Below are positions 1 through 64,000 of a stretch of 64,000 bases of DNA, piece after piece. Below the pieces are notes generated by a model that did no database searches, was not told the origin of the DNA, and saw nothing but the letters and a program-made list of their open reading frames with translations. Each line of letters opens with the position of its first letter. The stretch's first letter is position 1. A program made the translations under genes and the position numbers. The stretch spans positions 313,635 through 377,634 of the forward strand of contig LFCR01000004.1 of the NCBI GenBank assembly GCA_001189215.1, in the 5' to 3' direction. Source of the DNA: Parcubacteria bacterium C7867-008. Its GTDB lineage: Bacteria; Patescibacteriota; Minisyncoccia; Phycocordibacterales; Phycocordibacteraceae.

Positions 1-41
1 TCCCAGCGCCTATTTTATAGTTTTATGAATGCTTTAGCGAA

Positions 42-368
42 TTACTGCCCTTCTTTCAGTCGGTCGATGATCATCTTGTAGCCTCCGGTGCCTTCTTTGA
101 GCCAGCGGTTTATCTTGGTGATCGTTCTAGGAGAGACCATTTCGTCGCCGTCCCACTTTTCCTGAATCTGCGTGAAAGACATACCTGCGTCAAGCATTTT
201 TGCGACCTCCAATCGCATACCGAACTCACGGAGATCCCGCTCGCTCATGAGATCGCGGAAGAAAGCCTTGAGCTCGTCTTCGTTTTTAAGCGACAGAAAA
301 GCCCTGATGAGGTCAGGCGATCTCTGCTCGATTTCGGCCCATATTCCGTTCTTTTCCTGGTCGTCCAT
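42..368 (-). CDS. TrpR-like YerC/YecD family DNA-binding protein
   Basis: 108 aa; overall similarity to the YerC/YecD TrpR-like family as I recall it (segments WAEIEQRSPDL...LSERDLREFGMRLEVAKML...SPRTITKINRWL). Confidence 0.55.
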   Translation of the reverse strand: MDDQEKNGIWAEIEQRSPDLIRAFLSLKNEDELKAFFRDLMSERDLREFGMRLEVAKMLDAGMSFTQIQEKWDGDEMVSPRTITKINRWLKEGTGGYKMIIDRLKEGQ

Positions 369-425
369 AGTGCTTCACTTGATTATAGCAATTTTCAGGG
401 CCGGAGGGGAAGCTTGAGATTTCCT

Positions 426-782
426 TTACTTTTTCTTCAGTTTTTCTTTATCTTTTCTTGAGGAAAACTTTACTTTTGGGATCAGCTGGAACTTCTGCAC
501 CTCCCTGGTCGCCCGATCAACGTCGGCGCTTACCCGGAGGGCTATCTCCCTACTCCGTTTGCTCTTGCGGTTGTTGAAGACGAACTCCACTTCCTCGTCG
601 TCTATAAAAGTAGCGAGTGAGATGTAGACCGCCGCCAGGTGCCGTATGCGGTCCTTGAGCGCTTGCTTCATTTTTGCCTTTGGCTGCGAAAGCCTAGAAA
701 GCCGATTGAATATCTCGTGCCGGTTGAAGGGTATGCGGATGTTTTGGGCAGCCTTTTCGATCGCCTCTATGTCTTCGTCCAC
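426..782 (-). CDS. hypothetical basic protein
   Basis: 118-aa intact ORF in the same minus-strand operon, Lys-rich C-terminus, no recognisable domain. Confidence 0.35.
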   Translation of the reverse strand: MDEDIEAIEKAAQNIRIPFNRHEIFNRLSRLSQPKAKMKQALKDRIRHLAAVYISLATFIDDEEVEFVFNNRKSKRSREIALRVSADVDRATREVQKFQLIPKVKFSSRKDKEKLKKK

Positions 783-835
783 AGCATACGAACATACCGA
801 GAAACGGGCAGGATATCTAGGAGGACCCTATGGGC

Positions 836-1573
836 CTAATTTCCAATTATCCCTAATATAAGCAAGGCTCCTATTACAAGCATTAGTCCTGCCACCACGT
901 AGCGAACAAAACCAATGGTGGTCTTTTTCATATATCTCGCACCAAGCCACGCACCAGCAAACGCGCAAAGTGTCCCGAAACCAATTAAGGCTATCTCGTG
1001 TTGCGTTATAGATGCGGCGTCCTTCAACCCAATCGCGTAAGTTGGTAGACGCACAAGATCAATCAGGACGGCAATAAATACTCCAGTTGCTATATATCGT
1101 TTCGCATCAAAGTCGGACTTCAAGAGGAACATGGAGCGCAGCGCACCCTGCTGTCCTGATAGACCACCCATAAACCCTGTGAGGACGCCGCCGAGGGAGA
1201 GATACTTTTTTGGGAACGTAAGACGCTGGAACCACGTCTGAAACTCGAGGACCGCAAAAATAATGAGGACGGCACCAATCACGATAGCTGCGACACGTGT
1301 ATCCAAATAAGTGAGCAGGGACGCGCCGATAATGGCGGCTGGGATGGCAGGAAGGCCGAAGCGAAGTACCGTTGGCCAGTCAACGAGCTTTCTTACGAGC
1401 GAGCCCTTGAAGAGGTTGTTGAGTAAGTGGACCGTACCTGTTGCCGCGAGTGCGATAGGTGCAGAAAAGAAGAGTGCAAAAGCAGGAAGTAGGAGAGTTC
1501 CCAAACCGAAACCTGAGAATAACGTGAGTGCTGACGCACCGAATGCTACAAGCCCGATAATCAAAAAATCCAT
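836..1573 (-). CDS. TauE/SafE (DUF81) family anion permease
   Basis: 245 aa, about 7-8 hydrophobic helices, Gly-rich N-terminal helix typical of TauE/SafE sulfite-exporter-like permeases. Confidence 0.6.
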   Translation of the reverse strand: MDFLIIGLVAFGASALTLFSGFGLGTLLLPAFALFFSAPIALAATGTVHLLNNLFKGSLVRKLVDWPTVLRFGLPAIPAAIIGASLLTYLDTRVAAIVIGAVLIIFAVLEFQTWFQRLTFPKKYLSLGGVLTGFMGGLSGQQGALRSMFLLKSDFDAKRYIATGVFIAVLIDLVRLPTYAIGLKDAASITQHEIALIGFGTLCAFAGAWLGARYMKKTTIGFVRYVVAGLMLVIGALLILGIIGN

Positions 1574-1606
1574 ATGTTCAATATACTCTTTTTTCTAACA
1601 GGTGCT

Positions 1607-1867
1607 CTACGCTAGAAAAACTGGGTTCGGATTCTGGCCAATGACCTCGAGGGTGTCCTGCTTTATGATCCGGCCGCAGTCGGCGCAAACATACAAGCCG
1701 TTCCAGTTGCTCCCGATCGTAGGCTCCATCTCGTTCCCTTTCTCGTCACAGGGGTAAAAACCGCCGTCACAGGGCGTATTTTTGCAGATGCAGTGCCAGG
1801 CGTCCCGGTCCTCCGGCTCGTGGGTTATATGTTCTTTGGGCATAGTGAACGACACTACTGTAAGCAA
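1607..1867 (-). CDS. small Cys-rich protein (putative metal-binding)
   Basis: 86 aa with 9 Cys in C-x-C / C-x2-C spacing (CICKNTPCDGGFYPCDEKG...CADCGRI). Confidence 0.35.
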   Translation of the reverse strand: MLTVVSFTMPKEHITHEPEDRDAWHCICKNTPCDGGFYPCDEKGNEMEPTIGSNWNGLYVCADCGRIIKQDTLEVIGQNPNPVFLA

Positions 1868-1890
1868 AAAACATAGTCAACGGGTGGGAA

Positions 1891-2727
1891 TTACCAGCAA
1901 ACCACGGGTTTCTCACCGATCTGTTGTTCGAGGTAATTCTCTGCTTCAGTCCAACTACCGATTTCGTCGATGAGCTTGAGCGAGATTGCTGCAACCCCGA
2001 GCACGGAAGAGCCGTCAGCGATTTTCCTTACTTCTTCTACCGGGATGTTTCTGTTTTCGGCGACCGCTTCTATAAAGTTCTCGTGGACGATTTTAACGTC
2101 TCGGAGGAGCACCGCTTTTTCTTCCTCTGTGAGCGGCTTATCTGGATCGCCTGCGTCTTTGTATTTTCCGCTTGAGAGCTGAACGTACTTCTTGGTGTCG
2201 TCGATATTCTCCAGGTAAGACATCGTGACGCCGATGCCGCCAATATCTGAGTTCTTTGAGGCGAAGATATGATCCGCGCCGGTTGCGGCCAGGTATGCTG
2301 CCGATGTCCCGCTCTGCCGTATGACAACGACTGAAGGCTTGCTGAGCGCTTTAAGGGCGTTTGCTATTTCTTCTCCCGCCACTGGCGCTCCCCCGTATGA
2401 ATCCACTTCCAGCAGTACCGCCTTTATACTCGGATCATCATCTGCGCTCATGATCGCGCTGACTACTTCCTCGCTTCCGACCACATCCTCGGTCGCGGCA
2501 TCTTCTTCTTCCTCGCCCCTCATTTCATTCGGAACGTATGTGAGCATGGTGCCGTGGAGATTGATCCCCATCACTGTGCAGCTTGAGTCATCATAACTAT
2601 CCGAGAGCATCTCCCCATCCCCATACATGACCGAGTCGTAAATCGCGTAGCTGATGAAGCTCAGGACGACGAACGCGATAGCAATTCCACCGAAGAAGAG
2701 GGTGCCTTTAAGGTATTTGTTCGTCAT
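1891..2727 (-). CDS. sppA: signal peptide peptidase SppA (S49 family, 36K type)
   Basis: N-terminal TM anchor followed by ClpP/crotonase-like S49 signature SAAYLAATGADHIFASKNSDIGGIGV. Confidence 0.7.
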   Translation of the reverse strand: MTNKYLKGTLFFGGIAIAFVVLSFISYAIYDSVMYGDGEMLSDSYDDSSCTVMGINLHGTMLTYVPNEMRGEEEEDAATEDVVGSEEVVSAIMSADDDPSIKAVLLEVDSYGGAPVAGEEIANALKALSKPSVVVIRQSGTSAAYLAATGADHIFASKNSDIGGIGVTMSYLENIDDTKKYVQLSSGKYKDAGDPDKPLTEEEKAVLLRDVKIVHENFIEAVAENRNIPVEEVRKIADGSSVLGVAAISLKLIDEIGSWTEAENYLEQQIGEKPVVCW

Positions 2728-2729
2728 GC

Positions 2730-3308
2730 CTAGTACTGGTTGAACTGTGCTGGATCGACCTCGCTTGCGCTTGCGGTGCCACCAGCGACAGAGTTAAGAG
2801 TTACCTCCCAGCCCGCGGATTGCGTGCTCGTTGTATCGAAGGGGAAGGTATCGTCAAAGGATTGGAAGTGCTCGTTTCGGTTGAACTTCTGCGCGGTCGC
2901 GTCCCAGTCCGTTCCTTGGGCAAAGGCGAGCCAGTAGGTACCGTCGCTGATGCCCTCCATCGTGTAGGTATCGCCTGCCTTAATGTAGACAGTAAGGACC
3001 GAAGCGCCGTCACGGATCAGCTTTGCCACAGCGTCGTAGCTGGTTCCGTTCGATATCTCGAGTTGCCCCTCCCCACCGAGGTAGGCGGCACGCTTCTTTA
3101 TCACTGTGCCGGTCGGCAAGGAATTGCCTGGCGTGAGGTCCGGCTGGTAGTCGGAGGTTTGCTCTGCTTGTGCTGACGTATCTGGAGGCGGAAGCGACGA
3201 CGAGTTGCTGCTGTCATCGAGCGCCCCTGCAATGATCACGATTGCGATAAGACCGAGAAACCAGAAGCGGCCTGCTATGGAAAGTAAATGACTAAAAAAG
3301 TTCTTCAT
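2730..3308 (-). CDS. secreted/membrane-anchored hypothetical protein
   Basis: 192 aa, N-terminal hydrophobic anchor, Ser-rich linker; the stop abuts sppA by 2 nt. Confidence 0.4.
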   Translation of the reverse strand: MKNFFSHLLSIAGRFWFLGLIAIVIIAGALDDSSNSSSLPPPDTSAQAEQTSDYQPDLTPGNSLPTGTVIKKRAAYLGGEGQLEISNGTSYDAVAKLIRDGASVLTVYIKAGDTYTMEGISDGTYWLAFAQGTDWDATAQKFNRNEHFQSFDDTFPFDTTSTQSAGWEVTLNSVAGGTASASEVDPAQFNQY

Positions 3309-3311
3309 AAA

Positions 3312-3653
3312 TTATGTATTTGCTGATAATGATTTCTTCGGTGAATTGAAGAATACGAGCGCGACCACCAGGTCCGCGATGGACCAGAGGAAGTGTCCGA
3401 AGTAGAGAGGGTTAATAGGATTGAAAATGATGGCGATCACAATCATGACAACCATCCACTTTGTATTCTTCTCCTTGTGGTAAAGCCAGGCTGAGTGCGC
3501 TGCTGCTGCGAACACCACTAACTTCAGGAATTGGTAGGCGAAATAAGGCCAGATCGGAATTATCGCAATGAGCAGGAGGATGCCTGCGATCTTTGAGAAG
3601 AGTATTCGGTATTTTATATGCTCAGGGCTGGTCATGGCGTTATGCTCTTTCAA
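3312..3653 (-). CDS. small integral membrane protein
   Basis: 113 aa, 3-4 predicted TM helices; its start overlaps the end of the AAA+ gene. Confidence 0.4.
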   Translation of the reverse strand: MKEHNAMTSPEHIKYRILFSKIAGILLLIAIIPIWPYFAYQFLKLVVFAAAAHSAWLYHKEKNTKWMVVMIVIAIIFNPINPLYFGHFLWSIADLVVALVFFNSPKKSLSANT

Positions 3654-4725
3654 GGTCAGAGAACTGGTCGTAGTAGGTGATTTCGTGCTGGGAGATCGAC
3701 GGCTTGAATTTGCTGATGACCGAGACGATCATCTTTTCTGTGATCGAATTCCGGTCCTCTGCAACGGCGAGCCGGGCCACTTCCGTCACGATAAGCTCGA
3801 TGTCTGAGCTCACGAAGAATTCCGTCATCTCGGAGAGCTTTCCGAAGTCGATGTCCGCTTCGTAGGGACGGCCGGAGAGACAGAGCTTGAACATCTCCTT
3901 GCGAGCCTCGAAGTCTGGCGGCGACACGTAAATTCGCTTGTCCATGCGTCCGGAGCGCATGATCGCCGTATCGATGAGATGCGGGCGGTTGGTTGCGCCG
4001 ACGATAAGGATGCCGTTGTCTCCGGCGTCATTGAACTGCATGAGAAACTCGTTGATCTCCTCCTGCTTGTGCGCGGTGCTCGACACGAGGTTTTCTCTCT
4101 TAGGCAGCAATCCCTCAAGCTCGTCGATGAATACGATGGACGGACGCTTTGCTTTCGCCATGTCGAATACCTTCGCTATTTTCTCGACGCTTCCATGCAC
4201 GTAAGGAGAAGCAACGTCCGAGTGTTTTACCTCGACGAAGTTGTAGTTGATTTCTTCTGCGAGCTTACGGACGATGAATGTCTTGCCGCAGCCTGGTGGC
4301 CCGTAGAGAAGGATTCCATTCGGTACGGAGAGTTTGAATTTCTTGAATTTCTCCGGATTCAGGAGCGGCTCGATGACTTCCTCTCGGAGCAGCGTCTTTA
4401 GGTCGTTCATTCCCGCGACGCAGTCAAAGCCGCGCAGGACCGTCAGCTCGTCTATGATCTTGACGATCATTTCCTGCGAGTGGGATTCAGTGATCACGCC
4501 CAGCTCCTCCGTTCCATTGAGATTGAACTTCACGAGCTCGTACTTTCCTTTTCGATCGATGACGTCGTTCGGCTTTATCGTCGTGAAGAGGTAGAAGAAC
4601 TTGCCGTTAGACAGCGAATAAACCTCGGTGAAGAATATCTTCTCGATACGGGCGACGATGGTAATGTCATCCTTTAGCTTGAAGCCGGGATGCAGCGCTG
4701 GTTTTGTTGGTGTTGTATTTGTCAT
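3640..4725 (-). CDS. AAA+ family ATPase (Cdc48/SpoVK-like single AAA domain)
   Basis: Walker A GPPGCGKT, Walker B IVFIDELE, sensor-1 GATNRP and arginine finger (AIMRSGRMD), with an N-terminal substrate-like domain. Confidence 0.75.
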   Translation of the reverse strand: MTNTTPTKPALHPGFKLKDDITIVARIEKIFFTEVYSLSNGKFFYLFTTIKPNDVIDRKGKYELVKFNLNGTEELGVITESHSQEMIVKIIDELTVLRGFDCVAGMNDLKTLLREEVIEPLLNPEKFKKFKLSVPNGILLYGPPGCGKTFIVRKLAEEINYNFVEVKHSDVASPYVHGSVEKIAKVFDMAKAKRPSIVFIDELEGLLPKRENLVSSTAHKQEEINEFLMQFNDAGDNGILIVGATNRPHLIDTAIMRSGRMDKRIYVSPPDFEARKEMFKLCLSGRPYEADIDFGKLSEMTEFFVSSDIELIVTEVARLAVAEDRNSITEKMIVSVISKFKPSISQHEITYYDQFSDLERA

Positions 4726-4726
4726 A

Positions 4727-5593
4727 TTAATAAGGCGCCGTGCAGATGTACGCTCCGTCTTCTACATACCCCGCGTACCGGCTGTTGCGCCCCACGTCGC
4801 GCTCGCACGTTTGGTTGATGGAGGCGGTCGTGACACAGGCGTTGCGAGCTATGTTGAAATCGTATCCGTAGCTGCAGTCGCAGACCCGCTTCCCGTTTTC
4901 GGTAGTTGAATAGCTACCCGACCCGAAGGATGCCTGGCACGATTGATTGTAGGATGTCTGGCTGTAGCAAGCAGTTCGATCATTGTTCCAGGAATATCCG
5001 GCTTTGCAGTCGCAGATGCTGGTGCCCTCCTCGTCGTAGCGTAGGAAGCTCGAATTCGCCCACTCTGCCGAACAGCTGTCGTTCCGTGCCTCTAGTAGGC
5101 TAACGCACTGGTTCGTTGTATCGCTCGTGTAGTAGCCGCTCATGCAGCCGCAGCTGTTGTCGGTACTATCATAGGTAGCATACGATCCGTGCCGTTCCTG
5201 GCAGATCTCGTAGTTCGACTTCGTGGTCGGTTCTGGAGCCGTGTATACCGGCTCGGGTTCTGGCTCAGGATCAGCCACAGAAGGCTTAGGCAGCTCTGCG
5301 GGTGCCTCTGTGGTGTCTGCTACCGCCGTAGGGGCTTCTATAGCCGGTGTTGCGCCGGTAAGGGCGTCAGAGCCGCTATTATTGCCGCTGGTGCCTATCC
5401 AAGCGCCGATGATGATGATAGCGCCGACGAAGACGGCACCGGCGATCCACTTGGCATTGTCCGACATCGGCTCATCATCGAAGGAGGTCGAGGGCTCGTC
5501 TTTCTTTTTGGCAGCAGCTTTTTCAGGGCTCGCCGCTGGTGCGTCCTTCTCTAAGAAATCGAGATCAAGATTGAGTTTGTCCTTCTTTTCCAT
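4727..5593 (-). CDS. single-pass membrane protein with Cys-rich repeat ectodomain
   Basis: 288 aa; cytoplasmic N-terminus, one TM, Pro/Glu linker, then four or more repeats of C-x-C-x2-GY-x6-10-C. Confidence 0.45.
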   Translation of the reverse strand: MEKKDKLNLDLDFLEKDAPAASPEKAAAKKKDEPSTSFDDEPMSDNAKWIAGAVFVGAIIIIGAWIGTSGNNSGSDALTGATPAIEAPTAVADTTEAPAELPKPSVADPEPEPEPVYTAPEPTTKSNYEICQERHGSYATYDSTDNSCGCMSGYYTSDTTNQCVSLLEARNDSCSAEWANSSFLRYDEEGTSICDCKAGYSWNNDRTACYSQTSYNQSCQASFGSGSYSTTENGKRVCDCSYGYDFNIARNACVTTASINQTCERDVGRNSRYAGYVEDGAYICTAPY

Positions 5594-5597
5594 GTGT

Positions 5598-6311
5598 TTA
5601 TGAGGAGCCTAGGGCCGCGAATCCTATAACGAGTGCATAGAATATTCCCGGCGCGACAGCGAACCACCAGATCGCTCGACCTTTTTCTGCTCCCATGACT
5701 TCCCTTGCTGCTTTGTAGCCCATTCGTATTGCGTAAATAAGGACCGGGATCAAGAGCAGGAAGCAGATTATATCAACGACCGATCCGTCGTAGGCGTAGC
5801 TGGAGAAGTAGTCGTCTCCATACGCCATGTTATTGAAAACAAACGAGAGGATGCTTAGGAACGCGATCGGCAATGAGGAGAAGACATAAATATTCCTTGA
5901 TGTGTCGACGTTGCGGTTTCCCTTCGACCATCCTATTCGCACGTCATAGAACCAGCCCGCGATGAAATAAACGAGGGCTCCTGAGAGGATGCCGCCGAAG
6001 AGCGCGATTGCCCATGCTTCGCCCCAGCTCGAGTAGTCGCTGCTTGATCCGATGACGCGATCCGCGACAGTTCCCACGCCGACGACCCACACTACGAAGA
6101 GGAGGTATTTCGGGTTGTTCTTTGTCGTCAGATACTTCTCGGCGAATTTCGGGAAGTGCGTGAAGCACTCCTTGAAATACTCAAGGAACTTTACCTGGTC
6201 GCCGTGCGCTGCGGCCGCCTTTGGCTCTGGAGCTGCAGCCGTGCTCTTTTCAGCAGTCGGCTTGGCGTTTTCGTCCAGGAAGTTGAAGTCTAGGTGTGTT
6301 TTTTCGCTCAT
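5598..6311 (-). CDS. multi-pass membrane protein (Yip1-like topology)
   Basis: 237 aa, about 5 TM helices; its N-terminus shares the motif LDxxFLxxxAxP with the adjacent gene. Confidence 0.45.
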   Translation of the reverse strand: MSEKTHLDFNFLDENAKPTAEKSTAAAPEPKAAAAHGDQVKFLEYFKECFTHFPKFAEKYLTTKNNPKYLLFVVWVVGVGTVADRVIGSSSDYSSWGEAWAIALFGGILSGALVYFIAGWFYDVRIGWSKGNRNVDTSRNIYVFSSLPIAFLSILSFVFNNMAYGDDYFSSYAYDGSVVDIICFLLLIPVLIYAIRMGYKAAREVMGAEKGRAIWWFAVAPGIFYALVIGFAALGSS

Positions 6312-6315
6312 AAAA

Positions 6316-7914
6316 TTAATTGAATAGTGCGCCGAGCACGATGATGATAATGATCCACACTATCCAGCCGATTGCGCTCGACTTGGTGTTTTCGGCCTTC
6401 TTCTTTTTGATGACCTCGCCGAGGCCGACGTAGTAGTAGCCGTTGACGAGCACCTTGATCGCCATCTGCTCCCACCGCTCGTCGAACGCGTCGTCGATCT
6501 TCTTAATCATTTTATCCTGGATCGCATCGACCTCTTTGGCGTTTTCCGACGTCATGATTTTGACGTTGTCTTTTATCAGCTGTAGCCAGGAATCGACTAC
6601 CGACTTGTCGACATCGAATATCTCGATATTCTCGTAAACGATTGCGGCTGCTTTTTGCAGGCGAGGTGCCGCTTCGTCGTATTTATCCTTTTCAAATAGT
6701 TTGCGGCCCTCGAGGAATTCGCCCACGGCGTACATGGTTACTGCCTCCTTTTTCTTCGAGTTCATTGCATCGACCAGGTCCGTTTCGTCTTTGTGTTCTT
6801 CCTTAGTCTTGTCGATGAGAGCGATGGCTTCGACGTACTTCTTTTCTTTCAGGAGTTCGAGAACCGGGCTGATCTTTGCCATGTCCTTCTTGTTTTGCTC
6901 GAAGGTATCTAGGTCCTGCTGGAGTTTGTGCTTCATGCCTGGCGTACCCACGAACTGCATGGCGACCTTGAGCAGTTGCTCTGCCTTCGGAAGGTCGTCG
7001 AGGTTGTTATGGATATCCAGGACAATTGACCGGATGGCTGCGGCTGCGCGGTCCCGGATCGTCTTTGTCTGGCTGTCGTCGTACAGGCCGAGGTCTATAA
7101 GCTTGTTGCTGGATTCCTGAATCTGGCCGATGTACTGCTTTATCTGGGCAGCCTCATCTTGGTCGAACTCCCCGTCCTCGGACACCTTCATTGCTTCCAG
7201 TTTCTCGACCGCGGCGGTGATGTCATTGAAGATTGGGTTGAGGACCACCTTTTCGGTCTTCTGTCCTCGCACATTGAATAGCTGTCCGAATTCGCTTATG
7301 TACGAGTCGTCTTTGTGCTCGTGGCTGAGTTCGGTATAGAGGTCCGAGATGTATGACGCGCATTCGCTTTGGAATGCCGTGATGATTGCCTGATCGGTAT
7401 CTAGTTCGTCGTTCAGCTTGTAGGCTTTCGAGAAGGCGCTCCAGAATTTGGTCGAATTGACGATCTCGCTCCACAGCTGCAGGGATTTCTTGAGGTACTT
7501 CTCGTTGTTCTCTTTGAACAGGAGGAGTCCGTAGAGGATCGCCAAGTTCTTCTTATAGAAAAGTGCCTTGATGGTGTCGCCCTCGGCATGATGCTCCCAT
7601 ATCCTGATAGCCTCCTCCGGCTGCTTCTTCCTGAAGACTCCTACGGCCTGCTGGTCTATGTCGTCCGCGATGTGGAACCAGAAGAAGTATTCTTTGATCT
7701 GCTTCTTCGGCGAGGTAAGCCGCTGGATTGCTTCCTTCACTGATTCCTCGGTACGGAAATTATCAAAAATCCCGAGGTCGAGGTCGTACTCGGGAGTGTC
7801 GTCGATCTGAAGGAATTTTACGATCTCTTTCGCTCGCCTTTGTATGTCTTTCTGAGCTGCAGACGTGTCGAGGCCGAGGATGTGATACGCGTTGTTTTTG
7901 AGGAGGTTAGACAT
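6316..7914 (-). CDS. J-domain-like co-chaperone-like protein, C-terminal tail anchor
   Basis: N-terminal AYHILGLDTSAAQKDIQRRAKEIVKFL resembles J-domain helices I-II, but QIDD replaces HPD; the C-terminal 20 aa are a TM helix (IGWIVWIIIIIVLGALF). Confidence 0.45.
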   Translation of the reverse strand: MSNLLKNNAYHILGLDTSAAQKDIQRRAKEIVKFLQIDDTPEYDLDLGIFDNFRTEESVKEAIQRLTSPKKQIKEYFFWFHIADDIDQQAVGVFRKKQPEEAIRIWEHHAEGDTIKALFYKKNLAILYGLLLFKENNEKYLKKSLQLWSEIVNSTKFWSAFSKAYKLNDELDTDQAIITAFQSECASYISDLYTELSHEHKDDSYISEFGQLFNVRGQKTEKVVLNPIFNDITAAVEKLEAMKVSEDGEFDQDEAAQIKQYIGQIQESSNKLIDLGLYDDSQTKTIRDRAAAAIRSIVLDIHNNLDDLPKAEQLLKVAMQFVGTPGMKHKLQQDLDTFEQNKKDMAKISPVLELLKEKKYVEAIALIDKTKEEHKDETDLVDAMNSKKKEAVTMYAVGEFLEGRKLFEKDKYDEAAPRLQKAAAIVYENIEIFDVDKSVVDSWLQLIKDNVKIMTSENAKEVDAIQDKMIKKIDDAFDERWEQMAIKVLVNGYYYVGLGEVIKKKKAENTKSSAIGWIVWIIIIIVLGALFN

Positions 7915-7918
7915 GGGT

Positions 7919-10432
7919 TTATTTGGTAATGCCTGACATGCTGCCCTGGATTAGCTTCTGCTCCGAAGGCGGGAGGAGGAGCATCAGGTTGTGTACCGAT
8001 TTTTTAAGTGCGTCGACATCGCCCATCTCGATGGCACGCTGTCCCTTTTGAGTGTAGTAGTCGGCTTCGCTTTGGCTGGTCCACTTGTGATCCTTTTCAA
8101 GGATGGTGTTGAACAGATGGACCCAGGATGCCGGATTAGAAAGGACTACCTTGTGACCGAGTTCCTTGAGCTGCTCGAGAACTCGGCCAAGCATGACCTT
8201 GTCGCTAGATGCGAGCGCCTTCTCGCCTTCTTCTTTGACCACATTTAGCTGGTCCTGGTGAATCTCTTTTTCTTTTTCATCGCTGTAGGCATCTATAAGC
8301 TCTTGGATGTCCGTGGTTTTCTCATTGTATTCGGCAATCAGCTGTGGCAGCTCCTTTGCTTTCTCGAGGTAGTCGAGCTTGATCTTCAGTTCCTTGAGTT
8401 GCTTGTCTGCCTTGCGCTTCTCATCTTCGTCCACGTTCGCGGTTGCGATGCTGGTTTCGAGGGACTTCGTCAGGTCGCTCAGCTTTCCTTTTTCTTCCGG
8501 AGTGCAGGACTGACCGACTTTCTCACAGCGTGTGATCTGTTGCTTGAGCTGTGCCTCCATTTCCTCGATGCTGAGGTTCTCTGCATGAATAGTTGCACGG
8601 GCGCTGAAGGTTAGGTCGATTGAAGGAACGAAGGCTTCCACCTTGATCTCGCGGGATTCGTTTACCTCGATCGTGAGTGCGATCTCGGTACCTTCCGGGA
8701 GATCGTATGGGAGGTTTTCGCCGGTGACCTTCAAGTCACAGATGAATTGGTTTTGGTCCGGTACGTCGGATTCGCCCTCGCGTATCTTAATCGGGAGCGC
8801 GTTGTCCTTATCGCCCTTGGCGAGCTTCTTCAGGGTCTTGTAGGTCCGGGTCGCTTTGAGCGGCAGGATGCTGTTTTTCTCGAAGATAACCTCGAAGTCC
8901 TCCACCATTGCGAAGTTGCTGGTATTGAAATCTCGTCGTGCAACGCCCACGCCGATAGAGTGTGGTATTGGAGCTCCCGATACTGAAAGGCCGTGCGTGA
9001 TCGAGAACGATTCCGGTTCCGTCTTTATTGGATTGCCGTCAACATCGAAGAGGTATATCCAGAAGAGCGTGGTCTTGTTCTTCTCAATGCTCACCGTCTC
9101 CATGAATTTGCCGTTCTTGAGCTTCAGTTTCTTTCCACTGAAGGAACCTCCTTCGCTCTGTATCTGGACGTAGTATTCGCCCTCGGAGTCTTTGAGTTCT
9201 TCGACGATGCCGGTGATAGTTTCTTCAGTCTCGGAAGTGAGCGACTCGTAATTAAGACGCAACGTATGGATCGAGGCGTCCGTCGCCTTCTTCGATTCGA
9301 GGTATTCCTTCGGGATTTTCTGGCTTACGGCATAGATGCAGGCTCCGCGAGCTACGACTGTCAAAGGATCGGCCGAGGTGTCGACGTCGATCTTCAGGTC
9401 CTTCTCGAGACGCTCCTTGATATAAGGAATCATGGTCGGACCTCCGACGAGGACGATTTTAGCGACTGATGCCTGCTTCACTCCTGATTCCTTTATCGTT
9501 TCTTTGCTGAGCTCGATGGTCTTGTCTACCGACGGCTTGATCAGCTTCTCGAATTCGCTCTTGGTGTACGGGATGGTGAGGTAGATTTCCTTGCCATCAT
9601 CATCTGCGCCAATGTTCTCGACTTCGATGGTATAGCCCTCCATTTGTGAGAGGCTGATTTTCGCGTTCTCGGCGAAGTATTTGAGCTTAGAGAAAACGTG
9701 TAGGTATTTCTTGTTGCCACGATTGAAATCGGCGATCGTGAATTTCTCCAGAATCTTAGGGACGATAACCTTATCGACGATCGCGTTGTCGAAGTCTTTG
9801 CCGCCGAGGAAGTTGTCGCCGTTATGTCCGAGGACCGATAGCGTCCCGTCCTTTGATGAGATGAGGGCAACGTCGAAGGTGCCGCCGCCAAGGTCGTACA
9901 CTAGCCAGTTCTCGTTCTTAGCGTTCATGAATCCGTAAGCGATCGCTGCGGCGATTGGCTCCTGAAGGAGCACGACATGCTTGAAGCCAGCGTTATTGCC
10001 TGCTCGCTTCGTTGCCTCGGCCTGGAGGGTCGAGAAATACGCCGGGATCGTGATTACCGCGCCGACAGTCGAGGTATCTGGGAACTTGCGGAGAACATCC
10101 TCTTTGAGGGTCTTGAGTATCTCTCCGGAGATTTCTTCCGGGGTCAAATCCTCTCCGAGTCGGTCGAAGTGAACTTTGTCCGCGGTGCCCATCAGGCGCT
10201 TAACTTCCGCTTTGTTATTTGCAAATTCATCCTCGGAAGCATCCTTGAAAAGTTTTTCGTATGCTCGCTTTCCGACTATCTTATTCTTTGCTTTGTCGAC
10301 GCCGAAAACCGATGGCGTGTATTCGTCATTGAAAATGTTTTTTACGATCTCGACGTTGCCCTTGTTGTTCACGGCAACTTCAGAATTCGTTGTTCCTAGG
10401 TCTACGCCTATTTGTAGGTTTTGTGCGCTCAT
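7919..10432 (-). CDS. Hsp70-family ATPase (atypical, 837 aa, non-canonical C-terminal region)
   Basis: Actin-like Hsp70 NBD motifs IGVDLGTTNS, VITIPAYF, VYDLGGGTFDV, NGDNFLGGKDFD, VLVGGPTMIPYI and DPLTVVARGACIYA; the C-terminal ~450 aa do not resemble a DnaK substrate-binding domain. Confidence 0.75.
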   Translation of the reverse strand: MSAQNLQIGVDLGTTNSEVAVNNKGNVEIVKNIFNDEYTPSVFGVDKAKNKIVGKRAYEKLFKDASEDEFANNKAEVKRLMGTADKVHFDRLGEDLTPEEISGEILKTLKEDVLRKFPDTSTVGAVITIPAYFSTLQAEATKRAGNNAGFKHVVLLQEPIAAAIAYGFMNAKNENWLVYDLGGGTFDVALISSKDGTLSVLGHNGDNFLGGKDFDNAIVDKVIVPKILEKFTIADFNRGNKKYLHVFSKLKYFAENAKISLSQMEGYTIEVENIGADDDGKEIYLTIPYTKSEFEKLIKPSVDKTIELSKETIKESGVKQASVAKIVLVGGPTMIPYIKERLEKDLKIDVDTSADPLTVVARGACIYAVSQKIPKEYLESKKATDASIHTLRLNYESLTSETEETITGIVEELKDSEGEYYVQIQSEGGSFSGKKLKLKNGKFMETVSIEKNKTTLFWIYLFDVDGNPIKTEPESFSITHGLSVSGAPIPHSIGVGVARRDFNTSNFAMVEDFEVIFEKNSILPLKATRTYKTLKKLAKGDKDNALPIKIREGESDVPDQNQFICDLKVTGENLPYDLPEGTEIALTIEVNESREIKVEAFVPSIDLTFSARATIHAENLSIEEMEAQLKQQITRCEKVGQSCTPEEKGKLSDLTKSLETSIATANVDEDEKRKADKQLKELKIKLDYLEKAKELPQLIAEYNEKTTDIQELIDAYSDEKEKEIHQDQLNVVKEEGEKALASSDKVMLGRVLEQLKELGHKVVLSNPASWVHLFNTILEKDHKWTSQSEADYYTQKGQRAIEMGDVDALKKSVHNLMLLLPPSEQKLIQGSMSGITK

Positions 10433-10445
10433 AATGTTGGTGAGG

Positions 10446-10955
10446 TCAGTTAGTGACCAGAATTATTTTAGCTTTCCTGACCACCTGACCTTTGCAGATG
10501 ATGGTCGGCTCTACTGTCTCCTTTACAAAAGGAACCTCGATGCTTGGGTCTTTTTCAACCGACAAGACATCAAGGTTTAGGCCATCATTGTATTTTTTGC
10601 CTGTATAGTCAACGACCTCGATTTCATAACGGTCGAGGTAGGCAGTGAGCTTTTGGATTGAGGTTTCGAGGCCCTTCTTCTGGACCTCCGGGAGGTCGGG
10701 TCCGGCCTTTGCGATACGGTTCCCCATTCGCCATACTTCTACGGCAAGTTCGACGAGTTCGCCGACTCCCTGGCTGAGCTGTATGGTCTTAGGTTGTATT
10801 GAAAATCGGAGCTCTTCTCGGATCGCGTGAGTTGCTTCTGCGATCGCGTGTTCGATATGTCGTCGTGAGCTTAAGGAGAAATAAAGAACCACAACTAATA
10901 GTGCGAGGAGGAGGACTATCAGAATGATTTGTGGTCCAAGTATTAATGGGGTCAT
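10446..10955 (-). CDS. GrpE-like nucleotide-exchange-factor domain protein with N-terminal TM anchor
   Basis: The C-terminal YEIEVVDYTGKKYNDGLNLDVLSV...TIICKGQVVRKAKIILV aligns to the GrpE beta-domain (FGVEVI...DPNxHQAxxxV...GYxLNGRxIRxAxVxV); the N-terminal 25 aa are hydrophobic. Confidence 0.5.
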   Translation of the reverse strand: MTPLILGPQIILIVLLLALLVVVLYFSLSSRRHIEHAIAEATHAIREELRFSIQPKTIQLSQGVGELVELAVEVWRMGNRIAKAGPDLPEVQKKGLETSIQKLTAYLDRYEIEVVDYTGKKYNDGLNLDVLSVEKDPSIEVPFVKETVEPTIICKGQVVRKAKIILVTN

Positions 10956-11102
10956 AGCATAGCCTAAATCTTACCACTTTTTAATGTTAATGGCTATGGC
11001 AGAAGGCGGTGGGGACAAAAGCGCAAAAAAGCCGCTTGTTCCTAATGCTAACTATAGTATGTAGATTCATAGTTAGCAAGTGCCTAGACTTCATAGTAAC
11101 CT

Positions 11103-11315
11103 ATGAACAGGCAACTTTTAGTAAAATTCGGGAAGCGGGTGCGCGACGAAAGAATCAAAGCCGATCTTTCGCAGGAAAAGCTCGCCGAGAAGGCCAAGGT
11201 CCACAGGACCTACATTGGCATGATCGAGCGGGCCGAGAAAAACATCACGCTTTCAAACATGGAAAAGATAGCGAAGGCCCTCGGCATGAAGCTAAATCAG
11301 CTGATTGACTTCTAG
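11103..11315 (+). CDS. XRE/Cro-C1 family HTH transcriptional regulator
   Basis: 70 aa, classic HTH_3 (LSQEKLAEKAKVHRTYIGMIERAEKNITL...KIAKALGMKL). Confidence 0.8.
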   Translation: MNRQLLVKFGKRVRDERIKADLSQEKLAEKAKVHRTYIGMIERAEKNITLSNMEKIAKALGMKLNQLIDF

Positions 11316-11352
11316 TTGGCTTTCTGCTGAAAATAGCTATAATGTAAGCCAC

Positions 11353-11988
11353 ATGAGGACTAACGTTTATATCGATGCATCGAATCTTTTCTACGGCGGC
11401 AAGAAGTCGCTTGGTTGGAGCATCGACTATAAAAAGCTGTACGAATATCTTGAGGACAAATACCAGGCAGGACAGGTGTTCTTTTTCGGCGGCGTGGAGA
11501 TCCACAAGTTCCCTTTCAACTACCTAACGAATGATTCGGTGCCCGTGCGCGAGCTCGAGCAGTATCTGGTCAAATTGATTGCGGAGAAAGGCGACGCGCT
11601 GAGCGAAGCGGAGTTGAAGTTAATTGATCGCCACTTGAAGCGTGTGCGCTTCTATCTCAAGATTGCGAAGTTTGGATATCAAATGGTGTTGAAGCCGGTC
11701 AAGACTTTTTATGACGCGGAAGGCTCTCCAACTCGGAAGGCTAACTGCGATGTCGACATGGCTTTCTTTCTTATGCGCGATAAGAACATGTACGATCGTG
11801 CGGTCATTCTGTCTGGCGACGGGGATTTTCTGCCGGTGTTGAAGTTCTTGCGGGAGGAAGGCAAGAAGGAGATTTACATACTTGCTCACGCTTCGAGGAC
11901 GGCGAAAGAGATCAAGCGATTTGCTGCAGAGAAGTTTCTCGACTTCGCTTATTTGCGCGAACGCTTGAAGCGTACTGACGGAGAGTAG
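11353..11988 (+). CDS. NYN/LabA-like (PIN-fold) nuclease domain protein
   Basis: NVYIDASNLFYGG...CDVDMAFFLMRD...AVILSGDGDFLPVLKFLREEGK matches the NYN-domain acidic motifs. Start moved to the internal ATG (the ORF track starts at 11305). Confidence 0.6.
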   Translation: MRTNVYIDASNLFYGGKKSLGWSIDYKKLYEYLEDKYQAGQVFFFGGVEIHKFPFNYLTNDSVPVRELEQYLVKLIAEKGDALSEAELKLIDRHLKRVRFYLKIAKFGYQMVLKPVKTFYDAEGSPTRKANCDVDMAFFLMRDKNMYDRAVILSGDGDFLPVLKFLREEGKKEIYILAHASRTAKEIKRFAAEKFLDFAYLRERLKRTDGE

Positions 11989-12057
11989 ACCCATAAACAG
12001 CGAACGGCACCCATGTAGGATGCCGTTCAGGTCTGATGTGTCTATTATACTCCGCTC

Positions 12058-12264
12058 CTATTCCGTGTCAATCCCGATATGGGTATCTCGGTAATGGGCG
12101 TAGTTCCCCATTATTTCGAGGATTTCTTCCCTGTTGAGCTGTACACCTTCTTCGTCGAGGGCGAGCTCCTCTACTGCGATCGTATCGAACATGTTTGTCC
12201 GGCCGCTCTGGCGGACGCTTTCGTAGGCGAGGAACTTCTCTTTGCTGATCAGTGACTTTTCCAT
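12058..12264 (-). CDS. hypothetical protein
   Basis: 68-aa acidic ORF at the end of the lysis-side operon; no recognisable domain. Confidence 0.3.
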   Translation of the reverse strand: MEKSLISKEKFLAYESVRQSGRTNMFDTIAVEELALDEEGVQLNREEILEIMGNYAHYRDTHIGIDTE

Positions 12265-12305
12265 GTGAGCGACACATTACCTGGAACGTGTAGGAAGTAA
12301 AGCGT

Positions 12306-12483
12306 TTACTTCCCTGCGTAAGGCTGGCTTGAATCTCCCTTGTTCGAGAAGTAGAAGGACGAGGCCGCAATCGCCAGGATCATGAACTGGTCCACCGGCA
12401 GCTTGTTCAGGATAAATCCTGCGCAGGCGGTGAGCGTGAGGACGAGGAAGACGAGCTTTGATGCTGAATTGAAGATGGTCATT
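12306..12483 (-). CDS. small membrane protein (holin- or spanin-like candidate)
   Basis: Hand-translated 58-aa ORF (MTIFNSASKLVFLVLTLTACAGFILNKLPVDQFMILAIAASSFYFSNKGD...) with two hydrophobic segments, 2 nt downstream of the amidase gene. It is below the ORF-track length cutoff. Confidence 0.35.
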
Positions 12484-12484
12484 T

Positions 12485-13090
12485 TTATAATTGATTAAGA
12501 AGGTTAGTAATTTGCGCCTTGATGGCTTCCCTGCTCTGCGTCGGCACAGAGAGGATTCGCTTGAGCAGTTCTGTACGGACCGACTCGGGCTTTTCTTTGT
12601 AGTCGGAGATGTCGCCGTGGATGATGATATTCTTCTCGTCGAGGATGAATGCCGTCTCAGGATTGTTTGCGAAGGACTTCACAAGCTCGGCCAGCATTTG
12701 GTACTGCCACTCCGTGATGTCGTTTTCGTTCGGCTCGACCACGCCGTCCTGATCCACGTCGTATCCGGCTGCGAGCTCGATTCCGATCGTGTACTGGTTT
12801 GGATTGACGTAGGAGTTGTCGCGGTTCTTGAGCATAATCCGCTTCGCTCGGTCATTTGGGTTGCTGATCGCGCCTGCGTGCCATGCGACGTCGGTGAGCT
12901 TCACGAGCTGTGTGATCTCTCCTTCCTTCCGGCCGATGACGTAGTGCGCCGAGGATCGATTCGGTCTGTCAGCGTTTGATAGCCAGCTGACTGCTCCGTT
13001 GTATGCGCCGAGCGTCAGGTGCAGGACCACGGCGATCTTCTTCGTGGGACCGGCTGCGTAGTTCGGGGTCTGCTTGAATGGGATGTTCAT
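12485..13090 (-). CDS. N-acetylmuramoyl-L-alanine amidase (Amidase_2/PGRP, phage endolysin type)
   Basis: SAHYVIGRKEGEITQLV...VAWHAG...YTIGIELAAG matches Amidase_2 (T7 lysozyme-like) zinc amidase motifs. It sits between two small TM proteins. Confidence 0.75.
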   Translation of the reverse strand: MNIPFKQTPNYAAGPTKKIAVVLHLTLGAYNGAVSWLSNADRPNRSSAHYVIGRKEGEITQLVKLTDVAWHAGAISNPNDRAKRIMLKNRDNSYVNPNQYTIGIELAAGYDVDQDGVVEPNENDITEWQYQMLAELVKSFANNPETAFILDEKNIIIHGDISDYKEKPESVRTELLKRILSVPTQSREAIKAQITNLLNQL

Positions 13091-13095
13091 AAAAA

Positions 13096-13380
13096 TTATG
13101 GGTTAACTACTGGCAGTCGTTCGTCGAGAATCGTCTCGATCCGGGTGAGCCGTTCGCTTGTGCTTTGGAACTGGTCTTGGTTCTGATCGTCGATGCGCTT
13201 TACGTTTTCTTCGATCGTATGGATATGGTTGTCGCGTATGTTGTTCAGGGCCTCGATGACTTTGATGTCTTCCTTCGGTGCCTGCAGCATATTGAAGACT
13301 CCGAACGCGACGCCCACGATGCCGATCACGAGGGCCACCTGGTTGTATAAAAACTTCTTTAACGGCTCCGTTTTCTCCAT
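13096..13380 (-). CDS. holin-like small membrane protein
   Basis: 94 aa: one N-terminal TM helix (VALVIGIVGVAFGVF) plus a charged coiled-coil tail, immediately upstream of the endolysin. Confidence 0.4.
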   Translation of the reverse strand: MEKTEPLKKFLYNQVALVIGIVGVAFGVFNMLQAPKEDIKVIEALNNIRDNHIHTIEENVKRIDDQNQDQFQSTSERLTRIETILDERLPVVNP

Positions 13381-13408
13381 ACCCTAATGGTAGGAGTGAT
13401 TTTTTGAC

Positions 13409-13424
13409 TATCTGTAGGAATTAC
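13409..13424 (-). promoter_or_regulatory. conserved phage motif copy 1 (GTAATTCCTACAGATA on gene strand)
   Basis: Located 28 nt upstream of the holin-like start (13380). Confidence 0.55.
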
Positions 13425-13576
13425 AAAAGAGGACCAGGGTAAAGGACATTTGCACCACTAATCAGCTTATGGATAGAATTGGTCCATGCCTTACGCGGTA
13501 TTTTTCATATCCCTGGCGATACTCGTTTTTCTCGGAGGAGCTATCTTAGGACCTATCGGAGTTGCCCTTGGCGCAG

Positions 13577-15628
13577 TTATTGCGTTCCTGTTGGCACTTG
13601 GTTCAGCTTTTCTTTTTCACTAGAAAGAATCTCGTTGACCGCTTTCGTTCCTTGGGAGTTGAGAAGCTTGACCCAGTATTTCGCTGCCTCGAGCGATCCC
13701 ACTTCCATGAGCTTGTTTGCCAGCTCTGACTTCTGGACCGCGCGTAGCGTGTTGAACCAGGTGCTGTTGAGCGCGGTGGTAAGTCCGACGGCGAGTGTGC
13801 CTCCGGCCACAGTTCCGACTGCCGAGCCAGGAGGACCGGCTGCGAAGCCTCCGGCTGTTCCGCCGACTGTCGCGCCACTGCTTCCCATAACCGCGTTGAA
13901 CCATGAGATGAGTGGTCGTGCTTCCCTGCGCTTCGCCGTTTCGTCGAGTATGTCGAAGAGCCTCGAGTTGAGGCTGTATACCTTGTTGATCTTTTCGTAC
14001 TCCGGATTGTTCGTGTTCAGAAGGTCACGGATCGCGCCGTCGATCTTTCGGACCTGCGAGAGCATGCCGTTGTCATCGACTGTCTTGAGACTCTTTCGCG
14101 TTTCGTATACCACGTTGCCATAATCCTGTGCGAGTTCGCGGAGGTCTTGCTGATACGCTTCGGTCGGCATGTTGTAGAGGTGCAACGACTGAATGTCATC
14201 CCGTAGTTTCTTAAGCTGCGTGATCTTTGATGAATTTACCGATATAGGCTTCTGCGGCATCGCTTCAGACACCACCTGCTTAAGTGTTCGGGAATACTCG
14301 TCGATGCTGTCCATCTTTCCGAGATCCAGGTTATCGATAAGGTCGCCTATGTCATCGATGCCGTTATGGCGCAGCTGGTCCACGATGTTCTTCTTCGAGT
14401 CGGCGATGATCGCTGCGGTCCCTCCCGCTTTCTTGATCTGCTTCGCCATGTCCGGGTCTGCGAGGAGCTGCCGGGCAGTTTCGAGATGGTTGTCGATGGT
14501 GCTTTGGACCGCTCCGGTCTTTTCTGAGAAGGCTCGACCGCCTTGCGAGTAGTTCGAGATTTCGTCGTCGATCTTCGTGAGGATGCCGTCCGTGCCGATA
14601 GAGCCCTGGAGCTCGCCGAGCTTCTGATACTCCTCGTTCGAGAGCCGAATTCCCTTTTCCGCTTTCTTGATGAGTTGCTTGCGCGTACCCCATGCCTTCT
14701 CGTCGAGTAGGTCCGGAATGATTTTCTCGGCCTGCTCTTTGTATTTCTCTTTTGTCGCACTCAGTCCTCGCTTATAGCTTTCCACCGCTTCTTTTTTGAG
14801 GGTTTCCGGGCTGAGGTTCTTCATGTTCGCAAAGCCGGACAGCGTACCTCCTATAACGCCTGATATCGCTCCGCTTCCGAGCGCCCTTTTCATGATGGTC
14901 GGCAGGTCTTCGTCGTCCTGCATGGCGGAGGATGCACCGTAACTTACGCCTACCGGGACCGCTTCTCGCGCTCCTTCGATAAAACCTTTGCCGAATGCCG
15001 CGACTTTTGAGGTTGCGGTCGGTACCGTCTTTTGGAACGCCGTTGATGCGCCTTCCGGAAGCGCCCGCGCGAGCACCCCGCTTGCGCCTCCTTTCACGAG
15101 CAGCTTGCCGGTCTGTGCGCCCTTCGCGGCGTTGCCGTAGGTGCCGAATGAAGCGATGTCGGTTGCGACACCCAGTCCCTCGCCGAATATCTGCTTCGCG
15201 CTTTTGTTTACACTTGCGTTCGTCTCATTGATATCGATGGGCGGCTTGCTTGTGTCTTTCAGGTGCTGCTGTAGCGCAGCATCGAGGCGGGTAGTGTCTT
15301 CGCCGCGAGCTTTCTTTTCCTTAATGGTCTTAAGGAGATTGTTTGCGATCTCCTCGCTCCTTTTCATGAGCTCTGCGTTCTGGTTGTTCGTCCACGCCGC
15401 GCTTCCTGGCACGAATCCTGGGAGCGCGTCGGCGATGCTCTTACCGAACTTCAGTTCGCTTGAGATAAGGGTCTTACCGATTGTTTTTAGTACGCCGTCT
15501 TTCTTCGGCGGCTCTGGCTGCGCGTCGGAAGTAGGAAGGTTGTTCAACCATTCCTGGATTTCTTCCTGGCTTGCGCCTTGGGACTCGAGCGCTTCTATAT
15601 TCTGTTGTATTTTTTCGTGCGTAAGCAT
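13577..15628 (-). CDS. phage virion protein (internal-virion/tape-measure-like)
   Basis: 683 aa, largely alpha-helical with a Gly-zipper C-terminus (GSSGATVGGTAGGFAAGPPGSAVGTVAGG), in the tail-gene block. Confidence 0.45.
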   Translation of the reverse strand: MLTHEKIQQNIEALESQGASQEEIQEWLNNLPTSDAQPEPPKKDGVLKTIGKTLISSELKFGKSIADALPGFVPGSAAWTNNQNAELMKRSEEIANNLLKTIKEKKARGEDTTRLDAALQQHLKDTSKPPIDINETNASVNKSAKQIFGEGLGVATDIASFGTYGNAAKGAQTGKLLVKGGASGVLARALPEGASTAFQKTVPTATSKVAAFGKGFIEGAREAVPVGVSYGASSAMQDDEDLPTIMKRALGSGAISGVIGGTLSGFANMKNLSPETLKKEAVESYKRGLSATKEKYKEQAEKIIPDLLDEKAWGTRKQLIKKAEKGIRLSNEEYQKLGELQGSIGTDGILTKIDDEISNYSQGGRAFSEKTGAVQSTIDNHLETARQLLADPDMAKQIKKAGGTAAIIADSKKNIVDQLRHNGIDDIGDLIDNLDLGKMDSIDEYSRTLKQVVSEAMPQKPISVNSSKITQLKKLRDDIQSLHLYNMPTEAYQQDLRELAQDYGNVVYETRKSLKTVDDNGMLSQVRKIDGAIRDLLNTNNPEYEKINKVYSLNSRLFDILDETAKRREARPLISWFNAVMGSSGATVGGTAGGFAAGPPGSAVGTVAGGTLAVGLTTALNSTWFNTLRAVQKSELANKLMEVGSLEAAKYWVKLLNSQGTKAVNEILSSEKEKLNQVPTGTQ

Positions 15629-15630
15629 GG

Positions 15631-17220
15631 CTAATTCGGTAGGACATAGGTCTTGCCGCTCTTACTCGTAAACGATGCCGCTTCTCCTGTTGGAGCAGCT
15701 CCCTGGCCGAGCTCGGACTTGAGCGAGGTCGCCTTGCTGTTTAGCCCCGTGTAGATGGACTCGAAGCGGGATACGTCTCGTTGACCGGCGGCCATTGAGT
15801 TGAGCTGACTTGCGAGTGATCGCGTTGCAATGTCGAGCGTCATTGCCATGACTGCCTTGTTCACATCGCCGGTGCTGCGGAGGTTTGCGATCGTGCGCGA
15901 GTAGTTCTCGATATCCGCATCGGTCAGCACACCCACTTCGCCGTACACGCCTCGTGCGAGCTTCGGTACGATTGCAGTAATGGCGGCTTTCATCTGCTGC
16001 GCCTTCGTGTCATACGGATTGTTGCTCTTGATGATTCCGACGATCGGTCCGGTATCGACGCTGTTTATGAGGCTTGTGAGCGTATCGGCTTGACTGACGA
16101 TCGTCTGGATATCGGTGATTGGCTTCAGCTCGCCCTGGGTCATTACCCTGCCGCCCCTGGAACCTCGAATAGCCTCGAGGGTGTAGTTCGGGTCGTCATA
16201 GGCCAGCGTGGTTCCTGGACCGCTTCCGCTGCCTGATCCGCTTTTCGGTGCATAGGTCTTCGCGCGTTCTGCCACAAGCTTTGCGGTGCCGGTTTCAGGA
16301 TCGTAAACGTAGCGTGCTTCCCCTTCAGTTAGGTCGAACTGATTCGCTTCCATTTTCGCTTTGTCGAGATCGACTTTATCTTTTTCTACTTCTCGATTAG
16401 CCGACTCCTGCTGCGTCTTGATATCCGCGAAGAAGCTGGAAAGCTGGTCCTTCGTAAAGCCGTACTGGTCCTGGATTTTCTCGAAGTCCTTGTCGTCGAT
16501 CTCCGTAGGGTCCACGCCGAGCGCGAGCATGTTCCGGAGGAATGAGGTGATCTGCTCTTTCTTTCGACCTCCTTGCGTCTCGAGGAACTCGAAGTATTTG
16601 TCAGCGCCTTCCTTGATTGCCACACGCTTAGCCTCGATCTCTGCCTGCGCATCTTTACTTGCAGCACCGAGTAGAGCGCCGATCTTCACGTTCGCCTCGC
16701 TGCGATACGTCTGTTCTTCCTGGTTGTTGAAGTCCTCGGTTGCACGGAACTCTGACTCGCCGGTCGCGCTTCCGATTCGACCTCCAGCGGCCGCGAGCGC
16801 GTAGCTCTGGCCTTCGCGGTTCTTAGCGGTCGTGCCGCGGAAGTTCGCTATCTGGTCTGTAACGGCTGCATTTATGACGTCGATCTGTCCCTGGATGCGG
16901 GCACGAGTGGCGTTGCGAATGGCGGCTTCGTTGACCTTGTCGGTCGCCTGCGACTTCAAGGTTTTACCTATCTTCGTTGTCGTAGGGTCTTCCACGTAAT
17001 CAGGGACCGACACTTTCGCCACCTGTGCGATGGTTTGCTTCTTGCCTGCGTTCGGATCGGCTACAGGAGCATCCGCGCCCAGACTAATGCTCTTACCCGC
17101 ATATATCTTGTTCGGGTCGCTGATCGAGGGGTTAAGCACCATCAGTTCCTGGACGCTTTTCCCTGTCTGTGAGGCGATGCTGCTTAAGGTATCGCCGTAT
17201 TTGATGGTGTACGAGCTCAT
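15631..17220 (-). CDS. LysM domain-containing phage virion protein
   Basis: N-terminal LysM (YTIKYGDTLSSIASQTGKSVQELMVLNP...IYAGKSISL) followed by a long helical region. Confidence 0.6.
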   Translation of the reverse strand: MSSYTIKYGDTLSSIASQTGKSVQELMVLNPSISDPNKIYAGKSISLGADAPVADPNAGKKQTIAQVAKVSVPDYVEDPTTTKIGKTLKSQATDKVNEAAIRNATRARIQGQIDVINAAVTDQIANFRGTTAKNREGQSYALAAAGGRIGSATGESEFRATEDFNNQEEQTYRSEANVKIGALLGAASKDAQAEIEAKRVAIKEGADKYFEFLETQGGRKKEQITSFLRNMLALGVDPTEIDDKDFEKIQDQYGFTKDQLSSFFADIKTQQESANREVEKDKVDLDKAKMEANQFDLTEGEARYVYDPETGTAKLVAERAKTYAPKSGSGSGSGPGTTLAYDDPNYTLEAIRGSRGGRVMTQGELKPITDIQTIVSQADTLTSLINSVDTGPIVGIIKSNNPYDTKAQQMKAAITAIVPKLARGVYGEVGVLTDADIENYSRTIANLRSTGDVNKAVMAMTLDIATRSLASQLNSMAAGQRDVSRFESIYTGLNSKATSLKSELGQGAAPTGEAASFTSKSGKTYVLPN

Positions 17221-17227
17221 TTCTTTT

Positions 17228-19231
17228 TTAGACTTCGATCATCGTGTAGTACCTGCCGGGGTACATGATCGCGGCGTTAGGCAGAGGATTCTTTATCTTG
17301 AGATTCATTCCGTAGTCGTCGACATCGAGCATCGGGAATAGAAGTCCGCACCCGAACGGATAGTCGTAGCTGATCGTCTTCTTGTACTCGTCGTTAAGGT
17401 ACAGCTCTACGTTTGCGGAGAGCGGCCAGACGCTGTACATCGGCATGTATCGCGGCGATCGTTCGATGCCGAAGTGGATGGCGAAGTTGCCTACCTTTCC
17501 GTAGGTATGCCCGCCCTGGATGCGGTAGCTGACGTCGTTCGAGTAGGCGTCTTCGCCGCTGGCGATAGTACGCGCGGCATAGTAGCCCCTCGGATTGAGA
17601 CGATTCCTGACGGGATCGTATTCGATGAGATTCATCTGCGTGTCGTTTGCGAACCAGTATTTGTTCGAGCCGAGCGGCACAATCCAATGCAGATAGTTGT
17701 TTTGGCTGATTCCCGAGCGGGTTCGGTATGGAACCGTGGACGTCGTGCCGGAGACGGAAATAAGGAAGAGGTTTGCGCCTCCGCTGAATTCACCGTCTTC
17801 GTCGTCAGTGATGTACATGATCCTGTCGGCGGCGACTTGGATGCCGCGATGCTCGTTGAGACCGCCCGCTACCTGGGAATTAGTTACTCTGAAGGCGACT
17901 CCGTTCGATATCGTCGCAGCCGAGACTGTGCCTGCGGCAGTCCACATGGCACCGCCGTTGGCATAGAAGATTTGGTATTTGTTTGCACCGTTTGCGACAG
18001 GTATGACCTGAGTGCAGCCGGTTAAGACGACACCCGTACCGTAACCAGGAACCGTTCCCGTGAGCGAGACGACTACGATCTGCGGGTCAGCTGCCGTTGC
18101 TGGCTTCCATGCGAGAAGCGCCTTATCGACGTCGAGCTGTATGAGCCTGCTTTGCGCAAGGTCGACCGCCGTGAAGACCACGCCGGAGTTGACGGCGCAG
18201 CTTGTGCCGGTGATCGAGATGCTGGCGGTATAGATGTCCAAGCCGGTGCCCTTGTAGGAAAGAAGCGCCTTGTCGGTATTTACCATGACCACATCGCATT
18301 CTTCGATTCCGTTCGAGAAGCCGATGGATGCAGGGACCCCGAAGGTCAGTGCTCCGTCCGATGCGACCGAGAACACTACGACTTTCGTAAGACTCGCAGC
18401 GGCATCATGGAAGAGGAGTAGGCCGCGAGTAGAATCAACCTCGATCATCTTGTAGATGTTGTTGCTGCCGTTCGCCACCAGACCGGTGAGTGTGGTCTGC
18501 TCGAATCGCTTGTGCATGACGCTGAGCAGGAGTGAGTTCAGGCGCTTCACTTTCGATCCGTAGTTATCGGGAAATACGATCTTGAGGAAGCCGTTAAGGT
18601 CCACGAATGGATTGCATGGCTTGGAAGTCCTGCCTGTGTAGTTCTCGTTGTTGAGCTTCGACGGGTTAGGCATCGCCCATCCGGAGTTGTTAGCGTCGTA
18701 GTCCCAGATGGTGCGGAGTAGGAAGTCCGGAGTGGTCGCTTCTGCGCCTGCACGGGTCGTGCCGAGCGTTACTCCGTTGAACTGGTTACCTGCACCAGCC
18801 ATCGTCTCGGTAGTGGCGATACTGTTGCCGACGACGCCCGCAGTCTTTGCTGTTACCACAGCATTGTTTCCAACGAAGGTATCTATCGTGACGTCTTCGT
18901 TCACTTTCGTGGCCAGAGCATACTGCGTGCCGGGCGTGCCGATGAGGTTTACTGCGGCGACGAGGTTCGCCTGTGTTTCTATGGCGCTGCCTCCGATCTT
19001 CACGTTGCCGTCCGAGTTAGTCAGCGTGTCTTGAAAAGTGTAGACGCGCGAGCCGATGGTGATCGTCTCGCCGTTTATCGGATTGACCGGGATCGAGAGG
19101 GTTCCCTGCGCTTTGACCGGAGGATACGAGCCAGCTGCGATACCTTCCGTCTGGAGAGGCTGGATCGACATATGCGCCCACCCGCGTTGCGGGGAATGCC
19201 TCTCGTTCTTGAATGCGTTTATATTGAACAT
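17228..19231 (-). CDS. phage tail protein (tailspike/tubular-like)
   Basis: 667 aa, beta-rich Gly/Thr/Asn-rich composition, in the structural block. Confidence 0.45.
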   Translation of the reverse strand: MFNINAFKNERHSPQRGWAHMSIQPLQTEGIAAGSYPPVKAQGTLSIPVNPINGETITIGSRVYTFQDTLTNSDGNVKIGGSAIETQANLVAAVNLIGTPGTQYALATKVNEDVTIDTFVGNNAVVTAKTAGVVGNSIATTETMAGAGNQFNGVTLGTTRAGAEATTPDFLLRTIWDYDANNSGWAMPNPSKLNNENYTGRTSKPCNPFVDLNGFLKIVFPDNYGSKVKRLNSLLLSVMHKRFEQTTLTGLVANGSNNIYKMIEVDSTRGLLLFHDAAASLTKVVVFSVASDGALTFGVPASIGFSNGIEECDVVMVNTDKALLSYKGTGLDIYTASISITGTSCAVNSGVVFTAVDLAQSRLIQLDVDKALLAWKPATAADPQIVVVSLTGTVPGYGTGVVLTGCTQVIPVANGANKYQIFYANGGAMWTAAGTVSAATISNGVAFRVTNSQVAGGLNEHRGIQVAADRIMYITDDEDGEFSGGANLFLISVSGTTSTVPYRTRSGISQNNYLHWIVPLGSNKYWFANDTQMNLIEYDPVRNRLNPRGYYAARTIASGEDAYSNDVSYRIQGGHTYGKVGNFAIHFGIERSPRYMPMYSVWPLSANVELYLNDEYKKTISYDYPFGCGLLFPMLDVDDYGMNLKIKNPLPNAAIMYPGRYYTMIEV

Positions 19232-19235
19232 AAAA

Positions 19236-20057
19236 TTATCGTTTGCTTATGGCTTGTAATGCTCCATCCGGCTTGTACTGAATGACCCAGATGTTCGTAC
19301 CGTCGAAGATCGATCGGAGCACGTCGCCAGGGTCGTAGGTCAGCACGTAGGTCTTTCCGTTATCGAGGTCATGCACGCTCCGGACCCTGCCGCGGCGGTC
19401 GTAGTTGATCTGCGGGCTATTGAGGCCGGAGATGAGGGCAGCGCCGCCGAACGCGAGCGCGAGCACCCATTGCTTCGTTGCGACGTCATTGCTGCCGACC
19501 GGGTCCGCGGCAGACACGGGCGTATTCGAGGTGAGTCCGGACTGGAAGATCGGCCGGTCCTGGAACGTCTTCACGCCAGCGATATTCTCGTTGCCGGTCT
19601 TCCCTACCTTCCCGGCGGATTGATCGTCTGCGTACTTTTTTGTGACGACTTGCTTGCCGTCGTTGAACGAGGGATCGGCGTCGTATCGGAGCGGGTTCGC
19701 GGCGTCTAGCGTATCCGCGCCGTTCAGGATGTCGACGATGACTTTTAGGTTTATGAAATCGGTCAGGTAGCACTTCGCTCCTGCCCGGTGCCCGTTGAGA
19801 TTCTGAACGCCAGCGGTCTGTACGCCCTGGCGCGAGACGCTCACGATGTTTGCTATCGCGTTGCCGGTCAGGTCGAAGAGCAGGTGTTCCTCGTCGCCAG
19901 TACCGCGATCCACGATCATGCAGTACCTTCCGTTTGGGAGCGCGACGCTGTTCTTGTCGGTGATGCTCGTCAAAGCGCCAGCAACCGCCCCGTTTCCGAG
20001 CTTCGTTGCGAGCGAAGTCTCGAAGTTTGCGACTACTTTGGTGAGTTTGCTCGACAT
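19236..20057 (-). CDS. phage tail fibre protein
   Basis: 273 aa; contains the NIAGVKTFQDRPIF motif typical of phage tail-fibre shafts. Confidence 0.5.
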   Translation of the reverse strand: MSSKLTKVVANFETSLATKLGNGAVAGALTSITDKNSVALPNGRYCMIVDRGTGDEEHLLFDLTGNAIANIVSVSRQGVQTAGVQNLNGHRAGAKCYLTDFINLKVIVDILNGADTLDAANPLRYDADPSFNDGKQVVTKKYADDQSAGKVGKTGNENIAGVKTFQDRPIFQSGLTSNTPVSAADPVGSNDVATKQWVLALAFGGAALISGLNSPQINYDRRGRVRSVHDLDNGKTYVLTYDPGDVLRSIFDGTNIWVIQYKPDGALQAISKR

Positions 20058-20085
20058 GATGTAAGTATTTGCGTAAAAAACTGCC

Positions 20086-20101
20086 TATCTGTAGGAATTA
20101 C
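20086..20101 (-). promoter_or_regulatory. conserved phage motif copy 2
   Basis: Identical 16-mer, 28 nt upstream of the tail-fibre gene start (20057). Confidence 0.55.
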
Positions 20102-21999
20102 TGGTTCGTCTGCTTTCCATCGAGGCTGACGTGCTCTTTTTGGCGGTACGCTTTCGGAAGCCTGTCCTCGTAGGTCAGGATGTCCCAGTCGACCGATTCC
20201 ATGAGGCTCACGTAGCCGATTCCCTTCGCAATAAAGCGGATGCTTCGTCTGCGGAACTTCGGAATCTTTACCGCCTTGATCTGCATCTCGAAGGGGTATA
20301 CTTTCGCCTCGCCGTCCCCGCCGATGGCCGCGTCGCCGACCATAGTCGTGCCGACGCTCGAAGGACTCGTGCGGTTCACATAGCTCGCATCGCCGCGGAT
20401 CGTGCCGACCAGCGTGTATCCAGCGCCATCAAAGTCGGCGTAAACCTCCACGTATTGCGCTGGGTCGATCTCCCCGCGGTAGCGAAGGCGTCGGTACTTC
20501 TTGAGTCGCCGCGCTCCGTAGGTTTCGTATTTGCTGTCCCAGTTGTTCTGCACGACATTCCCGTCGTCGTCGAAGCCGTTGAGAATTTTATAGACAGTCT
20601 GCGTGTGTGGGCTTCCGCCGTAGAGCACTCCGGAATCGCGTGCGAGAGATTTCATTCCGTAGTTCGTCACGTCGACAGTGTTCTTCACGATGTCGATCAC
20701 GAGCATGCGGTCGTTCACGATGCTGTTTTGCGCCCGACAGGAAAGAACGATGAATTGCCCGTAGGTTTCCATGACTGCGTCGGAGTAGTCGAACTTCTCC
20801 CATGCGAAATGCGGAATGAGCTCGGTTGCGAGGATGTCATCGCCGAGTGGGTTCTTCTCCAGGACTGTGAGTTGCGGTCGGTCGGGATTTGCGGTGTTGA
20901 TGAAGAGCACGCCGCGTCCGGTCGTTACGACGCTCTTTCTTGTGAGCACGCCGATGTTGCGGCGGACCACTTGGTTGTTGAAGGTCTTATCGTCATCCGT
21001 GTACTTATGCTGATAGGCGCTTTGTTTCTTGAGCGAGTAGTAGTTGCCGTCGATGCCGATCACGAGCTGTTGGATTGCATCGCCTCCCTCGTCCTGGCGG
21101 ATGACGTCGCCTTCACCAGCGAGTCTCGCTGAGCTGTATGAAAAGTCGGCTACACCTTTGCTCGTGCTGTTCTCCCACACATAGGTGGCTTGGACATTGT
21201 TCGGGGTCGCGGCTGGAATAGTCACGAACGTGACGCTCCATGCGCCGGTGATGTAGTTGATTGTGCCGACGCCGCCCGCACTCCCCTTCAGGTTCCCGTT
21301 CTTGTCGTCTGTAAAGAGTTCTCCGCTACCATCCGTGCATCTGATCGTAACAAGCCCGCAGTTTCGTTTTGGCTGCCCCGGTTTGAATGCGAGTATGCCG
21401 GAGAAGGTGGTCTGGACTCCGTTCCCGCTTCCTATGAGCTCGTTCGATACTTGCGTGAAGCTAGCGCCATCTCGTTGCACGTCGATGTAGCTGCGGTAGA
21501 GGCTGGTCTGGTCCTTTGCGATTCCCCATAGGTACATGCGGGCCTTGTCGATGAGTGGGAAGCCGCAGAAGAAGTCGGTTGTCGTATAGAGCTGGACGTA
21601 GTCGTTCGGATTCGCGTTGGCGAACTTGAAGAGGCCGCCGGGGCCGCCTGCAAATGTCCACGCGCCGGTCAGCGAGCTGTAATTTGTGAAGACGTAGAGG
21701 TCGTTCGGATTGAGACCGGTGACCACGTTTATCCATGCTGTTCCATTGAAGTATTGGATCGTGGTCCCGATCTTGCGCCAGAGGATTGCAGCGCCGGTGC
21801 TCTTGTATCCGATATGAATTGCCGGACAGGTTCCCGCAGCGCCTTCAGCGCCTACAGTGACTTTGCCGCGAGCGAGTTCGATCTTGCCATCGAGCGTTAC
21901 CCAGTTGAGAGAGTCTTTGGCGCTGTCTTTCGGCGTATCCTCGTTGTCTTCACGGTTATGCACTCCTGATGCGAATTTCTCTATCTCGTGGTTTGCCAT
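20098..21999 (-). CDS. phage tail structural protein (tubular protein B-like size)
   Basis: 633 aa, beta-rich, in the structural block. Confidence 0.4.
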   Translation of the reverse strand: MANHEIEKFASGVHNREDNEDTPKDSAKDSLNWVTLDGKIELARGKVTVGAEGAAGTCPAIHIGYKSTGAAILWRKIGTTIQYFNGTAWINVVTGLNPNDLYVFTNYSSLTGAWTFAGGPGGLFKFANANPNDYVQLYTTTDFFCGFPLIDKARMYLWGIAKDQTSLYRSYIDVQRDGASFTQVSNELIGSGNGVQTTFSGILAFKPGQPKRNCGLVTIRCTDGSGELFTDDKNGNLKGSAGGVGTINYITGAWSVTFVTIPAATPNNVQATYVWENSTSKGVADFSYSSARLAGEGDVIRQDEGGDAIQQLVIGIDGNYYSLKKQSAYQHKYTDDDKTFNNQVVRRNIGVLTRKSVVTTGRGVLFINTANPDRPQLTVLEKNPLGDDILATELIPHFAWEKFDYSDAVMETYGQFIVLSCRAQNSIVNDRMLVIDIVKNTVDVTNYGMKSLARDSGVLYGGSPHTQTVYKILNGFDDDGNVVQNNWDSKYETYGARRLKKYRRLRYRGEIDPAQYVEVYADFDGAGYTLVGTIRGDASYVNRTSPSSVGTTMVGDAAIGGDGEAKVYPFEMQIKAVKIPKFRRRSIRFIAKGIGYVSLMESVDWDILTYEDRLPKAYRQKEHVSLDGKQTNQ

Positions 22000-22001
22000 G
22001 G

Positions 22002-22631
22002 CTAGATGAGTTTGAATCGTGCGTCTCGCAGCTTGAGGTTCTTTAGGTAGCGCTGGTACTGGACCGAGTTCTCCTGCATGCTGCTACGTGCCTTTTCTGA
22101 CTTCTTGATGATTTCCTCGTCGATGAGCATGGCGAAGACGATCATCGGGTGGTATTCGGCAGGAAGCTTTGGTGATGTCAGCGGGGTGATATCGTCAGGG
22201 CTCGTCTTGTAGTCGTATTCGTAGGCTGCGCCCGTGCCAGGACTCTGAGCGAAGTTGATCTTGCCGTCCGAAGGATCGAACCAGCAGACATTGCTGTAGT
22301 TGTTCGCATTCCGCTGCCCCATCGGGACGATTAGATGCGGCGCTTTGCTGCCGCCCACATAGACGACCTTCGTTATGGGCTCGCCGATCGTCGGATCGTC
22401 GCTGAAGTTCTCCATGAATTCATCGAAGTCGGTCGGAGGCGTGATCTTCCCGTCGCTCTCTACGCTTCCTGCTTTCTTGCGTCGCAAAAACTCCCACGGC
22501 TGCTCCATGTAGACGAGTCGCAGCTTGTCGTTTGCGAGGATTATTTCTTCGTCGCTCGAGAGGTCCGTCGTATCGTCGGTGTAGAGCTCGAAGCGGTCGA
22601 TGATTTGTTGTCCGGTGAGTGGTGTCGCCAT
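22002..22631 (-). CDS. phage tail/adaptor protein (tubular protein A-like size)
   Basis: 209 aa, immediately downstream of the capsid gene. Confidence 0.35.
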   Translation of the reverse strand: MATPLTGQQIIDRFELYTDDTTDLSSDEEIILANDKLRLVYMEQPWEFLRRKKAGSVESDGKITPPTDFDEFMENFSDDPTIGEPITKVVYVGGSKAPHLIVPMGQRNANNYSNVCWFDPSDGKINFAQSPGTGAAYEYDYKTSPDDITPLTSPKLPAEYHPMIVFAMLIDEEIIKKSEKARSSMQENSVQYQRYLKNLKLRDARFKLI

Positions 22632-22644
22632 AATTTCTTTTTTA

Positions 22645-22685
22645 CCCAGTGCTGGATGCAGGCTATGTCTGCATCCAGCACTGGG
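22645..22685 (-). other. perfect 17-bp-stem hairpin downstream of capsid gene
   Basis: CCCAGTGCTGGATGCAG-gctatgt-CTGCATCCAGCACTGGG, with no mismatches. Confidence 0.6.
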
Positions 22686-22715
22686 CCCCAGCCGAAGCTG
22701 AGGTCAGTGCAGTCT

Positions 22716-23918
22716 TTACGACTGGAGGAGAACGTCGAGGAACTGCGGCTTCCCGTCCGAGAACGTGAAGATTCCGTAGATCGCATCGGCGCGGATGATC
22801 TTCGCCCGCTGGTACGGGTCGTCGACCATTTCCATCTCCGCGAGGTCCTGGATGACCACGTCGATCGCACCCTTCTTTCCGTAGTACCCATGGATGAGGT
22901 TCTTCGTGAGGGTGTAGGTCGCGTTCCCGCCGAACACGAGGCGGCCGGAGCCGGTACCCGTGATCGTGATCGTATCGGCAGCGTCGCTGTCGACAGCCGC
23001 GAGCTGAAGGTCGACCCAGTTGGACTGGTCATAGCTCGGATCGACGTCGGTCCATGCGATGTACTTCACGCCTGCAGTACCAGAGGTCTGGTGGATTGCA
23101 TCGATGAGGTTATCGCGCGTCGCGTCTACGCCTGCTTCGATGAGCACGTTGCCCGGATTCGAGCCGATCGAGGTCACGAAGGTGTAGACGAAGCCGTTGA
23201 TCGAGAACGTCTGCCCGTTTGAGGGGTTTGACGCCATCGTGATCACCGCCTCAGCGAGAAGGTTCTCGGAGAGATAGAGCTCTGCGCCTCCTACCGGACC
23301 GGCATAGCCGTTCTTGAAGGCTGCTGCAGCTAGGTCGATATTCTTCGACATGACGTACTGCTCGATGATCGAGCCGCCGTAGCTGTCGAGCACAAGGGCC
23401 AGGCTTGTGAGGTCCTGGTTCGCCTTGCGAAGCTTCGCGCGTCCCTGCGAGAGGAGCTGCGGAAGGTTCGTGGTCGACAGCGTGACAGCGACGCCGCTCG
23501 AGGTCATCGTGGTAAGGTCGCCGGTGTCGAACGTCTGAAGGGCGTTCTTGACCTGCGCGAAGACGTCCGCGTCGATGTAACGTGAGAGCTTCTTTGCGAC
23601 TTCGGCACCGATCGTCTCCGCAGGATTCAGCGGGCCAGCCTGAATCATCTCCTTCTTGGAGATGCGGAAGTCGGCACCCTTGTTCTTGTTCACGAGGAGC
23701 GTCTCGCCAGCGTCATTGAGCTGGTCAATGGTGCGGTTGACGCCGATCGTGATGTTACGCACACGAATTGGTGCGAGAGAATACTTCACACGCTTTACCG
23801 ATGCTCCGTACTCGAGTTTCTTCTCGAGGCGCGTGTTGGCGATCTCCATCGCCACGAGCACCTTGTCGAACACCGCCTGGTAGGCGTTGTCGAACTGTTC
23901 CTTGAAAGTTACTAACAT
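22716..23918 (-). CDS. putative major capsid protein
   Basis: 400 aa; it follows a scaffold-like gene and precedes the strong hairpin. Confidence 0.5.
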   Translation of the reverse strand: MLVTFKEQFDNAYQAVFDKVLVAMEIANTRLEKKLEYGASVKRVKYSLAPIRVRNITIGVNRTIDQLNDAGETLLVNKNKGADFRISKKEMIQAGPLNPAETIGAEVAKKLSRYIDADVFAQVKNALQTFDTGDLTTMTSSGVAVTLSTTNLPQLLSQGRAKLRKANQDLTSLALVLDSYGGSIIEQYVMSKNIDLAAAAFKNGYAGPVGGAELYLSENLLAEAVITMASNPSNGQTFSINGFVYTFVTSIGSNPGNVLIEAGVDATRDNLIDAIHQTSGTAGVKYIAWTDVDPSYDQSNWVDLQLAAVDSDAADTITITGTGSGRLVFGGNATYTLTKNLIHGYYGKKGAIDVVIQDLAEMEMVDDPYQRAKIIRADAIYGIFTFSDGKPQFLDVLLQS

Positions 23919-23962
23919 GAGAGGGATAAATTAGAGTTGCTAATTGCCCTCCCAGAAATGGA

Positions 23963-24880
23963 CTAACTAGAGCGATGACGTGAGCGCTGCGTCAGTCGGT
24001 CGATAAGACCATCCTGGTACTTATCGAACTCCTGTCCGCCACGTTCGCGGGATTCAGCGATGCGCTTATGATCGTCCTCGCTTGGCTTCTTGTAATCCGG
24101 CTCCTTCGGATGGTTGCCGCCTTGTGAGCTGTAGCCTTCCATGCCGGGTTCCGGCTTTACTGCGTCGCCATAGAGTTCCTCGAGGATGTCTTCCATCGTG
24201 CGGCTGAGGTTTTCCTCGCTCGACAGGATGTATTTCCTCACGGCTTCCCTTTTGGCTACTTTTCCAAGCTCCGGATTCTCTGCGACCACGCGGTCGAATT
24301 CTTTCACTATCGCCGCGGTGATCTGCGCATTGTTGATCTCCTTTGATTGCGCTTCCGTCTTCTTCTTGATGTCCTTGATATCTGAGAGGTACTCGTCCTC
24401 GAACTGCTTCTTGGACTTGGTGAGGAGTGCGTTCGCCAGCTTTCGGGTGAACTCCGGGTCGGCACTTCCTTCGATGAGCGATTCGATTTCGTCTTTAGCG
24501 TCATCGCCGCGTGAACCTCCCTTTTTGATTTGCTCCTGCAAATCTTTTATGGTGGGAATGACCTCGTCGCGGATCATTTTTTTCATCTCGCGGTTCTCTT
24601 TCTTGAGATCAACGATGAGGCTGTCGCGCTCGTCGCTGTCCTTAGGCTTCTGGTCCTTGGAATCGCCTGACGCTCCGGCAACTTCCGCGATTGACTTGTT
24701 TGAGGGAGCAGCGTCATTGCCACCCTGATCGGCTGGCTTCTGGTCCCCTGCAGCTTTTCCTGACTTGTCGTCAGCGGGTGCTGCTTCCTGGTTTTGTGGT
24801 TTTGGCATAACGTTTTTATGTCGATGGTTTCGCCCCACCGATGTCCTGATGTGTACGCCGGACATTCGCGCGATTAACAA
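23963..24880 (-). CDS. putative scaffolding protein
   Basis: 305 aa, highly charged and helical, low-complexity N-terminus; it lies between the portal-side genes and the capsid gene. Confidence 0.45.
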   Translation of the reverse strand: MLIARMSGVHIRTSVGRNHRHKNVMPKPQNQEAAPADDKSGKAAGDQKPADQGGNDAAPSNKSIAEVAGASGDSKDQKPKDSDERDSLIVDLKKENREMKKMIRDEVIPTIKDLQEQIKKGGSRGDDAKDEIESLIEGSADPEFTRKLANALLTKSKKQFEDEYLSDIKDIKKKTEAQSKEINNAQITAAIVKEFDRVVAENPELGKVAKREAVRKYILSSEENLSRTMEDILEELYGDAVKPEPGMEGYSSQGGNHPKEPDYKKPSEDDHKRIAESRERGGQEFDKYQDGLIDRLTQRSRHRSS

Positions 24881-24937
24881 CCTTTTTAATAAGAGGTTGG
24901 CCCCTCTTACCGATAAGTGTGTTCGGGAAAAGATGTT

Positions 24938-24953
24938 TATCTGTAGGAATTAC
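24938..24953 (-). promoter_or_regulatory. conserved phage motif copy 3
   Basis: Identical 16-mer, 57 nt upstream of the scaffold gene start (24880). Confidence 0.55.
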
Positions 24954-25016
24954 TTTTTGCATCAAAAAACCACCGGCGTGCCGATGGTTTTTCTTTATCT
25001 TTTCTCCAGCTTTTCT

Positions 25017-25406
25017 TTATCTCGCCAGGGTGCTCGATGTGCTCGGCCGCTTACGCGAGAGCTCGTCGAGCAAGGTGTCTAGGTCATCCTGGGCTCCGGT
25101 AAAGCGTCGCATCATCTGGACGGACGCCTCGAAGCGAGCGACGACGGAGATGAGTCTGCCCAGCTCTGGGCTCTCATGCAGGACTGCGAAGAGTTCGTTC
25201 ATTGCCTTGCGGGATTCGGTCTGAAGTCTTTCTATAGTGTCCTTGCCCGCGGGAGTGCGCGTCCATGAGACGAGATCGCTCGCCACGTCGATGGCTTGGC
25301 TAATCTCCTCGACTTCAGCGGCGTCTTCCTTGGGTTCTTCCGGGACCGGCTGCGATTCGTCATGCGGTCCGGTAAGGATTTCTTCTTTTGGAGCTTCGTC
25401 GGTCAT
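25017..25406 (-). CDS. hypothetical acidic protein
   Basis: 129-aa intact ORF in the morphogenesis block. Confidence 0.3.
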   Translation of the reverse strand: MTDEAPKEEILTGPHDESQPVPEEPKEDAAEVEEISQAIDVASDLVSWTRTPAGKDTIERLQTESRKAMNELFAVLHESPELGRLISVVARFEASVQMMRRFTGAQDDLDTLLDELSRKRPSTSSTLAR

Positions 25407-25777
25407 AGCTTTAATTGCTTACGGACCTCCTTGTCTTCCGACATAAGCGTGCGAAGAATGCTCTTTGCCTGCTTTTCTTGGTCCTTGAACTGCTTTGCCT
25501 TGTTCTCCTGGATGGCTAGCATCGTCAGCGCATACCGCTTCTTCGGCGTGAGCTTTTTCATGTACGCCACGAGATCAGGATTTGCGCGACGAATGTTCTC
25601 TGCCATTGAATCCTGCAGCTTGGCGTTCGCTTCCATCTCGCGGGCCTGTTTGCGGACCTGCTCGACGTTGCGATTCATCTCGCGCAGAGAAAACTCCGCG
25701 ACTTGGCCGTGCTTCGTGATGCGATGGTCGCCCTTATCCTTCGCCTTCTTCTTGATCTGGTAGGAGAAGCGAAGCAT
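25403..25777 (-). CDS. hypothetical basic protein
   Basis: 124-aa Lys-rich ORF with 4-nt overlaps to its neighbours. Confidence 0.3.
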   Translation of the reverse strand: MLRFSYQIKKKAKDKGDHRITKHGQVAEFSLREMNRNVEQVRKQAREMEANAKLQDSMAENIRRANPDLVAYMKKLTPKKRYALTMLAIQENKAKQFKDQEKQAKSILRTLMSEDKEVRKQLKL

Positions 25778-26118
25778 TAGAATATTGCCGACCCGGCGTC
25801 GTTAGCTTCTTCCTGCTGTTCTCCCTCACCAGTTGCGGTCCCGGCCGTCGACTCTGCCTGGGCTTCAGCGGTACCTTCCTGATTCTCGACAGGAGCGGTA
25901 TCGCCTACTGGTGCAGCCGGTGCTTCAGGTTCGGTTGGAGCCGGTGCTGGCGCGACCTCGGCGTTACCGACGCCATTGTTGCGCTCGTAGTCATCGCGGG
26001 CATCGCGCTCGGTATCGAATAGTGGGCTGCGGAAGATGACCGAGCCCTCAGCGTCGTAGCGCTTCCAGAGCCACTTGCCGTTATCTTCTACGAACTTCAC
26101 GTTGTTTGATTCAGACAT
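25777..26118 (-). CDS. YegP/DUF1508-like domain protein
   Basis: The N-terminal VKFVEDNGKWLWKRYDAEGSVIFRSPLFDTERDARDDYER resembles the YegP (UPF0339) repeat; the C-terminus is acidic and low-complexity. Confidence 0.45.
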   Translation of the reverse strand: MSESNNVKFVEDNGKWLWKRYDAEGSVIFRSPLFDTERDARDDYERNNGVGNAEVAPAPAPTEPEAPAAPVGDTAPVENQEGTAEAQAESTAGTATGEGEQQEEANDAGSAIF

Positions 26119-26134
26119 AAATGTAATTAGTTAG

Positions 26135-28150
26135 TTAACTTGTTAATGCTGCGGTTGCCGCAGCCTCCGCGCCCGGATCGCCGAGCGGGACCGCATCAGC
26201 TGCAGCCAGCTCAGGGTTCTCGAGGCCGGTTCCATCGACCATTCCGGCTCCACCGCTGATCAAGCCTGCCTTTGCGGATTCTGCTACCACCGAGCGTGCG
26301 GCGTTTCGCTCTACGATCGGCGTTATTTGGTCGATGTAGGCGAATACTTCCGCATGCTGCTCGGAGGTGAGCTCGTGATCGTATTTGTCGGATAGGTCAT
26401 GGAGACGCTGAAGGAATGCTGTGTTCGCGTCTTTGTAGAGAGGAGGTGTGTGCCCGCCTATGATGAGCTGGAATGCTTCGTCCGCTTGCGCGACTATCTC
26501 GATTGCGTTGTAGTCGTTCGTGTCGAGTAGGCGCTTGATCGTGTCGTCATCTACGCCTGCGATTGTCGCCTGAGTTTCAAAGAGCACCTTCTGATTGATG
26601 GTTTGGTCGCCCTTGTAGGAACCCAGGAATGTAAGTTTATTCTTGCTGTCAGCGAGATTGCTCTGCGCTTCGGCGAGGCTCGATTCGACGAGGATATCGT
26701 AGTCCTCTTGGAACGGCTTCAGGTCGCGTGAGCTGACCATCTCGATCTCTAGACCCATAGGCCCGAGAATCTGTACCGCCATCTTCTTCTTAAGGTCCTG
26801 CATCACGCCCTCCTTGTGGAGGACTGCGAAGCGGTAGTAACCCTCGGCGTAGCTCTTATTCAAGAGGCCGAAGCGATCGCCTGCTTGCATGAGGTTTCCC
26901 TCGTAGATGCCGAGCGTTTCTTCGTCGCTCGTTCCCTTCACGTCTGATGTCACGCCGCTTTCTGTTTCTGCGATCTGTTCGAGCTTGTCGTAGACCATGA
27001 ATGGTCCTTCGATTGGTGGCGTCTGCCGTGTCTGCAGCACTCTGTTCACGTCCACGTTGCCTTCGATCTCTATGTAGCCGTCCTTTCGGTAGCGAACCTG
27101 CGCGAGGTTGCGGACGTAGTCGACATTCACGGCGGTCTGCGGTCGGTTGATCTGCTCGGAGTTGTCGAGCGATTGGTTAATGCTCTTTTCCTGCGCCATG
27201 AAGAGACCGCGGACGAAGTCGCAGTAGGCAGGCGTCCAGAACTCGCGTGGGTCCGGGAACGCTGCCCAGGTCCAGATTGGGTACTTACCGCTCTTACGGA
27301 TTTCGGTCCAGGGTTCGCAGCGGATGCAGTCGCCTGATGGCGTGAGCACGAGATAGTATCGGTCGTCGTTCTCGTCTGTGGTGATCCACGTATAGAAAAT
27401 AAATTGATTCTCGTTCTTCACTCCCTCTCGCGGAGTGCCGCTTGGCTTGCGATTCTCCTTGTCGGTATCTTGGCTTGTCTTTGTCTTTGCGTTCGTACCT
27501 CCATCAAGTAGTTCATCGACAATCTTCTTGTAATAAATGCCGTCTTTGATGCCCTTGGTTAGCTGCGCTCTTGTGAGCTTCGTATTCCACCATCCCAGGT
27601 ATCCCGCCTTCTCGACGCCGTTGCCGTCTTCTTCTTCGGTGCTGAGACCACCCACGTCCGGGTCTATGAGAAAGTCTTTCGGATCAATCAGGTTGAGGAT
27701 GCTTCGGTATTGGCCCTTGTCGTTCCGGGTCAGGTAGAGATAAATTGCGCGTCCATAAATCGCTGCATCGCGTTTGCCCATAAGGTCCTTGAAGTTCCAG
27801 CGTCCTGTCTTCGAGTCCTTGTCGCGTATGGCGTTCATCAGCTTCGCTTTCTTAAGGTCGGCTGATTCCCCTTTGACGTACTTGAATGTTAGCGGGCTGT
27901 CGATTTTCGAGAGAATGGTGTGGACGAAGCCATGCATCTTATAGAGCGGGACCTGGGCGCGAGTGTCGGCCTGCTGTGTTGAGCCTCCGTAAGGTGAGAC
28001 GACGGACGGACTGTTCTTGTCCGGGTTCATCATGTCCTCGTTCTTATTCCACGAAGACATTCGCGCTTTCTTGTAGCGATAGGAGTAGTCGATCTCTTTA
28101 AGCGCCTGCTTGGCGAGCGCGTCGCGTTTCTTGTAGTGGGCTAACGACAT
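26135..28150 (-). CDS. putative portal protein
   Basis: 671 aa, positioned between the terminase large subunit and the scaffold/capsid genes. Confidence 0.45.
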   Translation of the reverse strand: MSLAHYKKRDALAKQALKEIDYSYRYKKARMSSWNKNEDMMNPDKNSPSVVSPYGGSTQQADTRAQVPLYKMHGFVHTILSKIDSPLTFKYVKGESADLKKAKLMNAIRDKDSKTGRWNFKDLMGKRDAAIYGRAIYLYLTRNDKGQYRSILNLIDPKDFLIDPDVGGLSTEEEDGNGVEKAGYLGWWNTKLTRAQLTKGIKDGIYYKKIVDELLDGGTNAKTKTSQDTDKENRKPSGTPREGVKNENQFIFYTWITTDENDDRYYLVLTPSGDCIRCEPWTEIRKSGKYPIWTWAAFPDPREFWTPAYCDFVRGLFMAQEKSINQSLDNSEQINRPQTAVNVDYVRNLAQVRYRKDGYIEIEGNVDVNRVLQTRQTPPIEGPFMVYDKLEQIAETESGVTSDVKGTSDEETLGIYEGNLMQAGDRFGLLNKSYAEGYYRFAVLHKEGVMQDLKKKMAVQILGPMGLEIEMVSSRDLKPFQEDYDILVESSLAEAQSNLADSKNKLTFLGSYKGDQTINQKVLFETQATIAGVDDDTIKRLLDTNDYNAIEIVAQADEAFQLIIGGHTPPLYKDANTAFLQRLHDLSDKYDHELTSEQHAEVFAYIDQITPIVERNAARSVVAESAKAGLISGGAGMVDGTGLENPELAAADAVPLGDPGAEAAATAALTS

Positions 28151-28182
28151 GATGGACTGAGTATGTGAGCGAAAGTTGTTCT

Positions 28183-28197
28183 TTCTGTAGGAATTAC
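28183..28197 (-). promoter_or_regulatory. conserved phage motif copy 4 (one substitution)
   Basis: TTCTGTAGGAATTAC, 32 nt upstream of the portal gene start (28150). Confidence 0.5.
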
Positions 28198-28203
28198 CCC
28201 TAC

Positions 28204-29988
28204 TTAGATGCCGATATCAGGGTATTGAGGCTCTAAGACGTCGTATTCGTCGTCATATCCGGGCGTTACCTTGCCGTATGCGGTATCAATGACCCGCTCC
28301 GGGATCACATCGCGCGGTCGTTCAGTCCCTGCCGGGCGTGCGATGTCGCTTTGGTAGGCAGTTGCGTCGCCTGTATCGTCATAGGGCGCATCCGGGAAGC
28401 GAATCAGTTCGTTCTCAAGGTCCTTGCATTCGCCTTCAAGGTGGAAGATGCTGCGCGTTTCGTATCGGTACATGAGTCCCGTTCGGATACGGTCCTCTTT
28501 CGATCGACCAGCGTGCTTGAGCCACATGAGCGGCAGGAAGACTTGTCGCATGCGTTGCTCGTGCCGCAGCATCGGTTCGAGTCCACGCGTGAATGCCGTA
28601 TCTTCCCAGCCGAACTTCACGGCAGGTGTTCCTGCCTGGAGGAGGAAGGTGTAGACGCCGAACATCTTCTCAATGATCGCGGTTGGTCCGAGTCGTTCTC
28701 GCCATGCTTTCAAGTGCCACTTCCCTTCTTTGTCGGCCCAGTTGATGCAGATGCCCACATAGTCCCCGGCCTTATCGACTTCGCCTTCCTTTCTACTTGG
28801 TGTGTCGATCGTTACGTAAGCAGCGAGCTTCTTCTGCATGAGCGCTTCCCAGCTGATTGGCTGGAACCATTCGCGCTTGAAGAGTGCTTTCGTTTCGTCG
28901 AGTGGCTGACACAGCATCTCTGATTGGAAGTCAGCGTCGCCTTCTTCCGGCGTCCACATAGCACGGCGTTTAGCATCAACGCTCAGTTTCCCTGCTTTCT
29001 TCGCTTCTTCGTCCGTAATGACCCATCGTTCCGGCCAGGTAGGCGTATGCAGTCCTTCCATGAGAGTTCCTTCACAAATTGGGACCACGCGCACCCTAAG
29101 CTCCGGATCGACTTTCGCTCGCTCGATCACGCTCTGTACGTTTCCGTACTCGCTCAGGATGTTGCCGAGGTAGAGCACTCTGCGTCTACCCGAGTCCAGG
29201 CTTCGCTTGAACTCCTGGATATGCATGCGGATTTGCGCAGTTGATACTTCGCTCTTGAGAGTCTTCTTCGTCTCGAAGTCGTCGAGCAGGACGAAGCCTG
29301 GTCGCATTGATCCGTGGACCCGACCTCGCACGCTTTCCTGCGTGCTATGCGCTTCGATACGAACGCCTTCCTGGACGATGTTGCCTTGCTCATTCTTCGT
29401 CGGGTTCGTGACGAAGTCTTTGATTCGCTTTTGGGTCACTTCGTCCTTGCTGCGCTTTGCGTTGTATTTCTCTCCGAAGTCTTCAAGGAAGCGTCTGTTC
29501 GTTTGGAGCTCCCACACGATGTCGAAGAGGACGCGCTCAGAGTTCGTGCTATCGAAGGAGTCGGCGTTGATGTACGGCTCGATGTCGTAGGCGATCATGT
29601 AAAGGATAAGTGCCTTGGCGAAGCTCGTCTTTGCACTCTCTCCGAACATGAACCATGCGAGCTCTCGGATGCGGTGCTCGAGCAGGTCATGCACGTCGCC
29701 CATCATGTCGTAGTGGAACGCGCTAAATTCGCTCCGCACGTAATGTTGGAGGTAATACGCGACGAAATATCCGAAGTGATTCTTCAGATTATTCGTACGC
29801 ACTTCTTTCCGTTGATTCCGGAGTGCCTGGATTCCCACCAGGGTTACCGGCTTCAGCGATGCTTTCGGTTTCGGGTTTATCATTGCGGCTGAATAGTGAA
29901 TCGAATTCTGCTTGTTCTTCTGGCGTGTATTCCCTGACGCCCTGACGCTCGACCGGATTGACCTCGATGGCGAGCGGGACCTTTCCAT
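28204..29988 (-). CDS. terminase large subunit (start uncertain)
   Basis: 594-aa ORF with a deviant Walker A-like FGESAKTS and an acidic Walker B-like LLDDFE. The 5' 200 nt overlap the terS-like ORF in another frame, so the true start is probably an internal Met. Confidence 0.5.
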   Translation of the reverse strand: MERSRSPSRSIRSSVRASGNTRQKNKQNSIHYSAAMINPKPKASLKPVTLVGIQALRNQRKEVRTNNLKNHFGYFVAYYLQHYVRSEFSAFHYDMMGDVHDLLEHRIRELAWFMFGESAKTSFAKALILYMIAYDIEPYINADSFDSTNSERVLFDIVWELQTNRRFLEDFGEKYNAKRSKDEVTQKRIKDFVTNPTKNEQGNIVQEGVRIEAHSTQESVRGRVHGSMRPGFVLLDDFETKKTLKSEVSTAQIRMHIQEFKRSLDSGRRRVLYLGNILSEYGNVQSVIERAKVDPELRVRVVPICEGTLMEGLHTPTWPERWVITDEEAKKAGKLSVDAKRRAMWTPEEGDADFQSEMLCQPLDETKALFKREWFQPISWEALMQKKLAAYVTIDTPSRKEGEVDKAGDYVGICINWADKEGKWHLKAWRERLGPTAIIEKMFGVYTFLLQAGTPAVKFGWEDTAFTRGLEPMLRHEQRMRQVFLPLMWLKHAGRSKEDRIRTGLMYRYETRSIFHLEGECKDLENELIRFPDAPYDDTGDATAYQSDIARPAGTERPRDVIPERVIDTAYGKVTPGYDDEYDVLEPQYPDIGI

Positions 29989-30373
29989 CGACGCGGTCGA
30001 GGACTATGGAGATTGCCTTTAGGTCCCCGTCCATGGCCTTGCGCGTGAGCTTGTCGGCGATAACGTCGCCTACCGACACCTTTTGCCCGTCTCGCGTGAC
30101 GCCTCCTGCGCTGTCGACCTTGTATCTGATCTTTCCTGCCATGTGTCGGGCACCGAGCGGCTTGCCTGGATTACCTTCGGTGAAGCGGCCATTGACCGGG
30201 TCCCTGCCCGTATTTTCCCCGTATTTACGGTCAGGAGTTGGCGCTTCTAAAGGCCCGGAGTTGGCTTCTCCGGCTTCTACTGACGTTTGCTCCTGCGTGG
30301 CGGCCGGTACGGCCTTGGGAGCCGGGAGCAGGAGGAGCGTCTCTTGCGGTTTTTCATTATTCTTCAGGTTCAT
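29789..30373 (-). CDS. terminase small subunit-like protein
   Basis: Contains the NGRFTEGNPGKPLG motif common in phage small terminase/DUF5681-type proteins. Confidence 0.4.
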   Translation of the reverse strand: MNLKNNEKPQETLLLLPAPKAVPAATQEQTSVEAGEANSGPLEAPTPDRKYGENTGRDPVNGRFTEGNPGKPLGARHMAGKIRYKVDSAGGVTRDGQKVSVGDVIADKLTRKAMDGDLKAISIVLDRVDGKVPLAIEVNPVERQGVREYTPEEQAEFDSLFSRNDKPETESIAEAGNPGGNPGTPESTERSAYE

Positions 30374-31685
30374 GCTCGGTTATGGTCCGGGACCAGGCTT
30401 CCGGCTCGCCATTCCGGACTACCTGCTCTATGCCGGTGAAGTCCACCCATCGCTGCACGATCACGTCGGCGAACTTTGGATCGAGCTCCATTCCCACGCA
30501 GACGCGTCCAGTCTTTTCGCAGGCGATAAGCGTGCTGCCGCTGCCGAGGAATGGGTCGACCACCACGTCTTCTGCTTTCGAGCTGTTCATGAGCGCGTAA
30601 GTGATGAGCTCCACCGGCTTCTGTGTTGGATGTTGGTATTCGTTCACGCGGTCGCGCTTCATCGTCCAGATCGTGAGCTTTCCTTCAGTCTCGAGCTTCT
30701 TCTGCCGCTTCGCCCAGTTGAGGAGTTTCTGCTCGCTGTCGTGGAAGTCGATGATGGTCGAGTGTGTGCGATCGCCGTAGAAGACAGTCTCGGTGCCTTC
30801 CTTCGATGCGTAGAAGAATGGCTCATGCTTCCATCGGTAATCGCCCCAGCCCATCGATGCCGTCGGTTTATTCCAGATGAGTTGGTTTCGGATCGCCATG
30901 CCGAACTTCTTCAGCGCGTTCTCGAATTGCGCTTGCGTTGACGTTGAATGGAAGACGTACCAGCCAGCGCCGGTCTTTGCAGCGTTTGCGATCTGTCGGA
31001 ATGCGTTCTCAAGGAAAGTATCGAACGCCTCCGCATCCATGTGATCGTTCATGATGCCTTCGCTTGTCTTCTTACCGCGTCCCGCATAGTTCACGTTGTA
31101 CGGCGGGTCCGTGAAGACGCAGTCGGCTTTGCGGCCGTTCATTGCCCTGCTCCATGCTTCCTCGTCAGTTGAGTCGCCGCAAACGATCGTGTGTGGACCG
31201 AGCTGATACATGTCGTTCAGCCTGCTCCGCGGCTCGATCGGCGTTTCCGGGACCACGTCGTCCGCTTCATCGTCCTCGAGAATGATGTCGTGGTCGAAGC
31301 CTGTAAGCGTGATGTCGAAGCCAGCAGCGTCGAGCAGCTTCAGTTCGTCCGTGATGAGCATCAGGTCCTGGCCGGTGAGCGCGTTTATCTGGTTGTCGGC
31401 GATGCGATACGCTTTGACCTCGTCTTCGGTTAGGTCGTCGACCAGCACATACGGAATGACCGGCTCGCCTTTCTTCGTGAACGCTTTCTGCTCCATGAGC
31501 GTGTAGCCCAGGAGATCCGTCATGGCGATGAAGCGGCCGTGCCCGACCACTATCACGCCATCTTTATCGAGAATGATCGGCTGCTTGCATCCGAACGCCT
31601 TTATGGAATTGGCGATCTTCTCCAGCTGGAAGTCTGGATGCTCCTTGGCGTTCTTCTCGTACTTTTTTACGTCGGTGATCTGCAT
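30357..31685 (-). CDS. ParB-like nuclease domain / N6-adenine DNA methyltransferase fusion
   Basis: N-terminal ParB/Srx fold (PIILDKDGVIVVGHGRFIA) plus MTase motif IV FTDPPYNV. Confidence 0.8.
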   Translation of the reverse strand: MQITDVKKYEKNAKEHPDFQLEKIANSIKAFGCKQPIILDKDGVIVVGHGRFIAMTDLLGYTLMEQKAFTKKGEPVIPYVLVDDLTEDEVKAYRIADNQINALTGQDLMLITDELKLLDAAGFDITLTGFDHDIILEDDEADDVVPETPIEPRSRLNDMYQLGPHTIVCGDSTDEEAWSRAMNGRKADCVFTDPPYNVNYAGRGKKTSEGIMNDHMDAEAFDTFLENAFRQIANAAKTGAGWYVFHSTSTQAQFENALKKFGMAIRNQLIWNKPTASMGWGDYRWKHEPFFYASKEGTETVFYGDRTHSTIIDFHDSEQKLLNWAKRQKKLETEGKLTIWTMKRDRVNEYQHPTQKPVELITYALMNSSKAEDVVVDPFLGSGSTLIACEKTGRVCVGMELDPKFADVIVQRWVDFTGIEQVVRNGEPEAWSRTITEHEPEE

Positions 31686-31686
31686 G

Positions 31687-32094
31687 TTATTGCTTGTCCA
31701 TCCAGGACCTCATGCTGACCTCGCTGCATGAACCTTCTTTGCCGAGATCGTCGACGTAGCTATAGACCGGCTTTCCTTTGGCGGTAGGTGCGATGCCGGT
31801 CACGAGTCGCTCATCGCCTCTGCGGTTGCGACAGATGGTGCCGAAGGTATAGGTGAGCTTCTGGCCCGGATTCCGCTTCTCCCAGTGATGCTTGAGCGCA
31901 CCGAAGAATTCGGCCTGAACTGTTTCGAGGAATGCTTCGATCGCCTTCCTGCTTTCCGTTCGGAAGATGGGCAGGAGGCCGTGAGCTCCGATGATCCACG
32001 CGCCGACCAGGTCCGGGCGGGCGGCGAGGAACCGAGCGGAGAGGCTGATTGGATCGGAGACGTCGAGCACTTTGTTTTGTTTATCTTTTTTCAT
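31687..32094 (-). CDS. hypothetical protein
   Basis: 135-aa ORF whose stop is 2 nt upstream of the MTase start. Confidence 0.35.
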   Translation of the reverse strand: MKKDKQNKVLDVSDPISLSARFLAARPDLVGAWIIGAHGLLPIFRTESRKAIEAFLETVQAEFFGALKHHWEKRNPGQKLTYTFGTICRNRRGDERLVTGIAPTAKGKPVYSYVDDLGKEGSCSEVSMRSWMDKQ

Positions 32095-32097
32095 GGG

Positions 32098-32487
32098 TTA
32101 ATGGTTATGCTGATGTTCGGTCGCATCCGAGCCGAGGATTTCATTGCAGGTGCTGCATCGCTTGATCCATCGGTGGTGCTCGCATGAGTCGCGCCTTCGT
32201 TCCTGGCCCTGCATCTGAATGAACGCGTAAGTACCGCCGACTCTTTTGTGGTACTGGTCCTTTCGGCGCTCGCGGTAAATCTCCGCAATCTCCTCGGGCA
32301 TCTGTTTCGGCATGAGGGACCGGCGAATCCAGCCGTTGTGTCCCGCGTGGAAACGGACCGCCTTTGGATCGACGCTGAAGAAGCGGGCAATCCAGAGGAT
32401 TTTCCAGCCCTGGTCCTCGTATCGCTTTCGCGCTTCTTCGATCTGCGCGGCATTTAGTTTGTGGCGTGGGTTGTTGGCGTTGAACAT
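32098..32487 (-). CDS. HTH domain protein with C-terminal Cys/His cluster
   Basis: N-terminal LNAAQIEEARKRYEDQG...IARFFSVDPKAVRFH resembles resolvase/sigma-r4-type HTH; C-terminal CEHHRWIKRCSTCNE...HQHNH. Two overlapping Arg-rich ORFs in other frames were rejected. Confidence 0.4.
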   Translation of the reverse strand: MFNANNPRHKLNAAQIEEARKRYEDQGWKILWIARFFSVDPKAVRFHAGHNGWIRRSLMPKQMPEEIAEIYRERRKDQYHKRVGGTYAFIQMQGQERRRDSCEHHRWIKRCSTCNEILGSDATEHQHNH

Positions 32488-32514
32488 TTTTTCTAAGGGT
32501 GTTCAGGACTTTCT

Positions 32515-33087
32515 TCATTGGCCCCCATGCCTGAACCGATTGAGGGACATTTTTTGAGTGAGTTCTCTTTTCAGGACTCCTAAGTTATCCACAGGGTCCC
32601 TAATACTTGGTTTCTCTTTCTTTCCTAGGTTTTGTGTGTTCACTACCTGAACCGATTTCGGTCTACTACCTGAACCGCTTTTGGTACGCCCAGCAGACTG
32701 GTTCACTACCTGAACTACTTTTTCCACATCCATATGCAGGTTTATTTGGTAGTAGTTCCCCTTCGTCGTTCCCCTGATCGAAATCGCTCCCGCCTCATTC
32801 AGACTCTTGAGACCTTTGGCGACCGAGGCACGCGCTAAGCCCGCACCGTAATCGAGCACGTTGCCACGGCGATCTTTTATTCCATCCATGAATTGCGAGA
32901 AGCTGATGCGGTCTGCGTCTTTATGAAATCCGAACGTGCGACGGCAAATGTAAAGAAGACATCGCGCTTCTGCTTCAGGGATAAGGGGAATAACCTTATC
33001 GAGGAGAATGTTTGGTAGCTGTGTGCTGTTTGGTATGAAAGATGTTGTTTTGTGTTCATCCATAGTTTTTTGGAAGAGAAGAAGCAT
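32515..33087 (-). CDS. putative phage replication initiator (winged-helix, lambda O/DnaD-like)
   Basis: The N-terminal region resembles replisome-organiser wHTH; the 3' end of the gene contains iteron repeats. Confidence 0.4.
   Translation of the reverse strand: MLLLFQKTMDEHKTTSFIPNSTQLPNILLDKVIPLIPEAEARCLLYICRRTFGFHKDADRISFSQFMDGIKDRRGNVLDYGAGLARASVAKGLKSLNEAGAISIRGTTKGNYYQINLHMDVEKVVQVVNQSAGRTKSGSGSRPKSVQVVNTQNLGKKEKPSIRDPVDNLGVLKRELTQKMSLNRFRHGGQ
32529..32724. repeat. iteron-like direct repeats (candidate phage ori) inside replication gene
   Basis: ACTACCTGAAC at 32641, 32664 and 32704 (each preceded by TTC/TCT), plus CCTGAACCGATT at 32529. Spacings are 23 and 40 bp. Confidence 0.6.
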
Positions 33088-33187
33088 CGATTGCTCGATG
33101 ATTCTTCCCGGTTAGTCGGGGGCTTCGCCCCTGATCCCAGCCCTCGTACCACTGCGACCAGGGCTGGGTCAGTGGCGAAGCTAGTTA

Positions 33188-34378
33188 CTACTTGCCACTC
33201 TTAGGAGCCTTGGCGGCTTTCCGTTCGGGCTTCCCGTCTTTCGTCTCTCGAAGGTCTTTCTCGAACTTCTGCTCAGGTGTTGGTTCTGGCACCTGTTCGC
33301 CTTTTGCTTCAGCGATCTTCTGCTGTGCGAATTCCTGGACCTTGGCGTAGCCGTCCTCGAGGATGTCAGGGCGCATCGTCTCGATCGCGGACCAGCTGCG
33401 AGTCCCGAAGGCGTAGTCGAGAGCGTCTACCTTGTTCTTCCTCTCGGCCGCGCTTGTGCTCGGCCAGATAGATACCAGGTAGCTTTCGATCTCCTCGAGC
33501 CAGCGCTTCCTTTCGAGGACCCACTTGCGCTTGTCCTCCTCGGTCCGGATCAGCTCGCCTGCGTCCCTTACTGCAGGGCTAAAACGGGCTGCTGCCGGGT
33601 CTTTGATGACCGCCTCGATTGCCGGTGCGAAGTCCTCGTAGGTCGGGTTCTTGAAGACCTTTCCGTCGAGGAGGTTGCCGCGGCCCTTGAGGACAGTTGC
33701 CTGTCGCCATACCTCTCGGTTCTTTCGAGTGATGAGCTCGTGGCGCTCCATGAGCACCAGGACATCGAACTCGTAGGCGGCATTCTTCTCGGCCTGCATC
33801 TTCACGCCTGTCTTCGTGAATTCTTTGCGGCCATCCTCATCTACCTCCTGCTCCATGCGATCCGACACGCGCCCGGTGGCGATGATGTGGAGCGGTGACT
33901 GGACCATCGGTATCGAGAAGTTCCGGTTCCAGTCGGACTTGATTGCCATCCAATCCTGGATTTGGAACGTCTGACGATTGAGCTTTCGCTTGTACGCCTC
34001 TTGGAAGTCCATCCAGATGTGAGTGATGCTGTCGATCACTACGATGTCCGAATATCCTTCCTGACAGAGCTTCATTGCCGTTACCAGGTCAGCGAGCGAG
34101 TGTGACTCGCGCACCATCGCTTCGATCCCGTGCTCCTTGAAGAGAGGGACCAGGAACTTTGATGCTTTCTCGGTGTCGATAAGGACAATGGGCTTTGTGC
34201 TGCCGATCTTCTTGTGAAGACCGATTGCTACTAATGCGGCACTCCAGCTCTTGCCGGTGCCAGGCTCTCCTTCAAAGGCTGCCTTGAAGTAGGGTTTGGT
34301 GTTCCCGATTGCGGTGAAGAAGTTTTCTTCAGTCGCTATTGGGACCACGCTTGGTCTTTCTAATGTTGCGGTAGTCAT
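33188..34378 (-). CDS. RecA-fold ATPase, AAA_24/Sak4-like (phage recombination/replication)
   Basis: Walker A GEPGTGKSW, Walker B IVVIDSITHIW. Confidence 0.55.
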   Translation of the reverse strand: MTTATLERPSVVPIATEENFFTAIGNTKPYFKAAFEGEPGTGKSWSAALVAIGLHKKIGSTKPIVLIDTEKASKFLVPLFKEHGIEAMVRESHSLADLVTAMKLCQEGYSDIVVIDSITHIWMDFQEAYKRKLNRQTFQIQDWMAIKSDWNRNFSIPMVQSPLHIIATGRVSDRMEQEVDEDGRKEFTKTGVKMQAEKNAAYEFDVLVLMERHELITRKNREVWRQATVLKGRGNLLDGKVFKNPTYEDFAPAIEAVIKDPAAARFSPAVRDAGELIRTEEDKRKWVLERKRWLEEIESYLVSIWPSTSAAERKNKVDALDYAFGTRSWSAIETMRPDILEDGYAKVQEFAQQKIAEAKGEQVPEPTPEQKFEKDLRETKDGKPERKAAKAPKSGK

Positions 34379-34459
34379 AGTTTTTTTATGCTATTGACTC
34401 TCCGAAGCGGCCTCTGATACGATGTATCTGTTGGTGAGGGACCTTCTTCGGAAGGTCTT

Positions 34460-34756
34460 TTACTTTTTCTCCTTGAATAATTTGAGTCGTGCGTCTAAGT
34501 CGTCATGCATCTCCTCCTGGAGCTGACTGATGACTTCCCTGATTAACCCGTCCCGGATGATTCCGCATGCCATTACGGTGGCTTTGGTATCTTTCGTGTC
34601 GATGTTCGTCAGGCTGCCCATGATGTCGCCGATATATTCCGCGACCTCATCGAGCGTGTGAGGGATGATCATTTCCCGGACATTTGTCGGGGCTTTATCC
34701 TTCACTGCCGCTAGGGCTTCCCTCGCTAATGCTTTGCGTCGTTCTTGTTTCGTCAT
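34460..34756 (-). CDS. hypothetical protein
   Basis: 98-aa ORF whose 3' end overlaps the next ORF. Confidence 0.3.
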   Translation of the reverse strand: MTKQERRKALAREALAAVKDKAPTNVREMIIPHTLDEVAEYIGDIMGSLTNIDTKDTKATVMACGIIRDGLIREVISQLQEEMHDDLDARLKLFKEKK

Positions 34757-35033
34757 CTGATTCGTTGAATCGGACTCTGAACTCTCGCTTTTCCTTTCGC
34801 CTCTTTTGGTTCTTAAGGCTTAAGGGAGCGTTCTTGCTCAGGCTTATTCCTTTAGGCTGATAATCGATGTCGATAACGTCTCCGATTGAGAGTCGGTATC
34901 TTTGAGTGAGCCAGTGGCCTTCGAGGATCAGGGCTGGTATTCCTGGTCGCCGGTAGGTCACGGCGCGAGTGGTTCTAAGTGCTTTTTTCATTGCTAGCAT
35001 CTGACCCCGTCGGGCCGATCCCTTTCGGGACAA
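34695..35033 (-). CDS. SymE-like / AbrB-fold (SpoVT-AbrB) domain protein
   Basis: YRRPGIPALILEGHWLTQRYRLSIGDVIDIDYQPKGISL closely parallels E. coli SymE ([26 protein letters not shown]). The start is uncertain (internal Met residues). Confidence 0.5.
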   Translation of the reverse strand: MSRKGSARRGQMLAMKKALRTTRAVTYRRPGIPALILEGHWLTQRYRLSIGDVIDIDYQPKGISLSKNAPLSLKNQKRRKEKREFRVRFNESDDETRTTQSISEGSPSGSEG

Positions 35034-35042
35034 TGATCTGGA

Positions 35043-35528
35043 TTAGCTGCTGAACTCGTCGAGGAGTTTGCGCTCGGCACTCATCAGGATCGTGCTGCCC
35101 TCGCCCAGGCGCTTCTCGGCCAGGATGATCCTGTGCGTCTTGAAGCAATACTGGCCGAGCCTGGATGCCAGGAAGGAGGCAGCTACGTTGATGTCCCCCT
35201 TGAGCCCGATACTCCACTCCGTGACCTGCTCTACAGGCTTCAGGTACTCCTTGTAGTCGTAGATGGTGAGGACGATCATCTTGCCCTTGTGGATGGCCTT
35301 GAAGGCCCACTCGGCTCTGACCTTGCCGTCTCCGGACCGCCAGGGTCCTTCGTTGGTGCAGTCATGCGGCTTCCCGAATGCCTGGACCATGGTTTCGTAG
35401 TCGGCCATCATTTGGCCCCGACCGCCCGACCCCTTTACGTCTGCCCGCCTTGCTTTCACGAACTTAATTTGTGGCTCCATAATCACTTTTGATTGGCTGG
35501 TAAAATCGACCTTTTTGGGTGAGCTCAC
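35043..35528 (-). CDS. hypothetical protein (first gene of phage rightward-end operon)
   Basis: 161-aa ORF with no recognisable domain. Confidence 0.35.
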   Translation of the reverse strand: MSSPKKVDFTSQSKVIMEPQIKFVKARRADVKGSGGRGQMMADYETMVQAFGKPHDCTNEGPWRSGDGKVRAEWAFKAIHKGKMIVLTIYDYKEYLKPVEQVTEWSIGLKGDINVAASFLASRLGQYCFKTHRIILAEKRLGEGSTILMSAERKLLDEFSS

Positions 35529-35537
35529 GGGGCATAG

Positions 35538-35570
35538 AAAAAGCCCCGCTTGCGCGGAGCTTTTTCTTTT
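35538..35570 (-). terminator. intrinsic terminator downstream of gap
   Basis: AAAAAGCCCCGC-ttgc-GCGGAGCTTTTTCTTTT; on the minus strand the hairpin is followed by a TTTTTCT tract. Confidence 0.7.
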
Positions 35571-35588
35571 CGGTCTGTGATATGAAGG

Positions 35589-36632
35589 CTACTTTCCTTG
35601 CTTGGCTTCTGCCTCTTTCAGGTATTGGCCTGCTTTGATGACGTGGAGCAATAACGTCTGGGTGTACCCGGCTTCGTTGTCATACCAGGCAAGTACTTTA
35701 ACCAAGTTGCCGTCTACAACTCGTGTCATACCAAGATCTGCGATTGAAGCAAAGCGTTCTCCAATAATATCGCTTGATACCAGCTCATCATCTGTTGCTG
35801 AGAAGATACCCGCCCAACGTGCATCCTTAGCAGCGGTACGAAGAATCTCGTTTACTTCTTCTGCAGTGGTAGGACGCTTGGCGATGAACGTTATGTCAGC
35901 GATAGATCCTGCAGGCACGGGTACGCGAAGTGAGATACCATCAAACTTTCCTGCAAGTGACGTGTATGCCTTCGTAACAGCAACGGCAGCACCTGTTGAA
36001 GTTGGGACAATGTTCTGTGCAGCAGCGCGTCCTTCCTTCATATCTTTCTTTGATGGACCATCAACAATAGACTGACTCGCCGTGTACGCGTGTGTGGTTG
36101 AAAGAATTGCCTTTTCAATACCAATTGCCTCATCAAGAATAGCAATAACTGGTGAAGCTGAGTTCGTGGTACATGATGCGTTGCTGGTTATAGCGCATGT
36201 TCCAAGCTTTGATTCATCAAGTCCCATAAGAACTGTTGCACCAAGTGGATTCTCATCTTTTACGGGTGCTGAAATAACAACACGGCGAGCTCCGGCTGTG
36301 ATGTGTGCGTTTGCCTTTTCGTAATCAGTGAAAAAACCAGTTGACTCAATAACTACATCGATATTTAAATCTTTCCATGGGAGCAAGGTGGGATCTTTTT
36401 CTGAACAAAACACTACCTCCTTTCCGTTAACCATAAGCTTCCCTTCTGTAACTGATACCGGAAAGGGTGCGCGCTTATAGACGGTGTCGTACTTAAGAAG
36501 GTATGCGAGGTTCTCAAGCGAGCCAAGATCATTTACAGCCACAAGTTCAATCTCTGGACGATCAAAACTCTGACGAACAAAGGCGCGACCAATACGACCG
36601 AACCCATTAATTGCTACTCGGACTGGTTTCAT
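35589..36632 (-). CDS. gap: glyceraldehyde-3-phosphate dehydrogenase, type I
   Basis: NGFGRIGR Rossmann motif and the active-site SNASCTTN segment. Confidence 0.9.
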   Translation of the reverse strand: MKPVRVAINGFGRIGRAFVRQSFDRPEIELVAVNDLGSLENLAYLLKYDTVYKRAPFPVSVTEGKLMVNGKEVVFCSEKDPTLLPWKDLNIDVVIESTGFFTDYEKANAHITAGARRVVISAPVKDENPLGATVLMGLDESKLGTCAITSNASCTTNSASPVIAILDEAIGIEKAILSTTHAYTASQSIVDGPSKKDMKEGRAAAQNIVPTSTGAAVAVTKAYTSLAGKFDGISLRVPVPAGSIADITFIAKRPTTAEEVNEILRTAAKDARWAGIFSATDDELVSSDIIGERFASIADLGMTRVVDGNLVKVLAWYDNEAGYTQTLLLHVIKAGQYLKEAEAKQGK

Positions 36633-36643
36633 AGTTCATTTGA

Positions 36644-38605
36644 TTACTGGATACGGAACGAACCTCCGAAAATATTAAAAGAACCACGGAAAATATTGAA
36701 TTTTGAATCAGTAATAGGCGAACTATTTATTGCAGGACGTAGTGCGAAGGTTGTCACACCTGGAAGTACTGTGACTCCGTAGTTCCAAGTTACCGATGCT
36801 TGTGTTTGAGAGGTTGAAATAATTTTGTATATAGCGTTCTGAGGTTGGTTAGTTGAAATCTCGTTAAGTCCAACAAACGAATCTCCAGGCATTACAGTTG
36901 CTAGAGTTTGTGTGCCAGTGTCAATAGACGAGACACTGTATACGAGTGCTTTAGCTGTGAGTGTTGTGATAGCAGTGGTTGTTGCGGTAGCACCTCCTGC
37001 ACCCCCTGTATATGAGAAGGTACTGTTTGAAGGAGCAACATCATATTTACTTGTTCGATCAACATCACGGAACGTTGTGCAGATAACAGTCCAACGGTCA
37101 TTCGTGTTCGAGGTGAAATTATATGTGGAAGGTTCAGATCCTCCAGCATAGCGTGAGAATACGTAGACGTTTGCAGTTCCGTAGTTAGGACTCGTATAGT
37201 CTTTTGTGAATGGTGTTGCACCATTGTTATCTGAAAGTACCGCAGAACCACTATTAAAATTGATGGTGGCGATAACAACATCTCCTGATGCAGTACCCGC
37301 AGGTTTCGTACAAGATACCGCAGTACCGGAAGCCGCACTGCCGCTTGTGGTATCTATGACAGTTATGCCAGTAGGTGGTGCAATGAATGTAGCCATACTC
37401 ATCTTCACAAGCGACACCGCCGCCGGAGAGCCGGAGACAGAAGTAACCCAATTCACGAATTGATTGGCGCTGACCGCAATGGTGTTAGCTATATCACTTG
37501 CAGTGGTTGCAGCACTTGTGATAGTCGCACTAAGGGCCTGTGTTGCACCATTAATACGTAAAGCAAAGGTTCGAGTGGTCACACCACCGGGGGCCGCATC
37601 GATACTCGCGTAGATATTCTTCAAACTATAGTCAATACCTACCGTAGTAGAAGAAAGATTCTCAAGAGTGGTGTCCTGAGTAGCACCAACAATGGCATTG
37701 AAGCGGGTGCCGTTGGTGAGTACTGCACCCCGAACCCAAAGCGGAGCCTCGCCATCGGTAGTTGGCTTGTACGCGAAACCATAAAATACCTGACGGGCAG
37801 CGGGAGAGCCGACGGGTTCTGTGTGCACCGAGATTGTATCGCCCGCAGCAAATGATACCGTATGTACTACATCACTACACTGTAGTGTAGAAGCACCGCC
37901 TACATTACAGGTTACGGTCGTAGTAGCACCATTCTTATTTACATAAATATTGTATGACGTTCCAGCACCTGCAGCGAGCGCAAGCTGTCCATACAATTTT
38001 GTTAATGTGCCAGCAACAGGCATAATTGCGGACGAAGATGCTTCTACTGTGAAGGCTGAGCCTCCGTACGGCGGGAAGTAATTATATGCAGTGTTTGAGA
38101 CAATAGTTCCTCCTCCACCAAAACTTACCTCATCAGCAATACCGTGAGTATCAGATGCATTTATAACACCATTACTTGCTGCAGGAGTGCCCGCGGGTAC
38201 CTGCTGCCATGCGAGAAGATCTCCTGGAAGGTACGGGACGGTGTGCGTATTGTCCGCACAGCTACCTGAAGTATCGCTAATCGTGCAAGTAAGTGCGGTG
38301 GCAACGTTGTTACGGTAGAGAGTAATTACGTGAGATTTTCCTGCTCCAGGTGGAGTTACTAGTTGTACGGTGAGATTGCTCACCATGCCAGCACTTGATT
38401 GAGGTAGAGCACCTCCAGCAAAAGCGTTTGAGTTGACCCCAGATGTACCTCCTTCAAATCCAATGTATCGAGTACCGAACTGATTGAATGAAACATTGAT
38501 GGACGAGAAGACGGGTCGTTGCATCGCATACACCCCTAACGGCATTACCAGGAAGGCGACAAGAAAGGATCCTGCAACTCGTTTTGAGAATAAGTCTTGA
38601 AACAT
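36644..38605 (-). CDS. secreted Thr/Ser/Gly-rich surface protein
   Basis: 653 aa with an N-terminal signal/anchor (VAFLVMPLGVYAM) and beta-rich low-complexity composition, immediately downstream of the giant gene. Confidence 0.5.
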   Translation of the reverse strand: MFQDLFSKRVAGSFLVAFLVMPLGVYAMQRPVFSSINVSFNQFGTRYIGFEGGTSGVNSNAFAGGALPQSSAGMVSNLTVQLVTPPGAGKSHVITLYRNNVATALTCTISDTSGSCADNTHTVPYLPGDLLAWQQVPAGTPAASNGVINASDTHGIADEVSFGGGGTIVSNTAYNYFPPYGGSAFTVEASSSAIMPVAGTLTKLYGQLALAAGAGTSYNIYVNKNGATTTVTCNVGGASTLQCSDVVHTVSFAAGDTISVHTEPVGSPAARQVFYGFAYKPTTDGEAPLWVRGAVLTNGTRFNAIVGATQDTTLENLSSTTVGIDYSLKNIYASIDAAPGGVTTRTFALRINGATQALSATITSAATTASDIANTIAVSANQFVNWVTSVSGSPAAVSLVKMSMATFIAPPTGITVIDTTSGSAASGTAVSCTKPAGTASGDVVIATINFNSGSAVLSDNNGATPFTKDYTSPNYGTANVYVFSRYAGGSEPSTYNFTSNTNDRWTVICTTFRDVDRTSKYDVAPSNSTFSYTGGAGGATATTTAITTLTAKALVYSVSSIDTGTQTLATVMPGDSFVGLNEISTNQPQNAIYKIISTSQTQASVTWNYGVTVLPGVTTFALRPAINSSPITDSKFNIFRGSFNIFGGSFRIQ

Positions 38606-38623
38606 GGAACAATTATAGCATCG

Positions 38624-41600
38624 CTATGACGCAGACAGCACAACCGGAGCTGGAGCTGGTTCCGGTGCTGGAGTAGGAGCTGGTTCCGGTGCTGGAGTAG
38701 GAGCTGGTTCCGGTGCTGGAGTAGGAGTAGGTTCACTTGCTGGTAGCTGTGGTGCGCCCACATGTACCATTCGTGAGACCCCCGCACTCTGCCCTACCCC
38801 ATCCACTACTGAGTAGTTAATGGTATAGAGGCCGCTGGTATTTACATCCACCGTTCCTGTTACCGCAATTTGCGACGTAAGATCATTTCCTTGTGCATCA
38901 GTAGCAGTTGCTCCTGGGTCAGCCCAGTATGCACCCTGTGCAATATCAACGGCTGCGTCACCATTCAATGTAATGGTGGGTGCTCCAGGAACAGACGGTT
39001 CAGGTTCTGTTGGTGTTGGCTCCCCTGCGCTTGGAGTTGGTGGTGTGAACGGTGCAGCAACACTTGCAACCTGTGTTTGTTCCTCTGTCTGAACAATGAA
39101 GTAGTCGAAGGTTACATCTTCAGTCTGTGCTGAAGCAAGCGTGATTGTGAAACTTCCCTCCTGCTTCTCACGGATATACCAGCTACCATTGAGCGGTGAA
39201 GTAATAGTGACGAAGATCTTTGAGCTTGTGTGCATGAGTGGATTCGTCACTATTGTCTCTGTAGTTCCCACTGCAATGGTGCTAGTTGCAACTGATGAAG
39301 TTCCATCAGCAGCTGGAGCAGCAATAAGATTTGTGAACGCGAGCGAGCCAAAGCGTGCAATACCGTTCTGTATCAAGATACCCGCCTGAGCAAGCAGATC
39401 CTTAAGACCAGTAAGTGTAAGTGTTCCTCCAGTACCAGGGGTGCTTGATGCAATTGCCTCCAACATTGCAACACGGAGCTCAACTGCATCAATACGACCT
39501 GCAAGAAGTGCGGTTTGTGCGGTGAGTGATTGTACTCCCGTGATTGCATACGTTGCAGCCTTGTAGAGATCAACTCCTCCTTCTACAAGGATTTCACTCG
39601 GAAGAACACCGGTCGTTGATGCAATGGTGAATGTGATTGGTGTTGCAGGTGCAATAAATCCTGTCGCAAGAGCATTACCTGTAAGCGTAAGGCTTTGCGC
39701 GTTTATGTCGCTTGCTACTAGTGACTTAGGTTCAGACGGTTGTTCAGCATCCGGATGTTCAAGCTTACTGACCCGTGACCCAAGCGTCGTAGTAGACATA
39801 CTGAGAACTTCGAGTCTTCCAGCAAGATCCTTTATTGCGTTCACGCTCGCTGCAAGTATCGGACGATCGGAGAGACTCAAGTATCCCTGCGGACCAAGAT
39901 CTACAGCTTCTGGGATTACACTCTGGACGTTCTGTGCACTGAAACCAGCGTACAGCGTTGAACGGTCAAGACTACTTGTCGCATTCCAGTGGTAGAGAAT
40001 TGGATTAAGACCCTGTATTTCGGCAAGACCACGAGTGAACAAACCGTTTATATCCTTAAGACGTTCATCAGACGATACGGATAGGTTTCCGAGTGAATCT
40101 GTCTGCAATGTTCCTGCGCCGAAGGTTGCAAATCGTACTGACCCACTGGTACTGAGTTGAGCAGTAGGAGTAGTGGTACCGACGCCTATATTGCCTCCGT
40201 TACCGACCATGAAGTAGGTGCTTCCTGTTGACGTACCTACCGCAAAGATTGAAGAAGCACTATCTACCGTACTTACATTGAAGGTTGTTGAACCAACTGA
40301 GTTCTCAATGGCGAACGCATCTGAAACATCAGTTGTTGTCTTAAAACGAACACCTGCTGCACCAGAAACACTTAGTAGCCAGTTTGGTGTAGTAGTACCA
40401 ATACCTAGACGGCCGTTGGTGTTGTCCCATTTAAGAATACTTGCTCCCGAGTTTGCTGCCTGAGTGAGTTTGCTACCATCACTGAATACAATCCCGCCGT
40501 TATAGAAGGTTGTCGTAGCGGTACCACCACTTGCAAGTGTGTTGGTAAAGGAGGATCCAGTTGAAAGGCACACTCCGTTCATTGCGAAACAACCGGAAGT
40601 TAGGTTGATTCCTCCACTGCTATAAAAGGTTGATGTTGCAGTCGTAAAGTTGGCGATACCAGCGATAGAGAGAAGTGAACCAGGTGTTGTTGTACCAATA
40701 CCAACACTACCTCCATTACTGACCAAGAAACTTGTTGCAGATGATGAACCGACAACAAATGCTGGGGCTGTACCAATTGCATTTGGATTAACAGAGAAGG
40801 ATCCCCATGGCGTAGTACTTGAAATACCGACATTTCCGGTATTACCGAGAACCGAGATACGTGTAGTGCTATTCGCGCCAATACTTACTCCGCTTGATGT
40901 ACCTCCAGCCGAAATAACAATCTCACGATCATTGGTTTCGGTAATAAGACCGAATTGTGAACTGTTTGTGTACAACCTACCTGCGGTATTGCCTCCCGTA
41001 AGTCGAAGCTCGTTACCGGTATTTCCAGTCGGGTCATGTATCACGAGTGTTGCGCGACCCGCCGTACCAGGAGCAGGTGTAGCGGTGCCTATACCAACAT
41101 AGCCACTATTGGTAACAATGAACTTTACTCCAGTACTAGACCCAATTACAAAAGAAGGCGCTGTACCGTCTGCTGCGCTTGGATTTACTGATAGGCGTCC
41201 CCATGGTGATGAACTACCTACACCAGTAAATCCTTCGATAATGGCACCATTTGTTGGGGCGGTAATTCCTGCATAGGTTGCACCCAGGCCGAGGTTTCCT
41301 AATACGTTGAGACTTGAATTGGTCGCATTGGTATTAATACTGAACCCAGCGCTATTTACTTGTGCAGTACCAGTTGTACCCACGGTGCCATTAGCGCGGA
41401 AAACGATACGTCCAGAAGTTGGAGTCTGGAAGTAAAGATTACTATCACCTCCTCCAAAGAAACCAACCATGGTTGAGTCACCAAGACTGCCGTTTAGACT
41501 AATCGCTCCGTATGAAGGTGCACCCGCATCCACACCAAAGACGATTGGGTTTGATGCTCCAACTGTGTATTGAGTCATCTGACCATTCGCGTCAACCTTT

Positions 41601-44600
41601 AGATATGAACGTGTTGAAGAACCAATAACAAATGCGGGAGCACTACCCAGTGCTGCAGTTGGATTAATTGAGAGTAGTGCGGTTGGAGTTGACGTGCCAA
41701 GTCCAAGACGAGTGTTTGATTCACTCCAGAAAAAGTTTGCAGCAGCTGATGATTGGGTCAGCTTAGTACCATCAGAGAAGACCACGCCACCGTTGTAGAA
41801 CGATGTTGTAGCTGTACCTCCTGCCGCAAGTGTATTTGAGAATGAGCCTGCACCAACACAGGTGCCATTGATTGCGAAACAACCAGCAGTTAGGTTGATA
41901 CCTCCGGTTGAAGAGAAGCCGATGGCAAATGAAGGTACAGACCCGTATGTTGCGAGGGGATTGATTGAGAGCTGCGCCCACGGCGTGGAAGATGCAATAC
42001 CTACGTTACCTCGAAGATCACCATTTGCAGTAACTCCAAGGAGTACGTTACCGTCACGACCACCAATACCTCCCGATCCAACGGCACCACCTGCAAGGAA
42101 TACGTCCCCACCGTTACCGGCAGAACCTCCATTGTATGGACCTCCATCACCAGCAGTGAATAGCAGAGCACCTCCATCACCTCCACCAAATATGCCATCA
42201 TCCCCACCTCCTTTACCTGCATTGAGGATGATTCGCCCTCCGGTTCCTGCGATGTCAAAAAGTTCTACAAACTGCGAAGCATCATCAGCATACACCACGA
42301 GTCCATCTAAACCATTACCAGTGCTTGCTTCGCGTCCAGCAATAGAAAGGATACCCATCGGGGAACTTGTACCTACGCCTATCTTTCCGATAGGAGTGAG
42401 ACTCAAACCGCTACTAAAATCTCTAATGAAATTAAATTGACCGTTATCAAGACTAAATTGAGCAACACCATTGTTAAACTGTTTAAGATTTGCTGTGGCA
42501 AGAGCACCCGCAAACGTACTGGTGGCAGCAGTATTTGTTGCAGAGAAGAATGAGCCTACGACCTCACCTGCCACAGAAAGCCTTGCGTATGGAGATGATG
42601 TACCAATACCAAGATTCTTAGTGCTCTCACTCCAGAAGAAGTTTGCAGCGGATGCGGATTGCGTAAGCTTCGAACCATCACTGAACACTACCCCACCATT
42701 GTAGAAGGTGGTGGTTCCAGTACCGCCTGCCGCAAGTGTATTTGAGAATGAGCCTGCACCAACACAGGTGCCATTGATTGCGAAACAACCAGCAGTTAGG
42801 TTGATACCTCCGGTTGAAGAGAAGACAGGGTTAATTGATAGACGTCCCCACGGGGTTGAGGTACCGAGACCGAGGAACTTATTTGATTCACTCCAGAAGA
42901 AGTTGGCTGGGTCAGAAGATTGGGTAAGTTTTGTACCATCGCTGAATACGACACCACCGTTGTAGAACGTAGTGGTTGCAGTACCCCCATTTGCTAGAGT
43001 ATTGGAGAATGAACTACCTCCCACGCAAGTACCATTAATTGCAAAGCAGCCTGACGTTAGGTTGATACCTCCGGTTGAAGAGAAGGTTGAGGTTGCGGTA
43101 CTGAAGTTAGCAATACCTTGTATTGAGAGGAGTGAACCGGGTGTTGAGGTACCTATACCTACGAGTCCTGCGTTTGTGACTACAAAGTTAGTTGCCGTTG
43201 AAGATCCGATTACAAACGCAGGAGAAGTGCCGTTGCTTGCAATTGGGTTAATTGATAGACGCCCCCAAGGAGTGGTTGTTGCAACACCAACAGAACCTCC
43301 AAAATAGTTCTTGTTTGTTACAGAAGATGCATATACGCCGTATGTTGCACCTGTCACGTTTATACCTGCTCCGATAACAGAGTCACTAAGTATTGCATTG
43401 TTAGTTCCATCTGTAGCACTAAGTCCAACACCACTGCTCACATCAGCAATATCAATAGTATAAGGAGAGCTGGTGATGCGAACGGCACGATTCACTTGTG
43501 CAGGATCAGCATTAACAAGGAGTGCGGTCGTGTTTGGTAGGAAGGAAAGGGTACCTGATGTGTTTGAAAGACTAGCACCTTGAGCAACAACAAAGCCTGA
43601 AACGTATGCACTACCCCCAACTGAAAGTGTTGAGCCAGGGGTTGAGGTTCCGATACCAACGCGTCCTGCGCTAGTAACTAGGAAACTTGTTGCGGTTGAC
43701 GAACCAATACTAAATGCTGGAGCCGTGCCATTTGCAGCTGTTGGATTAATTGAAAGCTGAGCCCATGGTGTTGTTGAACCGACACCGACAAAACCATTAC
43801 CTGCCACCATGAAATCAGTCTTCGTGGAAGATCCGACTACAAATGAAGGTCGTGTACCGTTACCACTCTGGTTTATAGAGACCATTCCCCATGGTGATGT
43901 TGTTCCAAAGCCTGCCTGAATGGTGTTAAGTGCTGCCGTGCCTGATCCAGCTAAGGTAAGGGTCGGTATACCGGTGCCTGCGTTGTTGTCGATACCAATG
44001 TTTATTTTTGTGTTGAAGTTAGAGCGGATAGCTAGATCATTTTGTGCAGCACCCACAAACCATGAGTTCGCCGCACCAGAAAGAGCGAGTGCTGTCGTGT
44101 TAATGCCGGAACGAGCCAGCTTGATCGCAGGACTAAAGTTTGTGCCAGTCTGGGTTATAAGCAGACCGTCTCCTTCAATCGCGGTACTTATATTGAGCTT
44201 TGCTGCTGGAAACGCTGTTCCTATACCGACATTCGTAGTTGATGCAACGACGAAGCTTGTGCCAGTTGAAGATCCAATGGCAAACGCTGGTGCAGTAGCA
44301 TTCGTTGCCGTTGGGTTAATAGAAAGCTGTGCCCATGGCGTCGAGGTACCTAGACCAACATTTCCGTTATAGAGCGCTGTGAAGATCGGTGCCGTGCTTG
44401 TGGCGTTATTAATAGAAAGAATAGAAACATTCTGTGATTTCGTTGTTGAGGCGCTGAACGATGAGAAACCGTTTACGTTCAGACCGCTTCCGGCATTGAG
44501 ACTTCCCCATGCGTAAATGTCTCCATTCGCTGTAATGTTCTCGGTTACATTAAGGACGTTCGTAGCAATGTTCCCGGCGTAAAGCGAAGGCACTTCGGTG

Positions 44601-47600
44601 CCATTGATGTCGACAATCTGAAGGCCTGAGGAAGCATCCGCAACATACGCATACTTTCCAGAAACATAGACATCGGCAGTAGAACCTGAGGTATCAAAAG
44701 TCCCAATAAGCACCGGGGATGCGGCGTTCGAAATGTCGACGACTTGAACTCCATCCGCGCCATCTGCGACATACGCGTACTTTCCGGAAACGTAGACACC
44801 GCCCGCAGCTCCCGTGGTGTTATAGGTGCCAGCGAGTGAAGGCGCAACAGGGTTCGAGATGTCGACAATCTGAAGGCCTGAGGAAGCATCCGCAACATAC
44901 GCATACTTTCCAGAAACATAGACGGCTGCTGCAAATCCCGTGGTGTTATAGGTGCCAGCGAGTGAAGGCGCAACAGGGTTCGAGATGTCGATTATTTGGA
45001 GACCAGCAGTATCATCAGCGACATACGCATACTTTCCAGAAACGTATACATCCGTGGCGAAGCCTGTGGTATTAAACGTTCCAGCAAGCGTAGGTGACGC
45101 CGGATTCGATATGTCGATGACCAAGAGACCAGCTGAGTTATAACCAACATACGCGTACTTTCCGGAAACGTAGACACCGCTGGGAATGTCTACGCCAATG
45201 TAGGATCCCACAAGTGTAGGTGACGTTGGGTTCGAGATATCGATGACCTTGAGTGCCCCAGTATCATCAGTAATATAGGCGTACTTTCCTGAAACATAGA
45301 CATCGGCAATAAATGCCCCGCTGCTATACGTGCCAGCAAGCGTAGGTGACGCCGGATTCGATATATCGATGATTTGGAGTCCTCCAGAATCATCGGCGAC
45401 ATACGCATACTTTCCTGAGACTTGCACACCAAAGGACTGGCCTGGCGTGTCGTATGTTCCCATCAGCGTCGGATTCCCAAAAGCAGTCTGGATGAAGTTC
45501 CCTCCTGCGAGCGCGAGCTTAGCGAATGGACTTGATGTACCAATACCAACAAGTCCCGCATTTGTAACAACAAAGTTTGTTGCTGATGAAGAACCTATTG
45601 CAAACGATGGCGCCAAACCATTTGCTGCTGTTGGGTTAATAGAAAGCTGTGCCCAAGGTGTGGTTGAGGCAAGAGCAACGGTTGAGGTGAAGTTGTTTGC
45701 AGCACCCCAGGTATTTGCGGTGGTAGTACCGAATGCGAGAGAAAGAATGTTTGAAGAGAGTTGGATTGGATAGGTTGCAGTGAGAGGTGCTTGGTAATCG
45801 GTGCCGGATACTGCAACTGAGAGAAGACCGTTAGTTGATTTAACAAGACCACTGCCAAGACCATCGATTGTCGCCGTTCCATGAACAAGGAAGTTGCCTT
45901 CAACAGACAGTGCTGCAGACGGTGAGGTTGTTGCAATACCAAGGAAACCTGATGAGTTGAATCGTGCACGTTCAATACCCGACGTAGTGAAGCCGATTGT
46001 ATTTGCACCAGCGTGGAAGATACCCGTACCGAGGTCTGACGCCCACGTAAACGATGGTGCTGATGCGCCATCTGCGTTAAGACCAATGAATTGTGATCCT
46101 GTAGTGATGGAACCAGTCGTGTTGATAGTGGTTGCCGTAAGTCCCCCGTTGAAATCTTGGAGTTGGCTCCATTGGTTGGCAGTCGTAGTACCAAATGCGA
46201 GTGATACGTTGGTTCCAGAAAGTTGAAGTGGGTATGAGAAAGAGAGTGTATTGCCACCGACACAAGTTCCGTTTACCGCAAAACATCCATTGGTTAGGTT
46301 GATGCCTCCCGTTGAAGAGAATGTTGACGTTGCGTTAGTGAAGTTAACAATACCTTCTATGGAGAGGAGTGAGCCTGGAGTGGTGGTACCTATGCCAACA
46401 TTTCCATTGTTAAGGATATTAAACAGTGTTGTTGTTGCAGTTAACGTTGAAGATCCTATTGCAAAAAGGGTCTTATCTGTTGAGCCAGTATTTGCGTGTA
46501 TTGAGAGTTTTGCATAGGGCGAGCTACTGGCAATACCAATCTGTCCAGTAGTTGCATCTAAGAATGAAGTTGCACTTGTTGTTGCAGGAAGCGTACCGAA
46601 AAGCAGGTTGCCAATATTGAGTTGATTATTTGCTGTTGCACTTGCAAAACGCGTATTGAAACCAATCCCAATATTGTTTCCTCCCGTAGTAATGTAGCCA
46701 GTGCCACTAGTACCTGACTGAGTTCCCAGGAATGTGTTGTCGCCACCGGTAGTAATTGCACCACCAGCTCGAACACCCACCGCAGTATTGTTAGATCCTG
46801 ACAACAAATTCGTCATGGCAAATACACCAAATGCAGAGTTAGCTGCTCCCGTGGTATTTGAACTTAGTGCCGTTGCCCCGAACGCACTGTTATTTGACGC
46901 GGTTGTGTTTGAACCGAGAGCGCTGGTACCAATTGCCTGGTTGCGTATTCCTGTTGTGTTTGAACCGAGAGCGCTGCCCCCAATCGCAATGTTGTTATTT
47001 CCCGTCGTGTTGGTTGAAAGTGCCAGGGTACCAATCCCAATATTAAATGCACCTGAGTTTGCACCAAGCGTGCTTGAACCAAAACCTGCATTGTTTCCTA
47101 TATACACGCCATCACTTGCTGTTGCGCCATATCCAGCACCGGTACCCAGGAAGACGTTGCGTGCACCTGTGGTCTTTGTTGGTGATCCGTTTGCACCAAG
47201 CCCACCAAAGAAGTTACTGGTACCTAGTACCGAGATAGTTGTTGAACCCTGATAACTCAACAGGTTTGTGTTGCTGTCTACATTGAAGCCGCCTGTTGCT
47301 GTGGTGGTGCCTACAACGGATAGCGTCTGGTACGGGGTAGTAGTTCCAAGACCGAGTCGTGCATTTGATTCACTCCAGAAGAAGTTAGCAGCAGCTGATG
47401 ACTGGGTCAGCTTGGTGCCATCAGAGAACACTACACCGCCATTGTAGAACGTAGTGGTTCCCGTGCCACCACTTCCAAGACCGAGCGTTCCTCCAAGAGA
47501 ACTTAATGAAAGACAGGTTCCATTTATTGCGTAGCAGCCAGCTGCGAGATTTAGTCCACCAGTTGAGTAGAATGTTGAAGTTGCAGTGGTGAAGTTAGCA

Positions 47601-50600
47601 ATACCACCTACAGACAGAAGTGAGCCAGGTGAGGTTGTTCCGACACCAAAGAATCCAGATGAGTTGAAACGGCCTCGTTCAATACCACTGGTACTAAATC
47701 CAATGGTGTTGGCAGACCCATGGAAGATACCTGTACCCAAGTCACTTCCCCATGTAAATGATGGTGCGGACGCACTATCACCACTTAGACCAATGAACTG
47801 TGAACCGGTAGTGATGGAACCAGTCGTGTTGATAGTTGTTGCCGTAAGGCCTCCATTAAAGTCTTGGAGTTGGCTCCATTGATTAGCAGTGGTGGTACCA
47901 AACGCAAGTGATACGTTAGTTCCAGAAAGTTGAAGTGGGTATGCGAATGAGAGTGTATTGCCACCAATACATGAACCGTTAATTGCGAAACATCCATTCG
48001 TGAGGTTAATACCGCCTGATGATTGGAACGTTGAGGTTGCAGTGGTGAAGTTTGCGATTCCTTGTATTGAGAGGAGTGAACCAGGAGTTGAGGTACCGAT
48101 ACCAACATTTCCGTTATTGAGGATATTAAACAGAGTTGTTGTGGCGGTAGGTGAACTAGAGCCAATAGTGAAGAGATTGGTATTTGTTTCTCCACTGTTT
48201 GCATGGATGGAGAGTTTTGAGAATGGTGAAGAAGTACCAATGCCAACGTTACCGTTATAGAGCGCAGTAAATATTGGCGCAGAACTTGTCGCGTTGCTTA
48301 CTGAAAGTACTGAGATGTTCTGTGCACGAGATGTAGATGCATTAAATGTAGAGAAACCATTTACATTGAGACCATTTCCAGCCATGATAGTCCCCCATGC
48401 TGAAATATTTCCTCCAGAGAAAATGTTGTCGGTTGCGTTAAGTACGTTTGTTGCAATGTTTCCTGCCGTAAGTGCCGGTACATCAACGCCGTTGATATCA
48501 ATGATCTGAAGCCCCGCAGAAAGATCACCAACATACGCATACTTGCCGACGACAGTTACACCATATGCGGTACCTGATGTGTCATACGTACCCACAAGTA
48601 ATGGTTGTGCAGGATTGGTAACATCAAGTACCTGGAGACCCGAACTACCATCTCCAACATACGCATACCTTCCAGCAACAAAGATGCTGTGTGCAGTACC
48701 AGCAGTATCAAAGCTACCAACAGACGTTACTGATGCTGGGTTTGAGATATTAACGATTTGAACGCTTGCGAAAGGAGAACCTCCGTCTGAAATGTATGCG
48801 TACTTCCCAACCACCGTCACATCTTCAGCAATCCATGGGGTGTCATAGGTACTAACTAGTCTTGGATTTGCAGGGCTTGAAATATCAATGACGCGCAAAC
48901 CGCTGAAATCGTCTGCAACGTATGCATACTTACCAGCAATAGAGATGCCGCTTGGTGCTGAGAGGCCAGAAAGGAATCCGACACCGACTGGAGCAGTTGG
49001 GTTTGAAATATCAATCACGACGACATTTGCCCCTGTGCCATCAGTAACATACGCATACCTACCCACTATCGCAACACCATTGTAATCAAAAGCGCTAATA
49101 CTGTAGTTTCCTACCAGTGCTGGAGCCGTTGGATTTGAGATATCGATAACCTGAAGACCGCTTCCCGAGTCTGCGATGTACGCGTATTTACCTGAGATAG
49201 CAATTGCACCAGCGACACCAGGAGTGTCGTACGTACCTACAAGAACAGGTAGTGCAGGGTTTGAAACATCGATAATCTGAAGGCCGCTACCCGCATCTGC
49301 GACGTAAGCGTAACTACCTATAACTTGTGCAACTACAGCAGAACCTGCTGTGTTGTATGTTCCAAGTAGGGTTGGATTTCCAACAGCAGTCTGCACAAAG
49401 TTTCCTCCTGCAAGCGCAAACTTCGCAAATGGCGATGTTGTACCGATACCAACACGTCCTGCATTTGAAACAATAAAGCTTGTTGCTGACGAAGAACCAA
49501 CAACAAACGCTGGTGCGGTGCCGAGGGTTGCTATTGGATTAACAGAGAGTTGTGCCCATGGTGTTGACGTACCGACACCGAAATTACCCGTGCTACTCAC
49601 TCTCGCCTTTTCAGAACCACTTACATAAAATACGTGACTACCTGAGACTGGCACTATGTAATCAAGCTGACTTCCGCTAACGCCCAAACCAAATACCGTA
49701 GAGCCATCGTCATACAATTTGAGCTTTGGATTGTTACCCGCTGAGCTAGAGAAGGTACCACCCAAAGATACTACGACCGGACTGGCAGTTGACTGACTTG
49801 TCTGAGAGCCTATTTGTAGATTCGATTGTGGGTTTGTTGTACCAATTCCAACATTTCCTGCATTTGAAACAATGAAGCTTGTTGCTGACGAAGATCCAAC
49901 AACAAACGCTGGTGCGGTACCGAGCGTTGCTATTGGATTAACCGAGAGTTGTGCCCATGGTGTTGTAGAAGCAACACCCACACGTCCAGCGTTGAGTATC
50001 GAAACTAACGTGGTTGGACTCGCAGCAATGCCACTCTGAAAATTGAAATTTCCAGTAGCAGCACGGAAATTCACGTTTCCATTTGATCCATCATTATAGA
50101 ACCCAAAACCATTTGCGCCGGCGTCTGCTGTACGGTTCGAAGAGTTATAGTAGAAACCTGCAGTACTGGATGTATCGTTTTTAAAGACTACGATTGAGTG
50201 CGCTGTTGCACCTGCGCTTGAATTTTGGAAACTAAGTGGTGCAAATTGACCGCTGACTGATGTTGCAACTGTGAAGGTGTCAGTAGTATATATTTTTCCA
50301 TCGACGGAAAAGCGCTGTGCGGGTGTTGTGGTTCCTATACCCACATATCCTGAGTTTGATACTAGGAAGCTTGTTGCAGAGGACGAGCCGATTACGAATG
50401 CTGGTGATGTACCGAGAGTAGCTGTTGGGTTAATTGAGAGCTGTGCCCACGGTGTTGAAGTTCCGAGACCAAGGAATTTGTTTGATTCACTCCAGAAGAA
50501 GTTTGCTGCTGCAGAAGACTGTGTGAGTTTTGTACCGTCACTGAATACAACACCTCCGTTATAGAAGGTGGTTGTTCCTGTACCACCACTTCCAAGTCCA

Positions 50601-53600
50601 AGAGTTCCTACAAGAGAACTGAGTGTGAGACATGTTCCATTAATTGCATAACACCCGCCTGTAAGATTGAGTCCGCCAGTACTGTAGAAAGTCGATGTTG
50701 CTGCAGTGAAGTTAGCAACACCTTCAATTGAGAGGAGTGATCCTGGTGAAGTCGTTGCGATACCAAGGAAACCACTTGAGTTAAACCGTGCGCGTTCAAT
50801 ACCGCTTGTGCTGAATCCAATTGCATTTGCACCAGCGTGGAATATTCCTGTAGTGAGATCAGACGCCCAAGTGAATGAAGGTGCTGATGCGCCATCAGCG
50901 TTAAGACCTATGAACTGTGAGCCAGTTGTGATGGAGCCTGAAGTGAGGATGGTTGTTGCCGTAAGTCCCCCGTTGAAATCTTGGAGTTGGCTCCATTGGT
51001 TGGCAGTCGTTGTACCAAATGCGAGTGATACGTTAGTTCCAGAAAGTTGAAGTGGGTATGCGAATGAGAGTGTATTACCACCAATACATGAACCGTTAAT
51101 TGCGAAACAACCGGAACTTAGGTTGATTCCTCCACTGCTATAGAAGGTTGATGTTGCAGTGCCAAAGTTAGCAATACCTTGGATGGAGAGGAGTGAACCA
51201 GGTGTTGAAGTACCTATACCAACCCTACCTCCATTACTGACCAAGAAGGTTGTTGCAGATGATGAACCGACAACAAATGCTGGGGCGGATCCGTCACTTG
51301 CGATTGGATTTACTGATAGGTTTGCCCATGGCGTGGTAGATCCAACACCAAGCTTACCGATATAGTAGCTCGTATCGTACCCTATACGCGCATAGTCCTT
51401 ATAGGTTCCATCGTTGCGGAATCCTGAGAATAGGAAGAAAGCATTTGATGAATTGACAGTCTCACGGACACTTCGAATATCGGTAAGGACGCGTCCAGAA
51501 CCTATACTTCCAGCGGGATTGATCTGAAGCGTGATATTCGCAAACTGGTTGGCATTGTTGCCCGTATTTGTATTCTCCATTACGAAGGTACGACCAGCAT
51601 CTCCCATATCGGTATTTGCTGCATATGTACTGGTGTCTGATTTCTGGAGTGTTAGGAGACCGCGCACATCAGTACCCCCGATAGCCCAGCCATTTGTTAC
51701 TGCACCTTGGCCCGCATAGAGTATGGTACCTCCTGCAACACCCTGAGGGCTGACGGTGAGTGCACCGTTTGCAGCAACAGTGAATGACGTGTAGTTACTT
51801 CCATCATACCCAACACGCAACTGTTCCGTAGTACTTACCGCATGAAGCTTAGCTGCAGGCGCAGCGGTTCCGATACCCACACGTCCTGCATTTGTAATCA
51901 CAAAGTTGGTTGCAGACGATGAACCAACAACAAATGATGGTGCTGTACCGTTTGCAGCTGTTGGGTTAACGGAGAGTTGCCCCCATGGAGTGGTTGAAGC
52001 AAGAGCAACCGTTGATGTGAAGTTGTTTGCAGCACCCCAGGTATTTACTGTTGTGGTACCAAAGGCGAGTGAGATTACATCCGATGAATTAATTAATGGG
52101 TAGGTAAACACGAGTGGTACTTGATAATCAGTACCTGCTGAAGCAACTGAAAGGACACCAGCAGTTGCTTTAAGCAGTCCGGTGAGTGATGTATTAACGG
52201 TGGTGAGATTAGGAGCAGAGACAAGTGTTCCAATCGTAGATGTTGCATTAATGCGTGCATCTGCACGGGCATCTGTGAAGTATCGATTTGTAAGACCTTC
52301 AGCAAGTGCATCCGTAGTAGTTGCACTGAAGTATGAGTAGAAGCGCTCACCAAAGTTTGTCAGATTTACTGCATTCAAGTAATAACTTCCCTCCTGTCCA
52401 TCAAACGTACCGGTCCAGTCACCGGTGCGATCGAGAGTAAGAACACCTGCGGTGTTTACAAGACCACTACCGGTGAGTGAGGTGAAGTATGAGCTGTTGA
52501 GACCGAAGGTGGTGGTGTTGAGTGAGGTGGTGGTTGCGTTGCCAGCAGTGAGTGCACCGGTGACTGCAAGGGCACCGCCGATCGTAGCGTTCCCTGAAGT
52601 TCGTAGCGTGCCTGCAACGGTGTTAAGTATCCCGACACCAATACCGCCAGTGAAGTATCCTGAGCCACTTACTGACAATTGGGTAGGCGCTGTAGTTGTT
52701 GCGATACCGAGACGTGAAGAGATGTACTGCTGCCCAATTACCTCAAAGATGCTGTTTGAGGTACTTGTTGCACTACCACCAATTACTACAACATTTGATG
52801 TGTCTTGCGGGTAAATAAGTCCTGATGATGTAGCAAATACACCATCACCACCACCCCCACCTGAAATGGTCTGATCAAGGCCCCATGCAGGAAGACCTGC
52901 CTGAACCTTGAGTACCTGGCCGGCAGAGCCAATTGGTAGGGTTGTTAGGTTGCCGCTACCATCCGCAAAGAGAATATCTCCAGAATTATAGGTAGAAATG
53001 CCCGTTCCTCCGTTCACCTGTGCAAGAACACCCGTGTGATTAGCGAGATCTAGGTAATAACTTCCCTCCTGTCCATCAAACGTACCGGTCCAGTCACCGG
53101 TGCGATCAAGCGTCAGAACACCTGCAGTGTTTACAAGACCACTACCGGTGAGTGAGGTGAAGTATGAGCTGTTGAGACCGAAGGTGGTGGTGTTGAGTGA
53201 TGTGGTGGTTGCGTTGCCAGCGATAAGTGAAGAAAGGAAACTTGGGCCAGAAACAGTAAGTGCGGTTGTAGAAGCACCCCCGTTGAACTGCTGAAGTGCA
53301 TTCCATTGATTTGCGGTGGTGGTACCGAACGCAAGTGAGACTGAGTTAATCGCACGGACGAGAGGATATGCGAACGAAAGCGGATTCTCGTAATCAACTC
53401 CAGCAACTGCAGGTGAAAGGACACCTGCAGTTGCTTTAAGAATTCCGGTAAGTGATGTGGCCACCGTACCAAGATTTGGCGCTGAGGTAAGAGTACCGAT
53501 TGTTGATGTTGCATTGATGCGCGCATCCGCACGAGCATTTGTGAAGTATAGATTTGTAATGCCTTCTGCAAGTGCATCAGTAGTCTTTGTGGTGAACCAG

Positions 53601-55864
53601 TAGTCAGTTGAAGTTGTAGAGAAATAATTGTTTGTACTATCGAGACCAAGTACACCATTCACCACAGAAAGTCCGAGACCAGTGAGATCAGTAACGTAAT
53701 CACTACCGAGTGCAATCGCGCCACTTGCAATGCGTGGCAAGGTTGAAGTGCCCGTTCCTGTTGCGTTGAAGATATCTCCCGTAATCGTACCTGCAACCGT
53801 GAGAAGTGATGCTGGTGTAGTAGTACCGATACCAACGTTACCGCTCGTATCAATGGTTACGCGTGCAATGTTGTTCGTTATGAACTGAAGTGGATTTACA
53901 TCAAGGGTACCAAGTACGGCAGTGGCACCATATGAATTTCCTCCTTGTTCAAAAGAAGTACCGCTCGACGTTGTTCCGGTGAATGTAAGAACACCGTTAA
54001 CAACAGTAAGACCAGTACCAGCGAAATCGGTTATGTAGTCACCACCGATACCAAATGAATTCACTACAAGGTTAGGTAGTGTTGATGTTGCGCTTAGAGA
54101 TGTTGCGGTGAAGAACGGTGCGCTTATCTCTCCAGAACTTGTGAGCATGCCACCGAGAGTGAGTGTTCCATCAAGAGTTGAATCGCCAGTTACATGTAGT
54201 GAGCTTGCAGTAATATCGCCTCCGTTTACTACATCACCACCTCCACCACCACTCGAACTGCGACGAATGAGGCGTGCAAGACTCTCACTCACGCCTGTAA
54301 GGCGCATATCGAGCATTTCCTTCGTAACGCCACCTTCTGTTGAGTTATAGAAATTCTGAATATTCGTTACATTTGTGCTGTTTCCGCCTGTACCGTAGCC
54401 AATTCCGTAGTTTGGACGTGAAGCATCCCCAGGGATAGTAACGGCAGGGGGAAGCGGTACAACTGCAAGGTTTCTATTGCCTCGTAGGAATGCGAGCACG
54501 CGGTCAATACCTGTATGGACAGCGGCCTGCAAGCCATGAATTGCTTCGTAGGTAGCTAGTGCAACGCGGCGTCCAGCATTCAAGAATGACTCAGACGATA
54601 CTGGAGTAAATGGTGAGAATGACGCTGGGTTCGCAACAATCGTTGACACGTCAGCTGTATTTATTTCAGGGAGAGAGACATTTGGAATATTAGAGGCTGA
54701 TGCAAATAGTGCGTCTGTGGCGGCAGGAACATCAATTCGTGCGAGTGATACTGCGCCTCTCATCGCAAGAAGCTGATTGTCGATAGTCTGTTGAGTAGCA
54801 AGAGCGAGCGAACGAATGTTTGTGTTTGCACCTTCCACAAAAGCTATTGCTGCTGGACCCGCATTAATTTCTGCATCTGCTGCATATGCGACCACTGTGT
54901 TCGAACCTTCAGCCCAAGATGTAATTCCATATGCATATGCATCGAGCATTGAACCTGATGTACTTGGTGCGCGGGCAATCAGATCACGAGTAGTTGCTGC
55001 AACGGAGAGAGTATTCTCGCCTGCACGATTAATGCCGAGATTATATGTATCAAGTAATGAATACAACACATCTCGTGTATCCGAGCCGAAGGTAATATAT
55101 CCATCAAGTGCGCGTGCTGTAAGTGACACATCGCCCCCTATAAAACGACTGAACGCGCGCTCGGTGTGAGCGCGCGAATGCTGTAGCGTTGCAGCGCGTG
55201 CTGCTGCAACGTTGTACGCAATAATCCGGTGTCCTGTTTCTGCGCGTGCATCAGGCACATCAATACGCGCAAGCATTGAACGTATTGTTGCGCTGTCGAT
55301 TGCAGGTACAAGTGCTTTTGCAAACTGTGTACGTTCTTGAGGAATAGCATTCAGTGTTGCTGTAGCTGTTGACGCAACACGGAGCCGCGGCTCCGTTGCA
55401 GAATCACTATTTGATACTGCACGAACCGCATTCATCGCAAACGAACCTGCATGTTCAACAACAGAACCAATGGGGCCAAATGCTGCATAGACACTTCCGC
55501 CCATAACGATAAGTGATGCAATAAATGCTGCTGCTGGAGCACGTAGTACTGAAGCATAAGGGCTTCGGACTGTGGCACGAGACACTTTCTTGTTCCTATT
55601 GTCTATTTTTGAGGCGTTCCTTTGTGCCTGCTGATATTCCTTTTCGCGAGTCTGCGAAAGTTCTGTTGCAATATCGCGCTTTCGATCATCTTGCTCGCGA
55701 ACAAACTGCTCGAGTGAATCACGATCAATCAACCACGTTCGACCAACTTGAGTTCCGGTAATTTTTCCTGAGCGACAGAGGCGGGAAAGGTAGTCAGCAT
55801 TGTACCCCGACAGCGATGCTGCGTCCTTAGTGGAGAGAAGATTTTTTTGAAGGATCAAAGTCAT
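38624..55864 (-). CDS. giant multidomain surface protein (5,746 aa): N-terminal HTH, single TM, LVIVD propellers, phage-fibre repeats, S74-like domain
   Basis: One uninterrupted 17,241-nt ORF. Excisionase/MerR-type HTH at aa 1-60; a TM helix at about aa 108-130. A ~45-aa module (PWAQLSxNP...APxFVxGSSxATxFxVxNxGxVGIGT) occurs in more than 13 copies. Two LVIVD-repeat blocks carry GKYAYVADxxSGLQIIDISNP. Phage_fibre_2-like NTAxGxxALxxNTTG repeats, a SDERLKDINGL...ILYHWN S74-like chaperone domain, an Ig-like domain and a PTPAPEPA linker follow. Confidence 0.85.
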   Translation of the reverse strand: MTLILQKNLLSTKDAASLSGYNADYLSRLCRSGKITGTQVGRTWLIDRDSLEQFVREQDDRKRDIATELSQTREKEYQQAQRNASKIDNRNKKVSRATVRSPYASVLRAPAAAFIASLIVMGGSVYAAFGPIGSVVEHAGSFAMNAVRAVSNSDSATEPRLRVASTATATLNAIPQERTQFAKALVPAIDSATIRSMLARIDVPDARAETGHRIIAYNVAAARAATLQHSRAHTERAFSRFIGGDVSLTARALDGYITFGSDTRDVLYSLLDTYNLGINRAGENTLSVAATTRDLIARAPSTSGSMLDAYAYGITSWAEGSNTVVAYAADAEINAGPAAIAFVEGANTNIRSLALATQQTIDNQLLAMRGAVSLARIDVPAATDALFASASNIPNVSLPEINTADVSTIVANPASFSPFTPVSSESFLNAGRRVALATYEAIHGLQAAVHTGIDRVLAFLRGNRNLAVVPLPPAVTIPGDASRPNYGIGYGTGGNSTNVTNIQNFYNSTEGGVTKEMLDMRLTGVSESLARLIRRSSSGGGGGDVVNGGDITASSLHVTGDSTLDGTLTLGGMLTSSGEISAPFFTATSLSATSTLPNLVVNSFGIGGDYITDFAGTGLTVVNGVLTFTGTTSSGTSFEQGGNSYGATAVLGTLDVNPLQFITNNIARVTIDTSGNVGIGTTTPASLLTVAGTITGDIFNATGTGTSTLPRIASGAIALGSDYVTDLTGLGLSVVNGVLGLDSTNNYFSTTSTDYWFTTKTTDALAEGITNLYFTNARADARINATSTIGTLTSAPNLGTVATSLTGILKATAGVLSPAVAGVDYENPLSFAYPLVRAINSVSLAFGTTTANQWNALQQFNGGASTTALTVSGPSFLSSLIAGNATTTSLNTTTFGLNSSYFTSLTGSGLVNTAGVLTLDRTGDWTGTFDGQEGSYYLDLANHTGVLAQVNGGTGISTYNSGDILFADGSGNLTTLPIGSAGQVLKVQAGLPAWGLDQTISGGGGGDGVFATSSGLIYPQDTSNVVVIGGSATSTSNSIFEVIGQQYISSRLGIATTTAPTQLSVSGSGYFTGGIGVGILNTVAGTLRTSGNATIGGALAVTGALTAGNATTTSLNTTTFGLNSSYFTSLTGSGLVNTAGVLTLDRTGDWTGTFDGQEGSYYLNAVNLTNFGERFYSYFSATTTDALAEGLTNRYFTDARADARINATSTIGTLVSAPNLTTVNTSLTGLLKATAGVLSVASAGTDYQVPLVFTYPLINSSDVISLAFGTTTVNTWGAANNFTSTVALASTTPWGQLSVNPTAANGTAPSFVVGSSSATNFVITNAGRVGIGTAAPAAKLHAVSTTEQLRVGYDGSNYTSFTVAANGALTVSPQGVAGGTILYAGQGAVTNGWAIGGTDVRGLLTLQKSDTSTYAANTDMGDAGRTFVMENTNTGNNANQFANITLQINPAGSIGSGRVLTDIRSVRETVNSSNAFFLFSGFRNDGTYKDYARIGYDTSYYIGKLGVGSTTPWANLSVNPIASDGSAPAFVVGSSSATTFLVSNGGRVGIGTSTPGSLLSIQGIANFGTATSTFYSSGGINLSSGCFAINGSCIGGNTLSFAYPLQLSGTNVSLAFGTTTANQWSQLQDFNGGLTATTILTSGSITTGSQFIGLNADGASAPSFTWASDLTTGIFHAGANAIGFSTSGIERARFNSSGFLGIATTSPGSLLSIEGVANFTAATSTFYSTGGLNLTGGCYAINGTCLTLSSLVGTLGLGSGGTGTTTFYNGGVVFSDGTKLTQSSAAANFFWSESNKFLGLGTSTPWAQLSINPTATLGTSPAFVIGSSSATSFLVSNSGYVGIGTTTPAQRFSVDGKIYTTDTFTVATSVSGQFAPLSFQNSSAGATAHSIVVFKNDTSSTAGFYYNSSNRTADAGANGFGFYNDGSNGNVNFRAATGNFNFQSGIAASPTTLVSILNAGRVGVASTTPWAQLSVNPIATLGTAPAFVVGSSSATSFIVSNAGNVGIGTTNPQSNLQIGSQTSQSTASPVVVSLGGTFSSSAGNNPKLKLYDDGSTVFGLGVSGSQLDYIVPVSGSHVFYVSGSEKARVSSTGNFGVGTSTPWAQLSVNPIATLGTAPAFVVGSSSATSFIVSNAGRVGIGTTSPFAKFALAGGNFVQTAVGNPTLLGTYNTAGSAVVAQVIGSYAYVADAGSGLQIIDVSNPALPVLVGTYDTPGVAGAIAISGKYAYIADSGSGLQVIDISNPTAPALVGNYSISAFDYNGVAIVGRYAYVTDGTGANVVVIDISNPTAPVGVGFLSGLSAPSGISIAGKYAYVADDFSGLRVIDISSPANPRLVSTYDTPWIAEDVTVVGKYAYISDGGSPFASVQIVNISNPASVTSVGSFDTAGTAHSIFVAGRYAYVGDGSSGLQVLDVTNPAQPLLVGTYDTSGTAYGVTVVGKYAYVGDLSAGLQIIDINGVDVPALTAGNIATNVLNATDNIFSGGNISAWGTIMAGNGLNVNGFSTFNASTSRAQNISVLSVSNATSSAPIFTALYNGNVGIGTSSPFSKLSIHANSGETNTNLFTIGSSSPTATTTLFNILNNGNVGIGTSTPGSLLSIQGIANFTTATSTFQSSGGINLTNGCFAINGSCIGGNTLSFAYPLQLSGTNVSLAFGTTTANQWSQLQDFNGGLTATTINTTGSITTGSQFIGLSGDSASAPSFTWGSDLGTGIFHGSANTIGFSTSGIERGRFNSSGFFGVGTTSPGSLLSVGGIANFTTATSTFYSTGGLNLAAGCYAINGTCLSLSSLGGTLGLGSGGTGTTTFYNGGVVFSDGTKLTQSSAAANFFWSESNARLGLGTTTPYQTLSVVGTTTATGGFNVDSNTNLLSYQGSTTISVLGTSNFFGGLGANGSPTKTTGARNVFLGTGAGYGATASDGVYIGNNAGFGSSTLGANSGAFNIGIGTLALSTNTTGNNNIAIGGSALGSNTTGIRNQAIGTSALGSNTTASNNSAFGATALSSNTTGAANSAFGVFAMTNLLSGSNNTAVGVRAGGAITTGGDNTFLGTQSGTSGTGYITTGGNNIGIGFNTRFASATANNQLNIGNLLFGTLPATTSATSFLDATTGQIGIASSSPYAKLSIHANTGSTDKTLFAIGSSTLTATTTLFNILNNGNVGIGTTTPGSLLSIEGIVNFTNATSTFSSTGGINLTNGCFAVNGTCVGGNTLSFSYPLQLSGTNVSLAFGTTTANQWSQLQDFNGGLTATTINTTGSITTGSQFIGLNADGASAPSFTWASDLGTGIFHAGANTIGFTTSGIERARFNSSGFLGIATTSPSAALSVEGNFLVHGTATIDGLGSGLVKSTNGLLSVAVSGTDYQAPLTATYPIQLSSNILSLAFGTTTANTWGAANNFTSTVALASTTPWAQLSINPTAANGLAPSFAIGSSSATNFVVTNAGLVGIGTSSPFAKLALAGGNFIQTAFGNPTLMGTYDTPGQSFGVQVSGKYAYVADDSGGLQIIDISNPASPTLAGTYSSGAFIADVYVSGKYAYITDDTGALKVIDISNPTSPTLVGSYIGVDIPSGVYVSGKYAYVGYNSAGLLVIDISNPASPTLAGTFNTTGFATDVYVSGKYAYVADDTAGLQIIDISNPVAPSLAGTYNTTGFAAAVYVSGKYAYVADASSGLQIVDISNPVAPSLAGTYNTTGAAGGVYVSGKYAYVADGADGVQVVDISNAASPVLIGTFDTSGSTADVYVSGKYAYVADASSGLQIVDINGTEVPSLYAGNIATNVLNVTENITANGDIYAWGSLNAGSGLNVNGFSSFSASTTKSQNVSILSINNATSTAPIFTALYNGNVGLGTSTPWAQLSINPTATNATAPAFAIGSSTGTSFVVASTTNVGIGTAFPAAKLNISTAIEGDGLLITQTGTNFSPAIKLARSGINTTALALSGAANSWFVGAAQNDLAIRSNFNTKINIGIDNNAGTGIPTLTLAGSGTAALNTIQAGFGTTSPWGMVSINQSGNGTRPSFVVGSSTKTDFMVAGNGFVGVGSTTPWAQLSINPTAANGTAPAFSIGSSTATSFLVTSAGRVGIGTSTPGSTLSVGGSAYVSGFVVAQGASLSNTSGTLSFLPNTTALLVNADPAQVNRAVRITSSPYTIDIADVSSGVGLSATDGTNNAILSDSVIGAGINVTGATYGVYASSVTNKNYFGGSVGVATTTPWGRLSINPIASNGTSPAFVIGSSTATNFVVTNAGLVGIGTSTPGSLLSIQGIANFSTATSTFSSTGGINLTSGCFAINGTCVGGSSFSNTLANGGTATTTFYNGGVVFSDGTKLTQSSDPANFFWSESNKFLGLGTSTPWGRLSINPVFSSTGGINLTAGCFAINGTCVGAGSFSNTLAAGGTGTTTFYNGGVVFSDGSKLTQSASAANFFWSESTKNLGIGTSSPYARLSVAGEVVGSFFSATNTAATSTFAGALATANLKQFNNGVAQFSLDNGQFNFIRDFSSGLSLTPIGKIGVGTSSPMGILSIAGREASTGNGLDGLVVYADDASQFVELFDIAGTGGRIILNAGKGGGDDGIFGGGDGGALLFTAGDGGPYNGGSAGNGGDVFLAGGAVGSGGIGGRDGNVLLGVTANGDLRGNVGIASSTPWAQLSINPLATYGSVPSFAIGFSSTGGINLTAGCFAINGTCVGAGSFSNTLAAGGTATTSFYNGGVVFSDGTKLTQSSAAANFFWSESNTRLGLGTSTPTALLSINPTAALGSAPAFVIGSSTRSYLKVDANGQMTQYTVGASNPIVFGVDAGAPSYGAISLNGSLGDSTMVGFFGGGDSNLYFQTPTSGRIVFRANGTVGTTGTAQVNSAGFSINTNATNSSLNVLGNLGLGATYAGITAPTNGAIIEGFTGVGSSSPWGRLSVNPSAADGTAPSFVIGSSTGVKFIVTNSGYVGIGTATPAPGTAGRATLVIHDPTGNTGNELRLTGGNTAGRLYTNSSQFGLITETNDREIVISAGGTSSGVSIGANSTTRISVLGNTGNVGISSTTPWGSFSVNPNAIGTAPAFVVGSSSATSFLVSNGGSVGIGTTTPGSLLSIAGIANFTTATSTFYSSGGINLTSGCFAMNGVCLSTGSSFTNTLASGGTATTTFYNGGIVFSDGSKLTQAANSGASILKWDNTNGRLGIGTTTPNWLLSVSGAAGVRFKTTTDVSDAFAIENSVGSTTFNVSTVDSASSIFAVGTSTGSTYFMVGNGGNIGVGTTTPTAQLSTSGSVRFATFGAGTLQTDSLGNLSVSSDERLKDINGLFTRGLAEIQGLNPILYHWNATSSLDRSTLYAGFSAQNVQSVIPEAVDLGPQGYLSLSDRPILAASVNAIKDLAGRLEVLSMSTTTLGSRVSKLEHPDAEQPSEPKSLVASDINAQSLTLTGNALATGFIAPATPITFTIASTTGVLPSEILVEGGVDLYKAATYAITGVQSLTAQTALLAGRIDAVELRVAMLEAIASSTPGTGGTLTLTGLKDLLAQAGILIQNGIARFGSLAFTNLIAAPAADGTSSVATSTIAVGTTETIVTNPLMHTSSKIFVTITSPLNGSWYIREKQEGSFTITLASAQTEDVTFDYFIVQTEEQTQVASVAAPFTPPTPSAGEPTPTEPEPSVPGAPTITLNGDAAVDIAQGAYWADPGATATDAQGNDLTSQIAVTGTVDVNTSGLYTINYSVVDGVGQSAGVSRMVHVGAPQLPASEPTPTPAPEPAPTPAPEPAPTPAPEPAPAPVVLSAS
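38653..38724 (-). repeat. 3 x 24-bp perfect tandem repeat (encodes PT linker)
   Basis: GAGCTGGTTCCGGTGCTGGAGTAG appears three times exactly, in-frame, encoding (PTPAPEPA)x3. Confidence 0.9.
44500..45480 (-). repeat. LVIVD-repeat beta-propeller block 2 (coding, within giant gene)
   Basis: Seven or more units of SGKYAYVADxxxGLQIIDISNPxxPxLxGTY; approximate limits. Confidence 0.6.
48300..49330 (-). repeat. LVIVD-repeat beta-propeller block 1 (coding, within giant gene)
   Basis: Eight units starting GSYAYVADAGSGLQIIDVSNP; approximate limits. Confidence 0.6.
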
Positions 55865-56619
55865 GTCGGATATCCGAATTAACTAAATTCTATCGCACTA
55901 ATTCAGAATCTCTTCACTTTTATTTGTGGATAAAATTTACTATTTCCTCATGAACGTTTTTTAAGAAATTAATAGTGAATTCGGATACTGAAAAGTAATG
56001 AATTTTGATTCAAAATAGTTGCATCTAGCTCTTAGACTACCGTTAATTTTAAATTCTTTGAGAAGATTTAAATTTCTCGACCTAAAATCAAGCAATGCAG
56101 GTGGCAATTTCAGAAAGTCTCTACTGACATTCAGTACATCTATCCGCACAAATTGAACGCAATGAGCGAATTTGTAGAATAAGTTGTCAAAGTGTTTAAA
56201 ACGATGACTAGATTGCACTATTTAATCTAATTATTCATTTCCTGCACATATTTTATATATAGTGGTCGAGTATCCGATATACCTAGTATTTACTTACTAT
56301 TTTAATAATACTTATTTCCTATTAATCTTTTTGTTTAATAGCAGATAGCTTACTTGAAATACTCTGTGTCCAAACGAGACTGACACGAACTGCATATCTA
56401 TATGGAAATATATAAGTCTCATCTATAAATTCCTTTGCGTCGAGTATTTATACCTATGTATACGTTTAAATTGCTTAGAACGCATTTAAATGCCTTGTTT
56501 ATTCTTTAGTATAGGCAAAAACTCACTTATACGTGCAACATTAGTTTCTATAAATGAAAACTGCGCCTCATATTGGCGCAGTTTTCATTTATTTTTTGCC
56601 GAGATAACTATTCCTTTAT
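55865..56619. promoter_or_regulatory. 755-bp AT-rich non-coding leader/promoter region of the giant gene
   Basis: No credible ORF. Contains a 12-bp palindrome TCGGATATCCGA abutting the start codon, and a GTATCCGA(A/T) motif three times (55866, 55978 inverted, 56269). Confidence 0.5.
56556..56597. terminator. bidirectional intrinsic terminator
   Basis: GAAAACTGCGCC-tcatatt-GGCGCAGTTTTC perfect 12-bp stem followed by ATTTATTTTTT; it lies 23 nt past the stop of the 56620-57621 gene. Confidence 0.75.
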
Positions 56620-57621
56620 TTACTTAGTATAAGTGCTCGTTCCACCGAGAAAATCAAATATTGGTAGCAACATATTTGTGTCTTTAAGATAACGATCTGC
56701 AAAACCTGTACCTACTGCTGTAGTGGCTAGAGTAAGAAGAATGAGTGCAAGAAGGCCGGCGCGAACAATAATGGATCCTGAACCAGAATGAGTTCTTCTA
56801 CCTAGCATACGACGCTGCTTACGTGCCTCAGCAATAGCCTGTTTGCGCTCTTTCTTGCTTGGAACATGTACTTCCTGCTCTTCTAAAGCCTCTTCACGCT
56901 CTGCTTCTGTTGAATGATGTATCAAGACTGGCTCTGAACCTTGTTCTATCTCATCAAACTCAGGCTCTTCGATAGTTGCTATATGAGTATTTATAACTAC
57001 TGGTTCAGGCATCTCAACCACTGCAGGTGCTCGATATGCGGTGAAAGGAACTGAAATAACCTCATCTTCAGGATCTTCTTCCTCAATAACAGTGCTGTGC
57101 GTCTCTTTAAATGCCTGTATATTCTCTTCTATCTCGAGTTCACGATCATGTTCTTCCTCGCGTGCATCGATTATTTGAGGTGTTTCAATGAACGTATCTT
57201 GCTTTTGAGCAAACCATTCTTTCCACGCAGACTGCATATCTGAGAGAGATTCGGCAGTATCACCTGGCTCTTGAGCTTCATCAGGAGCTTCAATAGGCAT
57301 GGGGCGCTCTACAACGGGCATAACGGGCATTGAGGGGACCGTATCAGCAACATAGACAGGATTTTCCCACGTTGAAGAAGATACAGTCTCATCTTTTGGC
57401 ATAGCTATAACAGATTCTAAAACTGGTTCTGCGTGTGCATCTCCTCCGAAACGATGAGCACGTATAGAAGTCTCAAGTACATACCAGCTTCGTCCAACCA
57501 TACGAGCCTCTACATGTCCTTCGCGACATAGCTGCCCAACGTAATCCTTTGCGTACCCAGTTATATCTGCAGCCTTTTTAGACGAGATATATTGCTTGCC
57601 GTCGATAGTAAGTTCATTCAT
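56620..57621 (-). CDS. HTH (excisionase/MerR-like) domain membrane protein, paralogous N-terminus to giant protein
   Basis: N-terminal KKAADITGYAKDYVGQLCREGHVEARMVGRSWYVL is very similar to the giant protein N-terminus (KDAASLSGYNADYLSRLCRSGKITGTQVGRTWLI). It has an acidic middle region and a C-terminal TM helix (IIVRAGLLALILLTLATTAVG). Confidence 0.6.
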   Translation of the reverse strand: MNELTIDGKQYISSKKAADITGYAKDYVGQLCREGHVEARMVGRSWYVLETSIRAHRFGGDAHAEPVLESVIAMPKDETVSSSTWENPVYVADTVPSMPVMPVVERPMPIEAPDEAQEPGDTAESLSDMQSAWKEWFAQKQDTFIETPQIIDAREEEHDRELEIEENIQAFKETHSTVIEEEDPEDEVISVPFTAYRAPAVVEMPEPVVINTHIATIEEPEFDEIEQGSEPVLIHHSTEAEREEALEEQEVHVPSKKERKQAIAEARKQRRMLGRRTHSGSGSIIVRAGLLALILLTLATTAVGTGFADRYLKDTNMLLPIFDFLGGTSTYTK

Positions 57622-57705
57622 ACATAAAGTATAAGGCTATCTCGTCTTGTATGGAATAGAATATCAACAGTAGATAAAGGATAACTAAATCAGTGTTGCT
57701 TCTCC

Positions 57706-59124
57706 CTATTTCGATAATTCTGCAAGTAACAACTCTTTGATTAGCCCAGGGTTCCCTGCTCCTTTGGTTGCCTTCATAGCCTGACCAACTAAGAACTGGA
57801 GGGACGATTCCTTGCCTGCTCGATACTCAGCAGCTACAGCCTCATTAGCTGCAATAACCTCTTGTACTGCGGTAGTGAGGGCCCCAGTATCGCTCACCTG
57901 GATCAAGTTGTGAGTCTGTGCCAAAACCTCAGGATCTCCACCCTCAATAGCGAGTAGTGCGAGTGTATCCTTTGCGCCACGTGATGAAAGCTTATTCGCA
58001 GCAATCATACGAATAAGTTTCGTAAATGATTCAGGAGTTACGTGCACTTCACTCGTTGCGTTTGCATAAATACCTGCAAGATCAGATACGAAATAATTTA
58101 TTGCATGTGTACGTAGATTTGTATCGTCTTTAACTAGCGCAATAACTTCATCAAAGAATGATGTACGCTGCATATCATTTGCTACATACGCAGCATCTTC
58201 TTCTTTCATTCCGAATGCGATGTACCGTGCACGCTTTTCCCACGGTAGTTCTGGTAGTGATGCTTTAAGTGCTTCATCGCTCCATTCAGGAATTCGAGAA
58301 CGATATATTTTAGGAATATCGGGCTCAGGGAAATAGCGATAATCAGCACTCCCTTCCTTCAAACGCTGATGGAATGTTACCTGTTTATTCTCATCCCAAC
58401 CGCGCGTTGCCTGCTGCACCGTTCCTCCCTCTTCAAGAAGTTTGATCTGTCTTTCAACTTCATAATCAATTGCACGCTCGACAGAGCGGAATGAATTTAA
58501 GTTCTTAACTTCAACCTTTGTACCAAAGGTATCTGTTTTTGATACGGAAATATTTGCCTCAATTCGCATCTCCCCTTTCTCAAGGTTTGCGTGAGACACT
58601 CCAAGGGTACGAAGAAGCAGCTGTAATTCTCGTGCAAACTTTCCTGCAGTTTCCGCGTCGTGAATGACCGGTTCTGTTACCAACTCCATGAGTGGAACTC
58701 CTGCACGATTGAAATCTACAAGACTTGCGCCAGCTGCATGTGATGAGCGTGCCGTGTCTTCCTCAAGATGCACACGCGTAATGGCAACACCTGCAAGTTC
58801 TCCTCCTGCAACGAATGGGTACTCAAACTGACTGATCTGATATCCCTTCGGAATGTCTGGGTAGAAATATGATTTACGATCGAACTCACTGTAGTCAGCA
58901 AGTTTTGCACCAAGCGCGGTGCCAACGCGAAGTACGTTATGAATTGCGTCACGATTAGGAACAGGAAGTGTGCCTGGGTGTGCAAGACATACTGGGCACA
59001 CGTTTACATTCGGACGTGTTTCTTCCGGATCGTTCGGTGAGTCACAAAACATCTTAGTCTTTGTGGCGAGTTCAGCATGAACTTCAAGACCTATGGTGGT
59101 GCGGTATCCAGATGTGTCTGACAT
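57706..59124 (-). CDS. gatB: aspartyl/glutamyl-tRNA(Asn/Gln) amidotransferase subunit B
   Basis: Full-length similarity to GatB (TTIGLEVHAEL, CPVCLAHPGTLPV, YFPEPDIP). Confidence 0.9.
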   Translation of the reverse strand: MSDTSGYRTTIGLEVHAELATKTKMFCDSPNDPEETRPNVNVCPVCLAHPGTLPVPNRDAIHNVLRVGTALGAKLADYSEFDRKSYFYPDIPKGYQISQFEYPFVAGGELAGVAITRVHLEEDTARSSHAAGASLVDFNRAGVPLMELVTEPVIHDAETAGKFARELQLLLRTLGVSHANLEKGEMRIEANISVSKTDTFGTKVEVKNLNSFRSVERAIDYEVERQIKLLEEGGTVQQATRGWDENKQVTFHQRLKEGSADYRYFPEPDIPKIYRSRIPEWSDEALKASLPELPWEKRARYIAFGMKEEDAAYVANDMQRTSFFDEVIALVKDDTNLRTHAINYFVSDLAGIYANATSEVHVTPESFTKLIRMIAANKLSSRGAKDTLALLAIEGGDPEVLAQTHNLIQVSDTGALTTAVQEVIAANEAVAAEYRAGKESSLQFLVGQAMKATKGAGNPGLIKELLLAELSK

Positions 59125-59177
59125 ACGCTTAGCCTAGAGGTTAGGGGGCAAACGCGCAACCGACACTTTCGGCCAGT

Positions 59178-60179
59178 TTACTTCTTTTCAAGTGCTTCGA
59201 GGCGCTGAGCCAGGGTATCGGAAAAGGCCTTCAGGAGGTCGTCATCGATAACCGAGAGCGGTATAACTGCTTTGCCGGAGGCATCAGAAAGCTGCTTTAT
59301 CTTCTGTGTAAGCTCTTCTGGTGATATGAGATCGCACTTAGAAAGCATCACAATCTCCTCCTTCCCTTCCAAATTTCCACTAAACGATTCCAGTTCCTTT
59401 CGTATGGAATGGTAGCTTTCTACAACGTCTTCTTGCTCAGCCGAGACGAGATGTGCAATTATTTTAGTACGTTCTATATGGCGTAGGAACTTTGAACCAA
59501 GACCTTTGCCAGACGAGGAGCCTTCAATAAGACCTGGGATGTCTGCAATCATGTATCCGTAGAACTCACCGAGATGCGGATCAAGAGTAGTGAATGGATA
59601 GGATCCAACTTTGGACTGGGCGCGCGTTAATGCATTAAGGAGTGAGGACTTCCCTGCATTCGGGAACCCAACCAATCCAACATCTGCGATGAGTTTAAGG
59701 GTGATATGGATATCCCCAGCCTGCCCCGGTTTACCCGGTGTAGACTCCTTCGGATTCTGGTGTGAAGCAGTTTTGAAGTGAGGGTTACCAAGACCACCAA
59801 TGCCACCCTTGAAGATTATTTTCTCTTCACCGTCTTCAAAGAATTCATGCAACTCTTGCGTAGTGCAGTTCTTTGCAACCGTTCCAACAGGAACATTTAT
59901 CACTATATTCTCACCATCACGACCATGTTTATCGTTACTACCACCTGGTGCACCGTTCTCTGCATTGAACTTCTTTGCATAGCGATAGCGTGCAAGTACA
60001 CCAAGATCACGCACCGCGCGAAGGATAATATCGCCACCACGGCCACCATCACCGCCGGCTGGACCCGCTTTCTCATTACCCTTTATGTGCAGCCAGCGAA
60101 CCACGCCGTTTCCGCCGTGTCCTGCTCGTGCATGGATGTGCATTTCATCGATGAATGCCATATATGTCCACCCTATCAC
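59178..60179 (-). CDS. obg: GTPase Obg/CgtA
   Basis: Obg fold (FIDEMHIHARAGHGGNGVV...GGDGGRGGDIIL) plus a G-domain (GLVGFPNAGKSSLLN). The true start is probably the Met 6 codons in. Confidence 0.85.
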   Translation of the reverse strand: MIGWTYMAFIDEMHIHARAGHGGNGVVRWLHIKGNEKAGPAGGDGGRGGDIILRAVRDLGVLARYRYAKKFNAENGAPGGSNDKHGRDGENIVINVPVGTVAKNCTTQELHEFFEDGEEKIIFKGGIGGLGNPHFKTASHQNPKESTPGKPGQAGDIHITLKLIADVGLVGFPNAGKSSLLNALTRAQSKVGSYPFTTLDPHLGEFYGYMIADIPGLIEGSSSGKGLGSKFLRHIERTKIIAHLVSAEQEDVVESYHSIRKELESFSGNLEGKEEIVMLSKCDLISPEELTQKIKQLSDASGKAVIPLSVIDDDLLKAFSDTLAQRLEALEKK

Positions 60180-60214
60180 AAACGCCGTTTTGTACCATAT
60201 AGAGGTACTTTCGG

Positions 60215-60376
60215 TTAGTAATTAGAGATTCGGTACGCTATGAAGATTCCAACCAACCCACCTACGGCTCCAAAGATAACAGATGAAAATGAGAAGATGC
60301 CTGCACCCCATAAACTTGGAATATAACTTCCTACAAAGGAGCCAACAGCCATTCCTACAAAAATAACTTGTTTCAT
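60215..60376 (-). CDS. small Gly-zipper membrane protein (GlsB/YeaQ/YmgE-like)
   Basis: Hand-translated 53-aa ORF MKQVIFVGMAVGSFVGSYIPSLWGAGIFSFSSVIFGAVGGLVGIFIAYRISNY, below the ORF-track length cutoff. Confidence 0.35.
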   Translation of the reverse strand: MKQVIFVGMAVGSFVGSYIPSLWGAGIFSFSSVIFGAVGGLVGIFIAYRISNY

Positions 60377-60388
60377 TCCTGAATGATA

Positions 60389-61642
60389 CTACGCGTTACT
60401 TCCTGCAATGAATCCACTGGTCCAACACAACTGCAGTGAGTATCCGCCCGAGGGTCTGGTGATATGAAGAAGGTCCCCTACTATGAATAAATTCTCTATC
60501 TTCTGTGAACGCATCGTACGCATATCCATTTCGTTGAGCGGAACACCGCCATCAGCAACTACCGCTTTCTCGAACCCGAGAAGACCCGTAACAGTGAGTG
60601 TAAGACCTTTCAGGAGTTCTGTAAGTAGACGTCGTTCTTCCTTGGTCACACTGTGTGTCTTTGTTTCAGGATTAATCTCAGGAAGACGCTCGAGTAGTAC
60701 TTCAGTGGTGCCGTTTGGTACAAAGGTTCGCAGTGCATTTCTAAGTGAACGATTCTTAACCGTATCAAAATGATCACGTAGTTGCCGATCAAGAATACCC
60801 AGATCAATCTTCGGGAATAGGTCTATACGGGCTGTAACCAGTCCTTCGTGCAGAAGATCTGATACCTTCCCAGCAGCATTCAATATAGTTGGTCCTGAGA
60901 GGCCTTGATGAGTGAAAAGGATGGGTCCTTGTACCGAGAACTTTTGTTTGATCTCAGTGGTAAATGTGATTTTGACGTCAGGTAGTGATGTACCCGCAAG
61001 ATCCTTTACCCATGACTCCTTAACCTTAAGCGGTACTATGGTTGGTGTAGGAGCAATCACCGTGTGACCAAGAGTATTCAGCCAATTAAACCCGTCTCCA
61101 GTGGAACCGGTCTCAGGGTGTGAGAGGCCTCCCGTAGCAAAGATATATGAGGCAGCACTGTACTCTGTAGTTCCAGCGAGTATTGATTCAATACGTCCAC
61201 TTTTAGTTCGTATTTCCTGGACCGGTGCCTTGAGTTTCACCAAGACCTTTCCACTGATTAGTTGCGTACGAAAGAATTCAACCACATCTCGTGCATGTTC
61301 ACTTTTTGGAAAGGCACGTTTCTTTGCCTGAACGACGACTGGTAGCTTATTTGATTCAAAGAACTCGTACGCTCCTTTCATACCAAAGGTTGCGAATGGC
61401 GAGTGGAGGAATGGTTGCGCACTTCCATAGTTAGAAAGAAGGGTGTGTTCATCCTCCTCAGCATTTAATATGTTGCAGCGTCCTCCTCCTGATATAGCGA
61501 GCTTTTCTCCAAGCTTTGCGTTCTTCTCAAGCAGAAGCACGCGCTTACCGCGCGTGCTTGCTGTTACGGCTGCCATCATACCGGCAGCTCCCCCGCCGAT
61601 TACGATTACATCGTATGTTTCCTTTAGGTTTCTAGTACCCAT
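60389..61642 (-). CDS. FAD-dependent oxidoreductase, HI0933/BaiN-like family
   Basis: DVIVIGGGAAGMMAA dinucleotide-binding motif and the GGGRCNILN motif characteristic of the HI0933 family. Confidence 0.75.
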   Translation of the reverse strand: MGTRNLKETYDVIVIGGGAAGMMAAVTASTRGKRVLLLEKNAKLGEKLAISGGGRCNILNAEEDEHTLLSNYGSAQPFLHSPFATFGMKGAYEFFESNKLPVVVQAKKRAFPKSEHARDVVEFFRTQLISGKVLVKLKAPVQEIRTKSGRIESILAGTTEYSAASYIFATGGLSHPETGSTGDGFNWLNTLGHTVIAPTPTIVPLKVKESWVKDLAGTSLPDVKITFTTEIKQKFSVQGPILFTHQGLSGPTILNAAGKVSDLLHEGLVTARIDLFPKIDLGILDRQLRDHFDTVKNRSLRNALRTFVPNGTTEVLLERLPEINPETKTHSVTKEERRLLTELLKGLTLTVTGLLGFEKAVVADGGVPLNEMDMRTMRSQKIENLFIVGDLLHITRPSGGYSLQLCWTSGFIAGSNA

Positions 61643-64000
61643 CCTTCTGCTAGTAACGGCTCGGCTTTCTTATATTTGAGTGTTTGTGTCTTGTCTCCGT
61701 TACGGATCGTAACTGTGTCATTACGACCGTGCGTCTGATCATTCACTACAGGAGCGTTTTCTACATTTGCCGTGCCATCACCTCCTTCACTAGCAGCTAC
61801 CAGCTGACGACGAGTCTTTTCCTCCTGGGCACGTATACGCGCATCATCTGAAGGAACGATACGTGGAATAGCTTCTGTTATCTGCTGAATGATACCCTCT
61901 TCCATCTGACGGAATCGCATAAGGCCTTCACGACGATACTCAATGAGTGGATCACGCTGTCCATATGCACGAAGGGATACGGTGCGTCGTAGGTAGTCCA
62001 TGGTTTCGAGCTGTTCAAGCCAGAATGCATCGGTAACCTGGAGGATGAGACGGCGAAGGAGGAGTGCCCAAGTCTCTGGACCAAGCTCTTCACGCTTTGC
62101 TTCGTATGCAGCAATAGCAGCTTCATCGCCTGCAATCATGTCTTGTACGAGTCCTTCTATCTCTTCTGCAGTACCTACCAGTGCAGTACGGCGACGAGCA
62201 TACATAGAGAGACGTTGTGTATTCATCACATCGTCGTATGCAAGCACCTGCTTACGCGCATCAAAGTTGAATCCTTCGATACGCTTCTGTGCAGTCTCTA
62301 GTGACTTACTGATCATGCCGCTGGCAATCGGTTCATCCTCTGCAATCTTGAAGGTACCCATAACGTTCTTCAGCATGTCTGATGCGAATACACGCATGAG
62401 TTTATCTTCAAGCGATACATAGAATCGTGTCTCTCCCGGATCTCCCTGACGACCAGATCGTCCACGAAGCTGATTATCAATGCGACGTGCCTCATGGCGT
62501 TCAGTACCGATAACCGCAAGACCACCGAGTTCACGGACTTCTTCTTGCTCTGCAGGGTCAACGGGTGCGCCACCGAGCTTAATGTCCACACCACGACCTG
62601 CAAGGTTAGTTGCTACCGTCACACGACCCTTACGTCCTGCCTGTGCGATGAGTTCACCTTCACGTTCATGATTCTTCGCGTTAAGTATCTCGTGCGGAAT
62701 CTTTGCGTCTGCAAGGTACTGCCCGACAATCTCGTTATCTTCAATAGATACGGTACCAATAAGTACTGGCTGCCCCTTCTCTTGAAGGATACGCACCTCA
62801 CGCGCCAGCGCCATGTATTTACCCTTGTTGGTCTGAAAGATGAGATCGTTATGATCAATACGCTTAACGGCGCGATTCGTTGGCACCACCACCACATCAA
62901 GCTTATATACCGTGTAGAACTCTTCCTCGGAAGAAAGACCGGTACCGGTCATACCCCCAAGCGCTTCATACATGCGGAAGTAGTTCTGGAAGGTAACACT
63001 CGCATAGGTGCGCGTTTCTTTCTGAATTGAAAGACCTTCCTTTGCCTCAATGGCTTGATGAAGACCTTCGCTCCAGCGACGTCCCGGCTGCAGACGTCCC
63101 GTGAATTCATCCACGATAACGACTTCCCCATCTGCCACCACGTATTCCTTGTCCTTATGGAAGAGCGCTTTAGCACGAACGGCAGTTTCAAGATGATGCG
63201 CCAGCTTAACACCGCCCTCAGTATATAGATTCTCTATGTTGAGTGCTTTCTCTGCCTTAGTGATACCAGCATCAGTAAGCTGAATAGCACGCTCTTTCTC
63301 ATCAACAGTATAGTCTTCCTCTTTATTAAATCCTCGTGCGATGGCAGCAAACTTTTCATAGAGCTGTTCTGCGTCAGCAGCAGGGCCTGAAATGATAAGT
63401 GGCGTACGTGCTTCATCAATAAGGATGGAATCGATCTCATCCACGATTGCGTAGTGGTGGCCACGCTGCATGATCTGGGATGCGTCGTACGCAGTGTTAT
63501 CGCGGAGGTAATCGAAACCAAGTTCATTGTTGGTTGCGTACGTGATATCAGCCGCATAGGCTTCAATCTTGGTAGCGGGTCGAAGGAAGTCATAGAAAAC
63601 ACGGAATGAACCAGTCTCATCACGAGACTCATCTTCGCTCTTAGTTACGTGTGACGGGTCATAGAGGTAAGCACCACTTGAAGCAACCACACCAACAGTA
63701 AGTCCTAGGTAGTGATACACCTGACCCATCCACGCAGCGTCACGACGTGCGAGGTAGTCGTTCACTGTAACGAGGTGTACTCCTTTGCCTGCTAGTGCAC
63801 GAAGTGTTGCAGCAAGTGTTGCTACCAGTGTCTTTCCTTCACCTGTGCGCATCTCGGCAATCTTTCCCTTAGCGAGAGCAAGACCTCCAATGAGCTGTAC
63901 ATCATAGTGACGTTCTTTAAGGACGCGACGAGATGCTTCACGCACGAGTGCAAATACTTCAGCAATATCTGCATCCTTCTCAGGATGGCCGTCTGTACGC
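61624..64000 (-). CDS. secA: preprotein translocase SecA (5'-truncated by window edge)
   Basis: DEAD-like motor motifs (MRTGEGKTLVATL, IVDEIDSILIDEARTPLIISG). The first in-window residues, REASRRVLKERHYDVQLIGG, correspond to an internal SecA segment, so the N-terminus lies beyond 64000. Confidence 0.9.
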   Translation of the reverse strand, partial: RTDGHPEKDADIAEVFALVREASRRVLKERHYDVQLIGGLALAKGKIAEMRTGEGKTLVATLAATLRALAGKGVHLVTVNDYLARRDAAWMGQVYHYLGLTVGVVASSGAYLYDPSHVTKSEDESRDETGSFRVFYDFLRPATKIEAYAADITYATNNELGFDYLRDNTAYDASQIMQRGHHYAIVDEIDSILIDEARTPLIISGPAADAEQLYEKFAAIARGFNKEEDYTVDEKERAIQLTDAGITKAEKALNIENLYTEGGVKLAHHLETAVRAKALFHKDKEYVVADGEVVIVDEFTGRLQPGRRWSEGLHQAIEAKEGLSIQKETRTYASVTFQNYFRMYEALGGMTGTGLSSEEEFYTVYKLDVVVVPTNRAVKRIDHNDLIFQTNKGKYMALAREVRILQEKGQPVLIGTVSIEDNEIVGQYLADAKIPHEILNAKNHEREGELIAQAGRKGRVTVATNLAGRGVDIKLGGAPVDPAEQEEVRELGGLAVIGTERHEARRIDNQLRGRSGRQGDPGETRFYVSLEDKLMRVFASDMLKNVMGTFKIAEDEPIASGMISKSLETAQKRIEGFNFDARKQVLAYDDVMNTQRLSMYARRRTALVGTAEEIEGLVQDMIAGDEAAIAAYEAKREELGPETWALLLRRLILQVTDAFWLEQLETMDYLRRTVSLRAYGQRDPLIEYRREGLMRFRQMEEGIIQQITEAIPRIVPSDDARIRAQEEKTRRQLVAASEGGDGTANVENAPVVNDQTHGRNDTVTIRNGDKTQTLKYKKAEPLLAEGWVLET

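What the first reader, a model, noticed from the sequence alone, without database searches (positions are those of the whole stretch)
55865..57621. Paralogous HTH-TM N-termini on two tandem genes flanking an AT-rich leader with a repeated TATCCGA motif and a start-codon palindrome
The 333-aa protein (56620-57621) and the giant protein share a highly similar ~45-aa N-terminal HTH (AAxxxGYxxDYxxxLCRxG...GRxWxx) followed by a TM helix. The 755-bp AT-rich gap between them has no ORF. It contains a 12-bp perfect palindrome TCGGATATCCGA directly after the giant gene ATG (55865-55876). Its half-site GTATCCGA(A/T) recurs at 55978-55988 (inverted) and 56269-56280. This looks like an operator set. A speculative model is that the membrane-tethered HTH domains bind these sites (ToxR/CadC-like membrane-bound regulation or autoregulation). 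Alternatively the HTH-TM module is a novel DNA-tethering or uptake-related device.
Basis: partly seen in the sequence, partly recalled or inferred. Interest (0 to 1): 0.65.

Follow-up and report, generated by a model that had tools for sequence, protein, structure and literature searches.

The report
Conserved operator before giant membrane-tethered regulator
In a whole class of ultra-small (Parcubacteria/Paceibacteria) bacteria, a giant surface protein that carries a DNA-binding domain on its cytoplasmic tip is preceded by an almost invariant, one-per-locus DNA palindrome at its own promoter, which most likely lets the membrane-anchored protein (and its small neighbouring paralogue) switch its own gene off.

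Summary
The window is Parcubacteria bacterium C7867-008. The palindrome TCGGATATCCGA lies at 55866-55877, directly upstream of the ATG of a 5746-aa gene on the minus strand. Both proteins start with an excisionase/MerR-type winged helix (HTH_17). In the 333-aa protein the TM helix is C-terminal, about 220 residues from the HTH.

In the window alone the motif is only modestly unusual. The comparative evidence is strong. In 72 species loci the order is short HTH protein, AT-rich gap (median 590 bp), giant HTH-TM protein. In 64 loci the 70 nt before the giant gene read TTATCC(A/C)CA ... CCGAAAT ... TAnnAT-n-TAGTTAA-TTCGGATATCCGAC. This module occurs once per locus in 1.9 Mb. It keeps its distance to the -10-like box, not to the start codon. 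It has no consensus RNA fold and no conserved ORF.

Operator variants occur almost only where the giant protein's recognition helix has lost a cysteine. I read this as a dedicated promoter/operator, most likely bound by the membrane-tethered HTHs for autorepression. Binding is inferred, not shown. oriC, dif and riboregulator readings are not supported. I found no description of it in the papers searched.

The parts
56620..57621 (-). Gene A: 333-aa tail-anchored protein. It has an N-terminal winged helix (residues ~3-58; HTH 57457-57591), a conserved TLTDMQSAWKEWF helix, an acidic low-confidence linker, a basic patch, a C-terminal TM helix (56707-56775) and a short conserved tail ...DFLGGTSTYTK.
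   Evidence: ORF. HTH_17 at 20.9 bits, below the Pfam cut-off. 1567 homologues, full-length, named Parcubacteria/Paceibacterota where named. Alignment shows the N-terminal 60 aa nearly invariant. AF2 model has residues 1-60 at pLDDT 89-96. Foldseek best hits are Xis, BldC, RdfS, TraN and RacA.
56550..56592 (-). Perfect 18-bp-stem hairpin followed by a T-run, 28 nt after the stop codon of gene A. Probable intrinsic terminator of A; it reads as a hairpin on both strands.
   Evidence: Inverted repeat I2, 100% complementary. Terminator scan. The weak Rfam E-value hits all map to this hairpin only.
55865..56619 (-). 755-bp AT-rich intergenic control region between A and B.
   Evidence: 27-33% GC against ~47%. 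A gap is present in 72/72 loci with both genes, median 590 bp, always AT-richer than both genes. No tRNA, no Rfam family, no conserved ORF.
56265..56286 (-). O2: upstream degenerate second copy of the module (CTAGGTATATCGGATACTCGAC), 400 nt before B's ATG.
   Evidence: PWM 14.6 bits, the only secondary hit in the window. Same position in L002 (401 nt). Analogous second copies lie 261-279 nt upstream in L013, L016, L023, L033 and L037. Secondary hits are 16-fold denser in gaps than in flanks. Conserved in the 5-way alignment.
55980..55988 (-). Isolated half-site GTATCCGAA (same orientation as the right half of O1), at -124..-116 from B's ATG.
   Evidence: Conserved as (T/C)CCGA(A/C)nT(C/A)GCTA only in the close relatives L002, L003, L004 and L006. 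Not in the class-wide consensus.
55947..55954 (-). TTCATGAG box, conserved in the window's clade and recurring as TTCATGA(A/G) in many other loci.
   Evidence: Invariant block. Visible in many rows but weak in the class-wide consensus.
55925..55933 (-). TTATCCACA: a single element identical to the DnaA-box consensus, at -69..-61 from B's ATG.
   Evidence: One of two perfect matches in 64 kb. (T/C)TATCC(A/C)CA is present at this fixed position in nearly all loci. Most gaps hold only this one box with at most 1 mismatch, so there is no cluster.
55900..55906 (-). CTGAATT: the window's degenerate version of the conserved CCGAAAT box (-42..-36). This box is the inverse of the AATTCGG left edge of O1.
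   Evidence: Consensus CgaAAtA in 64 loci. Many loci read (T)ATCCGAAA here.
55879..55892 (-). -10-like TAGAAT (55887-55892) plus the invariant TAGTTAA (55879-55885). Probable core promoter of gene B.
   Evidence: TAnnAT or TAnnCT lies exactly 8 nt upstream of TTCGG in 61 of 64 loci. High information content. The TSS was not determined.
55865..55878 (-). O1: TTCGGATATCCGAC, containing the perfect palindrome TCGGATATCCGA (55866-55877). It abuts B's ATG.
   Evidence: Conserved in 64/66 loci with at most 4 mismatches. The right half is more conserved than the left. The 30-nt PWM hits once per locus in 1.9 Mb. The distance to the start codon varies (0, 8-11, 16-37 nt) while the distance to TAnnAT is fixed.
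38624..55864 (-). Gene B: 5746-aa giant protein. It has a cytoplasmic excisionase-type winged helix (residues 9-58; 55691-55840; recognition helix DYLSRLCRSG with Cys30), a 47-residue helix (48-94), a TM helix (~107-129; 55478-55546), then about 5600 extracytoplasmic residues with LVIVD repeats, Peptidase_S74 and a bacterial surface Ig-like domain.
   Evidence: AF2 model of residues 1-165: pLDDT 96-98 over residues 11-80. Foldseek hits: Xis, TraN, BldC, RacA, GlnR. The N-terminal module is found in 689 cluster representatives at E<=1e-10, many of 2000-7214 aa.

Best explanation
The gap is the control region of a two-gene module conserved across Paceibacteria (Parcubacteria). The palindrome is the core of a dedicated promoter/operator of the giant gene B. 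My proposed mechanism follows.

B is inserted N-in. Its excisionase/MerR-type winged helix therefore sits in the cytoplasm, on a ~47-residue helix below the membrane. The small paralogue A is tail-anchored and presents a nearly invariant copy of the same domain on a long acidic linker. One or both HTHs bind O1 (TTCGG-N3-TCCGAC). O1 lies just downstream of the -10-like TAnnAT-TAGTTAA block, so it overlaps the transcription start or initial transcribed region. Accumulated membrane protein would thus repress transcription of the 17-kb gene (negative autoregulation). The extra half-sites (CCGAAAT at -42, the -120 half-site, O2 at -400) would help by cooperative binding or looping.

Shown: the synteny; the sequence conservation; locus specificity; coupling to the -10-like box; absence of a conserved RNA structure or ORF; the DNA-binding fold; the partial operator/recognition-helix association. 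Inferred: topology (positive-inside rule); the transcription start; which protein binds; and that binding represses.
For: (1) Synteny Obg-GatB-A-gap-B holds from 73% down to ~30% identity of A.
(2) There is a class-wide consensus upstream of B in 64 loci. The same context occurs in about 57 of 112 exact-match metagenome hits, each followed by a B-type HTH ORF. The remaining hits sit in unrelated contexts.
(3) The 30-nt module occurs once per locus in 1.9 Mb, both strands. It is therefore not a general promoter motif.
(4) TAnnAT/TAnnCT is fixed 8 nt upstream of TTCGG in 61/64 loci. The distance to the start codon is 0 in 48 loci, 8-11 in 12 and 16-37 in 4. The element is tied to transcription, not translation.
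(5) RNAalifold on 47 sequences predicts 0 pairs. Variants of the UCGG/CCGA stem break pairing without compensation.
(6) Both N-termini are confident winged helices. Their nearest structures are Xis (rmsd 1.3-1.7 A, TM 0.68-0.73), TraN, BldC, RdfS, RacA and GlnR, all dsDNA binders.
(7) Operators with the left-half variant TTCG[T/C].. have a non-Cys residue at B's recognition-helix position 30 in 6 of the 7 properly anchored cases (L037 is the exception). Fisher's test on the script's table [[49,8],[2,6]], which also counts the mis-anchored L068 as a variant, gives p=8e-4, uncorrected for phylogeny. L020, L053 and the L036/L085/L028 group are separate lineages by both A and B-body similarity.
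(8) Second copies (O2) are 16-fold enriched in gaps. In L037 both O1 and O2 carry the same GCTCA variant.
(9) Some B relatives carry two HTHs in tandem before the TM helix, as expected for a domain that works in pairs on a two-fold site.
Against: No binding data of any kind exist. The covariation is partial and one-directional. Non-Cys B proteins with a canonical operator are common: the V/A/I/L clade, and P0141, P0227 and P0228, which I checked as a prediction and which all have canonical operators. L037 has a variant operator but keeps Cys. This fits relaxed constraint better than a specificity switch. The operator also lies within 100 bp of the codons concerned, so linkage is a confounder.

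A's HTH is invariant and so gives no covariation signal. The half-site centres are only ~8 bp apart, which is short for a classical dimer in successive major grooves. The TSS is unknown and no -35 element is conserved, so 'repressor position' is an inference. The perfectly conserved TTATCCACA box suggests that another factor (DnaA) also acts here. Only ~6-10 kb per genome was examined, so 'one site per genome' is not established.
Confidence: 0.5

Rival explanations
1. It is a dedicated promoter/operator of the giant gene, but it is read by some other factor: DnaA through the TTATCCACA box, another transcription factor, or an alternative sigma factor. On this reading the HTH-TM domains of A and B have different targets or a non-DNA role.
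For: A single element identical to the DnaA-box consensus is conserved at a fixed position (-69..-61) in nearly all loci. No -35 element is conserved, which suggests activator or alternative-sigma dependence. The HTH/operator covariation is weak and has counter-examples. Gene A's own promoter carries a different conserved motif (ACGAGACGAGATAG), which shows that conserved promoter-internal motifs are common in this clade.
Against: Two paralogous DNA-binding domains are encoded on either side of the site, with class-wide co-conservation of proteins and site. Operator variants are concentrated in genomes whose B recognition helix has changed. The module is unique to this locus in the sequence examined, as expected for a dedicated autoregulator.
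Confidence: 0.24
2. The HTHs do bind these sites, but the purpose is structural rather than regulatory. The locus is tethered to the membrane, like RacA anchoring or transertion. The 17-kb mRNA would then be translated next to the translocon, in bacteria reported to lack SRP.
For: RacA, a chromosome-anchoring MerR-like winged helix that binds a GC-rich 14-bp palindrome, is among the structural neighbours. B has an HTH-long helix-TM architecture. Parcubacteria are reported to lack ffh/ffs (PMC4508563). SecA lies 4 genes upstream, although that synteny may be incidental.
Against: The site abuts a -10-like box at a fixed distance, which is the signature of transcriptional control. A tether has no need to overlap the promoter. 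This reading is not exclusive of autoregulation.
Confidence: 0.12
3. The conserved sequence acts in the RNA, as a 5'-UTR element (hairpin UCGG-AUAU-CCGA or a long-range stem with the upstream TATCCGAATTCACTA) that controls translation initiation or mRNA stability of the giant gene.
For: The palindrome abuts the start codon in 48 of 64 loci. A 14/15 inverted repeat (55871-55885 / 55973-55987) could sequester the start region. No Shine-Dalgarno sequence is visible.
Against: RNAalifold finds no consensus structure in 47 sequences. Stem variants are not compensated. The 5' arm of the long-range stem varies without compensation in close relatives. In 16 loci 8-37 nt are inserted between the element and the start codon, while its distance to TAnnAT stays fixed. 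No Rfam match.
Confidence: 0.07
4. The AT-rich gap is a replication landmark: oriC (DnaA box plus AT-rich DNA) or the terminus/dif site (GC-skew sign change).
For: Perfect TTATCCACA. A long AT-rich gap conserved in position. The window's GC skew changes from + to - at ~56 kb, and GC3 skew differs on the two sides. The module is single-copy per locus.
Against: Only one DnaA-type box per gap in most loci, so no cluster. All genes on both sides are on the same strand, so there is no divergence or convergence. No dnaA-like gene in 64 kb. No match to the dif consensus with up to 3 mismatches. The skew polarity is that of a terminus, not an origin. It can be explained by B's composition and by the prophage at 1-35 kb. 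The element is locked to a gene start and a -10-like box.
Confidence: 0.03

Closest known systems
ToxR / TcpP / CadC-type membrane-integrated one-component transcription regulators
   Same: An N-terminal cytoplasmic DNA-binding domain, a single TM helix and an extracytoplasmic C-terminal part. They are thought to bind promoter DNA while inserted in the membrane. This is what the locus most likely works like.
   Different: Those proteins use an OmpR/PhoB-type winged helix (Trans_reg_C). Here the domain is excisionase/MerR-like HTH_17. Their outer domains are small sensors. Here the outer part is ~5600 aa of LVIVD propellers, Peptidase_S74 and Ig-like domains. Here the candidate target is the protein's own promoter, and a tail-anchored paralogue is encoded next door.
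TraN (pIP501) / AM32 (pAMbeta1): double excisionase-like repressors of conjugation operons
   Same: The best sequence-level PDB hit of B's N-terminus is AM32, E=0.12. The fold match to TraN is 26-29% identity over ~53 residues. Two excisionase-like winged helices act together on one DNA site near a promoter. Some B relatives likewise carry two tandem HTHs.
   Different: TraN/AM32 are small soluble plasmid proteins. They have no TM helix and no giant extracellular part. The statistics are weak (E ~0.03-0.1).
RacA (Bacillus subtilis chromosome anchor)
   Same: A MerR-like winged helix followed by a long helix. It binds a GC-rich 14-bp palindrome and links DNA to the membrane. It is a structural neighbour of both models.
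   Different: RacA is soluble and reaches the membrane through DivIVA. It binds many sites around oriC and is not known to be an autoregulator. Here there is a direct TM anchor and one site per locus at a promoter.
Excisionases (Pukovnik Xis, RdfS, Tn916 Xis) and BldC
   Same: The closest folds: rmsd 1.3-2.5 A, TM-score 0.55-0.78 on the target. Pfam HTH_17 and TIGR01764 membership of B.
   Different: Those are ~55-70-aa stand-alone proteins that bend DNA at att sites or bind head-to-tail repeats. No integrase or att context exists here. The domain is fused to a TM helix and a giant protein.
Notch / SREBP-type membrane-tethered transcription factors (eukaryotes)
   Same: A large extracellular adhesion-type region coupled through one TM helix to a cytoplasmic DNA-binding or transcription module. 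This is an analogy only.
   Different: No homology. No cleavage site or intramembrane protease was identified here. Release of the HTH is pure speculation.

Membership tests
HTH_17 / excisionase-family DNA-binding domain (Pfam PF12728, TIGR01764) | Profile match above the curated cut-off | tested here: met
   Giant protein B: PF12728 at 32.8 bits (cut-off 27), residues 9-58. TIGR01764 at 29.9 bits (cut-off 28.8).
HTH_17 / excisionase-family DNA-binding domain (Pfam PF12728, TIGR01764) | Profile match above the curated cut-off, for the 333-aa protein A | tested here: inconclusive
   PF12728 at 20.9 bits, below the cut-off of 27. No NCBIfam hit. However, A is 43% identical to B's domain, and a few homologues carry a precomputed PF12728 hit.
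HTH_17 / excisionase-family DNA-binding domain (Pfam PF12728, TIGR01764) | Winged-helix fold of the MerR/excisionase type (helix-turn-helix followed by a beta-hairpin wing) | tested here: met
   AF2 models with pLDDT 89-98 over the domain, showing helix-helix-strand-strand. Top Foldseek hits: Pukovnik Xis (rmsd 1.3-1.7 A), BldC, RdfS, TraN, RacA. Foldseek E-values are only ~0.02-0.3 because the domain is small.
HTH_17 / excisionase-family DNA-binding domain (Pfam PF12728, TIGR01764) | Sequence-specific binding to double-stranded DNA | not testable with these tools
   Only indirect evidence: a conserved palindrome next to the genes and a partial operator/helix association.
ToxR/CadC-like membrane-bound transcription regulators | OmpR/PhoB-type winged-helix DNA-binding domain (Trans_reg_C) | tested here: not met
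   No Trans_reg_C hit for A or B at E<=0.01. The fold is excisionase/MerR-like. It is therefore not a member; the resemblance is functional only.
ToxR/CadC-like membrane-bound transcription regulators | N-in single-pass topology with a cytoplasmic DNA-binding domain and an extracytoplasmic C-terminal domain | tested here: inconclusive
   B has one hydrophobic helix at ~107-129, preceded by a K/R-rich segment and followed by ~5600 residues with surface-type domains. Topology is predicted from sequence only. A is tail-anchored with only ~28 residues outside.
Bacterial operator (repressor site overlapping a promoter) | Two-fold symmetric site at a fixed position relative to core promoter elements, conserved with the regulator | tested here: met
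   TTCGG-N3-TCCGAC lies 8 nt downstream of TAnnAT in 61/64 loci, always beside the A/B genes. It occurs once per locus.
Bacterial operator (repressor site overlapping a promoter) | Mapped transcription start and demonstrated occupancy or repression | not testable with these tools
   No transcriptome or binding data were available. The simple sigma-70 scan found no canonical -35/-10 pair on the minus strand here.
oriC | Cluster of DnaA boxes next to an AT-rich unwinding element, usually near dnaA/dnaN, with divergent gene orientation and a GC-skew minimum | tested here: not met
   One box per gap in most loci. No dnaA signature in 64 kb. All genes are co-oriented. The skew changes + to -, which is a maximum, not a minimum.
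dif / XerCD site | 28-bp site matching the dif consensus (..CATAATnTAnATTATGTnAA..) | tested here: not met
   No match with up to 3 mismatches in the window.
Structured cis-regulatory RNA (riboswitch/leader) | Conserved secondary structure with compensatory changes, or an Rfam match | tested here: not met
   0 consensus pairs in 47 sequences. No Rfam hit at gathering score; the weak E-value hits all lie on A's terminator hairpin.

The most novel reading that the evidence does not exclude
The giant protein is a direct outside-to-gene signalling device. A ~5600-residue surface or adhesion structure is wired through one TM helix and a rigid helix to a DNA-binding domain that sits on its own promoter. 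Either of two things then happens. (a) The nascent N-terminal HTH, still tethered by ribosome, mRNA and RNA polymerase, acts in cis on O1. It holds the locus at the membrane, so that one 17-kb transcript is made and inserted at a time, in bacteria reported to lack SRP. Or (b) contact of the surface part with a host cell changes HTH pairing or occupancy, or releases the HTH by cleavage. That would couple host attachment to transcription in a Notch-like way. The tail-anchored paralogue A would be the partner on the invariant half-site.
Probability: 0.15. Interest if true: 0.9.

Novelty: new variant of a known kind. Interest (0 to 1): 0.72.

Why it matters
Paceibacteria are among the most abundant uncultivated bacteria, and almost nothing is known about their gene regulation or their contact with hosts. 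This locus gives a concrete, testable regulatory circuit:

- a 14-bp site;
- two ~60-residue domains that can be expressed on their own;
- a giant surface protein that is a prime candidate for host or particle attachment.

If the membrane-tethered HTHs do bind the site, this would be a membrane-integrated transcription regulator built on an excisionase fold and fused to a giant surface protein, conserved across a whole class. I found no description of such a case in the papers searched. It would bear on two questions. How do tiny cells limit the cost of a 17-kb gene? How is a very large N-in membrane protein targeted in bacteria reported to lack SRP? The conserved module is also a practical marker for the start of these often fragmented giant genes in metagenome assemblies.

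Tried and rejected
1. oriC. Prompted by the perfect TTATCCACA and the AT-rich gap. Rejected: a single box per gap, co-oriented genes, no dnaA signature, wrong skew polarity.
2. Terminus/dif. Prompted by the GC-skew sign change at ~56 kb. No dif-like site was found. The skew difference is confounded by the composition of B and by a prophage at 1-35 kb.
3. Structured RNA. No Rfam hit at gathering or E-value thresholds, no tRNA, and no RNAalifold consensus pairs.
4. Hidden small gene in the gap. All cross-locus peptide matches fall on the conserved promoter DNA in inconsistent frames and strands.
5. General promoter motif. Rejected because the 30-nt PWM hits only at B.
6. Specificity-switch covariation (Cys30 with operator G5). 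I tested the prediction on three more non-Cys B proteins (P0141, P0227, P0228). All have canonical operators, so only a weaker 'relaxed constraint' association survives.
7. Rosetta-stone idea that tandem-HTH B proteins replace A. Rejected: L088 and L089 keep gene A and the same operator.
8. The search for homologous proteins with B(1-200) returned only 2 hits, a limit of the word index.
9. Literature searches for a description of this module found nothing relevant.
10. The metagenome scan of the 17-mer gave no evidence of further regulon sites. The non-B hits lie in unrelated, apparently random contexts.
Full report
WHAT IS THERE

All genes in the window lie on the minus strand. From high to low coordinates the region reads:
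- SecA (61624-63945)
- an HI0933-like flavoprotein (60389-61642)
- Obg (59178-60179)
- GatB (57706-59124)
- a 333-aa protein, here called A (56620-57621)
- a 755-bp gap (55865-56619)
- a 5746-aa protein, here called B (38624-55864)
- a 653-aa protein with no family match, then GAPDH.

Protein A is 100% identical to a hypothetical protein of 'Parcubacteria bacterium C7867-008'. The gap has 27-33% G+C against about 47% in the flanking genes.

CHECKING THE OBSERVATION

The perfect palindrome TCGGATATCCGA is at 55866-55877, one base off the reported position. On the coding strand it lies immediately upstream of B's ATG, not after it. TATCCGA occurs 10 times in the window, and 4 of those lie within 412 bp of the gap. 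GTATCCGAW is at 55980-55988 and 56270-56278.

The two N-termini are paralogous: 43% identity over 40 residues, E=6e-11. B passes the curated cut-offs of Pfam HTH_17 and NCBIfam TIGR01764 'excisionase family DNA-binding protein'. A scores below the Pfam cut-off.

The TM claim needs correcting. B has its TM helix at about residues 107-129. A's only TM helix is C-terminal (about 283-305), so A is a tail-anchored protein.

In Markov simulations of the gap, a 12-bp palindrome is common (36% of runs). A G+C-containing 7-mer present four times is uncommon (1.1%). Taken alone, the window gives only modest evidence.

COMPARATIVE EVIDENCE

A has 1567 homologues at E<=1e-3. Most match over the full length, and the source names are Parcubacteria/Paceibacterota. 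Its first ~60 residues are nearly invariant (...GYAKDY[VI]GQLCREG...GR.WY...HRFG). A second block, TLTDMQSAWKEWF, and the C-terminal tail DFLGGTSTY.K are also conserved. The linker between them is acidic and variable.

In four relatives (73, 55, 47 and 43% identity) the order Obg-GatB-A-gap-B is the same, and the gap is 736-761 bp. A scan of one genome per species returned 80 loci. In 72 loci that held both genes, A is followed by a gap and then by a large ORF. That ORF begins M..LL.KNLISTKEAS.LSGY..DYL.RLCR.GKI.G.QVGR.W. The gap runs from 256 to 1781 bp (IQR 446-659, median 590). It is AT-richer than both genes in 72 of 72 loci.

B's N-terminal module (HTH, helix, TM) is found in 689 cluster representatives at E<=1e-10. 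Many of these are 2000-7214 aa long.

THE CONSERVED CIS MODULE

A five-way alignment of the gaps shows that most of the gap is unalignable but contains sharply conserved islands.

Across 64 anchored loci the consensus upstream of B, numbered from the ATG, is:
- tTATCC(A/C)CA at -69..-61
- CGAAAT at -41..-36
- TAnnAT at -28..-23
- TAGTTAA at -21..-15
- TTCGGATATCCGAC at -14..-1.

A 30-nt weight matrix of the proximal part scores 23-49 bits at these sites. In 1.9 Mb (both strands) of loci plus window it otherwise gives only a few weak matches. It is therefore not a general promoter signal.

TAnnAT or TAnnCT lies exactly 8 nt upstream of TTCGG in 61 of 64 loci. The distance from ...CCGAC to the start codon is 0 nt in 48 loci, 8-11 nt in 12 (a clade with TTG starts) and 16-37 nt in 4. 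The element is tied to a -10-like box, not to the start codon.

An exact-match scan of 241 million metagenome records for TAATTCGGWTATCCGAC found 112 matches. About 57 have the full promoter context and are followed by a B-type HTH ORF. The rest lie in unrelated contexts, as expected for chance matches of a 16-base pattern.

DNA OR RNA?

RNAalifold on 47 sequences returns no consensus pair. The natural variants of the UCGG/CCGA stem break pairing without compensation; examples are TTCGTTCATCCGAC, TTCGGCTACGCGAC and TTCGGCAACCTGAC. The long-range inverted repeat in the window (55871-55885 / 55973-55987, 14 of 15 complementary) has a 5' arm that varies without compensation in close relatives. 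No Rfam family matches. The sub-threshold hits all fall on the terminator hairpin of A at 56550-56592. No small ORF is conserved. The element therefore acts in DNA.

Its form is two outer blocks (TTCGG, TCCGAC) with a variable centre, and the right half is more conserved than the left. That is the form of a two-fold protein-binding site.

SECONDARY SITES

A 22-nt matrix finds extra copies 16 times more often in the gaps than in the flanks.

- The window's site at 56265-56286 (CTAGGTATATCGGATACTCGAC) lies 400 nt upstream of the ATG. L002 has a copy at 401 nt.
- The TTG-start clade (L013, L016, L033, L037) has a copy at 278-279 nt and L023 has one at 261 nt.
- In L037 both the primary and the secondary copy carry the same GCTCA variant. 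This argues for one reader of both sites, or for conversion between them.
- The CCGAAAT box at -42 is the inverse of the AATTCGG edge of the palindrome. Together they bracket the -10-like box.

THE PROTEINS

AF2 models put A residues 1-60 at pLDDT 89-96 and B residues 11-80 at 96-98. Both are winged helices. In B the domain runs into a continuous 47-residue helix (48-94), followed by the TM helix.

Foldseek against the PDB gives, for both models, mycobacteriophage Pukovnik Xis (rmsd 1.3-1.7 A, TM 0.68-0.73 on the target), TraN, BldC, RdfS, Tn916 Xis, RacA and GlnR. All are sequence-specific dsDNA binders. E-values are weak (0.02-0.3) because the domain is small. By sequence, the best PDB hit of B is AM32, a TraN relative, at E=0.12.

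The K/R-rich segment before B's TM helix, and the basic patch before A's, predict a cytoplasmic HTH by the positive-inside rule (inference). The rest of B carries LVIVD repeats, a Peptidase_S74 intramolecular-chaperone domain and a bacterial surface Ig-like domain. B is therefore a giant surface protein.

Some B relatives have two HTHs in tandem before the TM helix (P0132, P0133, P0139, P0145). Two such loci, L088 and L089, still have A upstream and the same operator.

LINK BETWEEN HTH AND SITE

Across the 65 analysed loci A's recognition helix is invariant, so it gives no covariation signal. B's recognition helix varies at the Cys of RLCR (Cys30 in the window).

Seven operators carry a pyrimidine in place of the second G of TTCGG. 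Six of those seven genomes have Ala, Val or Thr instead of Cys; L037 is the exception. Among the 57 loci that keep that G, 8 are non-Cys. The script's table also counts the mis-anchored L068 as a variant, giving [[49,8],[2,6]] and Fisher p=8e-4, uncorrected for phylogeny. By similarity of both A and the body of B, three groups sit among canonical relatives: L020, L053 and the L036/L085/L028 group. The coincidence has therefore arisen at least three times.

I then tested the prediction that other non-Cys B proteins would have variant operators. P0141 (RMAR), P0228 (RLAK) and P0227 (RLAR) all have canonical operators. So do the RLIR/RLLR proteins from the metagenome scan.

What survives is a one-directional association. 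Operator drift is seen almost only where the Cys has been lost. That fits a lost base contact and relaxed constraint. It is suggestive, not proof, and physical linkage (<100 bp) is a confounder.

MOST LIKELY MECHANISM

The module is the promoter/operator of B. O1 lies just downstream of the -10-like block, which is the classical position of a repressor site. The cytoplasmic, membrane-tethered HTH of B and/or A would bind it and shut off the 17-kb gene once enough protein is in the membrane. Upstream half-sites and O2 would assist by cooperativity or looping. In cells a few hundred nanometres across, a membrane-tethered domain on a 47-residue helix (B) or a ~220-residue flexible linker (A) can plausibly reach the nucleoid.

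The asymmetry of the site, with an invariant right half and a variable left half, matches an invariant A and a variable B. That makes an A/B heterodimer attractive, but this is speculation.

I put 0.5 on 'operator read by A/B for autoregulation'. I put about 0.85 on the weaker statement that this is a DNA-level, dedicated transcription-control element of B.

RIVALS

- Another factor reads the module. The fixed, single TTATCC(A/C)CA element is identical to the DnaA-box consensus, and DnaA may well act here as a transcription factor.
- The HTHs bind, but as a structural tether, like RacA or transertion. This is of interest because Parcubacteria are reported to lack SRP (PMC4508563).
- An RNA-level element. 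Not supported (see above).
- oriC or dif. Not supported: one box only, co-oriented genes, no dnaA signature in the window, no dif-like site, and terminus-type skew polarity confounded by composition.

COMPARISON WITH KNOWN SYSTEMS

Functionally the closest are the membrane-integrated one-component regulators ToxR, TcpP and CadC. Membership fails on the defining OmpR-type domain. Structurally the domains belong to the excisionase/MerR superfamily. TraN/AM32 (paired excisionase-like domains repressing a promoter) and RacA (a DNA-to-membrane anchor on a GC-rich palindrome) are the most instructive relatives.

Full-text searches found no description of this gene pair, of HTH-TM giant proteins in Patescibacteria, or of the motif. 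That is absence of evidence within an incomplete library.

VERDICT

The operator reading is supported by conservation. Binding by the tethered HTHs is plausible but unproven. This is a new variant of membrane-bound transcription control, conserved across a class of uncultivated bacteria and attached to a giant surface protein. Interest 0.72.

Noticed in passing
window 1-~35000 (minus-strand genes 42..34378): A block of co-oriented genes with much higher third-position G+C (0.5-0.8, against 0.30-0.45 for the genes from GAPDH to SecA) and 52-57% overall G+C. It encodes a large terminase, a Sak4-like annealing protein, a ParB-methyltransferase fusion and a transglycosylase/endolysin-like protein. 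It looks like a prophage or integrated element in a Parcubacteria genome, ending next to GAPDH (35589-36632). Mis-assembly or a chimaeric contig was not excluded.
   Followed up: partly
window 57622-57705 (upstream of gene A); the same region in ~80 loci: Gene A has its own conserved promoter-like region: CTGTTnATAA...CTATTTcAnACGAGACGAGAtAGnnTTATACT-N6-ATG. The TATACT hexamer (57628-57633) ends 6 nt before the ATG, which suggests a leaderless mRNA. The spacer holds a conserved direct repeat CGAGA-CGAGA (window ACAAGACGAGATAG, 57637-57650). This differs from the B module, and its reader is unknown.
   Followed up: partly
window 56590-56619; L002 ~7700-7730, L003, L004, L006, L088 5560-5620, L089 5570-5630: Just after A's stop codon the relatives share TAAATAAAGGGTATTnTATCTCGGATAGAAAT (the window has TATCTCGGCAAAA). 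It contains TCGGATA, the left half of the B operator. It also resembles an inverted copy of the CGAGATAG element of A's promoter. Gene A may therefore be bracketed by related sites.
   Followed up: no
window 55925-55933 and the equivalent position in ~60 loci: A single element identical to the DnaA-box consensus, TTATCCACA (or TTATCCCCA / CTATCCACA), lies at a fixed 46 nt upstream of the operator. It suggests that the giant gene may be coupled to DnaA. Alternatively, this box may be a third site type for the A/B HTHs, since it shares TATCC with the operator's right half.
   Followed up: partly
window ~56000 (GC-skew sign change); genes on both sides: GC skew of the + strand is positive from 1 to 56 kb and negative from 56 to 64 kb. 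Coding-strand GC3 skew is -0.1 to -0.33 for B and the genes downstream of it, but about 0 to +0.2 for A, GatB, Obg, HI0933 and SecA. This could be a replication-related switch or merely composition (giant protein, prophage). It is unresolved with 64 kb.
   Followed up: partly
P0132, P0133, P0139, P0145; L088 6001-6400; L089 6001-6400: A subfamily of B-type giant proteins (up to 7214 aa) carries two HTH_17 domains in tandem before the TM helix. It keeps gene A and the same operator upstream.
   Followed up: partly
L037 7181-7202 and 7440-7469: In this one species both the primary operator and the secondary copy 267 bp upstream carry the same GGAT->GCTC change. Its sister species have canonical sites, and its A and B HTHs show no unique substitution. 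Either the two sites evolved in concert or one converted the other. No explanation so far accounts for it.
   Followed up: no
window 56360-56460 (gap, sense positions ~160-260); alignment A1 columns 215-335: Two further islands are conserved in the window's clade. One is a palindrome, TACCTATATATAGGTA (the window has TATACATAGGTATAAATACTCGAC, which repeats the ATACTCGAC of O2). The other is a hairpin-like GTGTCAGnnTCnnTTGGACAC. Their function is unknown. They could be further protein sites or part of a transcript starting at O2.
   Followed up: no
window 36644-38605: The 653-aa protein encoded directly downstream of the giant gene has no Pfam or NCBIfam match. In L089 the corresponding position holds a second giant protein with Peptidase_S74 and Ig-like domains but no HTH. 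In L203 GAPDH follows B directly.
   Followed up: no
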